From contig JBJEUJ010000113.1 in NCBI GenBank assembly GCA_051883775.1, forward strand, positions 1 to 60,502: 60,502 nucleotides of DNA. Direction: 5' to 3'. The stretch comes from Aristaeellaceae bacterium. Its GTDB lineage: Bacteria > Bacillota > Clostridia > Christensenellales > Aristaeellaceae. The position numbers were made by a program, and so were the translations under genes. This document shows, in pieces, positions 1-60,502 of this stretch; within the stretch, counting starts at the first letter, position 1; every line of letters starts with the position of its first letter. The notes under the pieces are model-generated. The model was not told the origin of the DNA. It searched no databases and worked only from the letters and a program-made list of their open reading frames with translations.

Positions 1-2
1 CC

Positions 3-1235
3 GGCATGACCTACATCTTCGACGAGCCCAGCACCGGCATGCACCCCCGGGACGTGCATCGCATGACCCGGCTGCTGCAGGCCCTGCGGGACAAGGGCAA
101 CACTGTGCTGGTGGTGGAGCACGACAGGGACGTGATCGCCATTGCCGATGAGGTGATCGACGTGGGCCCGCTGGCGGGGAAGGATGGCGGCGAGATCCTC
201 TTCCAGGGCAGCTACGAGGCCCTGCTTTGCTCCGGCACCCGCACCGGCAACGCCATGCGGCAGACCCTCCCCCTGAAGGCCGCGCCCCGCAGGCCGAAGG
301 GCTTCCTCCCCGTGCGGGACGCCTGCGTCCACAACCTGAAGCACGTGTCCGTGGACATTCCCCTGAATGTGCTGACGGTGGTCACCGGGGTGGCCGGCTC
401 GGGCAAGAGCTCGCTGATCCGGGACGTGTTCGCCCGGCAGTACGCCGACCGGGTGGTGCTGGTGGATCAGTCCCCCGTGACGGCCACGGGCCGCTCCACC
501 CCCGCCACCTTTCTGGGCTTCTTTGACGAGATCCGCCGGGTCATGGCGGCGGAGAACGGCGTGGATGCGTCCCTGTTCTCCTTCAACAGCAAGGGGGCCT
601 GTCCGGCCTGCGGCGGCAGGGGACAGATTGTCACGGAACTGGTGTTCATGGATCCTGTCACCACCGTGTGCGAGGCCTGCGAGGGCCGGCGGTACAGCGG
701 GGAAGCCCTGTCCTACCGCTATCACGGGAAGAACATCGTGGACATTCTGGCCATGTCCGCCGGGGAGGCCTATGACTTCTTCCGGGACAACGTAAAGCTC
801 CGCCGGGCCCTGGGGGCCATCAGGGAGGTGGGTCTGCCGTATCTGTCCCTGGGGCAGCCCCTGTCCACCCTCTCCGGCGGCGAGCGCCAGCGGGTGAAGC
901 TGGCCAGGTATCTGGACAGGAAGGGCAACATCTACGTGCTGGACGAGCCCACCACGGGGCTGCACGCCTCGGATGTGCAGACGGTCATGGCGCTGCTGGA
1001 CAGCCTGGTGGACAAGGGCAACACGGTCATCGTCATCGAGCACAACCCGGATGTGATGAAGCAGGCGGATTACCTGATCGACGTGGGGCCGGACGGCGGC
1101 ACCGCGGGCGGGGAGGTCGTCTTTACCGGAACGCCCCGGGAGATGGCGGAGAGGGGGGACACCATCACCGCCCGGTATCTGCGCAAAGCCCTGCAGGGCA
1201 GGGCCGGTGAACGGACGGAAAGCGCGGCTTTCTGA
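3..1235 (+). CDS. UvrA-family tandem-ABC ATPase (excinuclease ABC subunit A paralogue), N-terminus cut by window edge
   Basis: The ORF is open to the window edge. It has a Walker B-like 'YIFDEPSTGMH', a second Walker A 'GVAGSGKSS', paired CxxC motifs 'CPACGGRG...CEACEGRRY', and an ABC signature 'LSGGERQRVKLA' followed by 'YVLDEPTTGLH'. This is the UvrA layout. Confidence 0.85.
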   Translation, partial: GMTYIFDEPSTGMHPRDVHRMTRLLQALRDKGNTVLVVEHDRDVIAIADEVIDVGPLAGKDGGEILFQGSYEALLCSGTRTGNAMRQTLPLKAAPRRPKGFLPVRDACVHNLKHVSVDIPLNVLTVVTGVAGSGKSSLIRDVFARQYADRVVLVDQSPVTATGRSTPATFLGFFDEIRRVMAAENGVDASLFSFNSKGACPACGGRGQIVTELVFMDPVTTVCEACEGRRYSGEALSYRYHGKNIVDILAMSAGEAYDFFRDNVKLRRALGAIREVGLPYLSLGQPLSTLSGGERQRVKLARYLDRKGNIYVLDEPTTGLHASDVQTVMALLDSLVDKGNTVIVIEHNPDVMKQADYLIDVGPDGGTAGGEVVFTGTPREMAERGDTITARYLRKALQGRAGERTESAAF

Positions 1236-1247
1236 CCGATAGGGCAA

Positions 1248-1283
1248 GGGGGCGATCCGTATGCGGCGGACCGGCCCCTTTTT
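1248..1283 (+). terminator. Intrinsic terminator after the UvrA-like gene
   Basis: GGGGGCGATCCG (1248-1259) pairs with CGGACCGGCCCC (1267-1278) with 2 mismatches, followed by TTTTT (1279-1283). Confidence 0.5.
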
Positions 1284-1325
1284 CAGCACAGGTTGGGAAA
1301 ATGACGGAAGATAGCACAGGTATAG

Positions 1326-1354
1326 TTGCCGGAAGGCGGAAGATGCTGTATAAT
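1326..1354 (+). promoter_or_regulatory. Sigma70-like promoter (TTGCCG-17-TATAAT)
   Basis: -35 TTGCCG at 1326-1331, a 17-nt spacer, and -10 TATAAT at 1349-1354. It sits upstream of a small RBS-led ORF and the rtcB leader. Confidence 0.4.
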
Positions 1355-1560
1355 GGCATTGACCGGTTAATCCAGACTGATGAAAGGAGCGGACTGTCAT
1401 GACGAAGCATGTGAAATGGTTTTCACGCCGCAATGATTCCGAACGCACACTGCTGTCCAATGGGCAGGGTTCGCTTTGCGTACGCCCAAAGCTGACATGC
1501 AGACGCTTGCCGGACCGTTCCCCTCAGCCGTGATGTTTGTGGGAACGGCTTTTGAGCGAT

Positions 1561-1594
1561 CCGCCTGTCCGCCATGGGCAGGTGGACTTTTTTT
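1561..1594 (+). terminator. Intrinsic terminator/attenuator in the rtcB leader
   Basis: CCGCCTGTCC (1561-1570) pairs with GGGCAGGTGG (1576-1585) as a 10-bp stem with two G.U pairs and a 5-nt loop, followed by a T7 run (1588-1594). It lies 90 nt upstream of the rtcB start. Confidence 0.6.
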
Positions 1595-1683
1595 GTGCCG
1601 GGAGATGGGTGCGCGCCCCATGGGCCCGGACGGATCGGAAGGAACCTGTCAGAGCGTATCACGCCTGAGAAAGGAAGAAAAGG

Positions 1684-2883
1684 ATGGAAATCAAGGGAAC
1701 CTATGCAACCGCCGTCTGCTTTGCCCGGACGGTGGAGGAGAAGGCGGCGGAGCAGATCCGCACCATGTGCTCGACCCCTGTCGCCGAGGGCAGCAAGGTG
1801 CGCATCATGCCCGATGTGCATGCAGGCAAGGGCTGCACCATCGGCACCACCATGACCATTCATGGCCGGGCCGTGCCCAATGTGGTGGGCGTGGACATCG
1901 GCTGCGGCATGTATACCGTGCGGCTGAATACCGGTGAGATTGACTGTGCCAGGGTGGACGAGGCTGCGCACTTCATCCCGTCCGGCCAGCATGTGTGGGA
2001 TGAGCCCATGGAGCCCTTCCCGCTGGAGGAGCTGCGCTGCTTTTCGCAGCTGCGGCACCCCAAGCGTCTGGCCTGCAGCCTGGGTACGCTGGGCGGGGGC
2101 AATCACTTCATCGAGATTGACCGCGCCTCCGACGGAGAATGCTACCTGGTGATCCATTCCGGCAGCAGGAACCTGGGCAAGCAGGTGGCCGAGTATTATC
2201 AGCAGCTGGCCATCGACTGGCACGAGGGCAAGCCCAGGCTGACGGTTGACCGCGACGCGCTGATTGCGCAGCTGAAGGCGGAGGGGAGGCACAAGGAAAT
2301 CCAGGCGGCGCTCAGGGCGCTGGACAAGCCCACCCGCGCGCTGCAGGTGCCTGCCTCACTGTGCTGGCTGGAGGGGGACTATCTGGCCGACTACCTGCAT
2401 GATGTGGAGCTGTGCCAGCGCTTCGCCCTCCGCAGCCGGGAGCGGATGGCGCAGATGCTGCTGGAGCGCACCGGCATGACCGGGCAGGAGGGCTTCCACA
2501 CCATCCACAACTACATCGACACGGCGGAGATGATCCTGCGCAAGGGGGCCATCGCCGCCCACAAGGGCGAACGGGTGCTGATCCCCATCAACATGCGCGA
2601 CGGCAGCATCCTTGCCCTGGGCAAGGGCAACCCCGACTGGAACTTCTCCGCGCCCCACGGCGCGGGCCGCGTCATGTCCCGGATGGCTGCCCGCAGCCTG
2701 CTCACCATGGAGGAATACCGCGCCTCCATGGAGGGGATCTACACCACCTCGGTCAGCGCCGATACCCTCGATGAGGCGCCCATGGCCTACAAGTCCCTGG
2801 AGGAGATTGTCGACGCCGTGCAGGAAGCCGTTGACATTCTCGACATCATCAGGCCCATCTACAATTTCAAGGCAGCTGACTGA
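1684..2883 (+). CDS. rtcB: RtcB-family RNA 3'-phosphate ligase
   Basis: 399 aa. It shows the RtcB metal and GMP-His region motifs 'MPDVHAGKGCTIGT', 'VGVDIGCGM', 'GGGNHFIEI' and 'HSGSRNLG', and a C-terminal 'PIYNFK'. An RBS (AAGGAAGAAAAGG) precedes the ATG. Confidence 0.9.
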   Translation: MEIKGTYATAVCFARTVEEKAAEQIRTMCSTPVAEGSKVRIMPDVHAGKGCTIGTTMTIHGRAVPNVVGVDIGCGMYTVRLNTGEIDCARVDEAAHFIPSGQHVWDEPMEPFPLEELRCFSQLRHPKRLACSLGTLGGGNHFIEIDRASDGECYLVIHSGSRNLGKQVAEYYQQLAIDWHEGKPRLTVDRDALIAQLKAEGRHKEIQAALRALDKPTRALQVPASLCWLEGDYLADYLHDVELCQRFALRSRERMAQMLLERTGMTGQEGFHTIHNYIDTAEMILRKGAIAAHKGERVLIPINMRDGSILALGKGNPDWNFSAPHGAGRVMSRMAARSLLTMEEYRASMEGIYTTSVSADTLDEAPMAYKSLEEIVDAVQEAVDILDIIRPIYNFKAAD

Positions 2884-2919
2884 ACGCCCGTCCGGCCAGG
2901 TGCCGGAAAGGAGTATCCC

Positions 2920-3162
2920 ATGCAGCACGCAGCCATGCCCGCCGTGAACCTGGCCCTGACCGGCCAGAACATCCGCGCCCTGCGCAAGCAGCGCGGCCTG
3001 ACCGTGAAGGACCTGCAGGACATCTTCGGCTTCGCGACGCCGCAGGCCATCTACAAGTGGCAGCAGGGCGTGAACCTTCCCACCGTGGATAACCTGGTGG
3101 TGCTGGCCAGCGTCTTTGACGTACCCATGGAAAGGATACTGGTGATCGAGGTGAACCGGTAG
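2920..3162 (+). CDS. XRE-family helix-turn-helix transcriptional regulator
   Basis: 80 aa. 'IRALRKQRGLTVKDLQDIFGFATPQAIYKWQQGVNLPTVDNLVVLASVF' is a classic HTH_3 pattern. RBS AAAGGAG lies at 2905-2911. Confidence 0.8.
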   Translation: MQHAAMPAVNLALTGQNIRALRKQRGLTVKDLQDIFGFATPQAIYKWQQGVNLPTVDNLVVLASVFDVPMERILVIEVNR

Positions 3163-3499
3163 GCCCTGAACAACAGCGCATGCACGCGGACGCGGCGTGC
3201 ATTTCCTGTCGCGGCCAGCGGCCAGGCAGCGAGCGGGCAGCTAACCTGCATGCGCGCCTGGCCGGCTGGTCATATGGAGGGTGGAAGGCTGCGCCCCGCT
3301 CCATCCGCAGGCGCGATGCCGGACGCTCCGGGCGCAGGAAAGGAATGCCGCCAATGGGGCGCGCCTGCCCGGCGGAATCCGGCCTTTCGCCATGCAAAAC
3401 CGCCTGGGCATGCAGGAATCGGGCGATAATGTGTCAAATAGTACAACCATGCTTCATTGGCACGTGATTCTCCCGGATGTACGAAAGGAGCGGTTTCCC

Positions 3500-4693
3500 A
3501 TGGAGAAGAAGGTTCGTTTCGGCCTCATCGGCATCGGCAATCAGGGCTCGGCCTATGCCGGCTTCCTCAGCGGCAAGGCCAAGGGCTTCCCCGGCATGCC
3601 CGCGCCGGAGTGTCCTCCCCACTGCGCCCTGGGCGCGCTGTGCGACATTGACCCCGCCAGGGAGCAGCTGTGCCGGGAGCAGTTCCCCGAGTATCCCTTC
3701 TTCCGGGACTGGAGGGACCTTATCGACTCGGGCGCCTGCGACGCGGTGATCACCACCGTGCCCCATTATCTGCACACGGAGATCGCCATCTACTGCCTGG
3801 AGCATGGCATGAACGTGCTGGTGGAGAAGCCCGCCGGCGTGTACGCCAAGGCTGTGCGGGAGATGAACGAATGCGCGGCGCAGCATCCCGGCGTGGCCTT
3901 CGGCATCATGTTCAACCAGCGCACCAACAGGCTGTACCAGCAGGTGAAGGCGCTGGTGGAGAGCGGCGAGCTGGGCGAAATCCGCCGTTCCAGCTGGATC
4001 ATCAACAGCTGGTGGCGGCCGGACAGCTATTACCGCTCCAGCGCCTGGCGCGCCACCTGGGGCGGCGAGGGCGGCGGCGTGCTGGTGAATCAGGCGCCCC
4101 ATCAGCTGGATCTGTGGCAGTGGATCTGCGGCGTGCCCTCCACGGTGTACGCCAAGTGCCTGTACGGCTGCCACCGCGACATTGCGGTGGAGAACGACGT
4201 GACCATCGTGACCACCTACCCCAACGGGGCGACCGGCTCCTTCATCACCTGCACCCACGACCCCATCGGCACCGACCGGCTGGAGATCGACCTGAGCGGC
4301 GGCAAGATTGTGGTCAATGACAGCACCACCGCCACCGTCTACCGCCTGAAGAAGACCGAGGACGAAATGAACGGCACCATGAGCATGCACGAGGTGGCCA
4401 TGCTCACCCGGGGCAACGCTGCCAGCGGCCTGTACGACACGGAGACCATCACCAACACCGACGGCTGGGGCCTCCAGCACCTGACGGTGATGGAGAACTT
4501 CGCCCGGCACATCCTGGAGGGCGAGCCCCTGCTGGCCCCCGGCTCCGACGGCATCAACGGCGTGAACCTGGCCAACGCCACGCTTTTGTCCTCCTGGCTG
4601 GGCCGGGAGGTGGACAACCCCGTGGACGAGGATGTGTACCTGGCCGAGCTGAACAAGCGCATTGCCGCGGAGGGCAGGTTCCCCACCCGCTGA
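3500..4693 (+). CDS. Gfo/Idh/MocA-family NAD(P)-dependent oxidoreductase
   Basis: Start trimmed to the ATG at 3500, which follows RBS GAAAGGAG. It has the Rossmann motif 'VRFGLIGIGNQG' and the family motif 'VLVEKPAG'. Confidence 0.85.
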   Translation: MEKKVRFGLIGIGNQGSAYAGFLSGKAKGFPGMPAPECPPHCALGALCDIDPAREQLCREQFPEYPFFRDWRDLIDSGACDAVITTVPHYLHTEIAIYCLEHGMNVLVEKPAGVYAKAVREMNECAAQHPGVAFGIMFNQRTNRLYQQVKALVESGELGEIRRSSWIINSWWRPDSYYRSSAWRATWGGEGGGVLVNQAPHQLDLWQWICGVPSTVYAKCLYGCHRDIAVENDVTIVTTYPNGATGSFITCTHDPIGTDRLEIDLSGGKIVVNDSTTATVYRLKKTEDEMNGTMSMHEVAMLTRGNAASGLYDTETITNTDGWGLQHLTVMENFARHILEGEPLLAPGSDGINGVNLANATLLSSWLGREVDNPVDEDVYLAELNKRIAAEGRFPTR

Positions 4694-4724
4694 ACCATCA
4701 CACAAGCAAAAGGAGAGGATTCCC

Positions 4725-5579
4725 ATGGCAAAAGGCCTGATCGGCATCCAGATGAGCACCATCAAGCAGAAGATCGGTGAGCTGGGCGCCTACGAAACCC
4801 TGCGCCAGTGCGCGCTGCTGGGCTATCACTGCATTGAAATCAGCCAGATTCCCATGACCCCCGAAAACGTGGCCGACATGAAGCGGGCCTGCGACGATTT
4901 CGGCATCAGGGTGGCGGCCTGCTCCGCGGCGGTGGCGCCCATGTATCCCGGCGCTCCCGGCGAGTGCCTGGAGAACGACTTTGAGAAGATCGTGGCCGAC
5001 TGCAAGGCCCTGGACTGCGATATGCTGCGCATCGGCATGCTGCCCGTGAGCTGCATGGGCAGCTACGAGCGCGCGGTGGCCTTCGCCCGCCAGGCCGACG
5101 AGATGGCCGTGCGGCTGAAGGAGCGGGGCATCGACCTGTACTACCACAACCATCATGTGGAGTTCGCCAAGTACAACGGCGAGTACCTGCTGGACATCAT
5201 CCGGGCCAACGCGCCCCATCTGGGCTTCGAGCTGGACATCCACTGGATTCACCGGGGCGGCGCCAACGAGGTGGACGTCATCCGCAAGTACGCCGGGAGC
5301 ATCCGCCTATTGCACCTGAAGGACTACCGCGTTGTGCCCTTCGTGATGCCGGAGGACCGCACAAGGTTCATGGAGGCCTTTGCCAGCATCGTGCAGTTTG
5401 CGGAGGTGGGCGAGGGCAGCCTGCCCATCCGGGCCTGCATTGAGGCGGGCTTTGAGGGCGGCAGCCAGTATTTCCTCATCGAGCAGGACGACTGCTATGG
5501 CCGCGATCCCTTCGAGAGCCTGCGCATCAGCCGCGACAACCTGATCGCGCTGGGCTACGGCGACTGGTTCGAGCTGTAA
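4725..5579 (+). CDS. Sugar phosphate isomerase/epimerase (xylose-isomerase-like TIM barrel)
   Basis: Start at the ATG at 4725, after RBS AAAGGAGAGG. 'YHNHHVEF', 'LHLKD' and 'FLIEQD' are typical of AP_endonuc_2/TIM-barrel isomerases. Confidence 0.75.
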   Translation: MAKGLIGIQMSTIKQKIGELGAYETLRQCALLGYHCIEISQIPMTPENVADMKRACDDFGIRVAACSAAVAPMYPGAPGECLENDFEKIVADCKALDCDMLRIGMLPVSCMGSYERAVAFARQADEMAVRLKERGIDLYYHNHHVEFAKYNGEYLLDIIRANAPHLGFELDIHWIHRGGANEVDVIRKYAGSIRLLHLKDYRVVPFVMPEDRTRFMEAFASIVQFAEVGEGSLPIRACIEAGFEGGSQYFLIEQDDCYGRDPFESLRISRDNLIALGYGDWFEL

Positions 5580-5808
5580 GCCCGGGCGCGGCTGCCAGGC
5601 CGCTGCCCCATGCTTCCCTGACACCCGCGCCGGCGCTGTGGCTGGCGCGGGTGCTTTGCATCTCAGGCCGTGCCCTTGGCGGCCCTGGAAGCCCATGGCT
5701 GCGGGCGACCCGACAGGCCAAGGGCGGGCGGCTTCGTTTTTTGGGGGTGCCATCCGGCGGCAAATGTGCTATCATGGCGGTGAAACAAAACCGGAGGGGA
5801 GGTGCAGC

Positions 5809-6045
5809 ATGGCCAGCTATCTCATCAAGGACACCACCCGCGAGGAGCGGGAGCAGCTTGTGGCCGAGGCCGTCGGCAATATTGCCGCGACCTGCGACGG
5901 CTGCAGCGCGGGCATCATGGAGATGTACCAGGACTACATCGACGGCAGGAAGGAGCTGCGGCAGGTGAACATGGAGTTCGCCGCCCGCTATGTATCCGGC
6001 CGTCAGGGGCCGGGCGAGCGCATGGGCTGCGGCATGGGCCGCTGA
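5809..6045 (+). CDS. Small hypothetical protein (78 aa)
   Basis: ATG at 5809 follows GGAGGGGAGG, with an upstream TGcTATCAT extended -10-like box. The ORF is followed by a strong hairpin. No family was recognised. Confidence 0.45.
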   Translation: MASYLIKDTTREEREQLVAEAVGNIAATCDGCSAGIMEMYQDYIDGRKELRQVNMEFAARYVSGRQGPGERMGCGMGR

Positions 6046-6052
6046 TGCGCAG

Positions 6053-6089
6053 CGAAAGGGGGGACGCGAGGCAGGCGTCCTCCCTTTCG
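6053..6089 (+). terminator. Strong hairpin after the small ORF (weak U-tract)
   Basis: CGAAAGGGGGGACGC (6053-6067) pairs with GCGTCCTCCCTTTCG (6075-6089) as a 15-bp stem with one G.U. No clean T-run follows. Confidence 0.4.
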
Positions 6090-6186
6090 TCATGCACCCT
6101 GCTTTGGCCGGGGGTTGCATCAGCCTGCGTTCCATGATACAATGCAGAAAACTCTTGCGAAAACAGCAGAAAGGCGGTTCACCATC

Positions 6187-7704
6187 ATGAAACGCAAGCG
6201 TCTGGTACAGGTGCTGCTCGTCCTGCTCGGCTGCAGCGCTGCCGGCATCGCCCTTGACACGGGGGCGAAAACCGTACCTGTGTCCCTGGCCAACGCCTCC
6301 GTGAACAACGGCGGCGTGTTCGAGGGCTGGGGAACCAGCCTGTGCTGGTGGGCCAACCGCCTGGGCTACTCGGATACCCTGGCCCAGCAGGCAGCCGACC
6401 TGTTCTTTGGCCAGGAGGGCCTGAGGCTGAACATTATGCGCTACAACATCGGCGGCGGCGACGATCCCTCCCACCGTCACATCACCCGCACGGACTCCGC
6501 CATCCCCGGCTGGATGGTGTGGGATGAAACGCAGCAGCGCTTTGTGTACGACTACACCGCCGACCATAACCAGCTCAACGTGCTGCTGCGGGCCGTGCGG
6601 GCTGCGGGGGACAGGGCCCTGGTGGAGGCTTTCTCCAATTCGCCGCCCTATTTCATGACCGTCAGCGGCTGCTCCTCCGGCGGGGCCGATCCGGGCAGCA
6701 ACAACCTCCGCGATGCCTGCTATGCCGGTTTTGCGGAGTATCTGGCCCATGTGACCGATTATATCCAGCGCGAGCTCGGCGTGACCGTGACCAGCCTTTC
6801 GCCCATGAACGAGCCCAACACCGACTACTGGCGATGCTTCAGCGACAAGCAGGAGGGCTGCCACTTCGACGCGGGCGAGGCGCAGTCGCGCATTCTGGAG
6901 GAGGTGGCCGACGCGCTGGAGCGCTGCGGCCTTTCCAGCGTCATCATCGCCGCCAGCGACGAGACCAGCCCCGACAAGCAGCTGGAGGCATGGTACGCCT
7001 ACTCCGACAAGGCCAGGGCGGCCATCGGACGGCTGAACACCCATACCTACGGCGAGAAGGAAATCGACAGGCTGGGCAGCCTCGCCCGGGAGCAGGACAT
7101 TCACCTGTGGATGAGCGAGGTGGACGGCTCCGGCACGGCTGGCGAGCATGCGGGCGAGATGGGCGCCGCGCTGTGGATGGGGCAGAAGATCATCTCCGAC
7201 CTGAACGCCCTGTCCCCCTCCGCATGGGTCATGTGGCAGGTCATCGACAACCACATTTCCGCCGAGGGCATGAACGGCAATCGGGACTATGGCATGGTGG
7301 ATGTGAACGGGGGCTACTGGGGTGTGGCCGTGGCGGATCATGACCGCCAGGACATTGTGCTGACGCAGAAATACTACGGCCTGGGTCAGTTCACGCGCTA
7401 CATCCGGCCCGGCAGCACGCTCATCCACTGCGGCAGCGACGCCATCGCCGCCTACGACCCGGCAAGCCGGGAGCTGGCCATCGTGGCGCTGAACACCTCC
7501 GCCCGGGAGAAGAGGGTCGTCTTTGACCTGTCCTCCTTTGGGGCGGTGGGTACCGTTGCCCGGGCCGTCCGCACCAGCGGCAGCATGGCCGAGGGCGAGC
7601 ATTGGGCCAGCCTGGCGGACGTCCCGCTCTCCGGCAGGAGCCTCTCCGTCACGCTCCGGGGCAACGCCATCACCACCTTCATCATCAGCGGCGTGGAGCG
7701 GTGA
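6187..7704 (+). CDS. Glycoside hydrolase family 30 lipoprotein (beta-1,6-galactanase/glucanase-like)
   Basis: Start at 6187 gives a lipoprotein signal 'LLVLLGCS'. 'FEGWGTSLCWWANRLGY' and 'MRYNIGGGD' are GH30 hallmarks as I recall them. Clan GH-A catalytic contexts are 'SPMNEPN' (acid/base) and 'WMSEVDG' (nucleophile). Confidence 0.8.
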   Translation: MKRKRLVQVLLVLLGCSAAGIALDTGAKTVPVSLANASVNNGGVFEGWGTSLCWWANRLGYSDTLAQQAADLFFGQEGLRLNIMRYNIGGGDDPSHRHITRTDSAIPGWMVWDETQQRFVYDYTADHNQLNVLLRAVRAAGDRALVEAFSNSPPYFMTVSGCSSGGADPGSNNLRDACYAGFAEYLAHVTDYIQRELGVTVTSLSPMNEPNTDYWRCFSDKQEGCHFDAGEAQSRILEEVADALERCGLSSVIIAASDETSPDKQLEAWYAYSDKARAAIGRLNTHTYGEKEIDRLGSLAREQDIHLWMSEVDGSGTAGEHAGEMGAALWMGQKIISDLNALSPSAWVMWQVIDNHISAEGMNGNRDYGMVDVNGGYWGVAVADHDRQDIVLTQKYYGLGQFTRYIRPGSTLIHCGSDAIAAYDPASRELAIVALNTSAREKRVVFDLSSFGAVGTVARAVRTSGSMAEGEHWASLADVPLSGRSLSVTLRGNAITTFIISGVER

Positions 7705-7786
7705 CGGCAGGCTGCCTGACGAAGGCGGTGCGGGGAGGAAGCATGGAGCCGTTCAGCATGCAAGGACGGCTGCGGGGAGGTGTCCG

Positions 7787-8860
7787 ATGACTGGGGAACG
7801 AATCAGGCGGCTGATGCTGCAATGGAGGGAGCAGCTTGCTTTCCTGTGCAGCCGTCTGTTCCGGGGCCGAAAGGGAAACGTCCTGTGGCGTCGCCGGCAC
7901 AGGCGCTATGCCGCCGCGCGCCGCTCGCCGGTGCGAGTCCTGCTGATGCTGCTGTGCATGGGGGTCCTGCTCCTGTGCGCAGGCAGGCTGACCGGATATT
8001 TCGCGGCGTACATCTCCTCCCGCCAGGCCTCCGCGGACCTGCGAGCCATCTACTACGAAGCGGAGGACGGGCCGGAGGCCTCCGCAGAGGCGGCATACTC
8101 GCCTGAGCCCACCGCAGCCCCTGCCGTGGAAGCGACCGCGCCGCCTGCGCCGACAGCTGCCGCCACCATGGAACCGGCCCCCATCGCCACGCCGCGCACC
8201 TGCCTGGAGCCGGTGTCCTATCCGGAGAACCCCTACGGCATCGTCAGCAGCCGCTTCACCAGGCTGCGCAGGCAGAACAGCGACATCATCGGATGGCTGA
8301 GGATTGACGGCCTGCTCGACGAGGCTGTTGTCCAGCGGGACAACAGCTATTACCTGAACCGGGATTACCGGGGCTATCACAATGTGAACGGCGCCATTTT
8401 CCTGGATGAGAACTGCGGCCTGGACACCCGGCCCTATACCCTGCCGCTGTACGGGCACAACATGAAAACCGGCGCCATGTTCGGCTGCCTGCGGAATTAC
8501 GAGAACGCCAGCTTCTACCATGCCAATCCCTGGGTCACCCTGGACACCATGTACGAGGATGGCCGCTATGTGATCTTTGCCGTGGCCACGGTCAGCACGG
8601 ACGCTGCGGATCGGCATTACCTGAGCTTTGGCCAGCTGCTGTCGGCGAGCATCGCAAGCCGGGAGGCGGCGCTGGCATCCCTGAAGCGCCTTTCGCTCTA
8701 TTCCTGCCATATCGACGTGGCGGCGGAGGATCAGCTCCTGCTGCTGATAACCTGCACGGGGGACGACAGCGAAAGAAGAATCGTGGCCGCCCGCCGCGTC
8801 AGGGAAGGGGAGGATGAGGCGCAGCTGAGCAGGCTTGTCCGGAGGAATACCAGGAAGTAG
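7787..8860 (+). CDS. Sortase (class B-like) with N-terminal TM anchor and Pro/Ala-rich linker
   Basis: Start at the ATG at 7787, after GGGGAGG. It has 'NSDIIGWLRIDGLLDEAVVQRDNSYYLNRDY', 'LYGHNMKTGAMFGCL', the catalytic Cys context 'LLLITCTG' and a downstream Arg in 'RIVAARR'. Confidence 0.8.
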   Translation: MTGERIRRLMLQWREQLAFLCSRLFRGRKGNVLWRRRHRRYAAARRSPVRVLLMLLCMGVLLLCAGRLTGYFAAYISSRQASADLRAIYYEAEDGPEASAEAAYSPEPTAAPAVEATAPPAPTAAATMEPAPIATPRTCLEPVSYPENPYGIVSSRFTRLRRQNSDIIGWLRIDGLLDEAVVQRDNSYYLNRDYRGYHNVNGAIFLDENCGLDTRPYTLPLYGHNMKTGAMFGCLRNYENASFYHANPWVTLDTMYEDGRYVIFAVATVSTDAADRHYLSFGQLLSASIASREAALASLKRLSLYSCHIDVAAEDQLLLLITCTGDDSERRIVAARRVREGEDEAQLSRLVRRNTRK

Positions 8861-8883
8861 CTTAGGCGGCTGCGCGCCGCAGC

Positions 8884-8921
8884 GCAAAAGGGACGCTCCC
8901 GCAGGGGAGCGTCCCTTTTGC
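8884..8921 (+). terminator. Hairpin terminator after the sortase gene
   Basis: A perfect 17-bp stem, GCAAAAGGGACGCTCCC / GGGAGCGTCCCTTTTGC, with a 4-nt loop. The T-run lies within the 3' arm. Confidence 0.6.
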
Positions 8922-9249
8922 TGCCTGGATGGGCCCTGCGCTGTTTACGCGGCCCTTCAGCCGGACACACGGCCGCCGCTGCGCCGGCTTTCATGCCGGA
9001 GATGCGTGGTTCCTTTGTGGAGGCCCGGGCTGTTCGCGGGGAGGATGGTTTTGGAAGCAGAAGGATATGGCATATCGGCGCCGTTCGTGCTATACTATAC
9101 GCAAATGCTCAGGTACGGTGTCTTGCATATGAAGGATGTACGCAATGTCAGTGATTGTTTTCACAGGCCTTCCGTTGCGCTGTGCCGCATTCGGCTCACC
9201 GGCGGGCAGGGGAGCGGATGCGCTGACGCTGCATGATGGAGGAAGCGAT

Positions 9250-11022
9250 ATGCCTAAGCGAAAGGATCGGCATGGTCACCAGCGCCCGCTGTACGTGAAA
9301 ATCAGCCTGCTGCACTGCCTGATTATCTGCGGCGTTGTCGCGCTGCTGGTCTTTACCATCAGCCATATTGCGTCAGGCATTCTGCTTGAACAGAATACCG
9401 AAAAATGCAGCAAGGATCTGTTTGCGATTTCGCAAAAGATGGACATGCTCTTTGACGGCTATGAGCGGGACTGCAAGGCGATTATCAAGAATCAGCAGTA
9501 TCAGAGCGCCATGAGCCTGGAGGAGGGCGCCAACAGGAATGAGAATGCGCTGCGATCCCTGAAAATAGCCATCGCGCTGGCGGATTTCCGCTCGGCGTAT
9601 ACCCGGATCCAGAGGATTCGCTTTTATGATGTGGCAGACCATACCGTGATTGACGACTATCTGGACAGCACCGGCCCCAAAGCCTCGAGCTCATGGGAGA
9701 CGGTCGAGACCTTTATCGCAGCGCAGCAAACGCTGGACTGGACGGACTTTTCCGTCCGGAGCGGAGCTGCGCAGGTGTCGCTGATGCATCTGGTCAACAA
9801 TTACAGCGGCAGGTTCATTGGCGTGTTGGAGCTGACCGTGGGCGAAGAGCAGGTCAACGGGCTGTACCGGAATTTTGAATCGGAGGATTTGCGCTTTTAT
9901 CTCATCAGCGGGCAGGGAGAAATCCTGTCATGCAGCGACAAAGCGCGCCTTGGCCAGAAGCTGGCGGAGGAAGCGGCGCTGACGGATGTACTGCAGGCCG
10001 GCGAAGCGGGCGCGAATCTGCGCATGGAGAAGGACGAATACATCGTCGTCAGCGTGCCGTATGAGAAGTTCAACTGCTGGCTGGTGGGCCTGGCGTCCAA
10101 GCGCGCCATCGTCAAGGATGTGAACCTGCTGGTATGGACCATCATTTTCATTGGCGCCCTGGGCATTCTGACAGCTTCCGTGCTGGTTCGCTGGACCTCC
10201 AAGAAGAGCACCTACCCGCTCGAGCGTATTCTGCGCGTGATTGACAGCGTCAGCCACGGCCAGTATGATGCGCGCGTTGACCTGCATGCCGGGGAGGAGT
10301 TTCATGAGCTGGGGATGCAGCTCAACGAGATGATTGACAACATGGTCGGCATGATGGAGCTGATCCGCTGCCAGTCCGAGCAGAAGCGCATGTACGAGCT
10401 GCAGAATCTGCAAATGCAGATGAATCCGCACTTTCTGTACAATTCCCTGGAAACCGTGTGCGGCATCATCGAATCCGGCGACGACAAGCTGGCCATTCGG
10501 ATGATCAACGATATTTCGCGCTTCTACCGCGGCGTCCTGAGCGGCGGCAGCTCCATGGTCACGGTCGGGCAGGAGCTGCAGATCACCCGGAAGTACCTGG
10601 AAATCATCCAGATCCGTTACCGGGACAGCTTTGATTTCAGCTGCGATATTCAGCCGGAGCTGCTGCAGATGGCCATTCCCAAGCTGATTCTGCAGCCGCT
10701 GGTGGAAAATGCCGTGATCCACGGCTTCATTGGCAAAAGAGCGCACGCGCAGCTTCGCATCGAGGGCCGCATGGAAAACGGCCGGGGCGTGATTGCCATC
10801 TCGGACGATGGCTGCGGCATTGTGCCGGAGCTGGTGGAAAAGCTGGCGGCAGGCGATTATCCTCAAAGCAGGCAGGGCAGCGGCTTTGGCCTGCGCAGCA
10901 TTGACGAGCGGATCAAGCTGACGTTCGGCAAGGACTATGGGCTGCGCATCTGGAGCGAATACGGCGTGGGAACACGGGTGTCGCTGGTATTCCCATTGCA
11001 GGAGCAGGAAGGACAAGCATGA
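9250..11022 (+). CDS. YesM-like sensor histidine kinase (two TM, HAMP, His_kinase/HATPase)
   Basis: Start at 9250, after GGAGGAAG. H-box 'MQMNPHFLYNSLE', N-box 'LVENAVIHG', G-boxes 'DDGCGI' and 'GSGFGLRSI'. Confidence 0.85.
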   Translation: MPKRKDRHGHQRPLYVKISLLHCLIICGVVALLVFTISHIASGILLEQNTEKCSKDLFAISQKMDMLFDGYERDCKAIIKNQQYQSAMSLEEGANRNENALRSLKIAIALADFRSAYTRIQRIRFYDVADHTVIDDYLDSTGPKASSSWETVETFIAAQQTLDWTDFSVRSGAAQVSLMHLVNNYSGRFIGVLELTVGEEQVNGLYRNFESEDLRFYLISGQGEILSCSDKARLGQKLAEEAALTDVLQAGEAGANLRMEKDEYIVVSVPYEKFNCWLVGLASKRAIVKDVNLLVWTIIFIGALGILTASVLVRWTSKKSTYPLERILRVIDSVSHGQYDARVDLHAGEEFHELGMQLNEMIDNMVGMMELIRCQSEQKRMYELQNLQMQMNPHFLYNSLETVCGIIESGDDKLAIRMINDISRFYRGVLSGGSSMVTVGQELQITRKYLEIIQIRYRDSFDFSCDIQPELLQMAIPKLILQPLVENAVIHGFIGKRAHAQLRIEGRMENGRGVIAISDDGCGIVPELVEKLAAGDYPQSRQGSGFGLRSIDERIKLTFGKDYGLRIWSEYGVGTRVSLVFPLQEQEGQA

Positions 11023-12536
11023 AGACGCTGTTGATTATTGATGATGAATACTATATCCGGGTTCGCGTGCGCAAATGCATTGACTGGGAAGCCCTCGGCT
11101 TTGGAGAGATACTGGACTGTGCCAACGGTCAGGAGGCCCTCGCCCTGATGACGGAGCATCCCGTGGACCTGGTTGTCGCAGATATATCCATGCCGGTGAT
11201 GGATGGGCTGAGCCTTTGCGAGGCCCTGCGGGAAAGGCAGGCGGACACGCAGATCATCCTGCTCACCGGCTATGACCGGTTTGACTATGTGAAGCAGGCG
11301 CTGTCGTACGGTGTGGTAGAGTATGTCCTCAAGCCGGTGGACGGTGAAGAGCTTGAAAAGGCTGTGCAGAAGGCCTGCGCCCGGATGAAGCAGAACGCCT
11401 CGCTCAGGATCATCCAGCAGGAGAAGCGGGTGCTGGAGCATGAAAAAAACCGCTTGCAGCTGGAGCTGGCGGTGACGCTGCTCTTCTCCGACGGCTACAT
11501 GGGCAGCAGAGATACGCCCCCGATTCTGGCGGACTTCGGCATCCGGGAGGCGGACAGCTATGCTGTGGTATACGTGCAGACAGAGAAGGCCTGCACGCTG
11601 CCCGGTACGGTCTGGACGCGCCTCGCCCATGGCCAGGTGGGGATTGTTGAGGAGAGCGCCCTGGCCCAGGTGACAGGGGCGCTGGCGATGGAGCCGCTGC
11701 TGACGGCGGGCGTCTCCGCGCTGCATCGGGGAACGCCGCAGGAGCTGCATGAAGCCTACCGCGAGGCGCGCTTCATCCTGGCGCAGCGGCTGATCACGCC
11801 GGACAAGCGGCTTTTTCACTACGCCGAATACCAGCACAACCGCCTGTCCTCCTGGCCGGAGCGGATGAAAGCCCACTGCCTTGCCCTGCAAGCGGATATA
11901 CGGGATGGCAACGCCCGGAAGGTTCAGGCGGATACCGATGCGGCGCTGGCCTGCCTCAGCCAGGAGCGGGGCAGCGTGCATGAGCTGTATGTGTTTGTGC
12001 GCTGGCTCCTGCTGGAGATGCAGACGTCCGGCGCGCATGGGCAGAGGGCATGGGATGAACGCGCGCTGTTCGATATGCAGGCGGCGGAGATCCTGCAGAA
12101 CAGCCGCTCCCTGCAGGAGGTGCGCCAGCAGCTTGCGCACTGCATTGACCAATATATGCACAGGGAGGAATCCGCCATTCCCGCGGCAGGCATTCTGCTG
12201 GTGAACAGGGTTCACCAGCTGGTGCGTGAAAATTATCAGGACGAATCGCTGTCCCCCAGCGGCATTGCACAGGCCCTTTCCATGAATGCCTCCTACCTCA
12301 GCGACGCTTTCCGCCGCTATGGCGGAGAGACCCTCAGCCATTGCATCACCAGGGTGCGCATGGAAAAGGCCGGCGAGCTGCTGTCCGGCAGCGACAGGAG
12401 CCTCACCGAGGTGATGGAGCAGGTGGGCTATAAGGACCCGTACTATTTTTCCAAGCGCTTCAAGAAATACTTTGGCTGTACGCCCACAGCGTGGCGCGCC
12501 GGGGCGGTGAAAACGGAAGGTGACAGCAAGCGGTAG
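11019..12536 (+). CDS. YesN-like response regulator with AraC-type HTH output
   Basis: It overlaps the kinase stop (ATGA). Receiver motifs are 'LLIIDDE', 'VVADISMPVMDG' and 'YVLKP'. The C-terminal AraC HTH is 'VGYKDPYYFSKRFKKYFGCTP'. Confidence 0.9.
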   Translation: MKTLLIIDDEYYIRVRVRKCIDWEALGFGEILDCANGQEALALMTEHPVDLVVADISMPVMDGLSLCEALRERQADTQIILLTGYDRFDYVKQALSYGVVEYVLKPVDGEELEKAVQKACARMKQNASLRIIQQEKRVLEHEKNRLQLELAVTLLFSDGYMGSRDTPPILADFGIREADSYAVVYVQTEKACTLPGTVWTRLAHGQVGIVEESALAQVTGALAMEPLLTAGVSALHRGTPQELHEAYREARFILAQRLITPDKRLFHYAEYQHNRLSSWPERMKAHCLALQADIRDGNARKVQADTDAALACLSQERGSVHELYVFVRWLLLEMQTSGAHGQRAWDERALFDMQAAEILQNSRSLQEVRQQLAHCIDQYMHREESAIPAAGILLVNRVHQLVRENYQDESLSPSGIAQALSMNASYLSDAFRRYGGETLSHCITRVRMEKAGELLSGSDRSLTEVMEQVGYKDPYYFSKRFKKYFGCTPTAWRAGAVKTEGDSKR

Positions 12537-12577
12537 AATCTGTCCAAAAATATGCCTAAAAAACCAAAATGGCTCCA

Positions 12578-12605
12578 TTGGTGATTCGTCTTTTCGCCGT
12601 ATAAT
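12578..12605 (+). promoter_or_regulatory. Promoter of the first ABC importer operon (TTGGTG-16-TATAAT)
   Basis: -35 at 12578-12583 and -10 TATAAT at 12600-12605, about 45 nt upstream of the SBP start. It is a likely target of the adjacent AraC-type regulator (inference). Confidence 0.4.
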
Positions 12606-12650
12606 GGAATCACAGGCTGCAAAGCCAAATACGATCGGAGGGAATCAACC

Positions 12651-13967
12651 ATGAAGAGAACCCTGGCTGTTTTGGTGACCCTGATGATGCTGACGGGCAT
12701 GCTTGCCAGCACTGGCATCGCCATTGCCGAGGAGCCCGTCACCATCACGGTGTTGACTCGTTACATTGAGAATGGCCCGGACGCCATGAACCAGTTCTAC
12801 TATGAGCGCATGCGCCAGTTTGACGAGGAGAACGAGGACATCGTGATTGAGGACATTTCAGTCAACGAGCTGGACGTGTACAACCAGCGGCTGAAGTCCA
12901 GCATCGCCTCCAACGAATTCCCGGATGTGTTCATGAACTATGGCTACAGCAACATCAGCGAGTGGGTGGAAAACGGCCTGGTCCGCGACCTGAGCGATCT
13001 GATTTCCGCCGGGGACTACACCGGCCCCTCCAACGACTCCTACCTGATGCCCTGGAACTATACCTCCAAGGGAATTGAAGGCGTGTACGGCATTCCGACC
13101 AACGTGAACGTGGGCATGGTGTTCTACATCAACAAGAAGATGCTGGATTCCTTCGGCCTGGACGTGCCCAAGACCTGGGAGGATGTGTATGCCATTGCGC
13201 CTACCCTGATTGAGAACGACATCATTCCCATCGCGCTTTCCGCCGGCACGAAGGGCCGCCTGGCCCACTTCCACACCGCGCTGGCCATGCGCATGTTCGG
13301 CCTGGAGGTCCGCGATAAGCTGGTGTCCGGCCAGATCAAGTGGTCTGAGGGCGAGAGCATGGAGGTGCTCAACAAGTACGAAGAGATGATCAGCATGGGC
13401 CTTTTTGGCTCCGACGCCATCTCCATGGACGCCAGCGGTATGCAGGCAGCCTTCCTCAACGGTCAGGCCGCCATGTATCCCGGCATGCTGGTCAACTCCA
13501 CCGCGACCCTGGCCGCCGCGGAGGAGGAAGGCGACTATGTGATGAGCAACTTCTTCTACTTCGAGGACAAGCCCGAGTACAAGGATCTGTGGTTCGTGGC
13601 GGCGGGCGACGGCCTGTCCATCATGACCCCCGAAAAGGAAACCGCCCGCCTGGAGGCTGCCAAGCGCTTCATCACTTACATGACCAGCCAGGAGAATTTT
13701 GACGAGCAGGCCAGGAAGAACGGCGCCAACGCCTTCCCGGTGCCCGTGGATTACAGCACGTTGGGCGTGGAAATCAGCCCTGTCCTGTCCGACTTCTTCG
13801 ACAGCTACAACCAGCTGACCGGCGGCAGCGATGAATTCGACGTGTACTTCGACTTCCGCTCCTCCCAGGAGATCTTCCGCACCGAAATTCAGACGATGTT
13901 TGCCGGTGTTGACGCGGCCTCCGTGGCAGCTTCGCTGGACGCCCAGTACGACGCTGCGCAGCGTTAA
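12651..13967 (+). CDS. ABC transporter extracellular solute-binding protein (carbohydrate, family 1)
   Basis: 438 aa with a signal peptide, 'LVTLMMLTGMLASTGIAIAEE'. It has SBP_bac_1-like composition and is followed by two MalFG-type permeases. Confidence 0.9.
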   Translation: MKRTLAVLVTLMMLTGMLASTGIAIAEEPVTITVLTRYIENGPDAMNQFYYERMRQFDEENEDIVIEDISVNELDVYNQRLKSSIASNEFPDVFMNYGYSNISEWVENGLVRDLSDLISAGDYTGPSNDSYLMPWNYTSKGIEGVYGIPTNVNVGMVFYINKKMLDSFGLDVPKTWEDVYAIAPTLIENDIIPIALSAGTKGRLAHFHTALAMRMFGLEVRDKLVSGQIKWSEGESMEVLNKYEEMISMGLFGSDAISMDASGMQAAFLNGQAAMYPGMLVNSTATLAAAEEEGDYVMSNFFYFEDKPEYKDLWFVAAGDGLSIMTPEKETARLEAAKRFITYMTSQENFDEQARKNGANAFPVPVDYSTLGVEISPVLSDFFDSYNQLTGGSDEFDVYFDFRSSQEIFRTEIQTMFAGVDAASVAASLDAQYDAAQR

Positions 13968-13992
13968 TGTTCCAGGCTTGACATGAGGATTT

Positions 13993-14026
13993 GGGACGGC
14001 GCATGCCGTCCCGGATCCCTTTTTTT
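13993..14026 (+). terminator. Intra-operon hairpin/partial terminator between SBP and permeases
   Basis: GGGACGGC-gcat-GCCGTCCC (13993-14012), then a T7 run at 14020-14026 after a 7-nt gap. This is a common SBP-to-permease attenuation arrangement. Confidence 0.4.
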
Positions 14027-14055
14027 CACAACAAGCTGCTTGCAGGAGAATCACA

Positions 14056-14958
14056 ATGAAAGCAAAAACCGGAAACAGAAAAACGCTGGAGGCGGCGCTG
14101 CTGCTGCTTCCAACGGTGCTGATCTATACGCTTGTGATCGCTTATCCGCTTTTGAATATGCTCTACACCTCCTTCTTTGACTGGAACGGCATTCCCTCCT
14201 CGCCCTACGTTTTTGTGGGCGTGGAAAACTACGAACGCTTCTTTTCCGATATAATCGCCCGAACGGCGATCAGGAATGTCATCATCATCATGTTCGTCAG
14301 CGTGCTGGGCGTCATTCCGATCGCGCTGTTTCTTGCGACGGTGATCTCGAAGAAGTACTTTGGGCTTCGGCTTGTCAAGACGGTTTACTTTCTGCCGGTG
14401 ATCATCAACAAGGTTGCCATCGGCCTGATGCTGACCTTCATCTTCTATCCCAAGGTGGGCCCCTTTGTCCGGCTGCTGGATTTCCTGCACCTTGACAGCA
14501 AGATCAACATGCTTGGCAACATGAAAACCTCCATATGGGTGTGCGCCTTCGCGGTGCTGTGGTGCAACACGGGCCTGCACATGATTCTGTTTTCCTCCGC
14601 CATGACGCAGATCCCCACGGAAATATACGAGGCTGTGGACATTGACGGCGCGACGTCCTTCCAGCGCCTGCGCTACGTGACCCTCCCCATGCTGCGCGGC
14701 ACCATCAATATGTCGGCCATACTGCTCCTGACCAATGCCTTCAGGGTGTTCGACCTGATCAAGTCCCTGACGGATGGCGGCCCCGGCTTCTCATCGCAGG
14801 TGCTGACCACGCTGATCTATAAGAACGCCTTCTATTACGGTGAATACGGCTACGCTGACGCCATAGGCGTGATGACGGTCATTTTCAGCATTGTGGTTAT
14901 GATGATTGCCAATACGCTCTTTCAGCAGCGCGAGTCCAGGAAGGAGCAGCTGGCATGA
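14056..14958 (+). CDS. Carbohydrate ABC transporter permease (MalF/UgpA-like)
   Basis: 300 aa and multi-TM. The EAA-loop region is 'EIYEAVDIDGATSFQRLRYVTLPML'. Confidence 0.9.
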   Translation: MKAKTGNRKTLEAALLLLPTVLIYTLVIAYPLLNMLYTSFFDWNGIPSSPYVFVGVENYERFFSDIIARTAIRNVIIIMFVSVLGVIPIALFLATVISKKYFGLRLVKTVYFLPVIINKVAIGLMLTFIFYPKVGPFVRLLDFLHLDSKINMLGNMKTSIWVCAFAVLWCNTGLHMILFSSAMTQIPTEIYEAVDIDGATSFQRLRYVTLPMLRGTINMSAILLLTNAFRVFDLIKSLTDGGPGFSSQVLTTLIYKNAFYYGEYGYADAIGVMTVIFSIVVMMIANTLFQQRESRKEQLA

Positions 14959-15806
14959 AAAACAAGCTGGTCAAGGGCCTGCGGCAGCTGACCGCCGGGC
15001 GAATCATCTACTTCCTGCTGGCTGCGGTGTGGTTTTTCATCACGCTGTTTCCGCTGTACTTTACCGTTGTATCCTCCCTCAAGCCGGACAGTGAAATCTG
15101 GGGAACCATGTTTGCCCCGCCGGTGAAGCCGCAGTGGCAGAACTATACGGATGTTCTCAGCAACGCCAACCTGTTTCGCTCCATCGCCAATTCCTTGATT
15201 CTCGCGCTGGGCTCCGTGGCCATCATGATCGTATGCGTGGTCATGTCCAGCTATGTGATTGCCCGGCGGCACATCCGCGTGGCAAACGCTGTCAAGATGT
15301 ATCTTTCCGCCGCGCTGATGATTCCCCTGCAGGGCGCGGTGGTGCCTATTGTGCAGATGGTCGGCTACATCGGCGGCAAAAACAACTTCCTGGTGCTGAT
15401 GCTGATCTATGTGGGGCTGAACATATCCATGTCCTCGTTCATCCTGACCGGCTATATCAGCGGCATTGAGCGCGAAATTGACGAATCGGCCGCCATGGAC
15501 GGCTGCAACCTGTTCCAGATTGTGTATCGCATCATTTTCCCCATCGCCATGCCCGGCGTGGCGACGGCGGCCATTGTGGGCTTTCTGAACGTGTACAACG
15601 AGCTGGCCATCGCCAATGTTGTGATGACCAAGAGCAAGTACCTGACGGTGTCAGCCGTCCTGCTGAATTTCAAGGGCGATTATCAGGTGGAGCTGAGGCT
15701 GATTTTCGCCTCCATCGTGATCGTCATCATCCCCATACTGGTTTTCTACCTGCTTTGTCAGGAAAAGGTGGAGCATGGCCTGGCGGCTGGGGCCGTGAAG
15801 GGCTGA
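14955..15806 (+). CDS. Carbohydrate ABC transporter permease (MalG/UgpE-like)
   Basis: 283 aa. Its start overlaps the previous stop (ATGA). The EAA loop is 'EIDESAAMDGCNLFQIVYRIIFPIAMPG'. Confidence 0.9.
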   Translation: MKNKLVKGLRQLTAGRIIYFLLAAVWFFITLFPLYFTVVSSLKPDSEIWGTMFAPPVKPQWQNYTDVLSNANLFRSIANSLILALGSVAIMIVCVVMSSYVIARRHIRVANAVKMYLSAALMIPLQGAVVPIVQMVGYIGGKNNFLVLMLIYVGLNISMSSFILTGYISGIEREIDESAAMDGCNLFQIVYRIIFPIAMPGVATAAIVGFLNVYNELAIANVVMTKSKYLTVSAVLLNFKGDYQVELRLIFASIVIVIIPILVFYLLCQEKVEHGLAAGAVKG

Positions 15807-15820
15807 GATGAGGTGAAGCT

Positions 15821-17569
15821 ATGATGCGCAAGCAACCGAACGTTGTGTTTGTCCTGACGGACGATCAGGGCTACGGCGACCTGGGATGTACCGGTAATCC
15901 TTACCTTCAAACCCCGCAGATTAACGCGTTCTACGCCGACGCGGTGCGCATGACGGACTACCATGTGGCGCCCTTGTGCGCGCCGACGCGGGGCGCGCTC
16001 TTTTCCGGGCACAGGCCGCTGCGCAATGGCGTCTGGGCGACCTGCTGGGGACGTTCCATCCTGCATGAAAACGAAGTGACCCTTGCGGAGGTTTTCCGCC
16101 AGAATGGCTACGCCACCGGGCTCTTCGGCAAATGGCACCTGGGGGACAACTATCCCTACCGCCCTCAGGACCGCGGCTTTGACACGGTGCTGGCGCACAA
16201 GGGCGGCGGCGTTGGCCAGACCCCTGATTTCTGGGGCAACAACTACTTCGACGATGTGTATTTTGCCAACGGCGAGCCAACGCCCTGCGAGGGCTATTGC
16301 ACGGATGTGTGGTTTGACGCGGCGGAGCGCTTCATCCAGGCCCATCTGGATACGCCGTTCTTTGCCTGCATTACCACCAATGCGCCGCACGAGCCCTACC
16401 TGGTGTCGGACAGGTATGCCGCGCCATACCGCGGAAACAGCCAGATCGTTCATCCCGAATTCTACGGCATGATTGCCAATATTGACGAGAACTTCGGCCG
16501 GCTTCGGCAGAGGCTGTCTGACTGGGGCATTGAGGACAATACCATCCTGATCTTCATGACGGACAACGGCAGCTCGGGCTGCAGCGAGCTGGACGAAAAC
16601 GAGCATGTGCTGCGGGGCTACAACGCCGGCATGCGCGGCATGAAAACCTCCTACTATGACGGCGGACACCGGGTGCCGTTTTTCATCCGCTGGCCGCAGG
16701 GCGGGCTGCAGGGCGGCCGCGATGTGGATGACACGGCCTTTCATGTGGACTTCTTTCCCACGCTGGTGGACCTGTGCGGCCTGACCATGCCGCCGCTCCA
16801 GCTAGACGGCGTCAGCCTGAAGGGGGCGCTGGTGGATGGCGAAAGGCTGCCCGAGGGCCGCGCGGAATTCATGCAGTACCATCAGTCCACCGTAGTGCCG
16901 GACAAATGGACGAGCGCAGTCGTCTGTGACAAGTGGCGGCTGGTGCGCGGCAGGGAGCTGTACAACATCACCGATGACCCGGGCCAGCGGCACGATATTG
17001 CCGCGCAGCATCCTGACGTGGTTGCCAGGCTGCGCCAGGCCCATGAGGAATACTGGACGGAAATGCAGGATACCATGGGCGTTTACGCCGCCATCTACCT
17101 TGGCGATCCCCATGAGAACCCGACGCGCCTGGACGCGATGGATGTGATGGGCGATGTGGCCTGGAGTCAGATTGCCGTAGCCCTGGCCCAGCGCTCCGCC
17201 GGCAAATGGCATGTGAAATTCACCCGGCCCGGGCGTTACTGCTTCACGCTGCAGCGCTGGCCCCGGGAATTGAATCTGCCCATGGACGCGCAGCCCTCCG
17301 TGGAGGAGCTGCAGCAGCTTGCGCTCTACAAGGACGCCATGGAATACTGGGCGGAAAGGGGCGGGCCTGAAGCCCTGCGCCTGGTGCAGGCAGGCGTATC
17401 GTTCTTTGGACAGACGCATGTCCAGATGGTGGAGCCGTCGGACACCTGCGCGGCATGCACGCTGCGCGTGGAGCAGACGGGCGAGACAGACCTGGAGGCA
17501 TGGTTTGCCGACGCGCAGGGCGAGCGGCTGGGCGCGTACTACGTTTATGTGCAGCGCCTGCATGACTGA
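15821..17569 (+). CDS. Formylglycine-dependent sulfatase (S1 arylsulfatase family), no signal peptide
   Basis: 'PNVVFVLTDDQGYGDLG' is followed by the C-x-P-x-R maturation motif in 'LCAPTRGALFSG'. 'MTDNGS' is also present. The N-terminus has no hydrophobic leader. Confidence 0.9.
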   Translation: MMRKQPNVVFVLTDDQGYGDLGCTGNPYLQTPQINAFYADAVRMTDYHVAPLCAPTRGALFSGHRPLRNGVWATCWGRSILHENEVTLAEVFRQNGYATGLFGKWHLGDNYPYRPQDRGFDTVLAHKGGGVGQTPDFWGNNYFDDVYFANGEPTPCEGYCTDVWFDAAERFIQAHLDTPFFACITTNAPHEPYLVSDRYAAPYRGNSQIVHPEFYGMIANIDENFGRLRQRLSDWGIEDNTILIFMTDNGSSGCSELDENEHVLRGYNAGMRGMKTSYYDGGHRVPFFIRWPQGGLQGGRDVDDTAFHVDFFPTLVDLCGLTMPPLQLDGVSLKGALVDGERLPEGRAEFMQYHQSTVVPDKWTSAVVCDKWRLVRGRELYNITDDPGQRHDIAAQHPDVVARLRQAHEEYWTEMQDTMGVYAAIYLGDPHENPTRLDAMDVMGDVAWSQIAVALAQRSAGKWHVKFTRPGRYCFTLQRWPRELNLPMDAQPSVEELQQLALYKDAMEYWAERGGPEALRLVQAGVSFFGQTHVQMVEPSDTCAACTLRVEQTGETDLEAWFADAQGERLGAYYVYVQRLHD

Positions 17570-17610
17570 GGCGCTCCCGGAAGAACCGTACAAGGAAAGG
17601 AAGGTATGCC

Positions 17611-19581
17611 ATGCAGCTTTCGCCACGACAAATTCACCTCGACTTTCACACCTCCGAAGAGATCCCCATGATTGCTGAGGATTTCGACGCCAAAGCCTTT
17701 GCCGCAACCATGAGGCAGGCGGACGTCTCCTCTGTCACGGTGTTTGCACGCTGCCATCATGGCTGGCTGTATTACCCCTCCAGGGCGTTCCCGGAGTTGA
17801 TTCACCCGCACCTGCGCAACCGCAACCTGATGCTGGAGCAGGTTCGCGCGCTGCATGCCGAAGGCATCCGCGCCCCCATCTATGTCACCATCCAATGGGA
17901 TTACCATTCAGCCCGGACGCATCCCGAATGGCTGATCCGCAAGCCCGGCGGCATGCATGAGGGCGGCCCCTTCAGCGAGGCGGGATTCTATCAGTCCCTG
18001 TGCGTCAATACCCCCTACTTTGACTTCATTGAGGCGCATACCCGGGAGATATGCGAGATGCTCGGGGATGAGCTGGACGGCTTCTTCTTTGACATTGTCG
18101 GCATTCGTCCCTGCGTTTGCGCCAGCTGCCGCGCGGAGATGAAGGCGCGCGGCATGGATTTCGGGGATGCACTGGCGGTGCGGGAGTTTGCCACGCTGGT
18201 CATGAACCGCTTCAAGGAGAGACTGACGGCCATCGTTCGCGAATACAGCGACAGCTGCACCCTATTCTACAACGCGGGCCATGTGGGGCCGTGCACCCGC
18301 GACAGCCGCGACGCCTACACCCATCTGGAGCTGGAGAGCCTGCCCTCCGGCGGCGAGTGGGGCTATCTGCACTTTCCGGCTTCCGTGCGTTACGCCCGGA
18401 CCCTCGGCGTGGATCTGATGGGCATGACGGGGAAATTCCACACGGAATGGGGCGACTTCCACTCGCTGAAGAACCAGGCGGCGCTGGAATTCGAGTGCTT
18501 CAGAATGCTCAGCCATGGCTGCGCCGTGTCCATTGGCGATCAGCTGGAGCCCCGCGGCGTGCTGAATCCTGCAACCTATGAGCTGATCGGCAGGGTGTTC
18601 CGGCAGGTCAGGGAGCGCGAGGCCTGGGCCCGCCCGGCGCACGCCCTGACGGAGGCCGCCCTGGTCACCAGCGAATCAAAGCTCTTTGAGCATCAGATTC
18701 CCGCGTGCGTCATGGGCGCGGTGCAAATGCTGGAGGAGCTGGCCATTCAGTTTGATGTGATCGACACGCAGGACACGCTGGAGCGTTATGCCCTGCTGAT
18801 CCTGGCGGATGATCTGACGGTCACCGCCGAATTCCAGCAGAAGCTGGACGCTTACGTGCAATCCGGCGGCAAGGTAATCGCCTGCGCGCGGGGCGGGCTG
18901 AATGAGCGCAACGAATACCCCTCGTGCTTCGGCACAAGGTATCTGGGCAAGGAGCCGCTGTGGCCCAGCTTCATCCTGCCCAGCGGCGATATGGCCAACG
19001 GCCTGGTGGAAAACAACGGGTATGTGATCTATGAGCAGGGCGAGGCCATTGAGCCTGTGCAGGCCAGCGTGCTTCTGAAAAAGCACGAGCCGTATTTCTG
19101 CCGCACGGGTGAGCATTTCTGTTCACACCGCTATACGCCCTCCGCCAGGAAGGAGGGGCATCCCTCCGCCGTGCGCTGTGGCGGCGTCATCCTCTTCAGC
19201 CATCCGCTGTTCACGCAGTATCGTCTGAACGCACCCTTCTGGTGCAAGCAGCTGATTGGCAATGCCATCGACCAGCTGCTGCCGGCGCGGATGGTTCGCC
19301 ACAGCGGCCCGTCCACCATGACGGTCAGCCTCCTCCATCAGCCGCAGGAGAACCGTGTCTGCGCCCATGTGCTCAGCTATGTACCGGTACGCAAATCCAT
19401 CAACATTGACCTGATTGAGGAACGCACGACGCTGTACAATGTGCAGCTGAAGGTCAACCTCCCCTTCGGGGTGAAGGCTGCCAGACTGGTGCCCGAGGGC
19501 GACGAGCTGGCGATTTGCGACGGCTGCGTCACCATCCCCAAGGTGGATGGCTATGCGATCATCGCCTTCGAGCTGGCATGA
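17611..19581 (+). CDS. GHL6-/GH42-like putative glycoside hydrolase with beta-galactosidase-trimerisation-like middle domain
   Basis: The N-terminus 'RQIHLDFHTSEEIP...VSSVTVFARCHHGWLYYPS' matches my recollection of the 'hypothetical glycosyl hydrolase 6' family. No signal peptide. The assignment is unverified. Confidence 0.55.
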   Translation: MQLSPRQIHLDFHTSEEIPMIAEDFDAKAFAATMRQADVSSVTVFARCHHGWLYYPSRAFPELIHPHLRNRNLMLEQVRALHAEGIRAPIYVTIQWDYHSARTHPEWLIRKPGGMHEGGPFSEAGFYQSLCVNTPYFDFIEAHTREICEMLGDELDGFFFDIVGIRPCVCASCRAEMKARGMDFGDALAVREFATLVMNRFKERLTAIVREYSDSCTLFYNAGHVGPCTRDSRDAYTHLELESLPSGGEWGYLHFPASVRYARTLGVDLMGMTGKFHTEWGDFHSLKNQAALEFECFRMLSHGCAVSIGDQLEPRGVLNPATYELIGRVFRQVREREAWARPAHALTEAALVTSESKLFEHQIPACVMGAVQMLEELAIQFDVIDTQDTLERYALLILADDLTVTAEFQQKLDAYVQSGGKVIACARGGLNERNEYPSCFGTRYLGKEPLWPSFILPSGDMANGLVENNGYVIYEQGEAIEPVQASVLLKKHEPYFCRTGEHFCSHRYTPSARKEGHPSAVRCGGVILFSHPLFTQYRLNAPFWCKQLIGNAIDQLLPARMVRHSGPSTMTVSLLHQPQENRVCAHVLSYVPVRKSINIDLIEERTTLYNVQLKVNLPFGVKAARLVPEGDELAICDGCVTIPKVDGYAIIAFELA

Positions 19582-19993
19582 TGACCGTGAGGCCACCGGC
19601 GGCCACACGCAATCCAGGGCATGCCCCTGACCGGGACGGAATTCAAGCGCCGTCGCCCGGCCAGGGGCCGTTCTTTTTGGGGGAGGGGGGCTGCCCGCTG
19701 TCAGGGCCGTCCTGTGCCATGCTGGCGAAGCGTCCGCCCGGGGCGAGCGTGCAGCGCTGCTGTGACCTGCTGCCAGCGCATGCTTTCCCCCTGCATCGCC
19801 ACATTGCCGCCCCAAAAGCAGGAATTGACCGGCAAAGGCCGAATAATGCAGCAGAATACCTTTGGAGGCCGGAGCACAAACCGGCAGCGCTGCCTGCCAG
19901 GATGGGCGACGGCAGAAAAAAGCACAGGATGATGGGTCACACGATGCACCCCGGCAACGCATCGCGACAAGCATAGAAAGGATGGTATACCAT

Positions 19994-21964
19994 ATGCAGC
20001 TGCACATTGCCAATGAAAAGGGCGTCCCGATTCAGCCCGGCATGATCGGCCTGTTCTTTGAGGACATCAACTACGCGGCCGACGGCGGCCTGTACGCCGA
20101 AATGATCGAGAACCGCTCCTTTGAATTCCTCGACTGCAGCGGTACCGTGGGCGACTACTACGTGACCCACGACTGCGGCTATGGCTGGCATCCCACCACG
20201 GTCTGCGGCGAGGGCGGCATGGCCTATGTGATGGGCAGCCCCGTCAACCGCAACAACCCGCACTACCTGCGCTTCACCGCCGCGCAGGCGGGCCAGGGCT
20301 TCTGGAACCAGGCGTACAGCGGCATTCACCTGGAGAAAGGCATGACCTACAACGTCTCCTTCTACGCCCGGATGGTGAATTACAAGGGCGACCTGACGGT
20401 GTCCGTGGAGAAGGACGGGCAGGTCTTCGCCCAGGGCAGGGTGGCGTGCGTCCATGTGCCGGAAAAGACCTGGCAGAAGTGGATCCGCTACGAGCTGACG
20501 CTGGAGGCGAAGGAAACCGTATCCGGCGCGCGGTTTGTCATCGCGCTGGATCAGCCCGGCGTGGTGGAGTTCGACTTCATCTCCATGATGCCCGGGGACG
20601 CTGTGGCCGGCGTGTTCCGCAGGGATCTGTTCGAGCTGCTCAAGGGGCTGCATCCGGGCTTCCTGCGCTTCCCGGGCGGGTGCATCATCGAGGGCAACAC
20701 GCTGGACAACCGCTACCGCTGGAAGGAGAGCGTCGGCGCGCCGGAGGGCCGCAGGAGCAACTTCAACCGCTGGGCCCTCCACGGCACGAAGGAGGAAAAC
20801 GGCTGGCACACCCAGTACGCCCACTACAACCAGACCCTGGGCATCGGCTTCTACGAATATTTCCTGCTGTGCGAGCTGATCGGCGCAAAGCCCCTGCCGG
20901 TGGTCAATGTGGGCCTGGCCTGCCAGTACCAGTCCTATGAGCTGGTGGAGATGGATGAGCCGGAATTTGCCGAGTTCATCCAGGACGCGCTGGATCTCAT
21001 CGAGTTCGCCAACGGCCCGGTGGACAGCCGCTGGGGCGGCCTGCGCGCGCAGATGGGCCATCCCGCGCCCTTTGGGCTGACCATGATGGGCATCGGCAAC
21101 GAGCAGTGGCAGACGGACAAGGTGGACTTCTTCGCCCGGTACACGGCCTTCGAGCAGGCCATCCATGCGGTTTATCCTGAGATGAAGCTCATCGGCTCCG
21201 CGGGCCCGGACATCACCTCCGAGCGCTACACGGCGGCCTGGGATTTCTACAAGAAGGAATGCCCCCGCAGGGACAATTTCTGCTACGCGGTGGATGAGCA
21301 TTACTACGTCAAGCCCGACTGGTTCTACGACCATGTGCATTTCTACGACGAATATCCCCGCACGGTGAAGGTGTTCTCCGGCGAGTACGCCGCGCATCCC
21401 GTCAGCGGCATGAACCTGCCTGAGGCCAACAACTTGACGGGCGCGCTGGCGGAGGCGGCGTTCCTCACCGGCGTGGAGCGCAACGCGGACGTGGTGGTGC
21501 TGGCCTCCTACGCGCCGCTGTTCGCCCGCATCGGCTACGCCCAGTGGTCGCCGGACATGATCTGGTTCGACGAGGAGAAGGCCTACGGCACCCCCAGCTA
21601 CTGGGTGCAGAAAATGTACGGCGAGAACATGGGCACGGTGACCATCCCCATGCACGGCCAGGACAGGGCGCTGGAGCAGGCGCACCTGTATGTGAACCTG
21701 AGCCTGGACGAGCGCACGGACGAGATCATCATCAAGGCTGTGAACCACAGCGATGCGGATCAGGCCATCGAGCTGGCTTCCCCCGTGCCCCTGGCGGACA
21801 CCATGACCCTGCAAATCCTCGCCTGCGCGGACGGCCCGGACAGCTACAACAGCCCCGCCGCGCCGGACAAGGTCAGCGCCCGCAGGGAGACCATCGCCTG
21901 CGAGGGCCGTCTGCCGGTGCCCGCGAACAGCTTTGTGGTGGCGCGGGTGAAGCGGCGCGGCTGA
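19994..21964 (+). CDS. GH51 alpha-L-arabinofuranosidase (cytoplasmic; N-terminal beta-sandwich type)
   Basis: Start at the ATG at 19994, after AAAGGA. 'GLFFEDINYAADGGLYAEMIENRSFEF', acid/base context 'GIGNEQW', nucleophile context 'VFSGEYAAH', and the C-terminal Alpha-L-AF_C-like 'YAPLFA...WSPDMIWFD'. Confidence 0.85.
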   Translation: MQLHIANEKGVPIQPGMIGLFFEDINYAADGGLYAEMIENRSFEFLDCSGTVGDYYVTHDCGYGWHPTTVCGEGGMAYVMGSPVNRNNPHYLRFTAAQAGQGFWNQAYSGIHLEKGMTYNVSFYARMVNYKGDLTVSVEKDGQVFAQGRVACVHVPEKTWQKWIRYELTLEAKETVSGARFVIALDQPGVVEFDFISMMPGDAVAGVFRRDLFELLKGLHPGFLRFPGGCIIEGNTLDNRYRWKESVGAPEGRRSNFNRWALHGTKEENGWHTQYAHYNQTLGIGFYEYFLLCELIGAKPLPVVNVGLACQYQSYELVEMDEPEFAEFIQDALDLIEFANGPVDSRWGGLRAQMGHPAPFGLTMMGIGNEQWQTDKVDFFARYTAFEQAIHAVYPEMKLIGSAGPDITSERYTAAWDFYKKECPRRDNFCYAVDEHYYVKPDWFYDHVHFYDEYPRTVKVFSGEYAAHPVSGMNLPEANNLTGALAEAAFLTGVERNADVVVLASYAPLFARIGYAQWSPDMIWFDEEKAYGTPSYWVQKMYGENMGTVTIPMHGQDRALEQAHLYVNLSLDERTDEIIIKAVNHSDADQAIELASPVPLADTMTLQILACADGPDSYNSPAAPDKVSARRETIACEGRLPVPANSFVVARVKRRG

Positions 21965-22002
21965 CCTTCCGGCATCAGGAACGCCTGCTGACAAACCAAC
22001 AT

Positions 22003-22049
22003 GCCCTCCGCTGCGGAACAGCCCTTCCGCAGCGGAGGGCTTTTCTGTT
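22003..22049 (+). terminator. Strong intrinsic terminator
   Basis: A 16-bp perfect stem, GCCCTCCGCTGCGGAA / TTCCGCAGCGGAGGGC, with a 6-nt loop, followed by TTTTCTGTT. Confidence 0.8.
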
Positions 22050-22455
22050 GCCGCGGCAAAGGCGGACAGGACGTCTTTGCGCGCAGGGAACGCTGCCCGC
22101 ACGAGCGTGCCATTCGACCGGCGATAGCATGAAAATTGGTTCAAAACAGATCAAATTGCATACAATCTTTTGTGAAAAATGTAGACAATGGGAAAACTGT
22201 GTGATATAATCCGTGATAACCAAACCAAACGGAAGGAAATCCACCAGATCGCGCATGGATGGTTCCTTCGATGTTTATGGGCAGCTTTTATTGCACGTTT
22301 ATCTTATTTTATATGCCAGTCCCTCGGTTATAGGACAGCCTGATCAATGCTCTGAATGCAAATGGCCTGGGAAGGCTCTTAAACAATTCTGTCATTGGAG
22401 AAACCCGGAAGCATTGTCTCTAAAAGATGATAACGGAAGGCGGGAGGAATTTTTC

Positions 22456-23889
22456 ATGAGAAGAATTTGTCTGCTTGTGTGCGTCTGTTTGCTTTTGCTG
22501 CCAGGAGGCGCGGTGATGGAGGGCAATGAAGCGCTGCCGGTTCCGTCCTTCAGGAATGTGTCGGTGCACGACCCGTCCATGATCCTGGCGGACGACGGCT
22601 GGTTCTATATCTACGGCAGCCACATGGCGGCGGCGAAGTCCCGGGATCTGATCGCCTGGGAGCTGATCTCAAGGGGGCCGTCGGATCAGGAATGCACCCT
22701 GGTGGAGCAGGTGCAGGAGCAGATGAGCGAGGCGCTGACCTACGCCCGGACCACCACCTTCTGGGCGCCGGATGTGGTGCAGCTGCGGGACGGCTCCTAC
22801 GCCATGTACTACTGCGCCTGCGAGGGCTCCAGCCCCCTGTCGGCCCTGGGCCTGGCCTATGCGGACGCGCCGGAGGGGCCCTATGTGAATCAGGGCATCC
22901 TGCTCAGGTCCGGCGCCGCGGGCTACAACGCAAGCTACTATCCCAACGCGGTGGATCCCTGCGCCTTCTATGACAAGGAGGGCCGGCTGTGGATGGTGTA
23001 CGGCTCCTACTCCGGCGGCATCTTCATCCTGGAGATGGACCCGGAGACGGGCTATCCGCTGGAGGGGCAGCTGCCCTACGGCGCCAAGCTGCTGGGCAAC
23101 AACCACGCCCGCATTGAGGCCCCCTACATTCTCTACAGCCCGGAGACGGACTACTACTACCTGTTCCTGTCCTTCGGCGGGCTGGACGCCAACGGCGGCT
23201 ACAACATCCGCGTCTGCCGCTCCGAAAGCCCGGACGGCCCCTATGTGGATCTGCAGGGCAACGAAATGATCCGCTGCGGGGGCAGCAACGGCACCTTCTT
23301 CAACGACCCGGACTACGAGCCCTACGGTGTGAAGCTCATGGGCGGCTATCAGATCAAGCCGGTGGCGGGGGAGAAGAACCAGATGAGCGTGGCCTACCGC
23401 AGCCCCGGCCACAATTCCGCCTGGTACGATCCGGATACCGGGCGCTACTTCCTGATCTTCCACACCCGCTTCGCCAATTCCGGCGAGAGCCACTCCGTGC
23501 GGGTTCACCAGATGTACATGAACGAGGACGGCTGGCCGGTGGTGTCCCCGCTGCGCTATGCGGGCGAAATGCCGGAAAAGGTGGCGGCGGAGAAGATTCC
23601 GGGGCTGTACAAGGTGCTGGACCACGAGCATGACATCAACGCCGTGGAGCATGTGTCCGATACCGCCGTGCTGCATGAGGACGGCACGGTGACGGGCTGC
23701 GTGGAGGGAACCTGGGCGTGCGAGGATGGGGTGCACATCACCCTGCGCACCGGGGAGGAGACGCTGAAGGGCGTTGTCCACACGGCGCTGGATGCGGGAC
23801 AGAAGGAATGGGTGGTATGCTTCTCGGCGCTGGATGAGACGGGCGCGGCGCTGTGGGGCACCCGCGCCACCTGTCAGGAGGAACCGTAA
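22456..23889 (+). CDS. Secreted GH43 hydrolase (arabinanase/arabinofuranosidase/xylosidase-type five-bladed propeller)
   Basis: Start at 22456 gives the signal peptide 'MRRICLLVCVCLLLLPGGAV'. GH43 motifs are 'VHDPSM', 'FWAPDVV', 'DPCAFYD' and 'IEAPYILY'. Confidence 0.85.
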   Translation: MRRICLLVCVCLLLLPGGAVMEGNEALPVPSFRNVSVHDPSMILADDGWFYIYGSHMAAAKSRDLIAWELISRGPSDQECTLVEQVQEQMSEALTYARTTTFWAPDVVQLRDGSYAMYYCACEGSSPLSALGLAYADAPEGPYVNQGILLRSGAAGYNASYYPNAVDPCAFYDKEGRLWMVYGSYSGGIFILEMDPETGYPLEGQLPYGAKLLGNNHARIEAPYILYSPETDYYYLFLSFGGLDANGGYNIRVCRSESPDGPYVDLQGNEMIRCGGSNGTFFNDPDYEPYGVKLMGGYQIKPVAGEKNQMSVAYRSPGHNSAWYDPDTGRYFLIFHTRFANSGESHSVRVHQMYMNEDGWPVVSPLRYAGEMPEKVAAEKIPGLYKVLDHEHDINAVEHVSDTAVLHEDGTVTGCVEGTWACEDGVHITLRTGEETLKGVVHTALDAGQKEWVVCFSALDETGAALWGTRATCQEEP

Positions 23890-23934
23890 TGCCCGGGCCT
23901 TGAACCCGGGAAAGGATAAGGAGGGACAACACGG

Positions 23935-26798
23935 ATGCGAAAAGGGATACTGCTGGCCCTGACGCTTGTGATGGTGCTTCTCTGCGGGAGCGTCGCTGCT
24001 GAATCGGACGATCAGTCCGGCTGGATGACCTTCTCCAGCGGCACGGAGAACCAGTATGCTCAGGTGCAGGAACAATACACCCTGCCGCTTTACGGCGGCG
24101 ATGCGGTGGCGAGCGAGGCTGCGCTTGTGCTGGCCATCGGCGAGCGGGGCGATGCTGTGATCAGCGTGCCGGAGGATGGCCTGTACGAGCTGTGGCTCAC
24201 CTACAGGAACACCACCCAGAGCGCGCTGCCGACCGAAATGGCAGTGACGATCGACGGCGTGCTGCCGTTCTACGAGATGCAGCGCGTGAAGCTCAAGTCG
24301 CTGTGGGTGGATGACGGCGAGTTCCCGCTGGATCGCTATGGCAACGAGGTTGCCACGACGCCCTGGTCGGCGGACGTGCTGCAGGACGTGGGCGTCACCG
24401 ACTCCGCGGGGCGCGTGGACAGGCCCTTCCTGTTCGAGCTGACGGCGGGCGAGCATGCCGTCGCCTTTGAGGTGCTCAACGGCGGCGTGGAGATCACCGC
24501 CATCACCCTGCGCAGCCCGGAAACCGTGCAGGCGTACGCCCCCGGCAGCGCGGCGGGCGACGCGCTGATTGTGGCGGAGGGTGAAAGGATCGACAGCCGC
24601 AACAAGTCCTCCATCCGCGGCGCAGGCGAGTTCACCCCCGAGCTGAACCCCTACAGCGTGGAAAAGCGCCTGATCAACCATCTGGACGGCGCATCCTTTG
24701 ACACGGCGGGGGATACCGTGACCTACCGCTTCACGGCGGAGGAGGAGGGCTGGTATCAGCTGGCCTTCTACTACCGGCAGAGCGCCAAGACGGATTTCCC
24801 CGTGTTTGTGGATGTGCGCATTGACGGGGCGCTGCAGAGCGAGGAGGCCCGCGCCGTCGCCTTTGACTACACCACCGCCTTCCGGCTGATGACGGTGGGG
24901 GACAGCCGGGGCGAGCCCCAGCGCTTCTTCCTCTCCAGGGGCGAGCATACGGTCAGCTTCACCATCAACTGCTCCATGCTGACCCCCGTGTACCAGACCA
25001 TTGACGAGCTGCTCAGCGCCATCAACGGCCTGTCCCTGGAAATCACCCGCCTGACCGGCGGCGTGACCTCGGACAAGTACCGCGACTACAACCTGCTTGC
25101 CTACATCCCCAACCTGGTGGAGCTGCTGGAGGGCTGGGCGGATCAGTGCGATGAGGCGGTTGCCGCCATGGCGCAGTACACCGATGCTGACAACATGGGC
25201 CTGTTCTCCAACATGACGCTCTGCGCCGACCAGCTCCGCCGCCTGGCCAAGGAGCCGGAGGATCTGCCCCGCCGCCTGAGCGAGCTGTCCACGGGCTCCA
25301 ACTCCGCCAGCCGCATGCTGGCCCAGCAGCTGCAGGACCTGGCGGTGAACGACCTGGCCATTGACCAGTTCTATTTCTACCAGACCGACGCCCAGCTGCC
25401 CGGCAAGGTGAACTTCTTCCAGAGCGCCGTGCTGAGCGTGCAGCGCTTCGTGTCCTCCTTCAGCGCGCAGGATTACTCCGCCTCCTCCGGCAACAGCGAG
25501 CATCTGCAGGTGTGGATGGGCCGCAGCCGCCAGTATGTGGAGCTTTTGCAGAACATGATCGACACCCGCTTCACCCCGGAGACCGGCATCGTGGTGGACC
25601 TGTCCCTGATGCCCGACGCCAACAAGCTGGTGCTGGCCAATGCCGCGGGCACCGCGCCGGACGCGGTGCTGGGCCTGCAGTACGTGGTGCCCTCCTACCT
25701 GAACATCCGCGGTGCCCTGTATGACCTGACCCGGTTTGAGGACTTCGGCGAGGTGGCCTCGCGCTTCTCCTCCGGCCTGTTCGTCCCCTATATCCTGGGG
25801 GACGGCGTGTACGCCATGCCGGAGACGGTGAACTTCTGGGTGCTGTTCTACCGCACCGACATCCTGAAGGCGCTGAATATTGAAGTGCCCAACAGCATGG
25901 AGGAGGTCAAGCTGATCCTCCCCGAGCTGCAGCGCCGCAACATGAACTTCTACTTCCCCACGGCGGGCATGGTGGGCACCAAGGTGTTCCCCGGCACGCT
26001 GCCGTTGATTCTGCAGGCGGGCGGCTCCATCTACGCTGACACGGTGGCGGACACGACGCTGGACAGCGAGGCATCCCTGAACGGCTTCCGCGAGATGACC
26101 GAGCTGTTCACCGTGTACAACATGCCCACCGATGTGCCGTCGCCCGGCTTCTATCAGCAGTTCCGCGACGGTACGCTGCCCATCGGTATTGCGGACCTGT
26201 CTACCTACAACCTGCTGCTCAACGCCGCGCCCGAGCTGGACGGCCTGTGGGACATTGCCCTGTATCCCGGCCTGGAGGATGAAAACGGCGAGGTGCAGCG
26301 CTGGACCACCGGCGGCGCGGAGACCATGGCCATTCTCAGCCAGACCGAGCGTCCTGACGACGCCTGGACCTTCCTGAAGTGGTGGTCCTCCGACGAGATC
26401 CAGAGCCAGTTCGGCTCCCTGCTGCAGTCCACCTATGGCTCCGAATACATCTGGCCCACTGCCAATACGGAAGCCTTCGCCTCCCTCCCCCTCAAGAGCA
26501 GCCATAAGAAGGTCATCATGGAGCAGATGGAGTGGATGACCGAGGCTCCCTGGGTGCTGGGCACCTACATGCTGGAGCGCGAGCTGTCCAACGCCTTCAT
26601 CTCCGTGGTCACCGACGGCACCGACGCCCGCCGCGCCCTGGATACCGCGGTGAAGCGCATCAACCGCGAGACCTACCGCAAGCTGGAGGAGTTCGGCTAT
26701 TACAAGGATGGCGTGATGCTCAAGGAGTTCCCGACGCCCAATGCCTCCGTGGTGAAAAAGCTGGTCGAGGAAGCCCGGCAGAAGGAGGGAGCAGCTGA

Positions 26799-26802
<4 letters not shown>
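23935..26802 (+). CDS. Giant (955 aa) extracellular solute-binding protein with N-terminal CBM-like extension
   Basis: It has a signal peptide. The C-terminal ~450 aa look like an ABC SBP ('WVLFYRTDILKALN', 'FLKWWSSDEIQ'). The N-terminal ~450 aa are beta-rich ('VTYRFTAEEEGWYQLAFYYR'). RBS GGAGGG. It is translationally coupled to the permeases. Confidence 0.75.
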
Positions 26803-27680
<878 letters not shown>

Positions 27681-27696
27681 GAAAGGAGGGAAACAC

Positions 27697-28563
27697 ATGG
27701 CGATCAACGGAAGCAAGGTCAATCCCAGGAAGTTCCACCGCAACCAGATCCCGTTCTACCTGTATCTGATACCCGTTGCCATCTTCATGGGCTTGCCCAT
27801 CATCTACATCATCAACCATGCCTTCAAGCCCATGGATGAGCTGTTTGCCTTCCCGCCCAAGTTCTTCGTGAGCCATCCGTCGCTCATCAATTTCCAGAAC
27901 CTGTTCCAGCAGGCGGCGGGTTCGTCCATCCCGATTTCCCGTTATGTGTTCAACTCCATCGTGGTCACGGTGGCGGTGGTGGTGCTCAGCGTGGTGATTT
28001 CCACCATGGCCGGCTTTGCCCTGTCGAAGATGAAGTTCAAGATCAGCGGCTTCATCTATGAGGCCAACAACATCGCCCTGATGTTCGTGGCCACGGCCGT
28101 GACCATCCCGCGGTACCTGACCATCAATGCCATTGGCATTCTGGATACCTACTGGGCCCACATTCTGCCGCTGGTCGCCATGCCCGTGTGTCTGTTCCTC
28201 ATCAAGCAGTTCATCGACGGCGTGCCCAACGCGCTGCTGGAGGCGGCGCAGCTGGAGGGCGCCAACGCATGGACCATCTACCGCAAGATTGTGATGCCCA
28301 TGGTCAAGCCCGCCATCGCCACCGGCGCGATCCTGTCCTTCCAGACCGTGTGGAACAATACCGAAACCTCCAGCCTGTTCACCTCCAGCGAGAGCATCCG
28401 TACCCTTTCCTTCTACATGAACACGCTGACCAGCGTGGGCACCGTGCAGGGACAGGGCATGGCGGCTGCCGCCTCGCTGATCATGTTTGTGCCCAACCTG
28501 GTGCTGTTCATCATCATGCAGAGCAACGTGATGGATACCATGGCGCACAGCGGCCTGAAGTAA
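27697..28563 (+). CDS. Carbohydrate ABC transporter permease
   Basis: Start at 27697, after GAAAGGAGGG. EAA loop 'ALLEAAQLEGANAWTIYRKIVMPMVKPA'. Confidence 0.9.
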   Translation: MAINGSKVNPRKFHRNQIPFYLYLIPVAIFMGLPIIYIINHAFKPMDELFAFPPKFFVSHPSLINFQNLFQQAAGSSIPISRYVFNSIVVTVAVVVLSVVISTMAGFALSKMKFKISGFIYEANNIALMFVATAVTIPRYLTINAIGILDTYWAHILPLVAMPVCLFLIKQFIDGVPNALLEAAQLEGANAWTIYRKIVMPMVKPAIATGAILSFQTVWNNTETSSLFTSSESIRTLSFYMNTLTSVGTVQGQGMAAAASLIMFVPNLVLFIIMQSNVMDTMAHSGLK

Positions 28564-28578
28564 GGAGGAACATGGAGG

Positions 28579-30633
28579 ATGAAGATGAAACGAGTCCTTT
28601 CCTTCTTGGCGGCGCTGCTGGTGCTGCTGGCCATGGTGCCTGCGCAGGCCGCGACGCCCTACCGAACCTATACCGTCGGCACCACCAACCGGATGGTGGA
28701 AACCCAGACCGCCTATGAGCCCGTGCGCTACATGACGGACTTTGGCGATGTGACCCTGGACGACCCCCAGGACATGCGCCTGGGCCCCGACGGCAACCTG
28801 TACATTGCCGACAACGGCGAGAAGTACGTGCTGGTGATCTCCCCCAGGGGCGAGTTCATCAAGACCATCGGCAGCAAGAAAACCCTGCGCTCCGCCTACG
28901 GCGTGTTCGTGGACGACAACCTGAACGTGTATGTTGCCGACCAGAACGGCAACCAGGTGGTGGCCTTTGACCAGGATGGCAACGTGCTGCGCACCTTTGC
29001 CAAGCCTGAGCATCCCCTCTACGGCGACGCGCCCTTCAAGCCCAACAAGGTGGTGCTGGACAAGCGCGGCAACCTGTACATCGCCAGCCAGGGCAGCACC
29101 AACGGCATCATTCAGATTTCACCCGCGGGCGATGAGGAGAACGGCGAGTTCCTGGGCTACTACGGCGCCAATACCTCGTCCGTGTCCTTCATCATGGCGA
29201 TCATGCAGCAGGTGCTCACCGATGAGCAGCTGGGCCTGCTGGGCAGCATTGTGCCTCCGTCGGTGACCAACCTGACCATTGACGAAAAGGGCATGGTCTA
29301 CGCCGTCAGCCCCGCCGATGATTCCCGGGTGCTGCGCCGCCTGAACGTGGCGGGCACCAACACCCTGAACGTCAAGGCATGGGTGCGCAACGACGGCGAG
29401 ACCAACGCGGCTGTGGCGGTGCATCCCTTCGGGTCCATCTTCACCGTGACCAACAGCGGCACCATCATTGAGTACTCCTCCGAGGGCGACCTGCTGTTCT
29501 ACTTCGGCTCCACCGGCACCACCCGCATCGGCAACTTCAGCACGGTCACGGGTATCGCCGTGGATGAGGATTACAGGCTGTACGTGCTGGATTCCCAGCA
29601 GAAGTGCATCCAGGTGCTGCAGCCCACCGAGTTCACCAACCTGGTGCACGAGGCCTTCACCCTGTTCAAGGATGGCAAGTACGCCGCATCCAAGGTGCCC
29701 TGGACGCAGGTGCTGCGCATGAACTCCATGTTCACCTACGCCAGCGTGGGCCTGGGCGAGGCGCTCTACCGCGAGAACAACTTCGAGGAGGCCATGGAGG
29801 CCTTCCGCAACGGCGGCAACTACACCGGCTACTCCGACGCCTTCTGGGAGCAGCGCTCCACCATGATGCACGACTATCTGGGCACGGTGCTGATCTGGCT
29901 GGCGGCGATCGTTGTGGCCTGGCAGGTGCTCAAGCGGCTGAACCGGCGTCTCCACTTCCTGGATCCCCTGGGCAAGGCATGGCGCTGGTTCACGGGCCTG
30001 AAGTACGTCCGGCAGACCAGCTTCTGCCTGTACATGCTGCGCAACCCCTACGACTGCTGCTACGGCATCAAGCGCGAGGGCAAGGCGAGCTGGCTGAGCG
30101 CATGCATCGTGATGGTGATCTTCTTTGTGGAGTTCGTGCTGAACAAGTACTTCTCCGGCTTCCTGTTCAAGAGCACGCCGGACGGGTACTATGAGCTGTT
30201 CAACGACGTGGTCATGGTGTTCGGCGTATTCCTGATGCTGGTCATCTGCTGCTATCTGGTATGCACCATCCGCGAGGGCGAGGCCAAGCCGAGGGACCTG
30301 TTCATCGGCGGCGCCTATGCGCTGGCGCCCATGGTGGTATTCCAGCCCATCCACCTGATCCTGACCAATGTGCTGACCTACAATGAGGAATTCTTCATCA
30401 CCCTCCTCAACGTCGTTTCCATTGGCTGGACGGTGCTGCTGATCGTGCTGATGATTATGTATCTGAACGACTACTCCTTCAAGCAGACCCTGTCCACCAT
30501 CGTCATCACGGCCTTTACGGTGCTGGTCATGGTGTGCCTGATGTTCGTGCTGTATGTGCTGATTTCCCAGCTCATTGATTTCGTGGCATCCATTTACGGA
30601 GAGGTGGTGTATCGCTTTGTTAAGAAGGTATAA
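28579..30633 (+). CDS. Secreted NHL-like beta-propeller fused to a C-terminal Yip1-like multi-TM domain
   Basis: It has a signal peptide and repeated 'G.LY(I/V)AD..N..V..F...G' blades (for example 'GNLYIADNGEKYVLVISPRGE', 'NVYVADQNGNQVVAFDQDGN', 'GNLYIASQGSTNGIIQISPAG'). A TPR-like segment follows, then 5-6 hydrophobic helices at the C-terminus. Confidence 0.6.
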   Translation: MKMKRVLSFLAALLVLLAMVPAQAATPYRTYTVGTTNRMVETQTAYEPVRYMTDFGDVTLDDPQDMRLGPDGNLYIADNGEKYVLVISPRGEFIKTIGSKKTLRSAYGVFVDDNLNVYVADQNGNQVVAFDQDGNVLRTFAKPEHPLYGDAPFKPNKVVLDKRGNLYIASQGSTNGIIQISPAGDEENGEFLGYYGANTSSVSFIMAIMQQVLTDEQLGLLGSIVPPSVTNLTIDEKGMVYAVSPADDSRVLRRLNVAGTNTLNVKAWVRNDGETNAAVAVHPFGSIFTVTNSGTIIEYSSEGDLLFYFGSTGTTRIGNFSTVTGIAVDEDYRLYVLDSQQKCIQVLQPTEFTNLVHEAFTLFKDGKYAASKVPWTQVLRMNSMFTYASVGLGEALYRENNFEEAMEAFRNGGNYTGYSDAFWEQRSTMMHDYLGTVLIWLAAIVVAWQVLKRLNRRLHFLDPLGKAWRWFTGLKYVRQTSFCLYMLRNPYDCCYGIKREGKASWLSACIVMVIFFVEFVLNKYFSGFLFKSTPDGYYELFNDVVMVFGVFLMLVICCYLVCTIREGEAKPRDLFIGGAYALAPMVVFQPIHLILTNVLTYNEEFFITLLNVVSIGWTVLLIVLMIMYLNDYSFKQTLSTIVITAFTVLVMVCLMFVLYVLISQLIDFVASIYGEVVYRFVKKV

Positions 30634-32902
30634 GCTCCTTTGCCTGCTGGCTGCACTGCTTCTCATGCTCCTGCCCGCCGCGGTGGCGGAGGAAGGGGAG
30701 GGCGCGGCTGTGGCTGAGCCCGCCGTGGACGCTGAGGCCGCAGGAGCCGACGAAACGCCTGCGGAGGAGGACAATGGGCTGCCCGAGGGCGTGCCGGAAA
30801 CCTACCGCCTGGTGGTGGAGGGCAGTGAATACAACCTCTACCTGCGGGAGGACAGCATGTCCGTGGTGGTGGAATGCCGGGCCAATGGCGCCCTGATGTT
30901 CTCCGCCGTGGAGGACGCCTCCACCATTTCCTCCTCGGCCCTGGGTCAGGCGCAGAGCGGCGTGGTGATGCAGTATCTGGCCATCGGCTCCTCCAGCATC
31001 TCGCAGGAGACCGTGGATCTGATCTCCACCGGCAATACCCAGGTGCATACCATCGACTATGACTACACTGTGCCCAACGGCTTCAAGGCCACCATCAGCT
31101 ACACCAACCTGGGCATCACCTTCTCGGTGGTGGTGGAGCTGGAGGAGAACGACCTGAAGGTGTCCGTGCCCCGGGAGGAGATCCGGCAGGAGATGTACGG
31201 CAGCTACAGCCTGTCCACCCTGACGCTGTTCCCCTTCATGGGCGCCAGCTACCTGGGCGGGGATACCGGCTACATGCTGGTGCCCGACGGCCAGGGCGCG
31301 CTGATCGAGCTGAAGGACAACGAGAAGCGCTACCGCAGCCTGTACTACGACACCCCCGTGTACGGCAGCAAGATCAAGGACGACAAGAACGGCGCCGGCA
31401 ACAGCCCGACCACCGTCAGCACCGAGCCGGACATCATGCCGGTGTTCGGCATGGCGCACACGGACAAGGGCATCGCCTTCCTGGGCGTGATCGAGCAGGG
31501 CGACCTGGGCGCCAGCATCAGGGCCTATCCCAATGGCGCTGTGAACCTGGCCTATGACCGCACCAGCGCGCTGTTTGAGTACAGCTACCGCTTCACCCAG
31601 ATGATGGGCGCGGCGGCGGGCTCCGGCGGCATGGACGCCCGGCTGCCCGAGCTGCGCAGCTTCGACATTGTGCAGCACTTCCTGTTCCTCTCCGGTGAAG
31701 AGGCTAACTACACCGGCATGGCCGTGGCCTACCGGAACTACCTGGAGGAGCACGGCGCCTTCGCCAGCGCGAGGCTGGACGACTTCGACGTGCAGCTGGA
31801 CGTGCTGGGCCTGGAGAAGGAAAACTTCGTGCTGGGCAAGCAGAACGTGGTGATGACCACCTTCGAGGATGCGGCGGTGATCCTGGCGGATCTGAAGGAA
31901 AAGGGCGCGGGCAGCCTGAGCATGGTGTTCCGCGGCTGGCAGGAGGGCGGCCTGAGCGCAGCCCTGCCCACCGACGACTTCAACCCTGCGGGCGCGCTGG
32001 GCGGCAGCAAGGGCCTCAGGACCCTGCTGGAGGGTGCGGCGAGCCGGAAGATTGACCTCTACCTGGAGGCCGACTTCCTGCGGATGAACGCTGACACGCA
32101 TCCCGTGCTGAGCTACAGCGCCTTCAAGAAGGTGGACAGCCAGACCTGGAGCCGTCCCACCTATGGCGATGTGTACGAAACCATGTACTACCTGACGCCC
32201 TCCAAGAGCCTGGAGATTGGTCAGAGCGTGCTGGAGAAGCTCCGCCAGGGCGGCGTGAAGGGCGTGTCGCTGGTGAGTATCACGTCCTTCCTGTCGGATT
32301 ACTACGAGAACAACGCCGTGCGGGACGCCGTGTCCATGGCGGAGTGCTACAGCCGCCTGTGCCATGCGGCCTCCGGGAGCATGAACGCCCGCCTGAGCGC
32401 GGCCAACGCTTACCTGTGGCCCTGCGCCACCAGCCTGAGCGACCTGCCCATCACCGGCTCGGACTACATCTTCACCACCTGCGACGTGCCCTTCCTGGCC
32501 ATCGCGCTGTCGGGCAGGATTCCCTGCTACGCGGAATATACCAACTTCCAGGCCAACACGAACCGCTTCTTCCTGCGCCTGGTGGAGCAGGGCATCCGTC
32601 CCGCGTTCCTGCTCACCATGGAGGATCCCATCGCGCTGAAGAACACCAACTCCTCCAACATCTACTCCAGCCGCTATGAGCTCTACGGCGACATGATCGT
32701 TTCCTGGAGCCAGGAGCTGGGCGCGCTGCATGAGAAGCTGGACGGCGCCTCCATTGTGGGCCATGAGATGCTGGGCGACATGACCCATGTGACCTGGTCC
32801 AACGGCACGGAGGTCTTCCTCAACTACGGTGAGGACGAGCTGACGCAGGACGGCGTCACGGTGGCATCCATGAGCTATGTGGTCAAGGAAGGAGGAGAGT
32901 AA
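30617..32902 (+). CDS. Secreted DUF5696-like protein of unknown function
   Basis: I prefer the TTG start at 30617 (RBS GGAGAGGTGG at 30598-30607), because it yields a canonical signal peptide 'LRRYKLLCLLAALLLMLLPAAVA'. The track ORF starts at 30575. The family name is recalled from similar five-gene clusters and is unverified. Confidence 0.5.
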   Translation: MLRRYKLLCLLAALLLMLLPAAVAEEGEGAAVAEPAVDAEAAGADETPAEEDNGLPEGVPETYRLVVEGSEYNLYLREDSMSVVVECRANGALMFSAVEDASTISSSALGQAQSGVVMQYLAIGSSSISQETVDLISTGNTQVHTIDYDYTVPNGFKATISYTNLGITFSVVVELEENDLKVSVPREEIRQEMYGSYSLSTLTLFPFMGASYLGGDTGYMLVPDGQGALIELKDNEKRYRSLYYDTPVYGSKIKDDKNGAGNSPTTVSTEPDIMPVFGMAHTDKGIAFLGVIEQGDLGASIRAYPNGAVNLAYDRTSALFEYSYRFTQMMGAAAGSGGMDARLPELRSFDIVQHFLFLSGEEANYTGMAVAYRNYLEEHGAFASARLDDFDVQLDVLGLEKENFVLGKQNVVMTTFEDAAVILADLKEKGAGSLSMVFRGWQEGGLSAALPTDDFNPAGALGGSKGLRTLLEGAASRKIDLYLEADFLRMNADTHPVLSYSAFKKVDSQTWSRPTYGDVYETMYYLTPSKSLEIGQSVLEKLRQGGVKGVSLVSITSFLSDYYENNAVRDAVSMAECYSRLCHAASGSMNARLSAANAYLWPCATSLSDLPITGSDYIFTTCDVPFLAIALSGRIPCYAEYTNFQANTNRFFLRLVEQGIRPAFLLTMEDPIALKNTNSSNIYSSRYELYGDMIVSWSQELGALHEKLDGASIVGHEMLGDMTHVTWSNGTEVFLNYGEDELTQDGVTVASMSYVVKEGGE

Positions 32903-32904
32903 AC

Positions 32905-33888
32905 GTGGCAATGGTCAAGCATCCCCATGAAAGGCGTCACCTGACAAAACGCACGCTGCGGGAGTGGATCTTTGGCTACATCTTCATATCCCCGTGGCTG
33001 GTGGGCGTGAGCATCTTCTTCCTCTATGCCATGGTGCGCTCGCTCATCTTCTCCTTCAACGATCTGCAGCTGGTGGGCATGGTCATCACCCCGCTGAAGG
33101 ACGGCCTGTTCAGCAATTACAGCAAGGTGTTCGCCACGGAAATCAACCTGCCGGTGGTGCTGGCGGAGTTCGCCATCAGCCTGGTGCTGCAGCTGCCCAT
33201 CATCATTTCCTTCGCGCTGATCATCGCACTGCTGCTCAACAGCAAGATCAAGGGCCGGTCCATTTTCCGCCTGATCTTCTTCCTGCCCGTGATCATTGCG
33301 ACCGGCCCCGTGATGGACATGCTGACCGCCCAGGGCGTTGCCAGCGTGCCCATGGTGGGCACCGACGCCATTGCCTCGGTGCTCTCGAGCCTGCCGGAGT
33401 TTGTGGCGGAGCCCATCAGCGAGCTGTTTTCCTCCCTGATCCTGATCCTGTGGAACGCGGGTATCCAGATTCTCCTGTTCCTGGCGGGCCTGCAGAAGGT
33501 GACCACCACCATGTACGAGGCCGCCAAGATCGACGGCGCCAATGCCTGGGAGACCTTCTGGAAAATCACCCTGCCCAATGTCCGCTCCATCATCCTGCTC
33601 TGCTCCATCTATACCGTGGTGACCCTGGCGACGGGCGGCAACAACGCGGTCATCCAGATGATCTACGACGCCACCTACAGCGCCACCAAGGGCTACAGCT
33701 ACGGCGCGGCCTTCAGCTGGATCTACACCGTGGTCATCATTGTGATTCTGCTGCTGGTGTTCCTGCTGCTGCGTGAAAAGAGCGACAAGAAGATCAAGTA
33801 CGAGGAAAGCCGCAGCGCCCGCGAGGAGCGGCTCAGGCAGCAGGCCGCCGCCAAGGCCGCCAAGGGTGAAAGGGGGATGGCAAAGTGA
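32905..33888 (+). CDS. Carbohydrate ABC transporter permease with Lys/Glu/Ala-rich C-terminal tail
   Basis: GTG at 32905 or ATG at 32911. Multi-TM. EAA loop 'TMYEAAKIDGANAWETFWKITLPNV'. Confidence 0.85.
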   Translation: MAMVKHPHERRHLTKRTLREWIFGYIFISPWLVGVSIFFLYAMVRSLIFSFNDLQLVGMVITPLKDGLFSNYSKVFATEINLPVVLAEFAISLVLQLPIIISFALIIALLLNSKIKGRSIFRLIFFLPVIIATGPVMDMLTAQGVASVPMVGTDAIASVLSSLPEFVAEPISELFSSLILILWNAGIQILLFLAGLQKVTTTMYEAAKIDGANAWETFWKITLPNVRSIILLCSIYTVVTLATGGNNAVIQMIYDATYSATKGYSYGAAFSWIYTVVIIVILLLVFLLLREKSDKKIKYEESRSAREERLRQQAAAKAAKGERGMAK

Positions 33889-34916
33889 GCCGTCAAATGA
33901 AAATGGCCAGCGCCGCGTCCACGGACAAGCTGCCGATGCCGGAGCTGCTGAAGAAGAAGGCTGCCCGCCGGGAATCCGCCAGGAAGCTGCTGCTGGGCAA
34001 CGCGACGAAGCGGGGCCTGCTGGCCAGCATCGCCATCTATGTACTGCTGATTACCATTGCCTTCATCTACCTGTATCCCGTGCTGTACATGCTCTCCCGC
34101 AGCCTGATGGACAAGGCGGATCTGCTGGACACCTCCGTGAAGTGGATTCCCAGCCGGATCAACCTGAAGAACTATCAGGACGCCATGCTGGTCATGGACT
34201 ACGGCGCCAGCCTGTACAAGAACCTGATCCTGGCGGGGCTGCCCACCATCGCCCAGGTGCTGGTCTGCTCCTTTGTGGGGTATGGCTTCGCACGGTACAA
34301 CTTCCCGGGCAAGCTGCTGTGGATGGGCATTCTGGTGCTGTCCTTCCTGCTGCCCACGCAGATCACCTCGCTGCCCAACTATCTGCTGTTCCGCAGCTGG
34401 AGCCTGGCGGACGGCTCCGTCAAGCCGTTCCTGCTCACGGCCATCCTGGGGCAGGGCTTCAAGAGCTCCCTGTGCATCCTGATTTTCTGGAACTTCCACA
34501 ATCAGGTGCCCAAGTCCCTCATCGAGGCCGCGGAGATTGACGGCGCGGGCCACTTCTATTCCTACTTCCGCATCGCCGTGCCGCTGTCCACCGCCGCCAT
34601 CGTGGTGGTTGCGCTGTTCTCCTTTGTGTGGTACTGGAACGACACCTACCTGGTGCGCGAGTATCTGGGCCGCGAGGCGATCTCCAACCGCGGCATCGGC
34701 CTGACCACGCTGATGATCGAGCTGAGCAAGTTCGACTCCAGCTATGGCGCCACCGCGGCCGCCTCCGCAGGCGGCTCCACCTCCGTGGACAAGCTGAGCG
34801 AGGCCATGAAGATGGCCGGTACCATGCTGGCGATTCTGCCCATGCTGATCTTCTACTTCGTGCTGCAGAAGCAGTTCGTGGAGTCCGTGGACCGCGCGGG
34901 CATCACCGGCGAGTAA
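33885..34916 (+). CDS. Carbohydrate ABC transporter permease
   Basis: The GTG start overlaps the upstream stop. EAA loop 'SLIEAAEIDGAGHFYSYFRIAVPLS'. Confidence 0.85.
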   Translation: MSRQMKMASAASTDKLPMPELLKKKAARRESARKLLLGNATKRGLLASIAIYVLLITIAFIYLYPVLYMLSRSLMDKADLLDTSVKWIPSRINLKNYQDAMLVMDYGASLYKNLILAGLPTIAQVLVCSFVGYGFARYNFPGKLLWMGILVLSFLLPTQITSLPNYLLFRSWSLADGSVKPFLLTAILGQGFKSSLCILIFWNFHNQVPKSLIEAAEIDGAGHFYSYFRIAVPLSTAAIVVVALFSFVWYWNDTYLVREYLGREAISNRGIGLTTLMIELSKFDSSYGATAAASAGGSTSVDKLSEAMKMAGTMLAILPMLIFYFVLQKQFVESVDRAGITGE

Positions 34917-34977
34917 GCCGCTTCCCCTGTATCAAAGCCTGCCCGGCTTTTGATAAATCAAGAAGGAGGTATCCTGT

Positions 34978-36414
34978 ATGAAGAAGGTATCCCTGTTCCT
35001 GGTGCTGGTCATGCTGGCGACCATGCTGTCCCTGCCCGCCATGGCGGAGGGGGAATACAGCATGCCCGAGCTGAACACCACCGATCCCATCACCGTGACC
35101 TTCATGACCTGGGACGACTATGAGCTGACGCAGGCTCTGGCGGACAAGTTCATGGAGATGCATCCCAACATCACCATTGAGCTGGTGTATACCACCACCG
35201 GCGACGTCAGCGCCACGCTGCTGAACATGGCGGCTGAGGGCGCGCTGCCGGACGTGTTCTTCTGGCTGGACCTGGATCCCCTGCTGTCCAATCAGATGAT
35301 GATGGACATTACCCAGCTGGTGGAGAACGACGAAGAGTACATGACCCAGCTGTATCCCTCCCTGCAGAACGCGGGCTATGTGGACGGCGAGCGCTGCTTC
35401 TTCATGCCCGGCGAGAACCTGCCTGCGGTTGTGTACCTGGACAAGGGCGTGTTTGACAAGCTGAACGTGGATATGCCCGGTCAGGACTGGACCTGGGAGG
35501 AAATGTGCGAGCTGATTGAGACCATGTCCGATCCCTCCCAGGGCATCTGGGGCTACAACTTCTTCATGGGCCCGGTGACCTGCGGCCCTCTGTCCCTGGT
35601 GGACAACTCCAAGGGCGAGTTCGGTTGGAACGGCGAGAGCTATGACTTCGAGGTGTGGGCCGAGTGCATGGAGCTGCAGAGCGAGTATGCGCGCAAGGGC
35701 TATCAGGCCCTTCAGGGCAGCGATGAGTACCTGGCCGTGGTGCCCGACAACCTGTGGCCCGGCGAGTCCGGCCATGTGGCCATCCAGATGGACGCCTACT
35801 GGACGCTGAACAACATCTACACCCAGGCCTACTGCCTGGAGCGCGGCGTGAACATGGTGCCCTACAACATCCCCGCTGGCGAGGACGTGGAGAATGCGGG
35901 CCGCTTCTCCTGGGTTGACTTCATCTCCATCAGCGCCACCTGCGAGCATCCCCGCGAGGCCTATGAGGTCGCCAAGTTCCTGACCTGGGGCAAGGACGGC
36001 TGGCTGGCCCGTGCTGAGCTGTATCCCACCATCATGAACGAGGCGGGCGAGCCCATCTATCGCGTGCCCGGCTCCATGCCCATGGTGGCCGATGACGAGG
36101 TCATCGCGGCGATGGCTGCCATCATGCCCGAGCTCAAGACCGCTGCCGGTGATGTCTACTGGTACGACTGGGAGGGCTTCCTGGCCAACTGCACCAACCC
36201 CGTGACCTTCGGCGGCCGCACGATCCCCGGCTTCAACAGCTTTATTGCCAACTACTATCATGGCTCTGACTTCAACGGCTACACCGGCATCGAGTCGGCG
36301 ATCAACGCCAACGCGATCAACCTGTGGGACTATGTGGACGATCTGAACACCACTGGCCGCGAGTATTACGACCAGACCATGGAGGTGTTCTTCTCCGTCT
36401 ACGGCCAGCCGTAA
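34978..36414 (+). CDS. ABC transporter extracellular solute-binding protein
   Basis: 478 aa with signal peptide 'LVLVMLATMLSLPAMAEGE'. RBS GAAGGAGG. It has SBP-like composition and follows its two permeases. Confidence 0.85.
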   Translation: MKKVSLFLVLVMLATMLSLPAMAEGEYSMPELNTTDPITVTFMTWDDYELTQALADKFMEMHPNITIELVYTTTGDVSATLLNMAAEGALPDVFFWLDLDPLLSNQMMMDITQLVENDEEYMTQLYPSLQNAGYVDGERCFFMPGENLPAVVYLDKGVFDKLNVDMPGQDWTWEEMCELIETMSDPSQGIWGYNFFMGPVTCGPLSLVDNSKGEFGWNGESYDFEVWAECMELQSEYARKGYQALQGSDEYLAVVPDNLWPGESGHVAIQMDAYWTLNNIYTQAYCLERGVNMVPYNIPAGEDVENAGRFSWVDFISISATCEHPREAYEVAKFLTWGKDGWLARAELYPTIMNEAGEPIYRVPGSMPMVADDEVIAAMAAIMPELKTAAGDVYWYDWEGFLANCTNPVTFGGRTIPGFNSFIANYYHGSDFNGYTGIESAINANAINLWDYVDDLNTTGREYYDQTMEVFFSVYGQP

Positions 36415-36577
36415 CAGGCATTCGCCGCTCTGACGGCGCCAATGGGGGAGGAGAGCGTGGTTCGCCGCGCCCTTCTCCCCTCCGGCATTTTCCGCGGCTT
36501 TCCGGGAGAAAGCGGGGGAAGCTTTTTCCCGGAAGTCCACAGGGCAATCCATCCGGGAAGCACAGGGAGGTAGCGAT

Positions 36578-38542
36578 ATGAGGCGTTGGCTGATGGCGGG
36601 ATTGTGCTGGCTCATGTGCCTGGCGATGGCGGCGGGGGGCGCGGCGGCGGAGGCGGGCACGCTGCGGGTGAACCCGTCGGAGGTGCGGGCGGAAATGAGC
36701 GATACGCTCTACGGCCTGTTCTTCGAGGACATCAACCATGCGGCGGACGGAGGCTTGTACGCGGAGCTGCTGAACAACCGCTCCTTCGAGTACGAGAACC
36801 TGCTGAATCCGCAGCGGTTTGACCATTACACCGGCTGGAGCTTCCGCCTGCTGTCCGAGGGCAAGGGGAAGATCGCGCTCATGGAGGATTCCCCCCTGCA
36901 TGCCAACAACCCCCACTATGTCCGCGTGAGCGTGGAGGAAAGCGGCTACAACGTGGGCAACGGCGGCTACGGCGCCACGGCCATCGCGGGCGGGATCACG
37001 CTCAGCGGCGGGGCGGCCTACGATGTATCGCTGTACCTGCGGGATCAGGGCTATGCGGGTACGGTCACGGCGGCGCTCTGCCTGCGCACCGGCGAGCGGC
37101 TGTCGGACACGGTATCCTTCACCCCCGGGGAGCCATGGACGAAGCATGCCGGCGTGCTGACGGCCCTGCCCGAGGCGGAGGGCAGGAACGCCTATCTGCT
37201 GCTGACCTTTGAGGGCACGGGCGAGGTGGACCTGGACATGGCTTCCCTGATGCTCCGGGAGCGTTTCGGCAGCGACTGGCCCGGCGGCGGTCTGCGCGGC
37301 GATCTGGTGGAGGCGATGGCGGCCCTGTCGCCCAGCTTCCTGCGCTTCCCGGGCGGCTGCGTGGCGGAGGGCTCCTACTACCGGAGCAATTTCTACAATT
37401 GGAAGGACACCGTGGGCCCTGTGGAGCAGCGCCGGGAAAACTACAACACCTGGGGCTACATGCAGTCCTGCGGGCTGGGCTACTATGAGTACTTCTGCCT
37501 GGCGGAGGCCATTGGCGCGCTGCCGCTTCCGGTGGTGCACGCAGGGCTGCTCTGTCAGGCCCGGGAGACCATGGAGGCGCCCATTCCCATGGCGGAGCTG
37601 GACGCGTATGTGCAGGATGTGCTGGATCTGGTCGAGTTCGCCCGGGGCGGCACGGACACGGCGTGGGGCGCGCTGCGGGCGGAGATGGGCCACCCGGAGC
37701 CCTTTGACCTGCGGTATCTGGCCATCGGCAATGAGAACTGGGGCGATGTGTATTTCAACCGCTACGAGGTTATCAGCAAGGCGGTGAAGGAAGCGTGGCC
37801 GGACATGACCACCATTGTGGCGGCCGGCCCGGTGGCGGACAACAGCGCCAGCTGGAGCGCCATTCGCGCCCGCTTCCCCGACAGCATGGCGGATGAGCAC
37901 TACTACATGGACAGCGACTGGTTCCCCGCCCATGTAAAGCGCTACGATACCTATTCCCGGGCCACGAAGGTGTTCCTGGGGGAGTACGCGGCCCATGAGG
38001 AGGCCGTGTCCGGCAAGCGGCCCAACAACCTTTACAGCGCGCTGTGCGAGGCGGCCTACCTGACGGGCATCGAGCGGAACAGCGATGTGGTCAGCATGTG
38101 CTGCTATGCGCCCCTGCTGGCCCGGGAGGGCATGCAGCAGTGGACGCCCGACCTGATCTGGTTCAACGCCACCCAGGTGCTGCTGACCCCGAACTATTAT
38201 GTGCAGCAGATGTTCGCCGCCACGGCAGGAGAGCAGGTGGTGGGGAGCGAATGGAATGGAAGCAGCCAGGTGTATCATGTGGCGACCCGCAAGGGCAGCA
38301 CGCTGTATGTGAAGCTGGTGAACCTTTCCGGGGAGGCCTGCAAGGTCACCCTGGCGCTGCAGGGCGTGCCGGACGGCGCGGGTACGGTGACCCTTCTGGC
38401 TGGGGAGCCGAATGCGCAGAACACCTTTGCCTCGCCGGAGCAGGTGACGCCGGCAACGGCGGCGTGCCAGGTGGCGGAGGAGCAGCTGACGGCGACGCTG
38501 CCTGCCTATGCCGTGTGCATCTGGGCCCTGGCGCTGGAATGA
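36578..38542 (+). CDS. Secreted GH51 alpha-L-arabinofuranosidase (paralogue of 19994..21964)
   Basis: Signal peptide 'MAGLCWLMCLAMAAGGAAAEA'. 'GLFFEDINHAADGGLYAELLNNRSFEY', 'AIGNENWG' and 'VFLGEYAAH' show the same architecture as the first GH51. Confidence 0.85.
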   Translation: MRRWLMAGLCWLMCLAMAAGGAAAEAGTLRVNPSEVRAEMSDTLYGLFFEDINHAADGGLYAELLNNRSFEYENLLNPQRFDHYTGWSFRLLSEGKGKIALMEDSPLHANNPHYVRVSVEESGYNVGNGGYGATAIAGGITLSGGAAYDVSLYLRDQGYAGTVTAALCLRTGERLSDTVSFTPGEPWTKHAGVLTALPEAEGRNAYLLLTFEGTGEVDLDMASLMLRERFGSDWPGGGLRGDLVEAMAALSPSFLRFPGGCVAEGSYYRSNFYNWKDTVGPVEQRRENYNTWGYMQSCGLGYYEYFCLAEAIGALPLPVVHAGLLCQARETMEAPIPMAELDAYVQDVLDLVEFARGGTDTAWGALRAEMGHPEPFDLRYLAIGNENWGDVYFNRYEVISKAVKEAWPDMTTIVAAGPVADNSASWSAIRARFPDSMADEHYYMDSDWFPAHVKRYDTYSRATKVFLGEYAAHEEAVSGKRPNNLYSALCEAAYLTGIERNSDVVSMCCYAPLLAREGMQQWTPDLIWFNATQVLLTPNYYVQQMFAATAGEQVVGSEWNGSSQVYHVATRKGSTLYVKLVNLSGEACKVTLALQGVPDGAGTVTLLAGEPNAQNTFASPEQVTPATAACQVAEEQLTATLPAYAVCIWALALE

Positions 38543-38582
38543 GCCGGACAGGCCCCCATGACAGAATACGATGAGGACAAGC

Positions 38583-39710
38583 ATGAAGAGATCCGGGAGA
38601 GGCTGTCTGCTGCTGATGATGGCGGCGCTGCTGCTGCTGGGAGGCTGCAGCTCGGAGCAGACGCTGGTCAGAAAGGTGAACGAACCGACTGCGCTGGACG
38701 CGGCGGAGGAGCTGAGGATTGTTGAGCAGCCCTGGGACGGAGCGCGGATGCTCGCGCTGGCGCCGGATAATCAGAGCGGCGTGCTGATGGCGGACAGCGG
38801 CGTGCAGGTGCTGCGGGACGGCAGGGCGACGGCGGTGGACATTCCTGCCCAGGCCATGGTGCCCGGCTGCTCCCTGCGCATGGCCTGGTCCCCCAACAGC
38901 CGCTACTGCTGCTACCGTGGGGAGGAGGCATGCTATGTCATTGACCTGGCGCAGGCGCGGGTGGAGCGAATGGAGCCTGTGCTGAGCGCCTGCTTCAATG
39001 CGGATCAGACGACGCTGTGCTATGTCCGGGAAAGGGACGGGGGCAGCACGCTCTACCGGCGCAAGGTGTTCTCCGACGCTGCGGAGGAGCCCCTCCTGCT
39101 GGTGGATGAGCGGGCGGAGGGCGCCATGTACCGCACCACCAAGAGCCAGTATCTGGTGCTGGGGGAGAACCGGCTGCTGTGCCTGGAGCAGGTGAACGCG
39201 GGGCAGCCCTGGCAGACGCGGGTGGTGGCGGATTTCACGCCGTCAGGCATGACGGCCTGCAGCCTGTCCTACCGGGCGCAGACCGCGCTGTGCATTGTCA
39301 GCGGCGTTACGGCGGAAGGGGAGACAGCCTTCTCCGTGGTCAGCCCGGATGGGCAGGACTTTGTCATCGACCAGGTCAGCTGCTTCTCCCCGGTACGGGA
39401 GCCGGTGGTGGAAAACCTGCCCGCCGGCAGCCTGAGCATCCTGGCGGACGAGGCGCAGTATCCTGTCAGCCTCCGCCAGGTTCAGCTGAGCCCGGGCGGG
39501 CTGTATCTGCTGCTGTGGGGCGTGGAGCATGGCCAGTCCGCCATGTATCTGCTCAACCTGGACAAGGGCGGCCTGACGAGCGTCACCCTGCCGGAGCCGC
39601 TGCGGGATCCGGCGATCACCATGGCGGACTGGTGCGCGGGCAAAACGCTGATCCTGGCGGATGACGCGGGCAACGCCGTGCTCTGCAGCGTTACGGGCTG
39701 GGACGACTGA
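38583..39710 (+). CDS. Hypothetical lipoprotein
   Basis: Lipobox 'LLLLGGCSS' when starting at the ATG at 38583 (the ORF opens at 38571). It is beta-rich and no family was recognised. Confidence 0.6.
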   Translation: MKRSGRGCLLLMMAALLLLGGCSSEQTLVRKVNEPTALDAAEELRIVEQPWDGARMLALAPDNQSGVLMADSGVQVLRDGRATAVDIPAQAMVPGCSLRMAWSPNSRYCCYRGEEACYVIDLAQARVERMEPVLSACFNADQTTLCYVRERDGGSTLYRRKVFSDAAEEPLLLVDERAEGAMYRTTKSQYLVLGENRLLCLEQVNAGQPWQTRVVADFTPSGMTACSLSYRAQTALCIVSGVTAEGETAFSVVSPDGQDFVIDQVSCFSPVREPVVENLPAGSLSILADEAQYPVSLRQVQLSPGGLYLLLWGVEHGQSAMYLLNLDKGGLTSVTLPEPLRDPAITMADWCAGKTLILADDAGNAVLCSVTGWDD

Positions 39711-39879
39711 CGGCCTGCCATCAAGGGGCCTGCCTTCTGTGAGCAGCAGACGGCGGGTCCTTTTTGTCCGGCTGATGCCCGCTGCGCGCAGGCCCGGATG
39801 CGCGCTGGGGCCTGCCCATGCTGCGCGGTCATGCCGGATTCCACCGGGCCATGGCATCGGGCGGCAGGGCGCGAAGGGG

Positions 39880-40330
39880 GAGCATGCACCATGGATGTGC
39901 TTCCTGGCCTTCACGTTGATCCCGTTCATGCTCTCCTTTCGGCGTTCCTTTGCGGAGTACAGCGTGCCTTCTGCCGGTCGCTTGAGGGCGGAACGGCAAT
40001 AGCCGCTTGCTCGCCAGGGCCGCCCTGTTCAGCAGGCCCTGGGCGTCACCTTCAGGCGCGCCCTGATCGCGATTCCGCTGCATCGCGGTACGGATGAGCG
40101 TCCTCCAGCCTGGGGCAGCATGGCTTCTCCGTGACCGGCGCACCCATGCTGATTTTCCTCTCCGGCCTCCGGCAGACCCCGAGGAGCTGCTGCGGGGCGA
40201 CGGCGCGTCGGCTCTTCAGGATGACCTTTCCGCCGCTCAGCCCCGCCATGCAGGTGACCGGCGGCCCCATGAACAACACCCATGCTTGCGCCCTGGCCAG
40301 GGTGTTCTGTGAGAACGCGATCAAGTGAGC
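39880..40330 (+). pseudogene. Decayed MalF-type ABC permease remnant (frameshifted/internally deleted)
   Basis: There are fragments in two frames. An N-terminal-like piece is 'WMCFLAFTLIPFMLSF'. An EAA-loop piece is split between frames: 'GAPMLIFLSGLRQTP' and 'PEELLRGDGAS', then 'FRMTFPPLSP'. No intact ORF exists. Confidence 0.45.
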
Positions 40331-40442
40331 GCCACGGGAGAAGCCGGGGCTGTCGCTTTGCAACTGGAGAAATCAGTCAAAACGCGCTGAATGCGAAGAA
40401 GCGGGATCGTCGTGCCTGACAACCCCGCTTGAGCCTGCAGGG

Positions 40443-40477
40443 AAACAAAAAATCCGAACCGGTGACCGGTTCGGATT
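40443..40477 (-). terminator. Minus-strand intrinsic terminator abutting repeat copy 1
   Basis: A perfect 12-bp stem, AATCCGAACCGG-tga-CCGGTTCGGATT (40451-40477). On the minus strand it is followed by UUUUUUGUUU (40443-40452). Confidence 0.6.
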
Positions 40478-40481
40478 TGTG

Positions 40482-40891
40482 CGTGGAGCATAGGGGATTC
40501 GAAGCGCGTCAATGTCTTCCCATGACGTCCATTGATGTCACTTCCGGCATTACTCTGTTTCCAAATAAGGAGATTATATCAATCAGGATCCCATAACATA
40601 CCACATGGTTCATGGTACTGATAATGGTATTTGGTCAGGCTGAAGCAGTCGGGTTCAGTTCAGAATTATCCAATATTGTGCGGGTTATCACCATAGAGCT
40701 GGCCCCCAATACAATACAAAGCGTATCATATGCGCCGAAGACTTTTTGCTTCACATATTTTCCGGACAGATAGATTCGCACACGATATAACCCGGCTGCA
40801 ATATGCGGTTATGGATGACCACGGATCTCGTTGGTTTCAACTGCAGGTCAGTGTTCTGTACCATCCTGAAATGTTCTATACAAGTGCTCCG
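40482..40891. repeat. ~410-bp direct repeat, copy 1 (partner 53563..53973)
   Basis: Hand alignment is collinear from CGTGGAGCA to GTGCTCCG. A 142-nt core (40624-40765 versus 53705-53846) differs at only 5 positions. The flanking blocks are more diverged and include small indels. Confidence 0.85.
40483..40503 (-). other. tRNA 3'-end-like fragment (T-loop to discriminator): att-core candidate, copy 1
   Basis: The minus strand reads TTCGAATCCCCTATGCTCCAC, that is T-loop TTCGAAT, a T-stem 3' arm and an acceptor 3' arm. No complementary T-stem 5' arm and no D or anticodon arms lie upstream, so this is a fragment, not a gene. Confidence 0.5.
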
Positions 40892-41374
40892 CCATGAGCT
40901 TTATTGGAAGTGATTGCATGAACCAAAGATATACATGGAGAAATCATCATGTCATTCTTTTCTGGCAGTGCGCAGTATCTGAACAATACCGGCCAGTGTG
41001 GATGCTCTGGTTTCAGGCTTTAGCTGACATTCCCAGATCGTCATTACATGCCAGCCTATCCGGATCAGGCGCTGAGTACCTCCTGATCACGAAGGACAGT
41101 CCTGCCAAGCTTTTCATGCCAGAATGCCTCGCTCGACTTCGGCAAAAAAGCACCTGCAGCCTTCATGTTTATGCCAGAAGCAGCCATTGGCAAAAGATAC
41201 CGTAAGTGCGAATGCTGTGGCTGTACAACCACCGGGCGTTCCGGCTTCGGCAGTCATGTGCCCTTCTTTTGCCTCACAATCCGAAGCAAGCTGCAGATGG
41301 TATCGATGACTGTTTTGCCCGGAAGCATGTACTGCAAGAGAAAGCCTCTATTCCAGATGGTCGATCCTATTCAA

Positions 41375-43717
41375 TTACCAGCTGTATGGTTCAATGAAAA
41401 TCTGATAGTATTGCGTAAGCGCCGGTTCAATATAGGCCTTGACCTCTTTCAGATACTCCTCCGCCGGCCTGTCCCGGATATCTTCTTCCTTGCCGGACAG
41501 GAAATCGACCACGCTGATCACCACGCCGCCCACCGGACTCTCCATGGCCGTTTCCCGTACAGCAGTGTATTTCTCAAACTCAAGTGCGGTCATGGCCAGC
41601 ATGCTGTCCTTGAACTCAACAAAGGGCTGGTAGCATTCCTTCATATACTGCTCGTAAGAACCCACCTGATTCCCGATCAGCCCGCTGAACGAATCCGCCA
41701 GCTTCTTGCGAATGGGATGCGCCATCTGAACCGTTGTCATGAGATCAATCTGCGCGGAAAAGCCATCAGCTGCGTTGAATGACAAATTGGCAACCAGATT
41801 CGTACCATCCACAAACAATTTCCACTTGGGGCCCAAAACCGCTGCTGTCAGGGCTTCATACGCCTTGTCCACCGCGAAATCGGCTGTACACTGGCATCCA
41901 TGGGTGATCAGCAGAAACTGGATCTGACTCCGGGAATCCTTGGTCATGTCTTTCAGGTATTGCGCAGCATAATCCATGCTGCTGTCGCCAAGGTCGCTGA
42001 ATGCGTCGATGTATGGCTGGACATCTTCCAGGGTGACGGACTGGTAGCTGCAATATTCCTGACAGACATCCAGCAGAATGTCCAGCACATCCACGAGCAG
42101 CTCAGTCTGTTCGAACATAGTACTGTAGATTTCTGTTTTCTGACTGACGATGAGCTTGTTCAGATATTCATAGAACGCATCGTGCGTAAGCGCCTTCGTG
42201 CCGACAGCATCGTACATCTGCATGTAAGCCTGCCATGCCTTCCGGGCGTCCTGGGCGTCCGCTTGCCTGATGAGCTCCATATCAAAGCCGGCTATTTCCA
42301 GCACCTGCAGGATGTCCTTTCTCTCAATCGCCGTCTGATCCTTGGTGGATGCCAGCTGCTCCATCACCGATTTGGCCATCAATGCGCCCCGGGCCGGCGG
42401 AAGCAACTGAAGCTCCTCCAGGTCGCCGGATATGGTTTTGTACAGTTCAGCGGTGACATAGAATACCCGGTTCATGTCGCTATGATAGGTTTTATCACCG
42501 ATCTGATACTGCCCGGAGTAAAGGATGTCATGCATGAGCACAACAGCCTGGTAGCCCAGCTGCAGTGAATCGACATAGTACTTCAGCTGATTCCGGGTAC
42601 AGATGCACCTGAAGCAGTCGCCGCTTGTCATGTCTGTGCAGATGACCTGGCCTGTTGCCATGTCCACATAGTCAACCCTGACGTATACATTGATGATGTC
42701 ATATTCGCCCATGATTTCTGGCAGCATGGCAGACGAGCAACGGAAGGTTGTGTCCGTTACACAGGCATCATTGAGCCTAAGCGTGTTTTCAGGATCGGAC
42801 ATATCCACCAGATAGACATTGAAGCCCCTGCCCGCGATGGGCTCATGATTGAGCTGCCAGCCGATTTCAAACATGTATTCCTGTTCAAGAACAGGCCAGA
42901 AAAGCGAGCTTCCGCTCATGAAGGTGATCTCAAGCGCTTCCTGCTGGCCGGGCTGTTCTGCCGTCGCAGCGCCGTCAGCGGTCATGGAGCCTCTGTCCTT
43001 TCCGGACACGGATGCAAGCAGCGCATCCGCGTCAAAGGCCAGCAAATTGGCAGCCTGTGAAGGCGTCGCATACCGGCAGTATTCCTCCCGAAAGGCGTAC
43101 TTCAGCCCTTGCTCCACACAATACTGATGGGCCTCGGAATCTTTCACCACGAGGAAGGTTATGCCATCCGTATTCTGCAGCAGGCGTTCACGCGCATGAA
43201 AGGGGCCATTGGGCAGTGACACGTATTTCAACGTACCCTGCGGGTTCCCCAGATAGGAAACGGATTGATACGTATCGGGAATGACGATCATCTCCAGCGG
43301 TGCCAGCAGCGGTACGGCAGGTTCGCGCCAGTCCTCGCCGTATATGGCGTAGGTAAAATCGAATATGCCCGCATAACCGCCTTCGAGCGAACGGATGGTG
43401 TGAAACTGCTTCAGTTCGCCATTCAGGTAATAGCAGGAGGGAAAGACGACAACACTGTCCACCTCGGATGCCCTGAAGCCTCCGCAGGTGCCCCCGGCAA
43501 CATCCACGGTAAAATGATCCAGCCAATCCATCGGGTCATCATATTCTCCGCGCTGAAAGGACGCCACAGGCGTGGTCATCATCAGGGTGCTGTGATCACC
43601 ATTGCAGCCCGGCGCATGCGCGGAGTCCGCAGCGGCGATCGCTTCCGCCGCAAGAAGGACAAGGCACAGTACAAACGCGTACAGGAACCTGACAGCTTTC
43701 CATTCATGGAGACGCAT
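41375..43717 (-). CDS. Secreted hypothetical protein (~780 aa): degenerate LRR-like N-domain and long alpha-helical C-domain
   Basis: Start moved to the ATG at 43717, 9 nt after AGGAAAGG. Signal peptide 'FLYAFVLCLVLLAAEAIAAADSA'. 'IPDTYQSVSYLGN...LKYVSLP...VVKDSEAHQYCVEQGLKY' resembles the end of BspA-type LRR domains. The rest is unassigned. Confidence 0.6.
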   Translation of the reverse strand: MRLHEWKAVRFLYAFVLCLVLLAAEAIAAADSAHAPGCNGDHSTLMMTTPVASFQRGEYDDPMDWLDHFTVDVAGGTCGGFRASEVDSVVVFPSCYYLNGELKQFHTIRSLEGGYAGIFDFTYAIYGEDWREPAVPLLAPLEMIVIPDTYQSVSYLGNPQGTLKYVSLPNGPFHARERLLQNTDGITFLVVKDSEAHQYCVEQGLKYAFREEYCRYATPSQAANLLAFDADALLASVSGKDRGSMTADGAATAEQPGQQEALEITFMSGSSLFWPVLEQEYMFEIGWQLNHEPIAGRGFNVYLVDMSDPENTLRLNDACVTDTTFRCSSAMLPEIMGEYDIINVYVRVDYVDMATGQVICTDMTSGDCFRCICTRNQLKYYVDSLQLGYQAVVLMHDILYSGQYQIGDKTYHSDMNRVFYVTAELYKTISGDLEELQLLPPARGALMAKSVMEQLASTKDQTAIERKDILQVLEIAGFDMELIRQADAQDARKAWQAYMQMYDAVGTKALTHDAFYEYLNKLIVSQKTEIYSTMFEQTELLVDVLDILLDVCQEYCSYQSVTLEDVQPYIDAFSDLGDSSMDYAAQYLKDMTKDSRSQIQFLLITHGCQCTADFAVDKAYEALTAAVLGPKWKLFVDGTNLVANLSFNAADGFSAQIDLMTTVQMAHPIRKKLADSFSGLIGNQVGSYEQYMKECYQPFVEFKDSMLAMTALEFEKYTAVRETAMESPVGGVVISVVDFLSGKEEDIRDRPAEEYLKEVKAYIEPALTQYYQIFIEPYSW

Positions 43718-43925
43718 ATGAATCATCCTTTCCTGCGTATCACTCAGGTCATATCATGGACAGGCGCCATATCAGCATGGTACGCCGCCCGGTTTCTCCA
43801 TGGAGAAGACATTTAGCGCAACAGACGGCTTGCAGCCCCGCGAGCTGCGGAACCTGTGATCCCTATCCTGCCTGACGCGCTGAGCCATGTGCACCCCTGC
43901 GTCTGTCAACGACACCGTTCGCTGC

Positions 43926-46049
43926 TCATGAGGCATCGGACGGCATGATCATCGCATACTTTTCCCCATTGTGCAGCCATGTCAATATCGTCATCGGATT
44001 GTTTGGCAGCTCCTCCAGCAGATCATAGAGATACATCGGGCTCCTTTGTACTTTGTACAGCTGATCGCCGCAGCAGATATACCCTGTCCCGTCTGCGAAG
44101 CCATCGCAGACAATCATCTGATAGGAAGAAATCGCTTTGCGCCAGATGATATTCATTGTTTCAGTCTGCAGGATGACCTTGTGGTCGCGGTTCATCAGCA
44201 CGCACTGCGCTGCATCAGAATCGCTGACCATGTACAGCTCCTTATTGACAAGCTGGACATTACCCGGCGTGGATCCATTCAGCTTTCGTTCTTCGTCATC
44301 CGGAGAAACCATGCAGACATCGGAGCCTTTTCCCATGAGGAACACATCGTCGAACCAGTCAAGCAGCATGTCATACCCGGGCGCTATGGCGATGTCTCCG
44401 CCGCGCCATACCATACCGATCCTGCCATTCTGCACAACGGGCAGCAGATCATGCCAGTCGGGAAGCCTTTTAGCATTCTGCAGCAAGCCTGCAAAATCTT
44501 CCAGCGGGAAAGAGAACGCTTCGCTGTTCAGCCGCTGCCCCCGGCTGTCAATATACCATACCTGATTGTTGCTTGCAACAAAAGCCGTATCCGCATTGAG
44601 GGATGCAAGCATGTCCCACTGCGCATCTGTGATCCTGCGACCGGTTTGATCCACCAAGCCGCATTGCTGATCAGCAGTCCGGACAATGAAGGTATCATTG
44701 GAGAAGGACGCAACGGCTTGCACATCATTCGGCAGCGCGATGCTATCGTTTCGGAAATAAAGGGCTGTACTATTTTCCTGCTTGATGAAAGCACCCTTTT
44801 CGCCATTTGGCATGGTGATTACATCCACCATGCTCACCTTTTCCCATTGATTGGCATCGCTGAATAGAACATATTCGTCCCGCGGTCCGTTCCTGTAATC
44901 GTTGTACAGGGACAGGCACCATATGCCGTTGACCGACTGGCTGTAGCAGCCATTCCAGACAGGATCGATGATGTAGGTCTGCCGGGCGACATCGTATACA
45001 CCGTACTGCCTCTGGTCATCCGTCCTGACCGTAACGATAAAGTAATTGTCACGGATTTGTTCAAGCGATTCGCATGAAAGTGAAACGTCGGTGCCCGTGT
45101 GCATATTGATGATATGCCACATATCACCCACCTGACAGGTACAGTATGTATGATCCAAAATATCAACGAAATCATCACTGATTGCCGGAACAATCTGTTT
45201 CTTGTTATCCAGGTCATACAGGCCCATCAGCTGGCCGTCACACAGCGTTGCATACCAATGTCCGTCATGTTCATTGACATACAAGCTATCATAGGCAGGC
45301 TCCAGGATGACATTCAGGTTTTTGTCCAGAATGCCTTTCTTCTTGTCAATGGCTACGATATAGTAATCGTCCTCTGTGCGATCGATATGATCGTATATAC
45401 CCGGCTGTACGGCGTATGTGCCCTGCTTGTCAACGATACCGTATTCACACATCGCAGACATATGACGGCTTTCGATTTCTTCGTCCACGGTGATCTGAAG
45501 CACCGCATAGCCATTCACAAAATCCATCGATGAGCATGGTGTATAGGCACATTTGCCCACCTCATCCTTCCATTGCAGCACATTGTGTCCATCGATATCC
45601 AGATAGGAGATTCCCTCCCACCACTCGTATACGCCAATCAAGCCTTCGGAGTACGTGCCGATATCTTCATAGGAGCGATCCTGCGGAAGCACCTGATGGC
45701 CCTGACGGTCGATCAGCTGGCAGGATGCATTGGTCATATACACCTTGGCATAGCCATTGGCATCAAAATCCTCAGCATACACATAGGTGGGCGGAACGGT
45801 CACATTGCCATGACGGTCAATGAAGCCATAAAGCCCGTTATCGGGATTTCCGTTTGAATGAAGCGTTCCTACAAAGAATCTGGCGAAGCCGTTGACGAAG
45901 GGATACACGTAGTCGGCATCACCAATATCAATCCATGTTGTCCGATCATTTGCATCCTGAATCATGGACGATTGTTCTGCATGGCAGATCGTCCCAAGCA
46001 TCAGAACAGCCAGGAGTACCGCAAGCATCATCTTCGGTCGCAGCTTCAT
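43926..46049 (-). CDS. Secreted WG-repeat (KWG-type beta-repeat) protein
   Basis: Start at 46049, after AAGGAGG. Leader 'MKLRPKMMLAVLLAVLMLGTICHAEQSSMIQD'. There are many repeats of the pattern 'F.NG.A.V....K.G.ID..G..V.P..Y', for example 'FVNGFARFFVG...LYGFIDRHGNVTVPPTYVYAEDFDANGYAKVY'. Confidence 0.75.
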   Translation of the reverse strand: MKLRPKMMLAVLLAVLMLGTICHAEQSSMIQDANDRTTWIDIGDADYVYPFVNGFARFFVGTLHSNGNPDNGLYGFIDRHGNVTVPPTYVYAEDFDANGYAKVYMTNASCQLIDRQGHQVLPQDRSYEDIGTYSEGLIGVYEWWEGISYLDIDGHNVLQWKDEVGKCAYTPCSSMDFVNGYAVLQITVDEEIESRHMSAMCEYGIVDKQGTYAVQPGIYDHIDRTEDDYYIVAIDKKKGILDKNLNVILEPAYDSLYVNEHDGHWYATLCDGQLMGLYDLDNKKQIVPAISDDFVDILDHTYCTCQVGDMWHIINMHTGTDVSLSCESLEQIRDNYFIVTVRTDDQRQYGVYDVARQTYIIDPVWNGCYSQSVNGIWCLSLYNDYRNGPRDEYVLFSDANQWEKVSMVDVITMPNGEKGAFIKQENSTALYFRNDSIALPNDVQAVASFSNDTFIVRTADQQCGLVDQTGRRITDAQWDMLASLNADTAFVASNNQVWYIDSRGQRLNSEAFSFPLEDFAGLLQNAKRLPDWHDLLPVVQNGRIGMVWRGGDIAIAPGYDMLLDWFDDVFLMGKGSDVCMVSPDDEERKLNGSTPGNVQLVNKELYMVSDSDAAQCVLMNRDHKVILQTETMNIIWRKAISSYQMIVCDGFADGTGYICCGDQLYKVQRSPMYLYDLLEELPNNPMTILTWLHNGEKYAMIMPSDAS

Positions 46050-46128
46050 CAAGGATAACCTCCTTTTTTCATTCACCATTCCAGGCCACGCACAGAACCT
46101 TTGGGAAAAGCTTCCGCTATGCTCTGTA

Positions 46129-46314
46129 TTACGCCCAAGAGGGTTTGATGATCAGTACGGGAACAATGTCATGAGCGGAGACAGTCTCTATCATATCAAA
46201 GATGATATTGCTATAGGAAACCAACGCTTTCAATACAGCTTTGCTAAGCTGTGTTGCAATGCTGAAGCGTTTGTTTATCCGGCTTTTCCACACCGAAGCA
46301 ACCCACCTCATCAA
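46129..46314 (-). pseudogene. Relic of a DUF6273-like gene 3' end (paralogous to the end of 47965..49521)
   Basis: 'AVLKALVSYSNIIFDMIETVSAHDIVPVLIIKPSWA*' corresponds to 'AVLKASDTYGNIAFETAEPGSAHDIVPVLILKPAWE*' in the intact gene. It occupies the same position, just upstream of a leader-bearing gene. Confidence 0.55.
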
Positions 46315-47885
46315 GGCTGCATATCACACTGGCTGTACTCGTTGTTGCCCACGCCGACCACGGTGCCGTCGGCCTTCAGGCCCACGGTATGATGTTCTCC
46401 TGCGCTGATGGCCACGATGTCTTTCCAGCCGCTCACATCGCACTCACCACACCCTTTAGGGCCTTCGGCGACAACGGTTCCATCGGCTTTCAGGCCAACG
46501 ATGTGGGAGCTTCCTGCACTAATGGCTGCGATGTCTGTCCAGCCACTCACATTGTACCGATTGGCCCACTTTCCTATAACGATAACGGTGCCATCAGCTT
46601 TCAGGCCAACCGTGTGGTAACTTCCTGCACTGATGGCCACGATGTCTGTCCAGTCACTTACATTGCACTGCCCATCGAGATTCAATCCCAAGGCTACAAC
46701 GGTGCCATCAGCTTTCAGAGCAACAATGTGGCTCTCTCCTGCGCTGACGGCCACAATATCTCTCCAGTCACTCACATTGCTCTGATCGAACCAAATATCT
46801 CCCACTGCGACAACGGTATCATCGGCTTTCAGACCAACGGTGCAGCTACACCCTGCGCTGATGGCCACGATGTCGCTCCAGTCACTCACATTGCACTCAC
46901 CGTGCTCATTCCACCCCGCAGCGACAACGGTGCCGTCGGCTTTCAGCCCGACGGTGTGATGTACTCCTGCACTGATGGCCACGATGTCTGTCCAGCCGCT
47001 TACATCGCACTCGCCGTACTCATTGCTGCCCACAGCCATCACCGTTCCATCTTCCCTCACGGCTGCGGTATGGTAGCCACCTACAGCAATGGTATTCTGC
47101 CCGGACAGGACGCGCGTGGTGGTCTGTTCGGGCTGCGTACTGCTTTCGGGGGATTTCTTCCTCAGGTAGATCACCTCGCCGCCTGTATTCAGCGAGAGGC
47201 TTCCGTCCTCATGCAACGCAACATATTGGTTGTCACTGACATACAGCATGCCGTCTTTCAGTGTCATCCGATAGGACTCTGACGGCTGCTGAAACAGCTT
47301 GTCCTGGTCGCCCGCAAAGAACAGCGTCATCGTACCATGATCAATGACGATCCCGAAAAAAAAGTATGACAGCGACTTCGGAATCCCTACGTCGCCCTTG
47401 ATGACATAGGCGTCATGCCATGTGCCGTCGAACGCATCCATGGATGCCGCAGGAATGACAGCGGGTGTATTGGCTTCCGCCGAAGCGCTGCGGCCAAAGA
47501 TAACAACCGCGTTTCCATGGATGCTGACCAGATGGCCGTCAATCGCATAGCAGGTTTCAAAGAGAGAAGTGCCCCGGTACAGGCGCAGACACCCGTCCTC
47601 AATGCGCCAGGTATAGGCGTTGGCAGACCCCTGCTCAAATGTTTCAGCCGTCCCATCCTGATTGATCTGCAGCACCATGTTCTCCCCGAGGACGGATGGA
47701 TCAAACAGCTCGCCCTGGTATTCCGCGTAGGTGGCATACCAGCGGCCGGAACAGTCCCACTGGGTACCGCCTTCCTTCCTGACGCCCACATCCTGAATCA
47801 TGGATGACTGTTCCGCATGACCGATTGTTCCAAGCATCAAAGTGGTCAGGAGTACCGCAAGCAACATTTTCTGTCGAAGCTTCAT
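46311..47885 (-). CDS. Secreted protein with lipocalin-like N-domains and a seven-blade RCC1-like propeller
   Basis: Start at 47885, after AAAGGGGG. The leader 'MKLRQKMLLAVLLTTLMLGTIGHAEQSSMIQD' is nearly identical to that of the WG-repeat protein. There are seven tandem 37-38-aa units, 'IVAISAG..HTVGLKADGTVVA.G.N..G.C.VS.W.D'. Confidence 0.75.
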   Translation of the reverse strand: MKLRQKMLLAVLLTTLMLGTIGHAEQSSMIQDVGVRKEGGTQWDCSGRWYATYAEYQGELFDPSVLGENMVLQINQDGTAETFEQGSANAYTWRIEDGCLRLYRGTSLFETCYAIDGHLVSIHGNAVVIFGRSASAEANTPAVIPAASMDAFDGTWHDAYVIKGDVGIPKSLSYFFFGIVIDHGTMTLFFAGDQDKLFQQPSESYRMTLKDGMLYVSDNQYVALHEDGSLSLNTGGEVIYLRKKSPESSTQPEQTTTRVLSGQNTIAVGGYHTAAVREDGTVMAVGSNEYGECDVSGWTDIVAISAGVHHTVGLKADGTVVAAGWNEHGECNVSDWSDIVAISAGCSCTVGLKADDTVVAVGDIWFDQSNVSDWRDIVAVSAGESHIVALKADGTVVALGLNLDGQCNVSDWTDIVAISAGSYHTVGLKADGTVIVIGKWANRYNVSGWTDIAAISAGSSHIVGLKADGTVVAEGPKGCGECDVSGWKDIVAISAGEHHTVGLKADGTVVGVGNNEYSQCDMQP

Positions 47886-47964
47886 GAAGTATACCCCCTT
47901 TTTTTCATTCATCATCGCAGGTCAAACACAGATTCTTCGGGAAAATACTTCCGCTATGCTCTGC

Positions 47965-49521
47965 TTACTCCCACGCAGGTTTTAGAATCAGCACGGGAAC
48001 AATGTCATGGGCAGAGCCGGGTTCAGCCGTTTCAAAGGCGATGTTGCCATAGGTGTCCGACGCCTTCAGTACAGCTTCTCGAAGCCAGAACTCGGACGCG
48101 CCCATCACATACGTATACCTTTTCTGGGAGCTTCCGCTCCTTTGATACACGTATTCGGATACATTGGCATCGACAACGGGATAACCGTAATTGGTCCCCC
48201 CCTGACGGGGCGCCTGATAGTTTTTGAATATTGCTTCGATTTCCTCCCGGGAGAGGATGGTGACTTCTTCGATCATTCTGGCTTCAGCAGGAGAAAACGC
48301 AGCATGGACAAAATCCTCGTTCAGCCATTGGTACAGCGAGCTATCTTCCCAGGCAACCTCCGCCGTGCCGGTGTGATAGGGCAGATACTCAAGCGCATTC
48401 GATGCCATGAGCATGATTTTTGATGAATCATTCAGATAAGGAATGTAAGACCATCTGATTGCCTCCGGCCCATTGCCGGTATTGCCATCCTGTTCATAGC
48501 GTCCGAATACCGGCGAAGTATCCTGTGCATGAGCAATCGCGGTACTGATTGGTTCACTGCAATGATCCAACCAGCAGGTGTAGGCGGTACTCATCAGGGT
48601 ATCGGCATAGTCAGTACTTAAGCGATCGTAAACCTGCAGCAGATCCAGGAACACCTGGTGACTTGTGCTGCAGTAGGACTCAGGATCCTGGTAATCCGCC
48701 ATCAACCGCTTCGTGAACTTCAGCATGTTGTCAGGCGAGTCAAAAAACGCATGGGTGGATGCCTGAATATATGCCAAAGCTCTGGGGATATCGTTCAGCC
48801 AGTGATCATAGGCAATATTCAGTAAGGGCCCGATGGCTTCTGCGTCAACAAACTCATAAATCGCAAGCAAATCCGTGAAGGCCTGACCGCTTGTATAACG
48901 GGTGGATTCCGTATCCTGATATTCGGTCAGCATCCTTTCTGACAGGCTTCGGATTCTGTCCCGGGCATCCTTGACGCCATTGGCTTTCTGATAGAATGCA
49001 AGCGCCTTGAGCACATCAGAATTCTCATATTTCCTGCCTTGCAGATAACAGTATTCTTCCACTGTGCGAACGCCCTTGATCAGCACACCGTCCTGCAGCA
49101 CCAGCTCAATCGCGCCGTCCGTGTTCGTCCGGAAAAGGCCTGTTGCATAGCCGTAGTAGCCGAAGCTGAAGTCGGAGAAGGTAATCCCGGCAAAGCATTC
49201 GCCCTCCCGCAGCTTATTGAGACGCTGCGAAAAAGATTGCTCCATGCTGTACGAGGCTGTTACAGGAATGTCAAGCCAGTTCGTTATGGCGACAGGTATA
49301 TCCAACCAGTTCGATTCGGCGGCAGAAACATCCTGCCAATTCATTTCGATGGTATCATCCTCCCGGATGGTGATACAGACAAACCTGTCATCCTCCAGAA
49401 AGCCGCCATATGTATCCACAAAGTCGACCTTTGTCAGCGAGAACAGCACGCCCGCTGCTGCGCCCGCGACCAACAAAACAGTCAGAACCGCAACCAGACA
49501 CTTCACGCTTTTGCTTTTCAT
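47965..49521 (-). CDS. Membrane-anchored protein with internal helical repeats and a C-terminal DUF6273-like domain
   Basis: N-terminal TM 'CLVAVLTVLLVAGAAAGVLF'. There is a tandem 9-aa duplication, 'NWLDIPVAITNWLDIPVTA', and two ~65-aa helical repeats. The C-terminal 'WEDSSLYQWLNEDFVHAAFSPAE...ILSREE...FWLRE...IVPVLILKPAWE' fits my recollection of DUF6273. Confidence 0.65.
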   Translation of the reverse strand: MKSKSVKCLVAVLTVLLVAGAAAGVLFSLTKVDFVDTYGGFLEDDRFVCITIREDDTIEMNWQDVSAAESNWLDIPVAITNWLDIPVTASYSMEQSFSQRLNKLREGECFAGITFSDFSFGYYGYATGLFRTNTDGAIELVLQDGVLIKGVRTVEEYCYLQGRKYENSDVLKALAFYQKANGVKDARDRIRSLSERMLTEYQDTESTRYTSGQAFTDLLAIYEFVDAEAIGPLLNIAYDHWLNDIPRALAYIQASTHAFFDSPDNMLKFTKRLMADYQDPESYCSTSHQVFLDLLQVYDRLSTDYADTLMSTAYTCWLDHCSEPISTAIAHAQDTSPVFGRYEQDGNTGNGPEAIRWSYIPYLNDSSKIMLMASNALEYLPYHTGTAEVAWEDSSLYQWLNEDFVHAAFSPAEARMIEEVTILSREEIEAIFKNYQAPRQGGTNYGYPVVDANVSEYVYQRSGSSQKRYTYVMGASEFWLREAVLKASDTYGNIAFETAEPGSAHDIVPVLILKPAWE

Positions 49522-49545
49522 ACTTGCCGATTCCCTCCATTGATA

Positions 49546-49890
49546 TTATTGTCCGTAGCTGAACAGTGAATCCACGTCAATGGAGGTGACGCCCTTTTTC
49601 AGCGTAACCTCCTCAAATTCAATGGTGTCGTTTGCGATTTTCCCGGTGATGCTTTGGCTGAAGCCGTAGGCCATCACAGTGAGCGTCAGCGTTGAGCCCT
49701 CCACCCTGTAGCTGCCGGAAACAGGAAACCCCAGGACATTGGTCGTTGCAGTGCCATCCTTGTTCAACTCGACCGTCATCGGAATGCCGAGCGCATTCAT
49801 ACCGCCATAGACGCCGGAATAATCCTTGCTGCACCCGGCAAGCAGCAGAACTGCCGCAGCAAGCGAAACCGCAAGCCATCTTCTTTTCAT
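49546..49890 (-). CDS. Small lipoprotein (114 aa), first gene of the island operon
   Basis: Lipobox 'VLLLAGCSK' and RBS GGAAGGATG. It has a beta-rich, lipocalin-like pattern, 'GSYRVEGSTLTLTV'. Confidence 0.7.
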   Translation of the reverse strand: MKRRWLAVSLAAAVLLLAGCSKDYSGVYGGMNALGIPMTVELNKDGTATTNVLGFPVSGSYRVEGSTLTLTVMAYGFSQSITGKIANDTIEFEEVTLKKGVTSIDVDSLFSYGQ

Positions 49891-49936
49891 GGTGTTTCAT
49901 CCTTCCATTCATTCGTACTGACAACGGAATATCCTT

Positions 49937-49965
49937 ATTCTATCCGGAACACAGGGAAGGAGCAA
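49937..49965 (-). promoter_or_regulatory. Promoter of the island secreted-protein operon (TTGCTC-17-TAGAAT on the minus strand)
   Basis: The -10 TAGAAT is the complement of 49937-49942. The -35 TTGCTC is the complement of 49960-49965. The spacer is 17 nt. Confidence 0.4.
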
Positions 49966-50004
49966 ACCGCCTGTGTTGCATATGCTGCCGCTGATCATTT
50001 TCCG

Positions 50005-50033
50005 TTGCAAATTGGCAAGAAAATCTTTATAAT
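50005..50033 (+). promoter_or_regulatory. Promoter of the LytTR/kinase operon (TTGCAA-17-TATAAT)
   Basis: -35 at 50005-50010 and -10 at 50028-50033, with a 17-nt spacer. RBS GGAGG at 50064-50068 precedes the ATG at 50079. Confidence 0.5.
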
Positions 50034-50078
50034 TTATGTAGATGTTTCCGCATTTCCTTCTGCAGGAGGTGTTACTCG

Positions 50079-50810
50079 ATGCTGCCTGTTGTTTTGCTGG
50101 ATGATGATGTCCACTATTCCAGCATATTCTCCTTACGCTTGCAGCGTGTCGCGGAGAAGCTGGGCTTTCCCTGCGAGCTTCGGCTGTGCGCCGAGAGCGC
50201 AGAGCAGGTTTTCACCTATGCCCAGGCGCATCCCGAGGGCAACCTGTACTTTCTGGATATTGAGCTGAACGAGGAAATGAACGGCCTGGCCGTGGCACGT
50301 CAGCTGCACCTGCTGGATCCGCATGGGTATATCGTTTTTATCACCGCTTATGAACACTATATCTGGGACGCCATGCATACGCATGTGTTCGACTATCTGC
50401 TCAAGCCGCTGACGGATGAAGCCATTGCCGCCTGCCTCCGCGGCATCAGCCGTGACCGGCAGAAAAAGCCCTTGTCCCGCTACAGCCTGGTTGTGCACAG
50501 CGGCACCCATACAATGATGATGAACCAGGAGGATATCCTCTATATCCATGTGAACGGCAACTATCTCACCGCCGTCATGCAGCAGAGCTGTCCGTATCAG
50601 TGGTACGGGCGGATGCGCCAGGTGGCGCCGCTGCTGGCAGAGGGTATGTTTATGCAGATCAACCGCAGCGACTGGGTGGCGCTGCGGCACATTCAGGGGC
50701 TTGATGCCAATGACAGCTGCTGTGTGCTGTCCAATGGCGAAATCCTGTCCGTATCCCGCCGCAGACTGGCGGAGCTCAGGAGCGCCCTGCAGGGGAGGGC
50801 TCAGCAGTGA
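50079..50810 (+). CDS. LytTR-family (AgrA-like) response regulator
   Basis: The receiver domain has all conserved residues: 'LLDDD', phospho-Asp context 'YFLDIEL', 'VFITAY' and 'DYLLKP'. The C-terminal LytTR-like domain includes 'EDILYIHVNGNYLTAV...MQINRSDWVALRHI'. Confidence 0.85.
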   Translation: MLPVVLLDDDVHYSSIFSLRLQRVAEKLGFPCELRLCAESAEQVFTYAQAHPEGNLYFLDIELNEEMNGLAVARQLHLLDPHGYIVFITAYEHYIWDAMHTHVFDYLLKPLTDEAIAACLRGISRDRQKKPLSRYSLVVHSGTHTMMMNQEDILYIHVNGNYLTAVMQQSCPYQWYGRMRQVAPLLAEGMFMQINRSDWVALRHIQGLDANDSCCVLSNGEILSVSRRRLAELRSALQGRAQQ

Positions 50811-52126
50811 TCAGCCTGGAGGTGTGCTGCGTCTGGTTCATTGTCAACATGGCAGACGGATCGATAATGTACCTGTTTTCCAGCATCATCCTGAACAGAA
50901 GGGTGACCTGGTCAGGATGGCTGGGCTATCTTTCCATCCTGATGGTGGTCGAGCTGGCCTCCATGCTGCTGATGGACGGGGGCTTCAGCGGCTGGAGCCT
51001 GTTGCTGGGGCTTGCGGAGCTGATCGGCATAGCGTTCATGGTGTTCCGCTACAGGGGCTGGGAGCTTGCCATTGGTGTGGCAACCATGCTGTGTGTCAAT
51101 ATGACGCTGGCGCTCTTGTCCGGAGGGGTGTCCATGCTGCTGCTGGGGGTGGAGCAGGTCAATGCCCTGATGCTGGATTGGCGGTGGCCCCGGCTGACAA
51201 TTGTCGCAGCGCACCTGCCGCTGCTGGTGCTGCTCCTGCCGGTGTACCAGCTGCGGAACTGGTGGCGGAACCGTCGTGCGGAGCTGCCTGATGGGTTCTA
51301 CTACATGCGCGCCCTGATTCTGCTGGCGGCTGCGGTAACCTGTATTGTGCTGCTGTTCAATCAGCTGCAGAGCATGGCGCTGGCCCAGCGGCTGAACCAG
51401 GTGGCGCTGCTCTTTGGCGTGGCAGCCGCAGTGCTGGCCATATGCCTGGCGCACCTGGCCCAGGATGTACGCTATCTGGGCATGCGCAAGCGGCATGAAA
51501 CCCTGTCCCGGAGCAAGCAGCTCAATGACGCCCTGGTGGAGGATATGCGTCAATTCCGCGGCAGCATGATCGCCATGGTGGATGGCCTGGGCGATGTGCT
51601 GCTGTCCGGCGCGCCCGAGGCCCAGCGGGCCTACTATGATCAGATGGCGCGGCAGTGCGCCCGGATCAACCATGAGAATGTACTGACCCTGCAGCGGCTG
51701 AATGAACCGGCGCTGGCCACGCTCCTGCTCAACAAGCTGGAACGGAGCAGACAATATGAGCTGCCCATGTACCTGCAGCTGACGGGTATGCCCGCCTTCA
51801 GCCGAAGGGTTCCATCCGCCGTATTGTGCCAGGCGGTGGGCGTGCTGGTGGACAACGCCATCGAGGCGGCGGCGGACTCCGAATATCCCCGGGTCAGCAT
51901 TGAGCTGGCACAGATCCCCAGGGGTGTTGAAATCAATGTGCTGAACACCTGCCCGCAGGAGCTTGACGTTCAGCGCTTTCTGGATGGAGAAGCCCTGTCC
52001 ACCAAAGGGGAAGGGCATGGGGACGGCCTGGCCAGCGTGGCGGCCCTGTGCAGGCGGTACCCCTGTATGCAGCTGAACAGATATGCCCGGGGCCGCTTTA
52101 TCGAATGCTCGCTGACAATCCGATAA
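50807..52126 (+). CDS. AgrC-like (HPK10/GHKL) membrane kinase paralogue 1: intact ATP-binding domain, phospho-acceptor His replaced by Gly
   Basis: Six or seven N-terminal TM helices. The H-box position reads 'DMRQFRGSMIAM' (GGC at 51560-51562) where the family has F-(R/K)-H-(D/N). The N-box 'VLVDNAIEAA' and G-box 'STKGEGHGDGLASV' are intact. The GTG start overlaps the RR stop. Confidence 0.75.
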   Translation: MISLEVCCVWFIVNMADGSIMYLFSSIILNRRVTWSGWLGYLSILMVVELASMLLMDGGFSGWSLLLGLAELIGIAFMVFRYRGWELAIGVATMLCVNMTLALLSGGVSMLLLGVEQVNALMLDWRWPRLTIVAAHLPLLVLLLPVYQLRNWWRNRRAELPDGFYYMRALILLAAAVTCIVLLFNQLQSMALAQRLNQVALLFGVAAAVLAICLAHLAQDVRYLGMRKRHETLSRSKQLNDALVEDMRQFRGSMIAMVDGLGDVLLSGAPEAQRAYYDQMARQCARINHENVLTLQRLNEPALATLLLNKLERSRQYELPMYLQLTGMPAFSRRVPSAVLCQAVGVLVDNAIEAAADSEYPRVSIELAQIPRGVEINVLNTCPQELDVQRFLDGEALSTKGEGHGDGLASVAALCRRYPCMQLNRYARGRFIECSLTIR

Positions 52127-52144
52127 GCAGGAGGCACAGCAGGA

Positions 52145-53422
52145 ATGTACACAACCGTGGAGTACTGGATCACTCTGGTGCTGAGAACCCTGCTGGATTG
52201 TGTCAACATGTACGCCGTTTGCTCCGCAGCGGTGGATGAAAAAATGACGGTCAGAGGCTACCTCCTGTTCTGCGCGCTGGAGACCGCCGTGGAGTGGGGG
52301 TACTGCCTGATCTGGGCACCGACCTATTCGGGCACCGCGTTTCTTGGCGCCATGGTGGTGGTGATGCTCCATGCGCGCATTGTGTATCACCGCCGCGGGC
52401 GGGCGTTTCTGCGGGCATCGGCAGCCATGCTGCTGGCGCAGTGTGCGTTCGTGGCGCTGTGCGCGCCGGTGGGTGTGCTGCTGTGGGGTGCAGAAAAGGC
52501 TAATGCCATTGTTGTCAGCAGCGGGTTTGACCGTGTGCGGCAGAGCGTGCTGAACGTAGCCCTGACGCCGCCCACCTGCCTGATCATCCGCCAGGTGCGC
52601 AAGCAGGCGCTGCGCTGCAGGGAGAAGGCGTCGGACATCCTGTACATGCTGCGTTCCGTGCTGCTGCTGGCGGTGGCGGTGGTATGTGCCTTTGTCCTGC
52701 TGAACCAGACCTCCTCCCTGACGTCATCCTCCCGTTTGCTGCCCATCACGATCAGTCTGATGGCCATCTGCCTGATGGCCTTTGTGTGTCTCTCCTACCT
52801 GATTGAGGACTTTCATTTCCTGAGCATGCGCCGCATGAACGACACGCTGGAGAGGCAAAAGCGGATGACAGAGGCGCTCATTGAGGATACGCGGCATTTC
52901 CGGCACAATGTGCTGAACATGATCTACGGCTTTGAGGGCATGCTCCTCAGCGAAGACCCGGAGCTGCGCCTGCGTTATTATCGTCAGCTGGCCGGCGAAT
53001 GTGCCAAGATCAACAATGAGAATATCCTGAACCTGCAGCGGCTGAACCATCCTGACCTGGAGGCGCTGCTGCTGGGCAAAATTCAACAGGCGCACAACCT
53101 GAACATTCCGCTCTTTGTTACCATCGGGAAGCTGCCGCGCATCCGCAAGGCTTCCGGGCTTGCGCTGCATCAGGCAATGGATCGGGCGGTGGATGACGCC
53201 ATCCGCATGGCGCAGAGCAGCGCCGATGCCCATGTTGGCGTATGGCTTGGCCTCGAAGGCAGCAACATCGGGCTGCGGGTGCTCTGCACCTGTGATGCGC
53301 CTGTCGCTCAGGATCGGAATGGCGCCCTGCTTCCGGGCATGGAGACTGTGCAGGCTGATGTGCCCGTCATGCTGCAAAGACAGGGCAGATTCCTGATCCA
53401 GACCATGATGTTTTTGACGTAA
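52145..53422 (+). CDS. AgrC-like membrane kinase paralogue 2: H-box intact, ATP-binding N and G boxes degenerate
   Basis: RBS AGGAGG. The TM sensor domain is followed by 'DTRHFRHNVLNM' (His codon CAC at 52904-52906). The N-box position reads 'AVDDAIRMA' (Asn to Asp). No 'KG..G.GL' box is present in the shortened C-terminus. Confidence 0.75.
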   Translation: MYTTVEYWITLVLRTLLDCVNMYAVCSAAVDEKMTVRGYLLFCALETAVEWGYCLIWAPTYSGTAFLGAMVVVMLHARIVYHRRGRAFLRASAAMLLAQCAFVALCAPVGVLLWGAEKANAIVVSSGFDRVRQSVLNVALTPPTCLIIRQVRKQALRCREKASDILYMLRSVLLLAVAVVCAFVLLNQTSSLTSSSRLLPITISLMAICLMAFVCLSYLIEDFHFLSMRRMNDTLERQKRMTEALIEDTRHFRHNVLNMIYGFEGMLLSEDPELRLRYYRQLAGECAKINNENILNLQRLNHPDLEALLLGKIQQAHNLNIPLFVTIGKLPRIRKASGLALHQAMDRAVDDAIRMAQSSADAHVGVWLGLEGSNIGLRVLCTCDAPVAQDRNGALLPGMETVQADVPVMLQRQGRFLIQTMMFLT

Positions 53423-53521
53423 ATCCTCTCATTTTCCCAACAACAGATCCCCCTGTTGTCGATGAACAACCATGATCGGAGATCATTTGCCCGGTAAGAA
53501 AGACCACTAAAGTCGAACAGT

Positions 53522-53558
53522 AAAAAAAGCGGAAATGTCATTTCTGACAATCCCGCTT
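53522..53558 (-). terminator. Minus-strand intrinsic terminator abutting repeat copy 2
   Basis: A bipartite hairpin, AAGCGG..TGTCA-tttc-TGACA..CCCGCTT (53527-53558). On the minus strand it is followed by a U7 run (A-run 53522-53528). A homologous hairpin lies at 40399-40430. Confidence 0.55.
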
Positions 53559-53562
53559 CGGA

Positions 53563-53973
53563 CGTGGAGCACAGGGGATTCGAAGTGCGTCAGTGGTATC
53601 CCATGCCACCCATTGATGTCACATCCGGCACCACTCATCATCCATATAAGGAGATTGTTTCAATCAGTATCCCATAACATACCACCTATTTCATGGTGCA
53701 GAACATGGTATTTGGTCAGGTTGAAGCAGTCAGGTTCAGTTCAGAATCATCCAATATTGTGCGGGTTATCACCATAGAGCTGGCCCCCAATACAATACAA
53801 AGCGTATCCTATGCGCCGAAGACTTTTTGCTTCACACATTTTCCGGGACAGCTATATTCGCATGCGCTGCAACCTGGCTGCGATATGCGGATATGTATGA
53901 CCACGGATCCCGCTGGTTTCATCTGCAGGTCAGTGCTCTACACCATCCTGAAATGTTCTTTTCAGGTGCTCCG
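53563..53973. repeat. ~410-bp direct repeat, copy 2 (partner 40482..40891)
   Basis: See copy 1. It has the same orientation and the same position relative to the att-like fragment and a minus-strand terminator. Confidence 0.85.
53564..53584 (-). other. tRNA 3'-end-like fragment: att-core candidate, copy 2
   Basis: The minus strand reads TTCGAATCCCCTGTGCTCCAC. It differs from copy 1 by one acceptor-arm position (G versus A). Confidence 0.5.
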
Positions 53974-54362
53974 TTATCCGGATACCCCCGGAAGCAAGTG
54001 CCTTGCCGAAGGTCAGCTGAAAACCAATAAATGGGAGCCGTTGCATGCAATAGCCAGGCGTACTCTGGCTTACGCGAAGCGAACCTTGAAAGATACCAGA
54101 ATGTCGCCAGAAGTCGCAGGACGGCCAAGGCAATACGTGCTATCATGTAAACTGTCACAGAAGGGTGAGAGCGCATGATGCTGCTCAGCATCGGGAGAAA
54201 GAGAGATCATTCACGGGCAGCTTATCCTCCCGCCAAGCCCATCATGAACCGCCCTTCCGTAATATGCCTGTGTTGAAGACCAGGTTCATCAGGGTTACTT
54301 ATACACATGATAAAAAGTTTCCAACAAAGTTGAAACATTTCCAATGAATGTCGAAAAATCCA

Positions 54363-54371
54363 TGCTATAAT
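54363..54371 (+). promoter_or_regulatory. Extended -10 promoter (TGcTATAAT)
   Basis: TGCTATAAT at 54363-54371. Downstream lie a hairpin (54405-54428) and, ~400 nt on, a strong terminator. Confidence 0.4.
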
Positions 54372-54735
54372 GGTATTGTACAATTTGGAATCGCACGATG
54401 AGCACCAACGGCATTGTCCGTTGGTGTTCTTACGTGCAACGAAAAGGAGGCAGCGCATGGGCAAGGCAGTTATACCGTTATGACCTTCCGGTTTCCCGTC
54501 ACCTGCGACCGACTTAACCTCGGAAGCGCGAACTGGTTGTGAGCCACACAGGGCTGATAGCTGGGAAAAGGACAGGAGAGTGACAAAAGAACACAATCAC
54601 AAAATGACCTATCCAATGTTCATACGATATTTCTCAAAAGAGGAGACACCAGAAGACGCATGGCGACACGAATGGACAGAAAGGAACAAGCAGAGACAAA
54701 GACTTTGTGTTATTATGTATCCTGTAAAAGTGCGA

Positions 54736-54770
54736 CGGGAGCCACCGAATGCGGTGGGCTCCCGTTTTTT
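54736..54770 (+). terminator. Strong intrinsic terminator upstream of the parM-like gene
   Basis: CGGGAGCCACC / GGTGGGCTCCCG forms an 11-bp stem with one bulge, followed by T6 (54765-54770). Confidence 0.75.
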
Positions 54771-54870
54771 GTACCCGTGTTCATGAACAGGAGGTGGTGC
54801 TCTTGATTGTGATAGACAAAGACAATTCTCTTCAGCCGACGACAATATCGAGAAAGCGAGTGAACCATGT

Positions 54871-55821
54871 ATGATGGATATGAACTGTAAACCCATCGTG
54901 ATCAGCTGCGATCACGGCTATGGGAATTGCAAAAGCAGCAACATTATTTTCCCCACCGGTATCGAGTGTGTTGCATCGAAGCCGGTTTTCCCGGCGGATG
55001 TGCTGGAGTGGAATGGCAGGCTGTACATCATCGGCTATGGGCACAAGGAATTCATCGACGACAAGACCGCCGATGAGGATTTCCGTCTGCTGACCATGGC
55101 GCTGATTGCCAAGGAACTGAAGCTCCGTCAACGCACCGAGGCAGTGATTTATCTCGCTGCCGGGCTGCCGTTGACCTGGGCCCGCGACCAGCTGGAGCAT
55201 TTCCGCGGTTACCTGATGTCTCCCCGGGAATATGACTTCATCCTGAACGATGAGAAGTACAGCGTCCGCATTGAAGACGTGCTCTTGTATCCGCAGGGCT
55301 TTGCGGCGCTGGCGGACAGTCTGGATACCTTCACCGGCATGAATATGATTTGCGATATCGGCAACGGCACCATGTCCACCATGTTCATCAACAACGGCAC
55401 GCCTGATCCGATGCGCTGCTACACCGAAAAGCTGGGCGTGCACCAGTGTACCCTGGCGCTGAAGGACGCGGTGATGCAGCACTTCCACATAGTGCTGGAT
55501 GATCACATCATTGAGGACTATCTCCGCACCGGAGAAACGACAGTTGCGCCAAATATCCGCAGCGTGATGGAATCCACCGTGCGGCGCTATGTGGAGAAGC
55601 TGATGCGGAGTATGCGTGAGCATGAATATAACCCCGACATGATGAAGCTGTACATCATGGGCGGCGGAGGATGCCTGATCCGCCACTTTGCCGATCCGGA
55701 GACCGCGACCCACATATCCTTCGGGCGCATCCAAATCGAGCCGGATATCCACGCCACCGCCAAGGGCTATGAGCGGCTTGCCCGGGCGCAGCTCAGGGAG
55801 CGTGGCATTGATGTCGAGTAA
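54871..55821 (+). CDS. ParM/StbA-family actin-like segregation ATPase
   Basis: The actin-fold motifs are phosphate-1 'ISCDHGYGNCK', 'LAAGLPL', phosphate-2 'MICDIGNGTMS' and adenosine 'LYIMGGGG'. Confidence 0.8.
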   Translation: MMDMNCKPIVISCDHGYGNCKSSNIIFPTGIECVASKPVFPADVLEWNGRLYIIGYGHKEFIDDKTADEDFRLLTMALIAKELKLRQRTEAVIYLAAGLPLTWARDQLEHFRGYLMSPREYDFILNDEKYSVRIEDVLLYPQGFAALADSLDTFTGMNMICDIGNGTMSTMFINNGTPDPMRCYTEKLGVHQCTLALKDAVMQHFHIVLDDHIIEDYLRTGETTVAPNIRSVMESTVRRYVEKLMRSMREHEYNPDMMKLYIMGGGGCLIRHFADPETATHISFGRIQIEPDIHATAKGYERLARAQLRERGIDVE

Positions 55822-56140
55822 CGGGATGAAGCAGATGAAGCTCCAGCTGCGGATGTATCCCGAAAGGAACGAGCAGCATCGCCGGGCCCTGGCGTGGCTG
55901 ATGGAGCACAGGACGGCGGGCGTCTCCTATGCGGATCTTGTATCGAAGGCAATCTGCGGTCAGATCGACCGGGAGCAGCGCATGGATGTGGAAGAGAGGA
56001 TGCGGCAGCTTGTCCGCGAGGAGATCCGGCGCAGCCTGCACGATGCAACCATCAGCGCGCCACAGGTGGAACCGCAGAAATCCTCCGAAGGAAGCCTTCG
56101 CAAGGCAAAGGACTTCATGTCCGGCCTGGGCTTCGGGTGA
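55811..56140 (+). CDS. Small RHH-like DNA-binding protein (ParR-like adaptor or relaxosome accessory)
   Basis: It overlaps the parM-like stop. The N-terminal 'MKLQLRMYPERNEQHRRALAWL' looks like a beta-strand plus helix (ribbon-helix-helix). An alternative start is at 55826. The function is inferred from its position between parM and oriT/mob. Confidence 0.55.
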   Translation: MSSNGMKQMKLQLRMYPERNEQHRRALAWLMEHRTAGVSYADLVSKAICGQIDREQRMDVEERMRQLVREEIRRSLHDATISAPQVEPQKSSEGSLRKAKDFMSGLGFG

Positions 56141-56504
56141 TGGCGCAAACGCCATCACTTCCGCGTGAACATGATGGCAGAAATGCCATCACCCCATGAG
56201 GAAAGGTCGTTCTCAGGAGATGAGAATGGCCTTTTCTTGTGGACGGGAGTCCGGAGGGCCGGTGCCCTTTGGGGCGGGTGCAGGGCGGCAGCGCCTGTCG
56301 GGTGTGCAGAGGGCAGCGCCCTTGCCGGGAATCCAAAGGGCAGCGCCCGTGGGCCGGGTGCAGGGTGGCAGCGCCTGCGCAGATGCAAGGGAAGGCCTTG
56401 CCCGGAGTCCAGAGGCGGAGCGCTCTGGCCCAGTGAAGTGTCGAAAGCGCAGCGGCCCGGAGGGTTCGACACTTCGTACTGGGTATTACCCGTCGAAAAC
56501 GGGT
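56137..56504 (+). promoter_or_regulatory. Repeat- and hairpin-dense GC-rich spacer: candidate oriT and/or centromere
   Basis: Two tandem hairpins: GTGATGGCG-caaa-CGCCATCAC (56137-56158) and TGATGGCA-gaaa-TGCCATCA (56172-56191). A 22-nt direct repeat GGGTGCAGGG(C/T)GGCAGCGCCTG occurs at 56276 and 56357. AGGGCAGCGCCC occurs twice. A 10-bp inverted repeat AAGTGTCGAA/TTCGACACTT lies at 56436-56474. A hairpin ACCCGT-cgaaa-ACGGGT lies at 56488-56504. Confidence 0.5.
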
Positions 56505-56572
56505 GCCCTTCAGGGGAAGCAACCTGCCGCAAAAACCACGGTTGCCCAATAGCATTGAAAGGAGGTGAATCG

Positions 56573-57859
56573 ATGAAAGATAAGCCCCGTGTATCCCGTC
56601 ACAACGGTCGTGCCGGGAAACATGGTGTCTATAATCCCAAGCACAATGATCGGAGCTTTGATGTTGAGAATGCAGAAAACATCAGCAAGGATCGCACCAG
56701 TCTGAACCTGTACTGGGACTGCATCAACGGCTTGCGCACCCATGAAGAAAACAGCACCGGTCAATACCCATCCTTCACCCAGCATGAGCATGACGAATAT
56801 GAGCGCCGCTACGGCCATTACGTGGCGGAGCAAAACAAACGCAACATCAAGGCTGGTCATGCCAAGCGCAACCGCACCGTGGACGATCTACTGGCAGACG
56901 CCCGTATCTGCCCAGAAGAAACCATCTATCAGATCGGCAAAGAAGGCGATTGCCCGCCGCCTGAGGTGCTGACCGCCATCGTGACGGAATTCTTTGCCAC
57001 CATTGAGGAGCACTTCGGGGAACACGTACATGTGTTGGACTGGGCGCTGCACCTGGATGAAACCAGTCCGCACATCCACGCCCGGCAAGTGTTTGATGTC
57101 GTGAACCGCTACGGCGAGCGTGAACCCAAGCAGGAGAAAGCACTGGAAACCCTGGGAATCCCTTTGCCAGAGCCGGACAAGAAGCCCAGCCGGGTAAACA
57201 ACCGAAAGATAACCTTCGATAAGATATGCCGCGAACTGCTGCTGGGCATCTGTCAGGAACATGGGCTTTCGGTGGAAACCGAAGCCATCTATGGCGGCAG
57301 AGAAAGCCGCGAAAAAAATGATTACATCATTGAGACACAGCGGGAAAAGATCGCCGAGCTGGAAAAGCGGAATGCAGAACTGACTGCCGACAACGAGCGT
57401 CAGAGTAGGCTGCTGGCGAAAACGACCACGGAATTGGATGAAAAACAAAACCAACTTGCCGATGCCGCCACAGTGCTGGAAGCCGTATCGGACGCTGCCT
57501 ATGACCAAGCTGTCAAGGTCGTTGCACATATCGCTGTAGATGAAACGCAGAAGGCAGATCAGTCAATTGTTGACAAGATGATCAACATGACTGCTGATCC
57601 AGAAAGACGGATGAAGCCCAAAGAACGCGATCTCATAGCCTTTTGGCTTCGCGGTGTTAAGGACAACATTGTGAAACGGGCGGCTAAGGTCGTGACAACC
57701 GTGCTGTCTGTGCTGCAAAAGCCGGAGTATCGCCGGGCAGCAAAAGACAAGATCAAGGAAACGGCAAGCCCAGCTGTTTCTCAGCTGCTCAGGGCATATG
57801 AACGCAGGCTGTCCTGTGACAAGGCTGTCAGGCGTGATCGAAACGACGATGCCCGATAA
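56573..57859 (+). CDS. MobV-family relaxase (plasmid recombination enzyme Pre/Mob)
   Basis: Start at the ATG at 56573, after GAAAGGAGGTG. N-terminal 'RHNGRAGKHGVYNPKHNDR' and the MobV motif H-x-D-E-x-x-P-H-x-H in 'ALHLDETSPHIHARQV'. The C-terminus is coiled-coil. Confidence 0.85.
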   Translation: MKDKPRVSRHNGRAGKHGVYNPKHNDRSFDVENAENISKDRTSLNLYWDCINGLRTHEENSTGQYPSFTQHEHDEYERRYGHYVAEQNKRNIKAGHAKRNRTVDDLLADARICPEETIYQIGKEGDCPPPEVLTAIVTEFFATIEEHFGEHVHVLDWALHLDETSPHIHARQVFDVVNRYGEREPKQEKALETLGIPLPEPDKKPSRVNNRKITFDKICRELLLGICQEHGLSVETEAIYGGRESREKNDYIIETQREKIAELEKRNAELTADNERQSRLLAKTTTELDEKQNQLADAATVLEAVSDAAYDQAVKVVAHIAVDETQKADQSIVDKMINMTADPERRMKPKERDLIAFWLRGVKDNIVKRAAKVVTTVLSVLQKPEYRRAAKDKIKETASPAVSQLLRAYERRLSCDKAVRRDRNDDAR

Positions 57860-57862
57860 TAT

Positions 57863-58573
57863 ATGTTTACGAGGTGTATTTTGAATCTGTTTTCTCAAAT
57901 CAAAGCAGCCATTACCACCCGGCAGGCTGCCGAACGCTACGGGCTGAAGGTCAGCCGCAACGGCATGACCTGCTGCCCCTTCCATCAGGACAAAACCCCA
58001 TCCATGAAGGTGGACGAACGCTACTACTGCTTCGGCTGCCACCAGACCGGCGATGTGATTTCCTTCACAGCCGGTCTTTTTCATACCGGGCCGTATAAGG
58101 CGGCGCAAAAGCTGGCTGCTGACTTTCACATCCATATCAGCGGGAATGACCAGCCCGAACGAAAAAAGGGAAAGAAACCTTTCACCCCGTTCAAGCCTGA
58201 CCTGGCCGGATTAACTTCCAGGCTGGAATCCATTAGGGTAGAAGCAGCCCGGCAGGAGCGCGAGGCCTGGATCAGGCAAGCGGTGGATGTGCTGGCTGAA
58301 TACCGGCTGCTGCTCCACGGGTGGATGGAGGAATATGCCCCTAAGAACGAGGACGAGGACTGGCATCCACGCTTTGTGGAGGCCTGCGCTCAAAATGAGA
58401 TCGTGGATGATCTGTTCAGCCTGATCGACGATCCGCTTGAACGTGACTATTGCTATGACAACTACCAGAGGGAGGTGAACAGTATCCATGTCCGAATTAC
58501 AGCATACCACTCAGGCACAGGAAATGCAGACTGCACCCGATTCACCCACGACGATCCCGGCTTTTGCCAATAA
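57863..58573 (+). CDS. CHC2 zinc-finger (DnaG-type) primase-like protein, no TOPRIM domain
   Basis: 'CCPFHQDKTPSMKVDERYYCFGCHQTGDVISF' is the primase CHC2 finger. The likely true start is the TTG at 57881, after GAGGTG. Confidence 0.75.
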   Translation: MFTRCILNLFSQIKAAITTRQAAERYGLKVSRNGMTCCPFHQDKTPSMKVDERYYCFGCHQTGDVISFTAGLFHTGPYKAAQKLAADFHIHISGNDQPERKKGKKPFTPFKPDLAGLTSRLESIRVEAARQEREAWIRQAVDVLAEYRLLLHGWMEEYAPKNEDEDWHPRFVEACAQNEIVDDLFSLIDDPLERDYCYDNYQREVNSIHVRITAYHSGTGNADCTRFTHDDPGFCQ

Positions 58574-59948
58574 TCCTGCCTGGAAGCCGCTCATGCCGGA
58601 AGAACACATGGAGCAGGCCTACAGCGCAATCCGCAATTCACTGGAGCATAATGACAAGGGACAAGTGATCAATTCACTGCAGAATTACGTCATTGCCCTG
58701 CAGCACGATCCGGTATTCGGCGGGCATATCCGGCGGAATCTGTTCACCGAAAAGATTGACGTTAACTGTGAGCTGCCGTGGATTCGCACATCGTCCGCGC
58801 TGGATGATACCGACCTGTCCTTTCTGCTGCTGCATCTGGATGCGCATTATGGTCTGCGGATGGAAAAGCAGCTGGTGCATGCGCTGCGGGTGGCATCCAC
58901 CAGCAAGGCGTTTCACCCTGTGCAGGAAAGGCTGCTGGGCCTGGAATGGGACGGCGTGCCCCGCCTCCGGGAAGCCCTGCACCACTTCCTCGGCGCGGAG
59001 GTCAGCGACTACAACGAAAAATGCCTGAAGGTGTTCATGTCCGGCGCGGTGGAGCGGGTCTTCCACCCCGGCTGCAAGTTTGAGCTGATGCTGGTGCTGG
59101 TGGGCGGACAGGGCGCGGGCAAAACCACCTTCATCCGCTATCTGGCCATGGAGGAGGACTGGTTCTCGGACGACATCCGCAACCTGAGCGATGACAAGGT
59201 GTTTCACCGGCTGAACGGCCACTGGATCATGGAGATGTCCGAAATGATGGCTACGGCGAATGCGAAGTCCATTGAAGAAATCAAGGCATTTCTTTCCCGC
59301 AGCAGGGATTTCTGCCGCCTGGCCTATGACCGCTTCGGCAGTGATCATCCCCGGCAGACGGTCTTTGCGGGCACCACCAACCGCATGAATTTCCTGCCCA
59401 CGGATCGCAGCGGCAACCGCCGCTTTCTGCCGGTGATGGTGCATCCCGAGCTGGCCGACTGCCACATCCTGGACAATCCGGAGGAATCCCGGCGTTACTT
59501 CGGGCAAATGTGGGCGGAGATCATGGTGTCCTACAAAGCCGGTACGTACCAAACCTATCTGACCCGGGAGGACGAAGCGCACCTGCAGCTGGAGCAGGAG
59601 CTGTTCGCCCAGGAGGATACGCTGGCGGGCAGAATCTGTGCTTACATGGAGAGCTATGCGGGCGACCGCCTGTGCTCCGTCCAGATCTACAAGGAAGGGC
59701 TGGATCACCCGACGGATGATCCAAAGCCCTACGAAACCCGCGACATCTGCGAGATTGTCAACCAGGGTATTGCCCTGGGGCACATCACCGGCTGGAGGGC
59801 ATTCAGGAGCCCGCGTCGGTTCAGGAAGTATGGCAATCAGCGGGGCTGGGAGCGGATACCCGCTGAGCCTGCGCAGGCGCTGCAGAAAGCGGAACAGCTG
59901 GGCTTTACGGTTACTGAGAACGACCCTGATCTTCCATGGAAAGACTGA
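58488..59948 (+). CDS. VirE-family (virulence-associated protein E) P-loop NTPase, primase/helicase-associated
   Basis: RBS GGGAGGTG. Walker A 'LVGGQGAGKTTF' and Walker B-like 'HWIMEMSEM'. It overlaps the zinc-finger gene by 86 nt. Confidence 0.8.
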   Translation: MSELQHTTQAQEMQTAPDSPTTIPAFANNPAWKPLMPEEHMEQAYSAIRNSLEHNDKGQVINSLQNYVIALQHDPVFGGHIRRNLFTEKIDVNCELPWIRTSSALDDTDLSFLLLHLDAHYGLRMEKQLVHALRVASTSKAFHPVQERLLGLEWDGVPRLREALHHFLGAEVSDYNEKCLKVFMSGAVERVFHPGCKFELMLVLVGGQGAGKTTFIRYLAMEEDWFSDDIRNLSDDKVFHRLNGHWIMEMSEMMATANAKSIEEIKAFLSRSRDFCRLAYDRFGSDHPRQTVFAGTTNRMNFLPTDRSGNRRFLPVMVHPELADCHILDNPEESRRYFGQMWAEIMVSYKAGTYQTYLTREDEAHLQLEQELFAQEDTLAGRICAYMESYAGDRLCSVQIYKEGLDHPTDDPKPYETRDICEIVNQGIALGHITGWRAFRSPRRFRKYGNQRGWERIPAEPAQALQKAEQLGFTVTENDPDLPWKD

Positions 59949-59962
59949 CCGGACCAACGAAT

Positions 59963-60071
59963 GACTACAACGACTACAAGACTACAAGCAAAACCCAACT
60001 TTTTTTCGGAGATGACTACAAGGTCGCAGAAAAAGTGTGGAAACCGTTGTAGTCTTTGTAGTCCTGTAGTC
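59963..60071. repeat. Iteron array: GACTACAA x4 direct followed by x3 inverted
   Basis: GACTACAA at 59963, 59972, 59980 and 60014. TTGTAGTC at 60047 and 60056, and TGTAGTC at 60065. The two triplets form an imperfect ~28-nt inverted repeat. Confidence 0.8.
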
Positions 60072-60108
60072 ATTCATTTTACAATATGAAATATGGAGGC
60101 TATTCTTT

Positions 60109-60360
60109 GTGATGAATCTGAACCTGCTTCTGTTCAGCACGCCCGAACAGAGCAATGTGCCTGCGAACAATCTCCGCGAATGTTCCCCGATGACCCTTAC
60201 TGTGCAGCAGATGGCGAAGGTTCTGAATATTTCCAGAAATGTAGCCTATGACCTGACCAGGGAGCCTGGTTTCCCGTGCTTTCGGCTGGGAAAGAAGATC
60301 CTGATCAACCGGGAGCTTCTTCAGGAATGGCTGAATTGCCAATGTAAAACTGTAGCGTAA
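60109..60360 (+). CDS. Excisionase/MerR-like HTH_17 DNA-binding protein
   Basis: 'LTVQQMAKVLNISRNVAYDLTREPGFPCFRLGKKILINRELLQEWL' is the excisionase-family HTH pattern. RBS GGAGG lies upstream of the GTG at 60109 and the ATG at 60112. Confidence 0.75.
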   Translation: MMNLNLLLFSTPEQSNVPANNLRECSPMTLTVQQMAKVLNISRNVAYDLTREPGFPCFRLGKKILINRELLQEWLNCQCKTVA

Positions 60361-60415
60361 AAAACTTTTCTCCATCGTTTCCTCTTCTCTTCTACTGATT
60401 TATCTTTTTTATCAG

Positions 60416-60502
60416 GTTGACAGTAGACATGTTGACAAATGCCCAAAAAGCGTTGAAATATAAGCGTTTTTTGCGTCAACAGGGATGTCAACAGACCTGT
60501 CA
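60416..60502. repeat. GTTGAC(A) direct and inverted repeat cluster (arm-type/operator sites) running into the window edge
   Basis: GTTGACA at 60416 and 60431, and GTTGAAA at 60452. Then GTCAACA at 60475 and 60487, and GTCA at 60499, cut by the window edge. Confidence 0.6.

Follow-up and report, generated by a model that had tools for sequence, protein, structure and literature searches.

The 60,502-nt window analysed here, which is a whole contig and the longest on record, probably preserves two elements that integrated successively at the 3' end of a tRNA-Ala(CGC/GGC) gene, of which the left one (E1) would have decayed by deletion and the right one (E2) would be the newer. E1 is a 13-kb island of low GC whose two borders are formed by the copies of a 410-bp direct repeat, and the second copy also opens E2, which reaches the contig end (Table 1). 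The two copies are identical at 360 of 415 alignment columns (86.7%) with a single 1-nt indel, and over about 100 nt in the centre the identity rises to 96-98%. Both units are of foreign base composition, with a GC content of 0.54 in E1 and in E2 compared to 0.62 in the chromosomal part of the window, and the GC content falls from 0.66 to about 0.5 over 40.3-40.6 kb, across att fragment 1.

Table 1. Features of E1, E2 and their borders, in window coordinates.
Feature	Position	Strand	Description
Hairpin H1	40399-40430	-	-22.6 kcal/mol, no U-tract; in high-GC chromosomal flank
Intrinsic terminator	40450-40478	-	13-bp stem and U-tract; directly downstream of att fragment 1 in tRNA sense
Repeat copy 1	40482-40891	none	att fragment and 390-bp arm; non-coding; ends at GTGCTCCG (40884-40891)
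att fragment 1	40483-40503	-	21 nt identical to tRNA-Ala(CGC/GGC) from T-loop to 3' end; canonical sequence
E1 cargo, five genes	41375-49890	-	783-aa secreted protein; 717-aa WG-repeat protein; 534-aa RCC1-repeat protein; 518-aa DUF6273 protein; 114-aa small protein
LytTR response regulator (E1 cargo)	50079-50810	+	
GHKL histidine kinase (E1 cargo)	50807-52126	+	
Second kinase (E1 cargo)	52145-53422	+	AgrC-like, membrane; 425 aa; Pfam orphan
E1 right-arm remnant	53433-53562	none	about 130 nt; includes H2; homology to locus L089 stops at 53432
Hairpin H2	53527-53558	-	interrupted 14-bp stem, -19.5 kcal/mol, then U7
Repeat copy 2	53563-53973	none	att fragment and arm; ends at GTGCTCCG (53966-53973)
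att fragment 2	53564-53584	-	same 21 nt as fragment 1 with one change, GTGCTCC for ATGCTCC
Partition module of E2	54871-56140	+	ParM/ALP-like ATPase, 54871-55821; small downstream ORF, about 55826-56140
GC-rich repeat block	56230-56500	none	upstream of relaxase gene; candidate oriT
Putative MobV-type relaxase	56573-57859	+	sub-threshold Mob_Pre; HNDR and HLDETSPHIH align to MobM (PDB 4LVI)
Primase-like protein	57863-58573	+	CHC2 zinc finger
VapE-like helicase/NTPase	58593-59948	+	called start 58593; longest ORF from 58488
Xis	60112-60360	+	excisionase-family HTH; TIGR01764, above cutoff
Tail	60361-60502	none	GTTGACA/TGTCAAC repeats, resembling xis-int spacer of locus L091

Both repeat copies open with GTGGAGCA(T/C)AGGGGATTCGAA, the reverse complement of TTCGAATCCCCT(A/G)TGCTCCAC, and the match of the two 21-nt fragments to tRNA-Ala starts at the T-loop and extends one base past the discriminator. 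An earlier note on this DNA had proposed that each copy begins with the 3' part of a minus-strand tRNA that is devoid of a 5' T-stem, D arm or anticodon arm, and both parts of this proposal hold: tRNA-Ala genes (CGC/GGC) with the identical end were found at 10 loci, neither fragment continues into D, anticodon or 5' T-stem sequence, and ARAGORN and Rfam detected no tRNA in the window. The corresponding 20-mer occurs 26 times in IMG/VR, 7 times as the 3' terminus of an intact tRNA-Ala (CGC or GGC) and once as that of a tmRNA (L073), and it is also the tRNA-Ala(CGC) end in the JGI loci L100, L101 and L103. Among the IMG/VR occurrences that have no tRNA, 10 of 18 lie within 160 bp of a tyrosine integrase gene, indicating that this core is widely used as an att site. 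These sequence matches support a reading of both fragments as true att-type remnants, derived from a tRNA-Ala CGC/GGC gene; as the tmRNA of L073 shares this end, a tmRNA gene is a less likely but conceivable target. The single change in fragment 2, G for A, would give a G-U pair in the acceptor stem. A canonical outer fragment and a variant inner fragment are what the integration order predicts, the inner one being the end supplied by an element; we read fragment 1 as the displaced 3' end of the host gene, canonical as expected, and fragment 2 as a tRNA end that E1 brought in and E2 later displaced.

Terminators on the tRNA strand are present after both fragments, as the same note had claimed, namely the one at 40450-40478 and H2, both with a U-tract, which supports the conclusion that each element-side junction has its own terminator for the tRNA. 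The note had also described a homologue of H2 to the left of copy 1, separated from the fragment by an insertion of some 50 nt with a perfect 12-bp terminator. This was borne out for the homology, since H1 and H2 have equal length and are identical at 24 of 32 positions, and for the intervening stretch (40431-40482), which contains the terminator and makes the distance from H1 to its fragment 52 nt longer than that for H2; the terminator stem measures 13 bp and H1 has no U-tract. Besides H1 and H2, the pattern AAGCGG..CCGCTT occurs once more in the window, at an unrelated site. The H1/H2 homology with its 52-nt offset is not explained by a simple model of successive integration and counts against it. 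Homology on both sides of the core, H1/H2 to the left and the arm to the right, is unusual for a purely site-specific product, and could suggest that a 450-bp unit was duplicated inside one element by homologous or illegitimate recombination, the 13 kb in between being the cargo of that element. We consider such a duplication very unlikely, given that a divergence of 13% that includes the core is too high for a recent in-place copy, that the 52-nt offset separates H1 from fragment 1, and that the outer copy falls exactly on the compositional border with the chromosome.

The far end of the repeat has a feature of its own: an inverted repeat closes the unit, with GTGGAGCA(T/C) at the left and GTGCTCCG at the right, and the homology between the copies stops exactly there. 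This would be consistent with a MITE-like non-autonomous element of 410 bp that has tRNA-derived terminal inverted repeats and inserted twice, the att fragment being simply its end. However, there is no target-site duplication, the only two copies in the window and the collections searched are both at island borders, and a 21-nt tRNA-Ala identity in the orientation of the tRNA, followed by terminators, is the standard signature of integration (PMC4383910), making a MITE-like origin extremely improbable. A homologue of the 410-bp arm was sought in IMG/VR, in JGI metagenomes, in phage and plasmid collections and in 121 fetched loci, and none was recovered; its reading as an arm rests on the two copies in the window. 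The motif GGAGCAC at the far end prompted us to consider a tmRNA or tRNA-like gene, and this was rejected as the arm has no 5' strand of a T-stem and gave no match with ARAGORN or Rfam. A structured RNA was rejected as well: RNAalifold found a few compensatory pairs between the arm copies, but mutant resampling revealed no global signal, the predicted structure being kept by the substitutions between the copies to no greater extent than by random mutations (share of random mutants scoring at least as well, 0.2-0.86). The sole ORF common to both copies has six residue changes and is broken by the indel, which argues against a coding function, and a possible homology of the window arms to the left end of L091 scored no higher than shuffled controls.

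We read the arm of copy 1 as the P' arm of E1 and that of copy 2 as the P' arm of E2. Both contain a pair of short direct repeats, ATGGTAY at 40612 and 40624 in copy 1 and ATGGTGC/ATGGTAT at 53693 and 53705 in copy 2; the corresponding pair, with equal spacing (two ATGGTAC repeats at a distance of 12 nt), is found in the integrase-side arm of L091, the closest relative with a complete right end. The right border of E1 is much shorter. We read the remnant there as the P arm, and the ATGGTRY pair present in both 410-bp arms is absent from it, which makes an excision of E1 by itself doubtful.

E1 encodes secreted repeat proteins, along with a two-component system of Agr-like type. The earlier note described this unit as lacking mobility genes of the mob, primase or xis type, and we likewise found no relaxase, replication gene or oriT-like block between 40.5 and 53.6 kb and, by Pfam or NCBIfam, no recombinase in E1. 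A tblastn search with six tyrosine and serine recombinases of related elements returned nothing below E = 0.06, and in E1 nothing below E = 1. The 425-aa Pfam orphan, considered as a hidden recombinase, turned out to be an AgrC-like kinase. A copy of the E1 cargo is present elsewhere, in L089, and is 92% identical up to 10 nt past the last gene; beyond that point L089 runs into iterons and a promoter, where E1 has its att remnant. Such a divergence fits a decay of E1 by deletion. It may still be that the Int and Xis proteins of E2 could act on the sites of E1, for which the 87% identity of the arms and the ATGGTRY pair that they have in common with the integrase-side arm of L091 give indirect support, and we think that a joint excision of E1 and E2 would be likelier than an excision of E1 only. 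In a bolder version, E1 would be an active hitch-hiker, excised and carried by the integrase, excisionase and relaxase of its neighbour, for which it would have retained the 130-nt right arm and a 410-bp left arm that contains arm-type sites as well as a conserved, covarying hairpin; we regard this version as improbable. If true, it would constitute a cis-mobilised island system in Christensenellales, where we know of none described, and the border after xis would be a hot spot for the swapping of recombinase modules.

For E2 the gene content supports a mobilisable-element backbone. The primase (CHC2) and xis (TIGR01764) genes announced in the earlier note were recovered, and a VapE gene can be added to them, while the mob assignment is weak: the candidate relaxase reached 17.5 bits with Pfam Mob_Pre, below the cutoff of 25.5. 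Its top PDB match was the MobM relaxase (E = 0.76), with the two motifs aligned in order, and in a profile-profile comparison with Mob_Pre relatives the N-terminal motif region alone aligned, at 12% probability. The GC-rich block upstream of the relaxase gene shows 76-92% conservation in seven related elements and is present as a single copy in the window, with none in E1. In the 7 kb of E2 that lie on the contig we found no T4SS genes and no recombinase.

The contig breaks at a position that recurs. The window and three same-strain assemblies all end 0-140 nt past xis, and the only contigs recovered by exact protein identity to VapE, the primase, Xis or the product of the last E1 gene were short ones of the same strain, which end within arm 2 or 0-80 nt past xis and do not extend the window. 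The patterns of the tail had no match in IMG/VR. The contig thus holds neither an intact tRNA nor an integrase, and this counts against successive integration. In L091, whose VapE is 85% identical, xis is followed by a 375-aa tyrosine integrase, a 130-nt arm, a terminator and then CGTGGAGCA, and in L107, which has a relaxase of the same family, an integrase is followed by a convergent tRNA. From these cases we infer that E2 ends in an integrase, probably of the tyrosine type, adjoining an intact tRNA. Two details of L091 weigh on the other side: its contig holds just 9 nt of the tRNA end without the remaining tRNA, and the window diverges from it exactly at the stop codon of xis. Moreover, serine recombinases are as frequent as tyrosine ones among the relatives of E2, which swap the two kinds of module freely, and for this reason the integrase of E2 cannot be assumed from family membership.

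Two side observations concern this group of elements. Among E2-like elements the recombinase module differs from just downstream of xis onwards, and some of the relatives of E2 are serine-recombinase elements at tRNA-Ala.

The invisible integrase also raises the question of whether both units are immobile fossils, with no working integrase to the right and repeats that are mere relics. A right arm of E1 reduced to 130 nt without the repeat pair, the one-position difference between the cores and the divergent relaxase would all be compatible with this. Nevertheless, the ParM-like, primase, VapE and xis ORFs of E2 are intact and full length, its VapE is 74-85% identical to those of relatives that have recombinases, and assembly breaks that recur just past xis are less easily reconciled with plain chromosome than with a module that is shared or variable. 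We therefore see two dead units as possible but unlikely.

At the left, synteny with the nearest relatives (81% and 63% protein identity in the left flank) extends no further than 39713, a point at which these relatives lack a tRNA. No empty or singly occupied site was recovered among them, which again counts against successive integration. The stacking may in principle have taken place elsewhere, in an earlier host of lower GC content, so that a pre-assembled composite of E1 and E2 entered by a single integration and no accretion occurred in this lineage. The equal GC content of the two units, set against that of the host, would agree with such an entry, as would the junction of fragment 2 and CGTCCGAAGCGG, which is identical at 30 of 32 positions to the native flank of a tRNA-Ala fragment in L103, an unrelated rumen contig of 45-54% GC; the transfer of a whole CIME-ICE tandem has been observed (PMC5704250). 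On the other hand, arms that are 13% apart imply separate histories of the units either way, and entry as a composite is a variant of the main explanation that does not contradict it. To us it seems an unlikely course of events.

Returning to two successive integrations, we infer the order of events and the origin of E1 by deletion as follows. The target would be a tRNA-Ala gene on the minus strand past the right contig end, with an identity block shared with the elements from the T-loop to the discriminator. E1 would have entered first, its attP giving the gene a new 3' end (the G variant) and the terminator H2, while the original host 3' end (fragment 1) and the host terminator were moved to the far left. 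An internal deletion would then have removed the maintenance, transfer and recombination genes of E1, leaving about 13 kb of cargo, the 410-bp left arm and about 130 nt of the right arm. E2, equipped with a ParM, MobV-like relaxase, primase, VapE and Xis backbone and a related left arm, would next have integrated into the regenerated tRNA gene and displaced fragment 2.

The layout matches the scheme of accretion of a CIME with an IME or ICE described by Guedon et al. 2017 (PMC5704250), as the earlier note had suggested. E1 has att sites at both ends, fragment 1 with the 390-bp arm at the left and the remnant of about 130 nt with fragment 2 at the right. Since the stacking mechanism has already been described, the pair is a clean but ordinary example, and its value is that of a catalogued case and of a pointer to the two side observations above. 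It would mean that Aristaeellaceae, uncultured Clostridia of the gut and rumen, gain cargo through the stacking of elements at tRNA-Ala, here with exact junctions documented.

Among known systems, the CIME-ICE tandems of the ICESt1/ICESt3 family of Streptococcus thermophilus (PMC5704250) are similar in having an element without integration or transfer genes that has att sites at both ends and is placed in tandem with a neighbour of related att specificity at the 3' end of the target, the decayed unit being distal and the newer one next to the regenerated target. They differ in the target (fda there, tRNA-Ala here); our host is a gut or rumen bacterium of the Christensenellales (Aristaeellaceae), the partner is mobilisable rather than conjugative and shows no integrase within the window, and the right arm of E1 is very short. 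The IME_Sag2603_tRNALys tandem of Streptococcus agalactiae (PMC5704250) likewise places an IME at a tRNA 3' end beside a decayed element, with a chimeric internal att site between the two; in contrast, the decayed unit described here has no integrase and has an 87%-identical arm in common with its neighbour. The tRNA/tmRNA tandems in Islander (PMC4383910) resemble ours in their displaced 3' fragments of the same orientation at the far island end, represented here by the two att fragments, and in an identity block of the T-loop/acceptor class, but the regenerated intact tDNA is off the contig here. For a tandem to be accepted by Islander, every member must come with an integrase of its own (PMC4383910), so E1 would be filtered out, and cargo islands of this kind would escape standard island finders that demand one integrase for each unit. 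Finally, the Clostridia elements with MobV relaxase, primase, VapE and Xis (L001-L005, L091, L093 and L104) share with E2 the gene order, 57-85% VapE identity and, upstream of the relaxase gene, the conserved block rich in GC. Unlike E2, none of them has the 410-bp arm, and their recombinases and target sublocations differ, being either serine recombinases with a tRNA-Ala D-loop junction or Tn916-type and other tyrosine integrases.

Two copies of the 410-bp direct repeat described in the earlier note were recovered. In an alignment of 415 columns containing a single 1-nt indel, they are 86.7% identical, rising to 96-98% in a central stretch. Both copies begin with GTGGAGCA(T/C)AGGGGATTCGAA, which reads TTCGAATCCCCT(A/G)TGCTCCAC on the minus strand. 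No tRNA was detected across the whole window with ARAGORN and Rfam, and in a fuzzy scan of the window with whole tRNA-Ala sequences as queries only these two 3′ pieces matched. The piece opening copy 1 (fragment 1) is canonical, agreeing with every locus compared (IMG/VR, JGI); in its counterpart in copy 2 (fragment 2), G replaces A where base 7 pairs, giving a predicted G-U pair. A canonical outer and a variant inner fragment are expected if fragment 1 represents the host end, displaced outward, and fragment 2 was supplied by the first element. Reading in the tRNA sense, a 13-bp terminator comes after fragment 1, and the hairpin H2 (-19.5 kcal/mol) with U7 comes 5 nt after fragment 2. The related hairpin H1 (24/32 identical to H2; -22.6 kcal/mol) has no U-tract and lies 52 nt farther from fragment 1 than H2 does from fragment 2. 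GC content drops from 0.66 to about 0.5 over 40.3-40.6 kb, a stretch including fragment 1; overall it is 0.62 in the chromosome and 0.54 in both the 13-kb cargo island on the left (E1) and the right-hand unit (E2).

Coordinates of the features discussed
Feature	Sequence	Position
685-bp stretch	window	39714-40398
Hairpin H1	window	40399-40430
13-bp terminator	window	40450-40478
Repeat copy 1	window	40482-40891
Fragment 1	window	40483-40503
GTGCTCCG, copy 1	window	40884-40891
Paralogous 5′ regions	window	45953-46249; 47789-48085
RCC1-gene repeats	window	46348-47036
Match to L089	window	49515-53432
E1 right-arm remnant	window	53433-53562
Hairpin H2	window	53527-53558
Repeat copy 2	window	53563-53973
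Fragment 2	window	53564-53584
GTGCTCCG, copy 2	window	53966-53973
GC-rich block	window	56230-56500
27-nt repeats	window	56270-56375
GACTACAA iterons	window	59963-60063
Sequence after xis	window	60361-60502
GTTGACA/TGTCAAC repeats	window	60416-60492
174-nt tandem repeats	L094	11124-12829
AgrC-like kinase homologue	L088	6972-8252
tmRNA to CGTCGGAAGCGG	L103	8109-8747
tRNA-Ala(CGC) 3′ part	L005	6199-6257
tRNA-Ala(CGC) 3′ part	L093	13667-13725

The 20-mer of the fragment was present in 26 IMG/VR contigs; in seven it closes an intact tRNA-Ala (CGC or GGC) and in one a tmRNA. It also terminates tRNA-Ala(CGC) in the JGI metagenome contigs L100, L101, and L103. Since a tyrosine integrase gene lies within 160 bp of it in 10 of the 18 tRNA-less IMG/VR occurrences, the block is a commonly used att core. 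L103 (Ga0247611_10001917) carries a tmRNA, tRNA-Ala(CGC), 94 nt, a duplicate 19-nt 3′ fragment, and CGTCGGAAGCGG, in that order. The duplicate is a minimal scar at the att core that the window also shows, and its flank is identical to the window junction at fragment 2 at 30 of 32 positions.

The rest of each repeat copy, the arm, had no homologues in any collection searched. It encodes no conserved protein and is neither a tmRNA nor a member of a known RNA family. Global structure conservation did not exceed random expectation; a hairpin near the core of the arm keeps five pairs through six substitutions. The arms cease to be homologous exactly at GTGCTCCG, which repeats in inverted form the acceptor-stem 3′ strand opening each arm, so that the 410-bp unit is closed by a 9-bp inverted repeat, with no target duplication at the unit. 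An ATGGTRY pair with 12-nt spacing, as in the related element L091, occurs in both arms and is absent from the E1 right-arm remnant (~130 nt). From its position and this repeat pair, the arm is interpreted as the P′ arm belonging to a common type of attP.

Spanning 40.5-53.6 kb, E1 encodes a secreted protein of 783 aa, a WG-repeat protein, an RCC1-repeat protein, a DUF6273 protein, a small protein, a LytTR response regulator, and a GHKL kinase plus a second kinase, AgrC-like. Its reported lack of a recombinase was borne out with Pfam, NCBIfam, and tblastn using six recombinases of related elements. E1 is also a compositional mosaic, with a GC content of 0.52 in the repeat-protein part and 0.60 in the two-component part. 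L089, a contig from another sample, matches the end of the cargo at 92% identity and then continues into iterons and promoter-like sequence where E1 has its arm remnant and att fragment; the E1 cargo therefore also occurs elsewhere, attached to further DNA. This is consistent with an internal deletion in E1 that took out all sequence from the last kinase gene up to the final 130 nt of the arm. Neighbouring E1 genes have paralogous 5′ regions (74-81% identity), and six 114-nt repeats lie within the RCC1 gene. In L088, a homologue of the AgrC-like kinase (67% identity) lies in ordinary chromosome, in the company of a phosphate transporter and an oxidoreductase; no gene for a response regulator or histidine kinase was called next to it.

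E2 runs from 53.6 kb to the end of the window. Its products are a partition ATPase resembling ParM, a putative MobV-type relaxase, a CHC2 primase-like protein, VapE, and an excisionase-family HTH protein (xis). Of the mob, primase, and xis genes ascribed to this unit, the primase-like and xis genes were confirmed; the mob assignment is weak: the Pfam match was below threshold and the best PDB match was MobM (E = 0.76), with the HNDR and HLDETSPHIH motifs aligned in order. Upstream of the relaxase gene, a GC-rich block containing 27-nt repeats is an oriT candidate because it is 76-92% conserved in seven relatives (L001, L002, L004, L005, L053, L091, and L093), even among elements with differing relaxase family. 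E1 lacks this block. The interval from vapE to xis holds GACTACAA iterons in both orientations, and GTTGACA/TGTCAAC repeats lie 3′ of xis; L091 and L005 have similar motifs in the corresponding places.

The window is one entire contig, ending ~140 nt after xis, and it contains neither the predicted E2 integrase nor an intact tRNA. Same-strain contigs from other samples end within the copy-2 arm (L086, L087) or 0-80 nt after xis (L090, L098, L099). These consistent breaks suggest that a repeated or variable module starts just past xis, and the module borders appear to be points of repetition or heterogeneity. Searching with VapE yielded 59 genome loci together with metagenome contigs, and the recombinase module after xis differs among these relatives: large serine recombinases in L001, L002, L005, and L093, a Tn916-type tyrosine integrase in L003, and a 375-aa tyrosine integrase in L091/L092. 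As far as xis, the window matches L091 at 85% identity; the xis stop is the exact point where the two sequences part. L091 continues with the integrase, a 130-nt arm (two ATGGTAC repeats 12 nt apart), a terminator, and CGTGGAGCA, which corresponds to the opening 9 nt of the att fragment and has the window's orientation, the remaining tRNA being missing from the contig; L092, from the closest relative, stops 6 nt short of its att core. In L107, whose relaxase is of E2's family, a convergent tRNA comes after the integrase. Taken together, these observations indicate that an E2 right end with an integrase and an intact tRNA, as the earlier note predicted, is plausible.

Relatives of E2 with large serine recombinases terminate beside a tRNA-Ala(CGC) 3′ part beginning in the D-loop (L005, L093), and in IMG/VR and JGI contigs serine recombinase genes directly adjoin intact tRNA-Ala genes; L070, L101, and L061 also belong to this set of loci. 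In 2014, tyrosine recombinases were described as the only kind known to target tDNAs (PMC4383910).

The host is assigned to Aristaeellaceae from the organisms named as sources of the nearest homologues of the 379-aa protein encoded in the flank. These relatives offered no empty site to compare, synteny ending at window position 39713 with no tRNA beyond. In L094, a related Aristaeellaceae MAG (GCA_051886675.1), about 1.7 kb of GC-rich 174-nt tandem repeats with hairpins follow the orthologue of this gene; the same place in the window holds an unrelated 685-bp stretch (GC 0.66) with no convincing gene.

Together, these results uphold the proposed att-bounded tandem as an observation and support in part its interpretation as accretion. 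It is reasonably probable that the two elements integrated one after the other at tRNA-Ala and that the first has decayed; continued mobilisation of E1 by its neighbour seems unlikely. A review of integrative and mobilisable elements treats such cases as common: an integrated element decays to a cis-mobilisable element (CIME) that keeps its att sites (PMC5704250). In its sequence features E1 corresponds to a CIME, with att sites at both ends and no integration or transfer genes. The tDNA-plus-fragment signature and tandem arrays were described with Islander, which requires an integrase in each member (PMC4383910), whereas E1 has no recombinase. The case is a further example of the known CIME situation, in a poorly studied lineage.

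What the first reader, a model, noticed from the sequence alone, without database searches (positions are those of the whole stretch)
50079..53422. LytTR regulator with two tandem AgrC-like kinases whose catalytic defects are reciprocal (one H-box-dead, one ATP-site-dead)
The two membrane kinases are clear paralogues. Compare 'LVEDMRQFRGSMIAMVDG...ARINHENVLTLQRLNEPALATLLLNK' with 'LIEDTRHFRHNVLNMIYG...AKINNENILNLQRLNHPDLEALLLGK'. Each lacks what the other keeps.

- Kinase 1 has Gly (51560-51562) exactly where the HPK10/AgrC family has its phospho-acceptor His (F-R/K-H-D/N). It keeps a canonical N-box (VLVDNAIEAA) and G-box (STKGEGHGDGL).
- Kinase 2 keeps FRHN (His codon 52904-52906). Its N-box Asn is Asp (VDDAIR), and it has no G-box in a shortened C-terminus.
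- The cognate receiver (D in YFLDIEL, T, K) is intact.

Histidine kinases are dimers, and AgrC is reported to autophosphorylate in trans. The simplest reading is therefore an obligate heterodimer, in which the kinase-1 ATP domain phosphorylates the kinase-2 His. This would couple two different multi-TM sensor domains into one output, as a two-input receptor. I am not aware that such a split-function AgrC pair has been described. The genes sit on a horizontally acquired island, opposite an operon of secreted proteins.
Basis: partly seen in the sequence, partly recalled or inferred. Interest (0 to 1): 0.8.

Follow-up and report, generated by a model that had tools for sequence, protein, structure and literature searches.

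The report
Split-function AgrC-like kinase pair
Two neighbouring membrane sensor kinases have each lost a different half of the kinase reaction, one the phosphate-accepting histidine and the other the ATP pocket, so they probably work only as a pair feeding one LytTR regulator, much like the FasB/FasC pair described in Streptococcus pyogenes in 2025.

Summary
The operon encodes a LytTR regulator (RR), then K1, then K2.

- **K1** has Gly252 where AgrC has His239. It keeps the N-box and G-box.
- **K2** keeps FRH254N. It has Asp at the N-box Asn position and has lost the ATP lid and G-box.

The pattern is not decay. Every complete orthologous operon recovered (four lineages down to about 46/38% identity, gut Oscillospiraceae/Clostridia) shows it:

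- The RR-K1-K2 triad is conserved.
- Gly is invariant in K1, and His in K2.
- Both DHp domains are equally conserved, with dN/dS about 0.05-0.2.

Among the 150 nearest family representatives, His is present in 139 of 141 and Asn in 138 of 142. The exceptions include these two families.

A second, independently duplicated pair (L017, one contig only) shows the same reciprocal losses with the gene order reversed.

The most likely mechanism is a K1:K2 hetero-oligomer. The K1 ATP domain would phosphorylate K2 His254 in trans, and the phosphate would pass to RR Asp60. Physical heterodimerisation could not be tested here.

The principle is not new. FasB/FasC/FasA of group A Streptococcus (Mol Microbiol, 2025) is an experimentally supported equivalent.

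What is new is the hard-wired, conserved and recurrent sequence signature.

The parts
50005..50033 (+). Promoter-like site TTGCAA-17-TATAAT, 46 nt upstream of the RR start codon
   Evidence: Consensus scan scores 10 of 12. The same TTG(C/A)AA-N17-TATAAT layout lies upstream of the RR gene in L001, L004 and L007. Its function is inferred.
50079..50810 (+). Response regulator (243 aa): receiver domain plus LytTR DNA-binding domain, with Asp60, Thr89 and Lys109 intact
   Evidence: Pfam Response_reg 2.6e-10 and LytTR 1.7e-13. Residues checked. dN/dS 0.06-0.3.
50807..52126 (+). K1 (439 aa): AgrC-like membrane protein that lacks the phospho-acceptor His but has an intact ATP-binding domain. GTG start overlaps the RR stop by 4 nt.
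   Evidence: HATPase_c_5 4e-8 and AgrC model 3.6e-12. Aligned to AgrC 6e52/4bxi. R248, F250, R251, G252, D349, N350, K400, G405 and G407 are invariant in 9 orthologues. AF2 model has pLDDT 75.6 with a lid helix at 388-392 and a helix at 407-417.
51560..51562 (+). K1 Gly252 codon (GGC) at the position of AgrC His239
   Evidence: Invariant in all K1 orthologues.
51854..51856 (+). K1 N-box Asn350 codon (within VLVDNAIEAA)
51998..52030 (+). K1 G-box STKGEGHGDGL (aa 398-408)
   Evidence: Aligned to AgrC STKGEGRGLGL. K400, G405 and G407 are invariant.
52127..52144 (+). 18-nt K1-K2 spacer containing an AGGAGG ribosome-binding site. The tight coupling suggests co-expression.
   Evidence: Sequence read. 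Spacing of 14-19 nt is kept in the orthologous loci.
52145..53422 (+). K2 (425 aa): AgrC-like membrane protein with an intact H-box and a degenerate, lid-less remnant of the ATP-binding domain
   Evidence: No HATPase hit; AgrC model 5.9e-6. Aligned to AgrC 6e52. R250, F252, R253, H254 and N255 are invariant in 8 sequences. AF2 model plus Foldseek hits AgrC 6e95 (E 1.7e-7), 4bxi (TM 0.67) and Spo0B 1ixm.
52904..52906 (+). K2 His254 codon (CAC), the predicted sole phospho-acceptor of the system
53195..53197 (+). K2 Asp351 codon at the N-box Asn position. This position is D, G, Q or A in orthologues.
41375..49890 (-). Divergently transcribed genes for secreted or surface proteins: a lipoprotein, a DUF6273 protein, an RCC1-repeat protein, a WG-repeat protein and one with no domain hit. 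These are candidate targets, given as context only.
   Evidence: ORFs and Pfam. The same neighbours occur in the 96%-identical loci L009-L012. Regulation by the RR is inferred, not shown.

Best explanation
The locus encodes a three-protein signalling system built from a duplicated AgrC-type (HPK10) sensor kinase whose two copies have divided the kinase reaction between them.

K1 and K2 are made from one tightly coupled operon. They most likely assemble through their equally conserved DHp helices into a hetero-oligomer, most simply a K1:K2 heterodimer. The only ATP site belongs to K1. It phosphorylates the only acceptor histidine, K2 His254, across the subunit interface. The phosphoryl group then passes to Asp60 of the LytTR regulator, which controls transcription. 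Likely targets are its own promoter and the adjacent genes for secreted proteins.

Shown here:
- the residue assignments;
- their strict conservation;
- purifying selection on all domains;
- co-inheritance of the three genes.

Inferred:
- physical heterodimerisation;
- the direction of phosphotransfer;
- the target genes;
- that both membrane domains sense signals.
For: 1. **Reciprocal defects are real.** They are anchored on the solved AgrC structure.
2. **The triad is always conserved.** All complete orthologous operons recovered carry RR-K1-K2: L001-L007, L009-L014, L020 and L021. They fall into four lineages, down to 46% (K1) and 38% (K2) identity, and include two MAGs labelled Clostridia and Oscillospiraceae. 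K1 always has FRG plus DNA(I/L)EAA. K2 always has FRHN, and its N-box residue drifts among D, G, Q and A.
3. **Selection is purifying.**
   - Whole-gene dN/dS is 0.1-0.3.
   - K1's His-less DHp is as constrained as K2's. dN/dS is 0-0.17 for K1 and 0.04-0.17 for K2, apart from the saturated window-versus-L001 comparison (0.22 and 0.27). Mean identity is 0.66 for both, and 40 of 85 columns are invariant in each.
   - The K2 CA remnant is relaxed (identity 0.38, dN/dS 0.19-0.44).
4. **K1 and K2 co-evolved.** Their trees are congruent.
5. **Structure models agree.** K1 has the lid helix, the G-box loop and the following helix. K2 has a short disordered loop in their place. The K2 model also resembles Spo0B, a His-bearing bundle with a dead CA domain.
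6. **Expression looks coupled.** There is a 4-nt RR/K1 overlap and an 18-nt K1-K2 spacer with a ribosome-binding site.
7. **Loss of these residues is rare in the family.** His is kept in 139 of 141 and Asn in 138 of 142 of the nearest representatives.
8. **A second pair arose independently.** Locus L017 carries RR-K2'-K1'. K1' has an 8-residue deletion of the H-box. K2' has lost the N-box and a 19-residue lid/G-box segment. Both group with the canonical solitary kinase P0078, not with K1 or K2.
9. **There is experimental precedent.** In FasBCA, two-hybrid assays detect heterodimers but not homodimers. FasC His246 is required and the FasC kinase domain is dispensable. The FasB DHp-plus-kinase fragment suffices (PMC12675982).
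10. **AgrC works in trans.** AgrC is reported to autophosphorylate in trans (George Cisar et al. 2009, as cited in PMC6066662).
Against: - No tool here could test K1-K2 binding or hetero- versus homodimer preference.
- All evidence is comparative; nothing has been measured.
- The signal or signals are unknown. No agrB/agrD-like genes are nearby.
- The second pair (L017) is a single contig with no orthologues in the databases searched. Its conservation therefore cannot be judged.
- A K2-like soluble protein (P0158) sits beside a LytTR regulator with no K1-like partner next to it. This shows that His-only derivatives can be fed by other donors.
- The order of the duplication relative to the canonical relatives P0017 and P0019 depends on which domain is used.
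Confidence: 0.7

Rival explanations
1. K2 is a Spo0B/HPt-like phosphotransferase or a phosphatase for the regulator, and it receives phosphate from a donor other than K1. K1 would be an ATP-binding pseudokinase that only modulates K2 or the regulator.
For: The K2 model resembles Spo0B. P0158 is a soluble His-bearing, N-box-dead relative. It lies directly upstream of a LytTR regulator with no K1-like partner, beside a hybrid kinase that has an Hpt domain.
Against: K1 keeps every residue needed for catalysis (N350, K400, G405, G407) under purifying selection. It is never found without K2, and K2 is found without intact K1 only once, in L008, where an IS element cuts K1. No other kinase is conserved near the triad across the different genomic contexts.
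Confidence: 0.12
2. K1 and K2 each form homodimers, and K1 dimers phosphorylate K2 dimers between complexes in a higher-order array. This is the same chemistry without a true heterodimer.
For: [quoted passage not shown] Nothing here resolves stoichiometry.
Against: K1's His-less DHp is conserved as strongly as K2's, which fits a shared four-helix bundle. FasB and FasC gave no homodimer signal in two-hybrid assays. DHp helix 1 has diverged in a family-specific way: FRG..I.MVD.LGG in K1 against the ancestral-like FRHN.LN.IYGFEG in K2.
Confidence: 0.1
3. K1 uses a non-canonical acceptor (another His, or Asp, Ser or Tyr), or it phosphorylates the regulator directly. K2 would be a decoy or an inhibitor.
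For: Other family members show odd H-boxes, for example Tyr in P0009.
Against: The only His invariant in the K1 family is His136, in the membrane domain. The cytoplasmic His residues of the window copy (216, 230, 289, 404) vary among orthologues. K2's FRHN is invariant, which a mere decoy would not require.
Confidence: 0.05
4. The substitutions are random decay of a redundant duplicate, so one or both genes are functionally dead.
For: The K2 CA remnant is the least conserved domain. One locus (L008) has K1 cut by an IS30-like element. A few low-coverage contigs show K2 split into two reading frames.
Against: ORFs are intact in every well-covered locus. dN/dS is 0.1-0.3 for both genes. The same two 'defects' are invariant across lineages with saturated synonymous divergence. 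The split-frame contigs have coverage of 1.2-2.6x, so these are likely sequencing errors.
Confidence: 0.03

Closest known systems
FasB/FasC/FasA of Streptococcus pyogenes (Baral et al., Mol Microbiol 2025; PMC12675982)
   Same: Two tandem, co-transcribed AgrC/ComD-like membrane proteins with six predicted transmembrane segments, plus one LytTR (ComE-like) regulator phosphorylated on Asp60. The His of one protein is required (FasC His246, matching K2 His254). That protein's kinase domain is dispensable. The other protein's DHp-plus-kinase fragment suffices, while its C-terminal truncations do not complement (FasB, matching K1). Two-hybrid assays detect heterodimers and no homodimers. The ATP-competent copy also precedes the His-bearing copy in both systems.
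   Different: - In Fas, both proteins are still predicted to have HATPase domains, and FasB still has His residues in its DHp. The division of labour was found by mutagenesis.
- Here the division is written into the sequence and is obligate: Gly for His in K1, and N-box and lid lost in K2.
- The regulator gene comes first here and last in fasBCA.
- The FasB membrane domain is dispensable, whereas K1's is under purifying selection.
- No FasX-like sRNA was detected.
- The host is a gut clostridial lineage, and the pair nests among canonical kinases from metagenomes.
AgrC/AgrA of Staphylococcus aureus (HPK10 kinase with a LytTR regulator)
   Same: It is the best sequence and structure match for both K1 and K2. 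The H-box is F-R/K-H-D/N, the ATPase domain is HATPase_c_5, and AgrC autophosphorylates in trans. The engineered H239 and G-box mutant heterodimers used to prove trans-phosphorylation (George Cisar et al. 2009, from my own knowledge) are the laboratory version of this natural pair.
   Different: AgrC is a single gene that forms a homodimer. It has agrB and agrD for its peptide signal, and neither is present here.
Spo0B of Bacillus subtilis (sporulation phosphorelay phosphotransferase)
   Same: A His-bearing helical bundle fused to an ATP-binding-domain remnant that cannot bind ATP. The K2 model matches 1ixm and 1f51.
   Different: Spo0B is soluble and receives phosphate from a receiver protein (Spo0F), not from a partner's ATP domain (own knowledge). 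K2 is a full-length membrane paralogue of its presumed donor.
Rv0600c/Rv0601c/TcrA of Mycobacterium tuberculosis
   Same: Two sensor-kinase genes with one regulator (PMC3544749). From my own recollection, one protein carries the ATP-binding domain and the other carries the H-box, and they act together.
   Different: There each gene encodes only part of a kinase (a gene split), from a different kinase family with an OmpR-type regulator. Here two full-length paralogues have complementary point and indel defects.
DivL (Caulobacter) and RetS/GacS (Pseudomonas): pseudokinases and kinase heteromers
   Same: Histidine-kinase homologues that have lost the acceptor His (DivL has Tyr), or that act through heteromeric contacts with another kinase.
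   Different: DivL works as a reversed sensor. RetS inhibits GacS. Neither forms a complementary pair in which each partner supplies the half that the other lacks.

Membership tests
HPK10 / AgrC-type sensor histidine kinase | N-terminal polytopic membrane sensor (6-7 helices) followed directly by the DHp helix | tested here: met
   The AF2 models of K1 and K2 each give seven long N-terminal helices, the last of which runs on into the DHp. Hydropathy analysis finds multiple hydrophobic segments in both. The AgrC NCBIfam alignment covers K1 residues 20-411 and K2 residues 71-365.
HPK10 / AgrC-type sensor histidine kinase | H-box F-(R/K)-H-(D/N) with the phospho-acceptor His | tested here: not met
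   K1 has F-R-G-S, and the Gly is invariant in the family. K2 does meet this feature: F-R-H-N is invariant. So neither protein alone is a complete member.
HPK10 / AgrC-type sensor histidine kinase | GHKL ATP-binding domain (HATPase_c_5) with the N-box Asn and G-box glycines | tested here: not met
   K2 has no HATPase hit. It has Asp351 at the Asn position (D, G, Q or A in orthologues), and the lid and G-box are deleted. K1 does meet this feature.
HPK10 / AgrC-type sensor histidine kinase | Cognate LytTR-family response regulator in the same operon | tested here: met
   Pfam Response_reg plus LytTR. The RR stop overlaps the K1 start by 4 nt.
FasBCA-like three-component system (heteromeric HPK10 pair) | Two adjacent AgrC-like membrane proteins co-transcribed with one LytTR regulator | tested here: met
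   Seen in the window and conserved in all complete orthologous operons recovered.
FasBCA-like three-component system (heteromeric HPK10 pair) | Division of labour: the His is needed in one protein only and the kinase domain in the other only | tested here: met
   Met at the sequence level: reciprocal losses that are conserved and under selection. Functional proof would need experiments.
FasBCA-like three-component system (heteromeric HPK10 pair) | The two proteins heterodimerise and do not homodimerise | not testable with these tools
   No multimer prediction or binding assay was available. There is only indirect support, namely equal conservation of both DHp domains.
FasBCA-like three-component system (heteromeric HPK10 pair) | Orthology to FasB/FasC and an adjacent FasX sRNA effector | tested here: inconclusive
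The Rfam gathering scan of 38000-60502 found no RNA family at all. The pair nests among canonical clostridial-type kinases, so an independent origin is likely but unproven.
agr-type peptide quorum-sensing locus | AgrB-type processing protein and AgrD-type propeptide next to the kinase and regulator | tested here: not met
   No such ORFs or Pfam hits were found among the neighbours in the window or in the orthologous loci.
Spo0B-like phosphotransferase | His-bearing helical bundle plus a CA-like domain unable to bind ATP | tested here: met
   For K2: the invariant His, the lid-less CA remnant and Foldseek hits to 1ixm and 1f51. The defining phosphate source, a receiver protein, is not testable here and is not what the operon suggests.

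The most novel reading that the evidence does not exclude
Duplication of an AgrC-type kinase followed by reciprocal loss, with the acceptor His lost in one copy and the ATP site in the other, may be a recurrent and selectively maintained route to obligate heteromeric receptors. It would have arisen independently in the Oscillospiraceae K1/K2 family, in the L017 lineage and in streptococcal FasBC. Such pairs would be natural proof of trans-autophosphorylation in this family. They would also wire two different membrane sensor domains into a single phosphorylation site, making a one-output, two-sensor receptor.
Probability: 0.45. Interest if true: 0.65.

Novelty: new variant of a known kind. Interest (0 to 1): 0.55.

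Why it matters
Histidine kinases are textbook homodimers, and natural obligate heteromers are very rare. FasBC (2025) is the first AgrC-type case, and it was found by genetics.

This locus shows the same division of labour fixed in the sequence. It is conserved under selection across a gut clostridial clade, and it was apparently re-invented in a second lineage.

That provides three things:
1. A simple sequence signature for finding such systems in genomes: tandem HPK10 genes, one without the H-box His and the other without the N-box and G-box.
2. A clean natural system with one ATP site and one acceptor His. This suits study of the directionality of autophosphorylation and of how two sensor domains control one output.
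3. A worked example of subfunctionalisation that creates dependency between paralogues.

Tried and rejected
- **Word-indexed homologue searches.** These found only 8 K1 and 5 K2 relatives. K2 orthologues of the distant lineages had to be read from the fetched loci.
- **Genome-collection scan.** It gave only two MAGs among 185,579 species, so the host is known only as uncultured Clostridia/Oscillospiraceae.
- **Searches for relatives of the L017 pair.** A metagenome scan with P0088 found nothing, and the last homologue search with K2' found only itself. Conservation of that pair is therefore untested.
- **P0017.** This is the nearest canonical kinase, but it lies on a 1.5-kb contig. Whether a K2 follows it is unknown.
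- **Tree topology.** It depends on the domain used. The membrane domain puts K1 and K2 as sisters (89%). DHp+CA groups K1 with P0017/P0019 (84%), probably because the K2 CA evolves fast. Only the separation of the K1/K2 clade from the K1'/K2'/P0078 clade is robust.
- **LytTR binding sites.** The search gave suggestive repeats in orthologues but only a weak 9-mer pair, 29 nt apart, in the window. This is not claimed as a site.
- **FasB/FasC sequences.** I could not obtain them, and the papers read do not print the motifs.
- **Heterodimer structure prediction.** It was not possible. Fusion constructs are not accepted, and the natural in-frame K1-stop-K2 read-through would be topologically meaningless.
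- **tRNA and Rfam scans of the island.** Both were empty.
- **First bootstrap tree script.** It timed out and was rewritten.

Full report
**1. What is in the window**

Three co-oriented ORFs occupy 50079-53422.

- The first (50079-50810, 243 aa) is a receiver plus LytTR response regulator (Pfam 2.6e-10 and 1.7e-13). Asp60, Thr89 and Lys109 are intact.
- K1 (50807-52126, 439 aa) starts at a GTG that overlaps the regulator's stop by 4 nt.
- K2 (52145-53422, 425 aa) follows after 18 nt containing AGGAGG.
- A TTGCAA-17-TATAAT promoter-like site lies at 50005-50033.

K1 hits HATPase_c_5 (4e-8) and the staphylococcal AgrC model (3.6e-12). K2 hits no ATPase model but still matches the AgrC model over residues 71-365 (5.9e-6). 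The two proteins are clear paralogues, 31% identical over 369 residues with E 2e-52.

**2. The reciprocal defects**

HMMER alignments to the solved AgrC kinase module (6e52) anchor the assignments.

| Motif | AgrC | K1 | K2 |
|---|---|---|---|
| H-box | MRKFRHDY | MRQFRGSM | TRHFRHNV |
| N-box | IILDNAIEA | VLVDNAIEA | AVDDAIRM |
| G-box | STKGEGRGLGL | STKGEGHGDGL | none |

AlphaFold models were built on shallow alignments, with mean pLDDT of 75.6 for K1 and 69.6 for K2, and 75-90 in the C-terminal domains. K1 has a complete alpha/beta ATP-binding fold, with a lid helix (388-392), a G-box loop and a following helix (407-417). K2 keeps the sheet and two helices, but residues 383-407 form a short low-confidence loop.

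Foldseek places the K2 model on AgrC (6e95, E 1.7e-7; 4bxi, TM 0.67). It also places it on Spo0B, the classic His-bearing bundle with a dead ATP domain.

**3. It is conserved, not decayed**

Homologue searches, contig look-ups, a scan of 185,579 species genomes and a metagenome scan recovered the operon in several places. These are human-gut and other metagenomes, plus two MAGs labelled uncultured Clostridia and uncultured Oscillospiraceae.

- Every locus with enough sequence has RR-K1-K2 with the same tight spacing.
- In nine K1 sequences (46-96% identity), R248, F250, R251, G252, D349, N350, K400, G405 and G407 are invariant.
- In eight K2 sequences (38-87% identity), R250, F252, R253, H254 and N255 are invariant. 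The N-box position drifts among D, G, Q and A, and the lid is always missing.
- K1 has no conserved cytoplasmic His. Only His136, in the membrane domain, is invariant.

Nei-Gojobori dN/dS is 0.1-0.3 for all three genes. By domain, and leaving aside the saturated window-versus-L001 comparison, the values are:

| Domain | dN/dS |
|---|---|
| K1 DHp | 0-0.17 |
| K2 DHp | 0.04-0.17 |
| Both membrane domains | about 0.12-0.25 |
| K2 CA remnant | 0.19-0.44 |

Mean identity among the four lineages is 0.66 for both DHp domains, with 40 of 85 invariant columns each. It is 0.58 for the K1 CA and 0.38 for the K2 remnant. K1 and K2 trees are congruent.

The one exception is L008. There an IS30-like element has cut K1 down to its last ~45 codons in front of an intact K2.

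**4. How unusual it is within the family**

A full HMMER search of 1.84 billion representatives with a K1+K2 profile gave 2,694 hits. Among the best 150, the H-box column is His in 139 of 141. The exceptions are the K1 family and P0088. The N-box column is Asn in 138 of 142. The exceptions are the K2 family and P0158.

The nearest canonical kinases, P0017 and P0019, keep FRHN, DNAIEAA and the G-box. P0019 is followed by more than 300 bp of non-coding DNA, not by a K2. K2's DHp helix (FRHN.LN.IYGFEG) resembles these canonical relatives. K1's has diverged (FRG..I.MVD.LGG).

**5. A second, independent pair**

P0088 lies in locus L017, which has the order RR-K2'-K1'.

- K1' (P0088) has an 8-residue deletion that removes the H-box. 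It keeps LDNAYEAA and TTKKDSRGVGL.
- K2' keeps YRHN. It has LSVARSEA in place of the N-box and lacks a 19-residue lid/G-box segment.

Both group with the canonical, solitary kinase P0078 at 84-100% bootstrap. K1 and K2 group with P0017 and P0019 at 93-97% on the full-length and DHp+CA alignments, with weaker support (16-54%) on the membrane-containing partitions. The two pairs therefore stem from separate duplications.

There is a caveat. L017 is a single contig with no relatives in the databases searched. Within each clade the exact branching also depends on the domain analysed.

**6. Mechanism**

With one ATP site (K1) and one acceptor His (K2), the only productive reaction is intermolecular. 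K1's catalytic domain phosphorylates K2 His254, which then serves Asp60 of the regulator.

The equal constraint on both DHp domains, the translational coupling and the precedents point to a K1:K2 heterodimer. A higher-order arrangement cannot be excluded. Both membrane domains are under purifying selection, so both matter. Whether they bind different ligands is unknown.

No agrB/agrD-like genes are present. Likely targets are the operon's own promoter and the divergent genes for secreted proteins (lipoprotein, DUF6273, RCC1 and WG repeats). Orthologous loci also carry secreted-protein genes next to the triad. They also have direct repeats abutting the -35 element: AACCGTTC twice, 21 nt apart, in L007 and L014, and a 23-nt tandem in L001. 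Regulation is inferred.

**7. Comparison with what is known**

The closest system is FasBCA of group A Streptococcus, with two tandem AgrC/ComD-like proteins and a LytTR regulator. The 2025 study reports the following (PMC12675982):

- Two-hybrid evidence for FasB-FasC heterodimers and none for homodimers.
- A requirement for FasC His246 and for FasA Asp60.
- Dispensability of the FasC kinase domain, which the authors call a 'pseudokinase'.
- Dispensability of the FasB membrane domain and of FasB His241.

AgrC itself is reported to autophosphorylate in trans (George Cisar et al. 2009, as cited in PMC6066662).

The present system differs in several ways.

- The split is hard-wired into the sequence and is therefore obligate.
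- The gene order differs.
- K1's membrane domain is retained under selection.
- The host lineage is different.
- The origin is probably independent.

I could not align FasB and FasC directly.

More distant analogues are Spo0B, the mycobacterial Rv0600c/Rv0601c/TcrA trio (the domain split is from my own memory), DivL and RetS/GacS.

**8. Genomic context**

In the window and the 96%-identical loci L009-L012, the triad lies in a low-G+C segment (about 0.52 against 0.65). On one side are secreted-protein genes. On the other are ParM-like, Mob_Pre, CHC2 primase and VapE genes.

In the more distant lineages it lies between rpsT and a SpoU-type methyltransferase in a core chromosomal neighbourhood. 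No integrase, tRNA or Rfam element marks the borders.

**9. Verdict**

- The mechanistic reading is the best-supported explanation (about 0.7), but it is unproven biochemically.
- As a principle it is no longer new. As a conserved, sequence-encoded and apparently recurrent variant of the FasBC type, it is worth a targeted experiment and a genome-wide survey.

Noticed in passing
L008:6019-6972: In one metagenome scaffold, a K2 orthologue (P0013, 67% identical) is preceded only by the last ~45 codons of K1 (...STKGEGRGSGL...LTIR*). The rest of K1 and the regulator gene are replaced by an IS30-like transposase gene on the other strand. This is either a disrupted copy of the system or an assembly join at an IS element.
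   Followed up: partly
L017:2978-6344: A second reciprocal pair with reversed gene order (RR-K2'-K1'). K1' (P0088) has lost the H-box through an 8-residue deletion. K2' (P0164) has lost the N-box and a 19-residue lid/G-box segment. It sits next to an FtsK/FHA (EssC-like) gene. It is a single contig with no relatives found.
   Followed up: yes
L025:5001-6399 (and L026): P0158 is a soluble 213-aa protein with an AgrC-type H-box (FRHN), Gln at the N-box Asn position and no G-box. It lies directly upstream of a LytTR regulator. A 1206-aa hybrid kinase with REC and Hpt domains is transcribed divergently, and a Spo0E-like phosphatase gene follows. This may be a Spo0B-like relay feeding a LytTR regulator.
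   Followed up: partly
L015:5261-7323 (Clostridium argentinense CDC 2741): P0009 is an AgrC-like kinase with intact N-box and G-box but Tyr at the acceptor position (FRYD). It is paired with a LytTR regulator, just downstream of a C39-peptidase ABC exporter and an HlyD-like protein (a bacteriocin-type locus). No second AgrC-like gene is adjacent. A HisKA kinase lies 2 kb downstream.
   Followed up: partly
L007:1206-1234, L014:5122-5150, L001:3583-3628; window 49975-50012: Direct repeats lie immediately upstream of the -35 element of the regulator gene in the orthologues. These are AACCGTTC twice with 21-nt spacing, and a 23-nt tandem repeat. Both resemble LytTR-type binding sites. The window has only GTTGCATAT and GTTGCAAAT 29 nt apart, the second overlapping the -35. 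This may be autoregulation, or chance for the window copy.
   Followed up: partly
window 53423-54870: About 1.4 kb after K2 has low G+C (~0.50) and no strong ORF. A 161-aa ORF (53693-54178) is also called in the near-identical loci L009-L012 but has no Pfam hit. No Rfam family matches.
   Followed up: partly
window 54871-59948: A mobility module lies downstream of the kinase genes: a ParM-like actin (ALP_N), a weak Mob_Pre relaxase, a CHC2 zinc-finger primase and a VapE-like helicase/primase. No integrase or tRNA was seen in the window.
   Followed up: partly
P0014 (303 aa, ENA contig of 1265 bp): This predicted protein joins the first ~175 residues of a K2 orthologue to a SpoU methyltransferase domain. 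In the chromosomal loci the SpoU gene lies about 1.5 kb beyond K2 on the opposite strand, so this is probably a rearrangement or an assembly chimera.
   Followed up: no
L022, L023, L024: K2 is split into two reading frames in three short human-gut contigs with coverage of 1.2-2.6x. K1 on the same contigs keeps FRG, DNAIEAA and the G-box. These are most likely sequencing errors rather than pseudogenes.
   Followed up: no
L001:7198-8568(-), L013:8762-10132(-), L014:8641-10020(-): A conserved 456-459-aa secreted or lipoprotein-like protein (weak SH3_3 hit) is encoded convergently just downstream of K2 in all chromosomal-context loci. It is absent from the window's island copy.
   Followed up: no

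Follow-up and report, generated by a model that had tools for sequence, protein, structure and literature searches.

A 410-nt non-coding repeat at the ends of two tandem islands, probably the att-flanking arm of tRNA-Ala(GGC)-targeting elements

Described systems and the present locus

The arm-type sites of heterobivalent integrases, such as those of lambda, HP1 and L5, consist of paired direct repeats placed at fixed distances in both arms, and an attP arm normally needs about 150 nt, as in lambda. The locus described here resembles the attP arms of lambda, HP1, L5, Tn916 and ICESt1/3 in that the core lies inside the target gene, in that short direct repeats occur about 110-150 nt from the core in one arm and near int in the other, and, as in those heterobivalent systems, in that the element encodes an Xis-like HTH protein. 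It differs from them in its motif (ATGGTAC, or GTGGGTAC in sister elements) and in its tRNA-Ala(GGC) target, both of which are specific to a family of Clostridia type, in a homology about 250 nt longer than an arm needs, and in that the sites given here are predicted from sequence.

Genomic islands are known to be marked at their ends by a displaced tDNA fragment and to occur in tandem arrays (PMC4383910). The present locus shares with the tDNA islands recognised on the Islander principle (T-loop/T-stem class, PMC4383910) a 20-nt 3' fragment that stands in the orientation of the tRNA at each island end, and, as in islands of that type, the island brings a new 3' end and terminator and two islands lie in series. 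Unlike in the Islander-type islands, the regenerated tRNA and the integrase are not within the window, and the first island (A), which has no integrase, would not be retained by the Islander filter.

The formation of cis-mobilizable elements (CIMEs) and their accretion at an attR site have also been described (PMC5704250). The likeness to the ICESt1/ICESt3 system of Streptococcus thermophilus (PMC5704250) consists in an integrase-less, att-bounded island beside a related mobile element, the att-flanking arm being the only sequence common to the two; in contrast to the ICESt1/ICESt3 CIMEs, the mobile neighbour in this case is small, replicative and satellite-like (ParM, Rep, primase, VapE) and not an ICE.

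The repeat, the tRNA-Ala fragment and the two islands

The window, by which the whole 60.5-kb stretch of DNA analysed is meant, contains the module as two direct copies of about 410 nt, namely copy 1 at 40482-40891, the non-coding end of island A, and copy 2 at 53563-53973, the non-coding end of island B (features for which no strand is named have none assigned). The GC content of the module is 45-48%. In the MAFFT alignment the copies differ in 53 of 411 columns, which corresponds to about 87% identity, and the differences are unevenly distributed: the 142-nt core at 40624-40765 shows 5 substitutions and a 1-nt indel relative to copy 2 (96% identical), the 142 nt to its left are 81% identical and the 126 nt to its right 84%, and along the alignment the identity passes from 75-85% to 95-100% and back down. 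Since a uniform rate would predict about 18 differences in the core, far more than were found, the mosaic pattern is real. The ends of the module are complementary over 7 nt (GGAGCAC/GTGCTCC), perfectly in copy 2 and with one U.G pair in copy 1. Both copies have stops in all six frames. A preliminary description of this DNA had claimed a two-copy non-coding module of about this length with a near-identical core and more diverged flanks, complementary ends in copy 2 and a tRNA-like fragment next to each copy, and in all these points it was borne out.

The minus-strand end of each module copy reads TTCGAATCCCCT(A/G)TGCTCCA and is followed by a hairpin with a T-run. At copy 1 this end comprises the displaced 3' part of a tRNA-Ala(GGC), spanning the T-loop through the discriminator (TTCGAATCCCCTATGCTCCA; 40484-40503, minus strand), which matches the 3' ends of intact tRNA-Ala(GGC) genes; at copy 2 sequence comparison places the corresponding displaced tRNA-Ala 3' fragment (TTCGAATCCCCTGTGCTCCA) at 53565-53584, minus strand. 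These are the att cores of the respective copies. With a 1-nt variant in the T-stem, the 20-mer is the 3' end of the intact tRNA-Ala(GGC) of loci L012, L013 and L024-L027, where the intact gene (minus strand) adjoins a terminator hairpin and a tyrosine integrase. ARAGORN found no complete tRNA or tmRNA in the window (0 genes).

The comparison of related loci showed how the DNA on the two sides of the fragment is combined. To the right of the fragment and hairpin the two metagenome contigs, L002 and L003, share 99.7% identity, and the elements on the left differ; L003 and L014 have the left element in common, and the DNA to the right of the fragment is unrelated; L012 has an intact tRNA at this place. 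Since differing DNA is joined at the fragment in different loci, the fragment behaves as an att junction, and this behaviour, together with the match to intact tRNA-Ala, points to the att core of an integrase family that targets tRNA-Ala(GGC). By these comparisons the fragment is the att core of tRNA-Ala(GGC)-targeting tyrosine integrases, with the break in homology at the T-loop.

An intrinsic terminator with a 13-bp stem followed by TTTGTTT lies right after fragment 1 (40450-40478, minus strand), which is interpreted as the native terminator of the host tRNA-Ala, at the boundary between chromosome and island. After fragment 2 a hairpin (AGCGGGATTGTCAGAAATGACATTTCCGCT) with a T7 run (TTTTTTT) was read from the sequence at 53522-53557 on the minus strand, and it is absent from the output of the terminator scan; it marks the end of island A that is nearer the tRNA, and when island A sat alone it would have ended the tRNA-Ala transcript. 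The terminator to the left of the fragment is near-identical in L002 and L003, yet the DNA identity of the two integrases is just 69%, which the simplest island model does not predict and which counts against it.

The genes up to 40.3 kb belong to chromosomal sugar utilisation, and at 40.4 kb the GC content steps from 0.62-0.67 on the left, i.e. in the chromosome, to about 0.52. The cargo of island A (40892-53521) consists of four large surface-protein genes, a LytTR response regulator and two AgrC-like kinases, and no recombinase, replication or transfer gene was found among the genes of the island (40482-53562). Being att-bounded and without recombination and transfer genes, island A resembles a CIME. 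Island B, which is cut by the window end (53974-60502, plus strand), begins with 900 nt free of genes, followed by genes in the order ParM-like, 109-aa ORF, Rep-like, primase Zn-ribbon, VapE helicase and HTH_17 Xis-like protein, the last at 60112-60360 on the plus strand, just before the window ends at 60502. In relatives with an island B-like gene order the series continues with VapE, HTH_17, integrase, terminator and tRNA-Ala, and we infer that the intact tRNA-Ala and the integrase of island B lie beyond 60.5 kb. The public contigs identical to the window end at ~60441, in a search with the Xis-like protein that gave short contigs only. The module is the sole sequence common to islands A and B.

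Homologues of the module and candidate arm-type sites

The sole distant homologue of the module that was found lies on contigs L002 and L003, which carry the ~185 nt nearest the fragment with 72-77% identity, in the order VapE, tyrosine integrase, hairpin, fragment, left part of the module, RBS and tnpV gene. Related att contexts were fetched by a search with the L002/L003 integrase. BLASTN of the module against phage and plasmid collections gave no match, exact 20- and 25-mers from the core were absent from the genome, viral and metagenome contigs, and a scan of viral contigs for the junction pattern gave nothing. A conserved 20-mer had a lone match in a phage structural gene, which was rejected as due to chance. 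A back-translated core peptide probe retrieved L002/L003 alone from metagenomes and nothing related from genomes or viral contigs, and nhmmer profiles of both module halves revealed no additional copies in any of the fetched loci. The ParM-like and Rep-like neighbours led to the relatives L001 and L008-L011, in which the module is absent or the contig too short, and the TnpV relatives L006 and L007 are without it. For the left ~185 nt the searches gave L002/L003, and for 40666-40765 there was no homologue in the genome, metagenome or viral scans.

Within the part kept in L002/L003 lies a group of short repeats which is a candidate cluster of integrase arm-type sites. On the plus strand of copy 1 the sequence pattern comprises ATACCAC, ATGGTTC, ATGGTAC, tgata and ATGGTAT (40598-40630), and on that of copy 2 it comprises ATACCAC, a degenerate ATGGTGC and ATGGTAT (53679-53711), with 1 mismatch to the pattern. 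In the 60.5-kb window ATGGTAY-N5-ATGGTAY is confined to the two modules (in copy 2 with the 1 mismatch), 0.02 occurrences being expected, and among the 27 fetched loci it is found beside att sites only and in constant orientation, namely in the distal arm in L002/L003 and in the integrase-proximal arm in L012 and L025-L027, where it stands between the stop codon of the integrase gene and the hairpin. The element ATACCAC stands at offset +113 in copy 1, copy 2, L002/L003 and the otherwise unrelated distal arm of L014, where it is followed by GTGGGTAC-gatt-GTGGGTAC. Sister elements carry a variant, GTGGGTA(C/T), of which L013 and L002 have 2-3 copies adjacent to the integrase gene. The candidate arm motifs, ATGGTAC and the GTGGGTAC variants, recur with a period of 11-12 nt. 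No ATGGTAC pair was found at the tRNA-proximal end of island A (53423-53521). The paired repeats at 40598-40630 look like arm-type integrase sites and would be bound by the integrase.

The block 40590-40665, which includes these repeats and is the best conserved across elements, is 79-88% identical across copy 1, copy 2 and L002/L003 (86% between copy 1 and L002), and for 40507-40589 the identity to L002 is no more than 57-58%. The second part of the block, TTTGGTCAGGCTGAAGCAGTCGGGTTCAGTTCAG at 40631-40665, contains the CTGAA-n9-TTCAG repeat and is kept in L002/L003; it may be a site for an accessory protein (Xis or a host factor) or part of a promoter.

Taken together, the module is probably a non-coding att-flanking arm, the equivalent of a P arm, shared by two tandem tRNA-Ala(GGC) islands, and as such it would be a fairly ordinary feature of a familiar type, with newly defined motifs. 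The identity of the fragment, its behaviour at junctions, the position-specific paired repeats and the composition of the islands are direct observations on which this reading draws. According to it, the elements would insert into the T-loop/3' end of tRNA-Ala(GGC) by means of a heterobivalent tyrosine integrase, and each integration would give, on the minus strand and counted from the tRNA, the arrangement [tRNA 5' part + core]-terminator-int...cargo...module-[displaced core]. Two such elements would lie head to tail, of which island B, from 53563 to beyond the window end, would be small, replicative and satellite-like, and island A (40482-53562) would retain only its ends after the loss of its integrase, like a CIME formed by tandem accretion, its history being read from the present arrangement. 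As the islands share only the arm, the arm would appear as a direct repeat of 410 nt. Within the module the first ~22 nt would correspond to the att core, positions +114 to +146 to the arm-type sites (ATACCAC, ATGGTAC-N5-ATGGTAT), the next ~35 nt to a second conserved block with a protein site or promoter, and the last ~225 nt to island-end DNA, the conservation of which would reflect a function in cis or exchange between the copies.

DNA beyond the arm sites and the rival readings

It counts against the arm reading that the homology reaches 410 nt, that its best part within the genome (40666-40765) lies past the arm sites, that the ATGGTAC pair is missing from the tRNA-proximal end of island A, that inverted repeats are spared by substitutions slightly more than random relocation of these would allow, and that the window holds neither an intact tRNA-Ala nor the integrase of island B. 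The homology beyond these sites amounts to about 250 nt (40640-40891). Within it the remainder of the near-identical core at 40666-40765, with 3 substitutions and 1 indel per 100 nt, and the right block at 40766-40891, in which the copies are 84% identical and the homology stops at GTGCTCCG, are known from this window only. An 11-bp inverted repeat (40645-55/40789-99) brackets the core, and a double change from G:C to A:T leaves its pairing intact; a 7-bp stem (40804-10/40839-45) likewise withstands a T:A to A:T change. For this distal part an accessory-protein or promoter region, a small cis RNA and a gene-conversion tract are the candidates, to be judged on two sequences only.

The preliminary description had favoured a folded plus-strand RNA or single-stranded DNA. 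The three small hairpins that it listed, and the substitutions in them, lie where it had located them. The third (CAATG..CATTG), described as preserved between the copies, is lost in L002/L003, the only other homologue, and the argument that the wobble pairs are legal only on the plus strand rests on three pairs, by our own estimate a roughly 1-in-8 outcome. The Rfam search which it had proposed gave no meaningful match: for both copies nothing reached the gathering threshold, and at E<=10 only chance matches to snoRNA, CRISPR and sRNA models were obtained. The RNA folding z-scores against dinucleotide shuffles (-0.95 and -2.4 for the plus strand, +0.6 and -0.8 for the minus strand) and the ssDNA folding z-scores of the plus strand (-0.36 and -1.18) were not significant. 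In the RNAalifold consensus of the two copies the plus strand has 4 compensatory pairs and the minus strand 3; when the same substitutions were moved at random within the same blocks (relocation null), the mean was 2.3 and at least 4 pairs occurred in 16% of trials, the alignment consisting of 2 sequences (3 for the left part). A small inverted repeat at 40512-40528 on the plus strand (ATGTC-ttcccat-GACGT) reads GTGGT-atcccat-GCCAC in copy 2, with two double compensatory changes, and its pairing in L002 requires a shift of register by 2 nt; one stem of this kind is within the output of the relocation null.

Other measures deviated from expectation. The consensus folding energy lay below the relocation null on both strands (z -2.5 on the plus and -2.1 on the minus strand), 29 small plus-strand hairpins were kept in both copies against 16 +/- 5 in column shuffles, and 20 conserved plus-strand hairpins showed variation in the stem against 7. 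This is a weak hint that inverted repeats are slightly spared by substitutions, and the strand specificity is not solid. With regard to transcription and replication, one 10/12 match to a promoter was found in copy 2, which is degraded in copy 1 (spacer 15, TAGATT), no plus-strand terminator was found in the module copies, and there was no sso-like long hairpin and no inverted repeat of at least 40 nt at the settings used. Copy 1 has no rolling-circle Rep or relaxase, replication or transfer gene nearby, and a 564-aa protein gave a sub-threshold Mob_Pre match (E 0.0039, 17.5 bits against a cut-off of 25.5).

It is unlikely on these data that ~40640-40891 is a strand-specific folded cis element, whether as an ncRNA, as an origin or promoter in ssDNA or as a retroregulator of the sib type that would be transcribed from int across attP in the excised circle. 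The contrast between the core (96%) and its flanks (81-84%), the enrichment of plus-strand hairpins, the consensus energy on that strand and the survival of the 11-bp repeat and the 7-bp stem through double changes speak for such an element, but there is no Rfam match even at E<=10, the single-sequence z-scores of RNA and DNA are insignificant, the 4 compensatory pairs stand against a null mean of 2.3, the energy signal is equally present on the minus strand, the promoter is not kept between the copies and a plus-strand terminator is lacking, the third hairpin is gone in L002/L003, copy 1 has no replication or transfer gene beside it, and 7.5% of shuffles yield an inverted repeat of 11 bp. Among the candidates named in the preliminary description, the integrase/Xis arm is the one that the comparisons favour for the left ~185 nt; the sso, which would need a long hairpin and for which the ssDNA z-scores give no indication, the ssDNA promoter and the ncRNA are not supported. 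That 40640-40891/53721-53973 is a new cis-acting folded element at the ends of tRNA-Ala islands is distinctly improbable; it might then act as an RNA that is joined to the int-xis transcript solely in the excised circle, in the manner of sib retroregulation, or as a small regulatory RNA which a CIME must keep. It is tempting to speculate about lambda sib, a cis RNA that lies across attP from int and is linked to int only upon excision, since the plus strand of the module has the same geometry, but the module is without the long RNase III-type hairpin and the likeness is one of geometry alone. Alternatively, the 142-nt core could have no function of its own and owe its similarity solely to a recent event of gene conversion or recombination that involved the two direct copies, which lie 13 kb apart; to this a low probability is given. 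Direct repeats within one genome, the stepwise course of the identity (75-85%, 95-100% and back) and the confinement of 40666-40765 to this window in the collections scanned are what such an event would leave; however, the tract retains 5 substitutions and an indel, and the distant L002/L003 likewise keep 40624-40665, the left third of the core, which conversion alone cannot explain.

Two further readings would make the module the remnant or the body of a gene. Its interpretation as a decayed protein-coding gene, a pseudogene at the island end, is very unlikely: an open frame of 49-53 codons does cross the core, and the left part of the module adjoins a real gene, tnpV, in L002/L003, but the stops in all six frames of both copies, the lack of any protein at E<=1 among 5.8 billion sequences for a six-frame stop-free query, the lack of a tnpV or repressor remnant in or beside the module, and ATGs which, as read from the sequence, have no ribosome-binding site all oppose it. 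A tmRNA-like gene was suspected because of the acceptor-like ends and the terminator. In this form the module and the fragment would together make up an RNA gene of the minus strand, tRNA-like at its ends (either tmRNA-like or a tRNA with an intron), and would serve as the integration target; the 5' GGAGCAC and the 3' GTGCTCC-A could pair as a 7-bp acceptor-like stem, a minus-strand terminator lies downstream, and the module occupies the place of the tRNA body in L012. This idea is largely refuted, and its probability is almost negligible, as ARAGORN finds neither tRNA nor tmRNA, no Rfam model of a tRNA, tmRNA or intron matches at E<=10, the T-stem is unpairable (CGCGC against CCCCT), the 5' part of the module on the minus strand is no more similar to tRNA-Ala than shuffles are, L002/L003 retain just the 185 nt nearest the fragment, and the minus-strand folding z-scores are +0.6 and -0.8.

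With the module taken as the att-flanking arm of the two islands, what had appeared as a mystery ncRNA becomes a mapped att region, and no new class of element is implied unless the unexplained core turns out to be functional. The tRNA-Ala(GGC) att core, the candidate arm motifs and the boundaries of two tandem islands have been defined in a gut genome of Clostridia type, which is useful for the annotation of islands and for the choice of integrase/att pairs as tools. Island A provides an example of an integrase-less cargo island, with surface proteins and an Agr-like sensor system, which its neighbour could move in cis.

Att-side hairpin and ends of the module

In the metagenome contig L002 the integrase gene and the att core, the displaced 20-nt 3' fragment of tRNA-Ala(GGC), are separated by a hairpin terminator (9823-9858) that is almost identical in the related loci L003, L012 and L025. 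The integrase genes of L002 and L003 share only about 69% DNA identity despite these near-identical terminators. The hairpin seems to move together with the att core and not with the integrase. In several gut metagenome contigs an IS256-family (Transposase_mut) element separates the integrase gene from the att-side hairpin (L003, 8400-9820; L014 and L015, 8098-9336), and in L014 a DDE_Tnp_1 fragment is also located in this interval. The segments 10645-15451 of L031 and 2663-7469 of L032 look like an element inserted at or beside the att region.

The homology between the two copies of the module (40482-40891 and 53563-53973) stops where 7 nt match the acceptor segment of the att core in inverted orientation (GGAGCAC ... 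GTGCTCC); this match may be fortuitous or may mark an old secondary site of recombination.

Surface-protein and putative sensing genes of island A

The RCC1_2-repeat surface protein gene of island A (46311-47915, minus strand) contains five tandem repeats of 114/228 nt at 46355-47149, with 61-72% identity to the reference copy; these are coding repeats. A direct repeat (45953-46249 and 47789-48085, spacing 1836 nt, 74-81% identity) is located at the ends of adjacent surface-protein genes and probably represents their paralogous N- or C-terminal segments.

In the region 50079-53422 a gene for a LytTR response regulator precedes those for two AgrC-like membrane kinases in succession, and the second kinase gave no Pfam match and only a weak match to the NCBIfam AgrC model. 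No obvious agrB or agrD accompanied these genes, which together look like an Agr-type sensing module.

Replication genes of island B

In the approximately 900 nt separating module copy 2 from the ParM-like gene of island B (53974-54870) neither a convincing ORF nor a protein match was found. In the relatives L010 and L011 the matching position is occupied by a CI-like repressor gene with divergent transcription, of which no remnant was detectable in 53974-54870.

The genes at 54871-60360 comprise the ParM-like gene, a 109-aa ORF occupying the ParR position, a gene for a 564-aa Rep-like protein whose only match, to Mob_Pre, was below threshold, and genes for a primase Zn-ribbon protein, a VapE helicase and an HTH_17 Xis-like protein. 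The public contigs identical to island B all end at about 60441. Island B, a compact replicative element, resembles the replication modules of phage satellites or IMEs.
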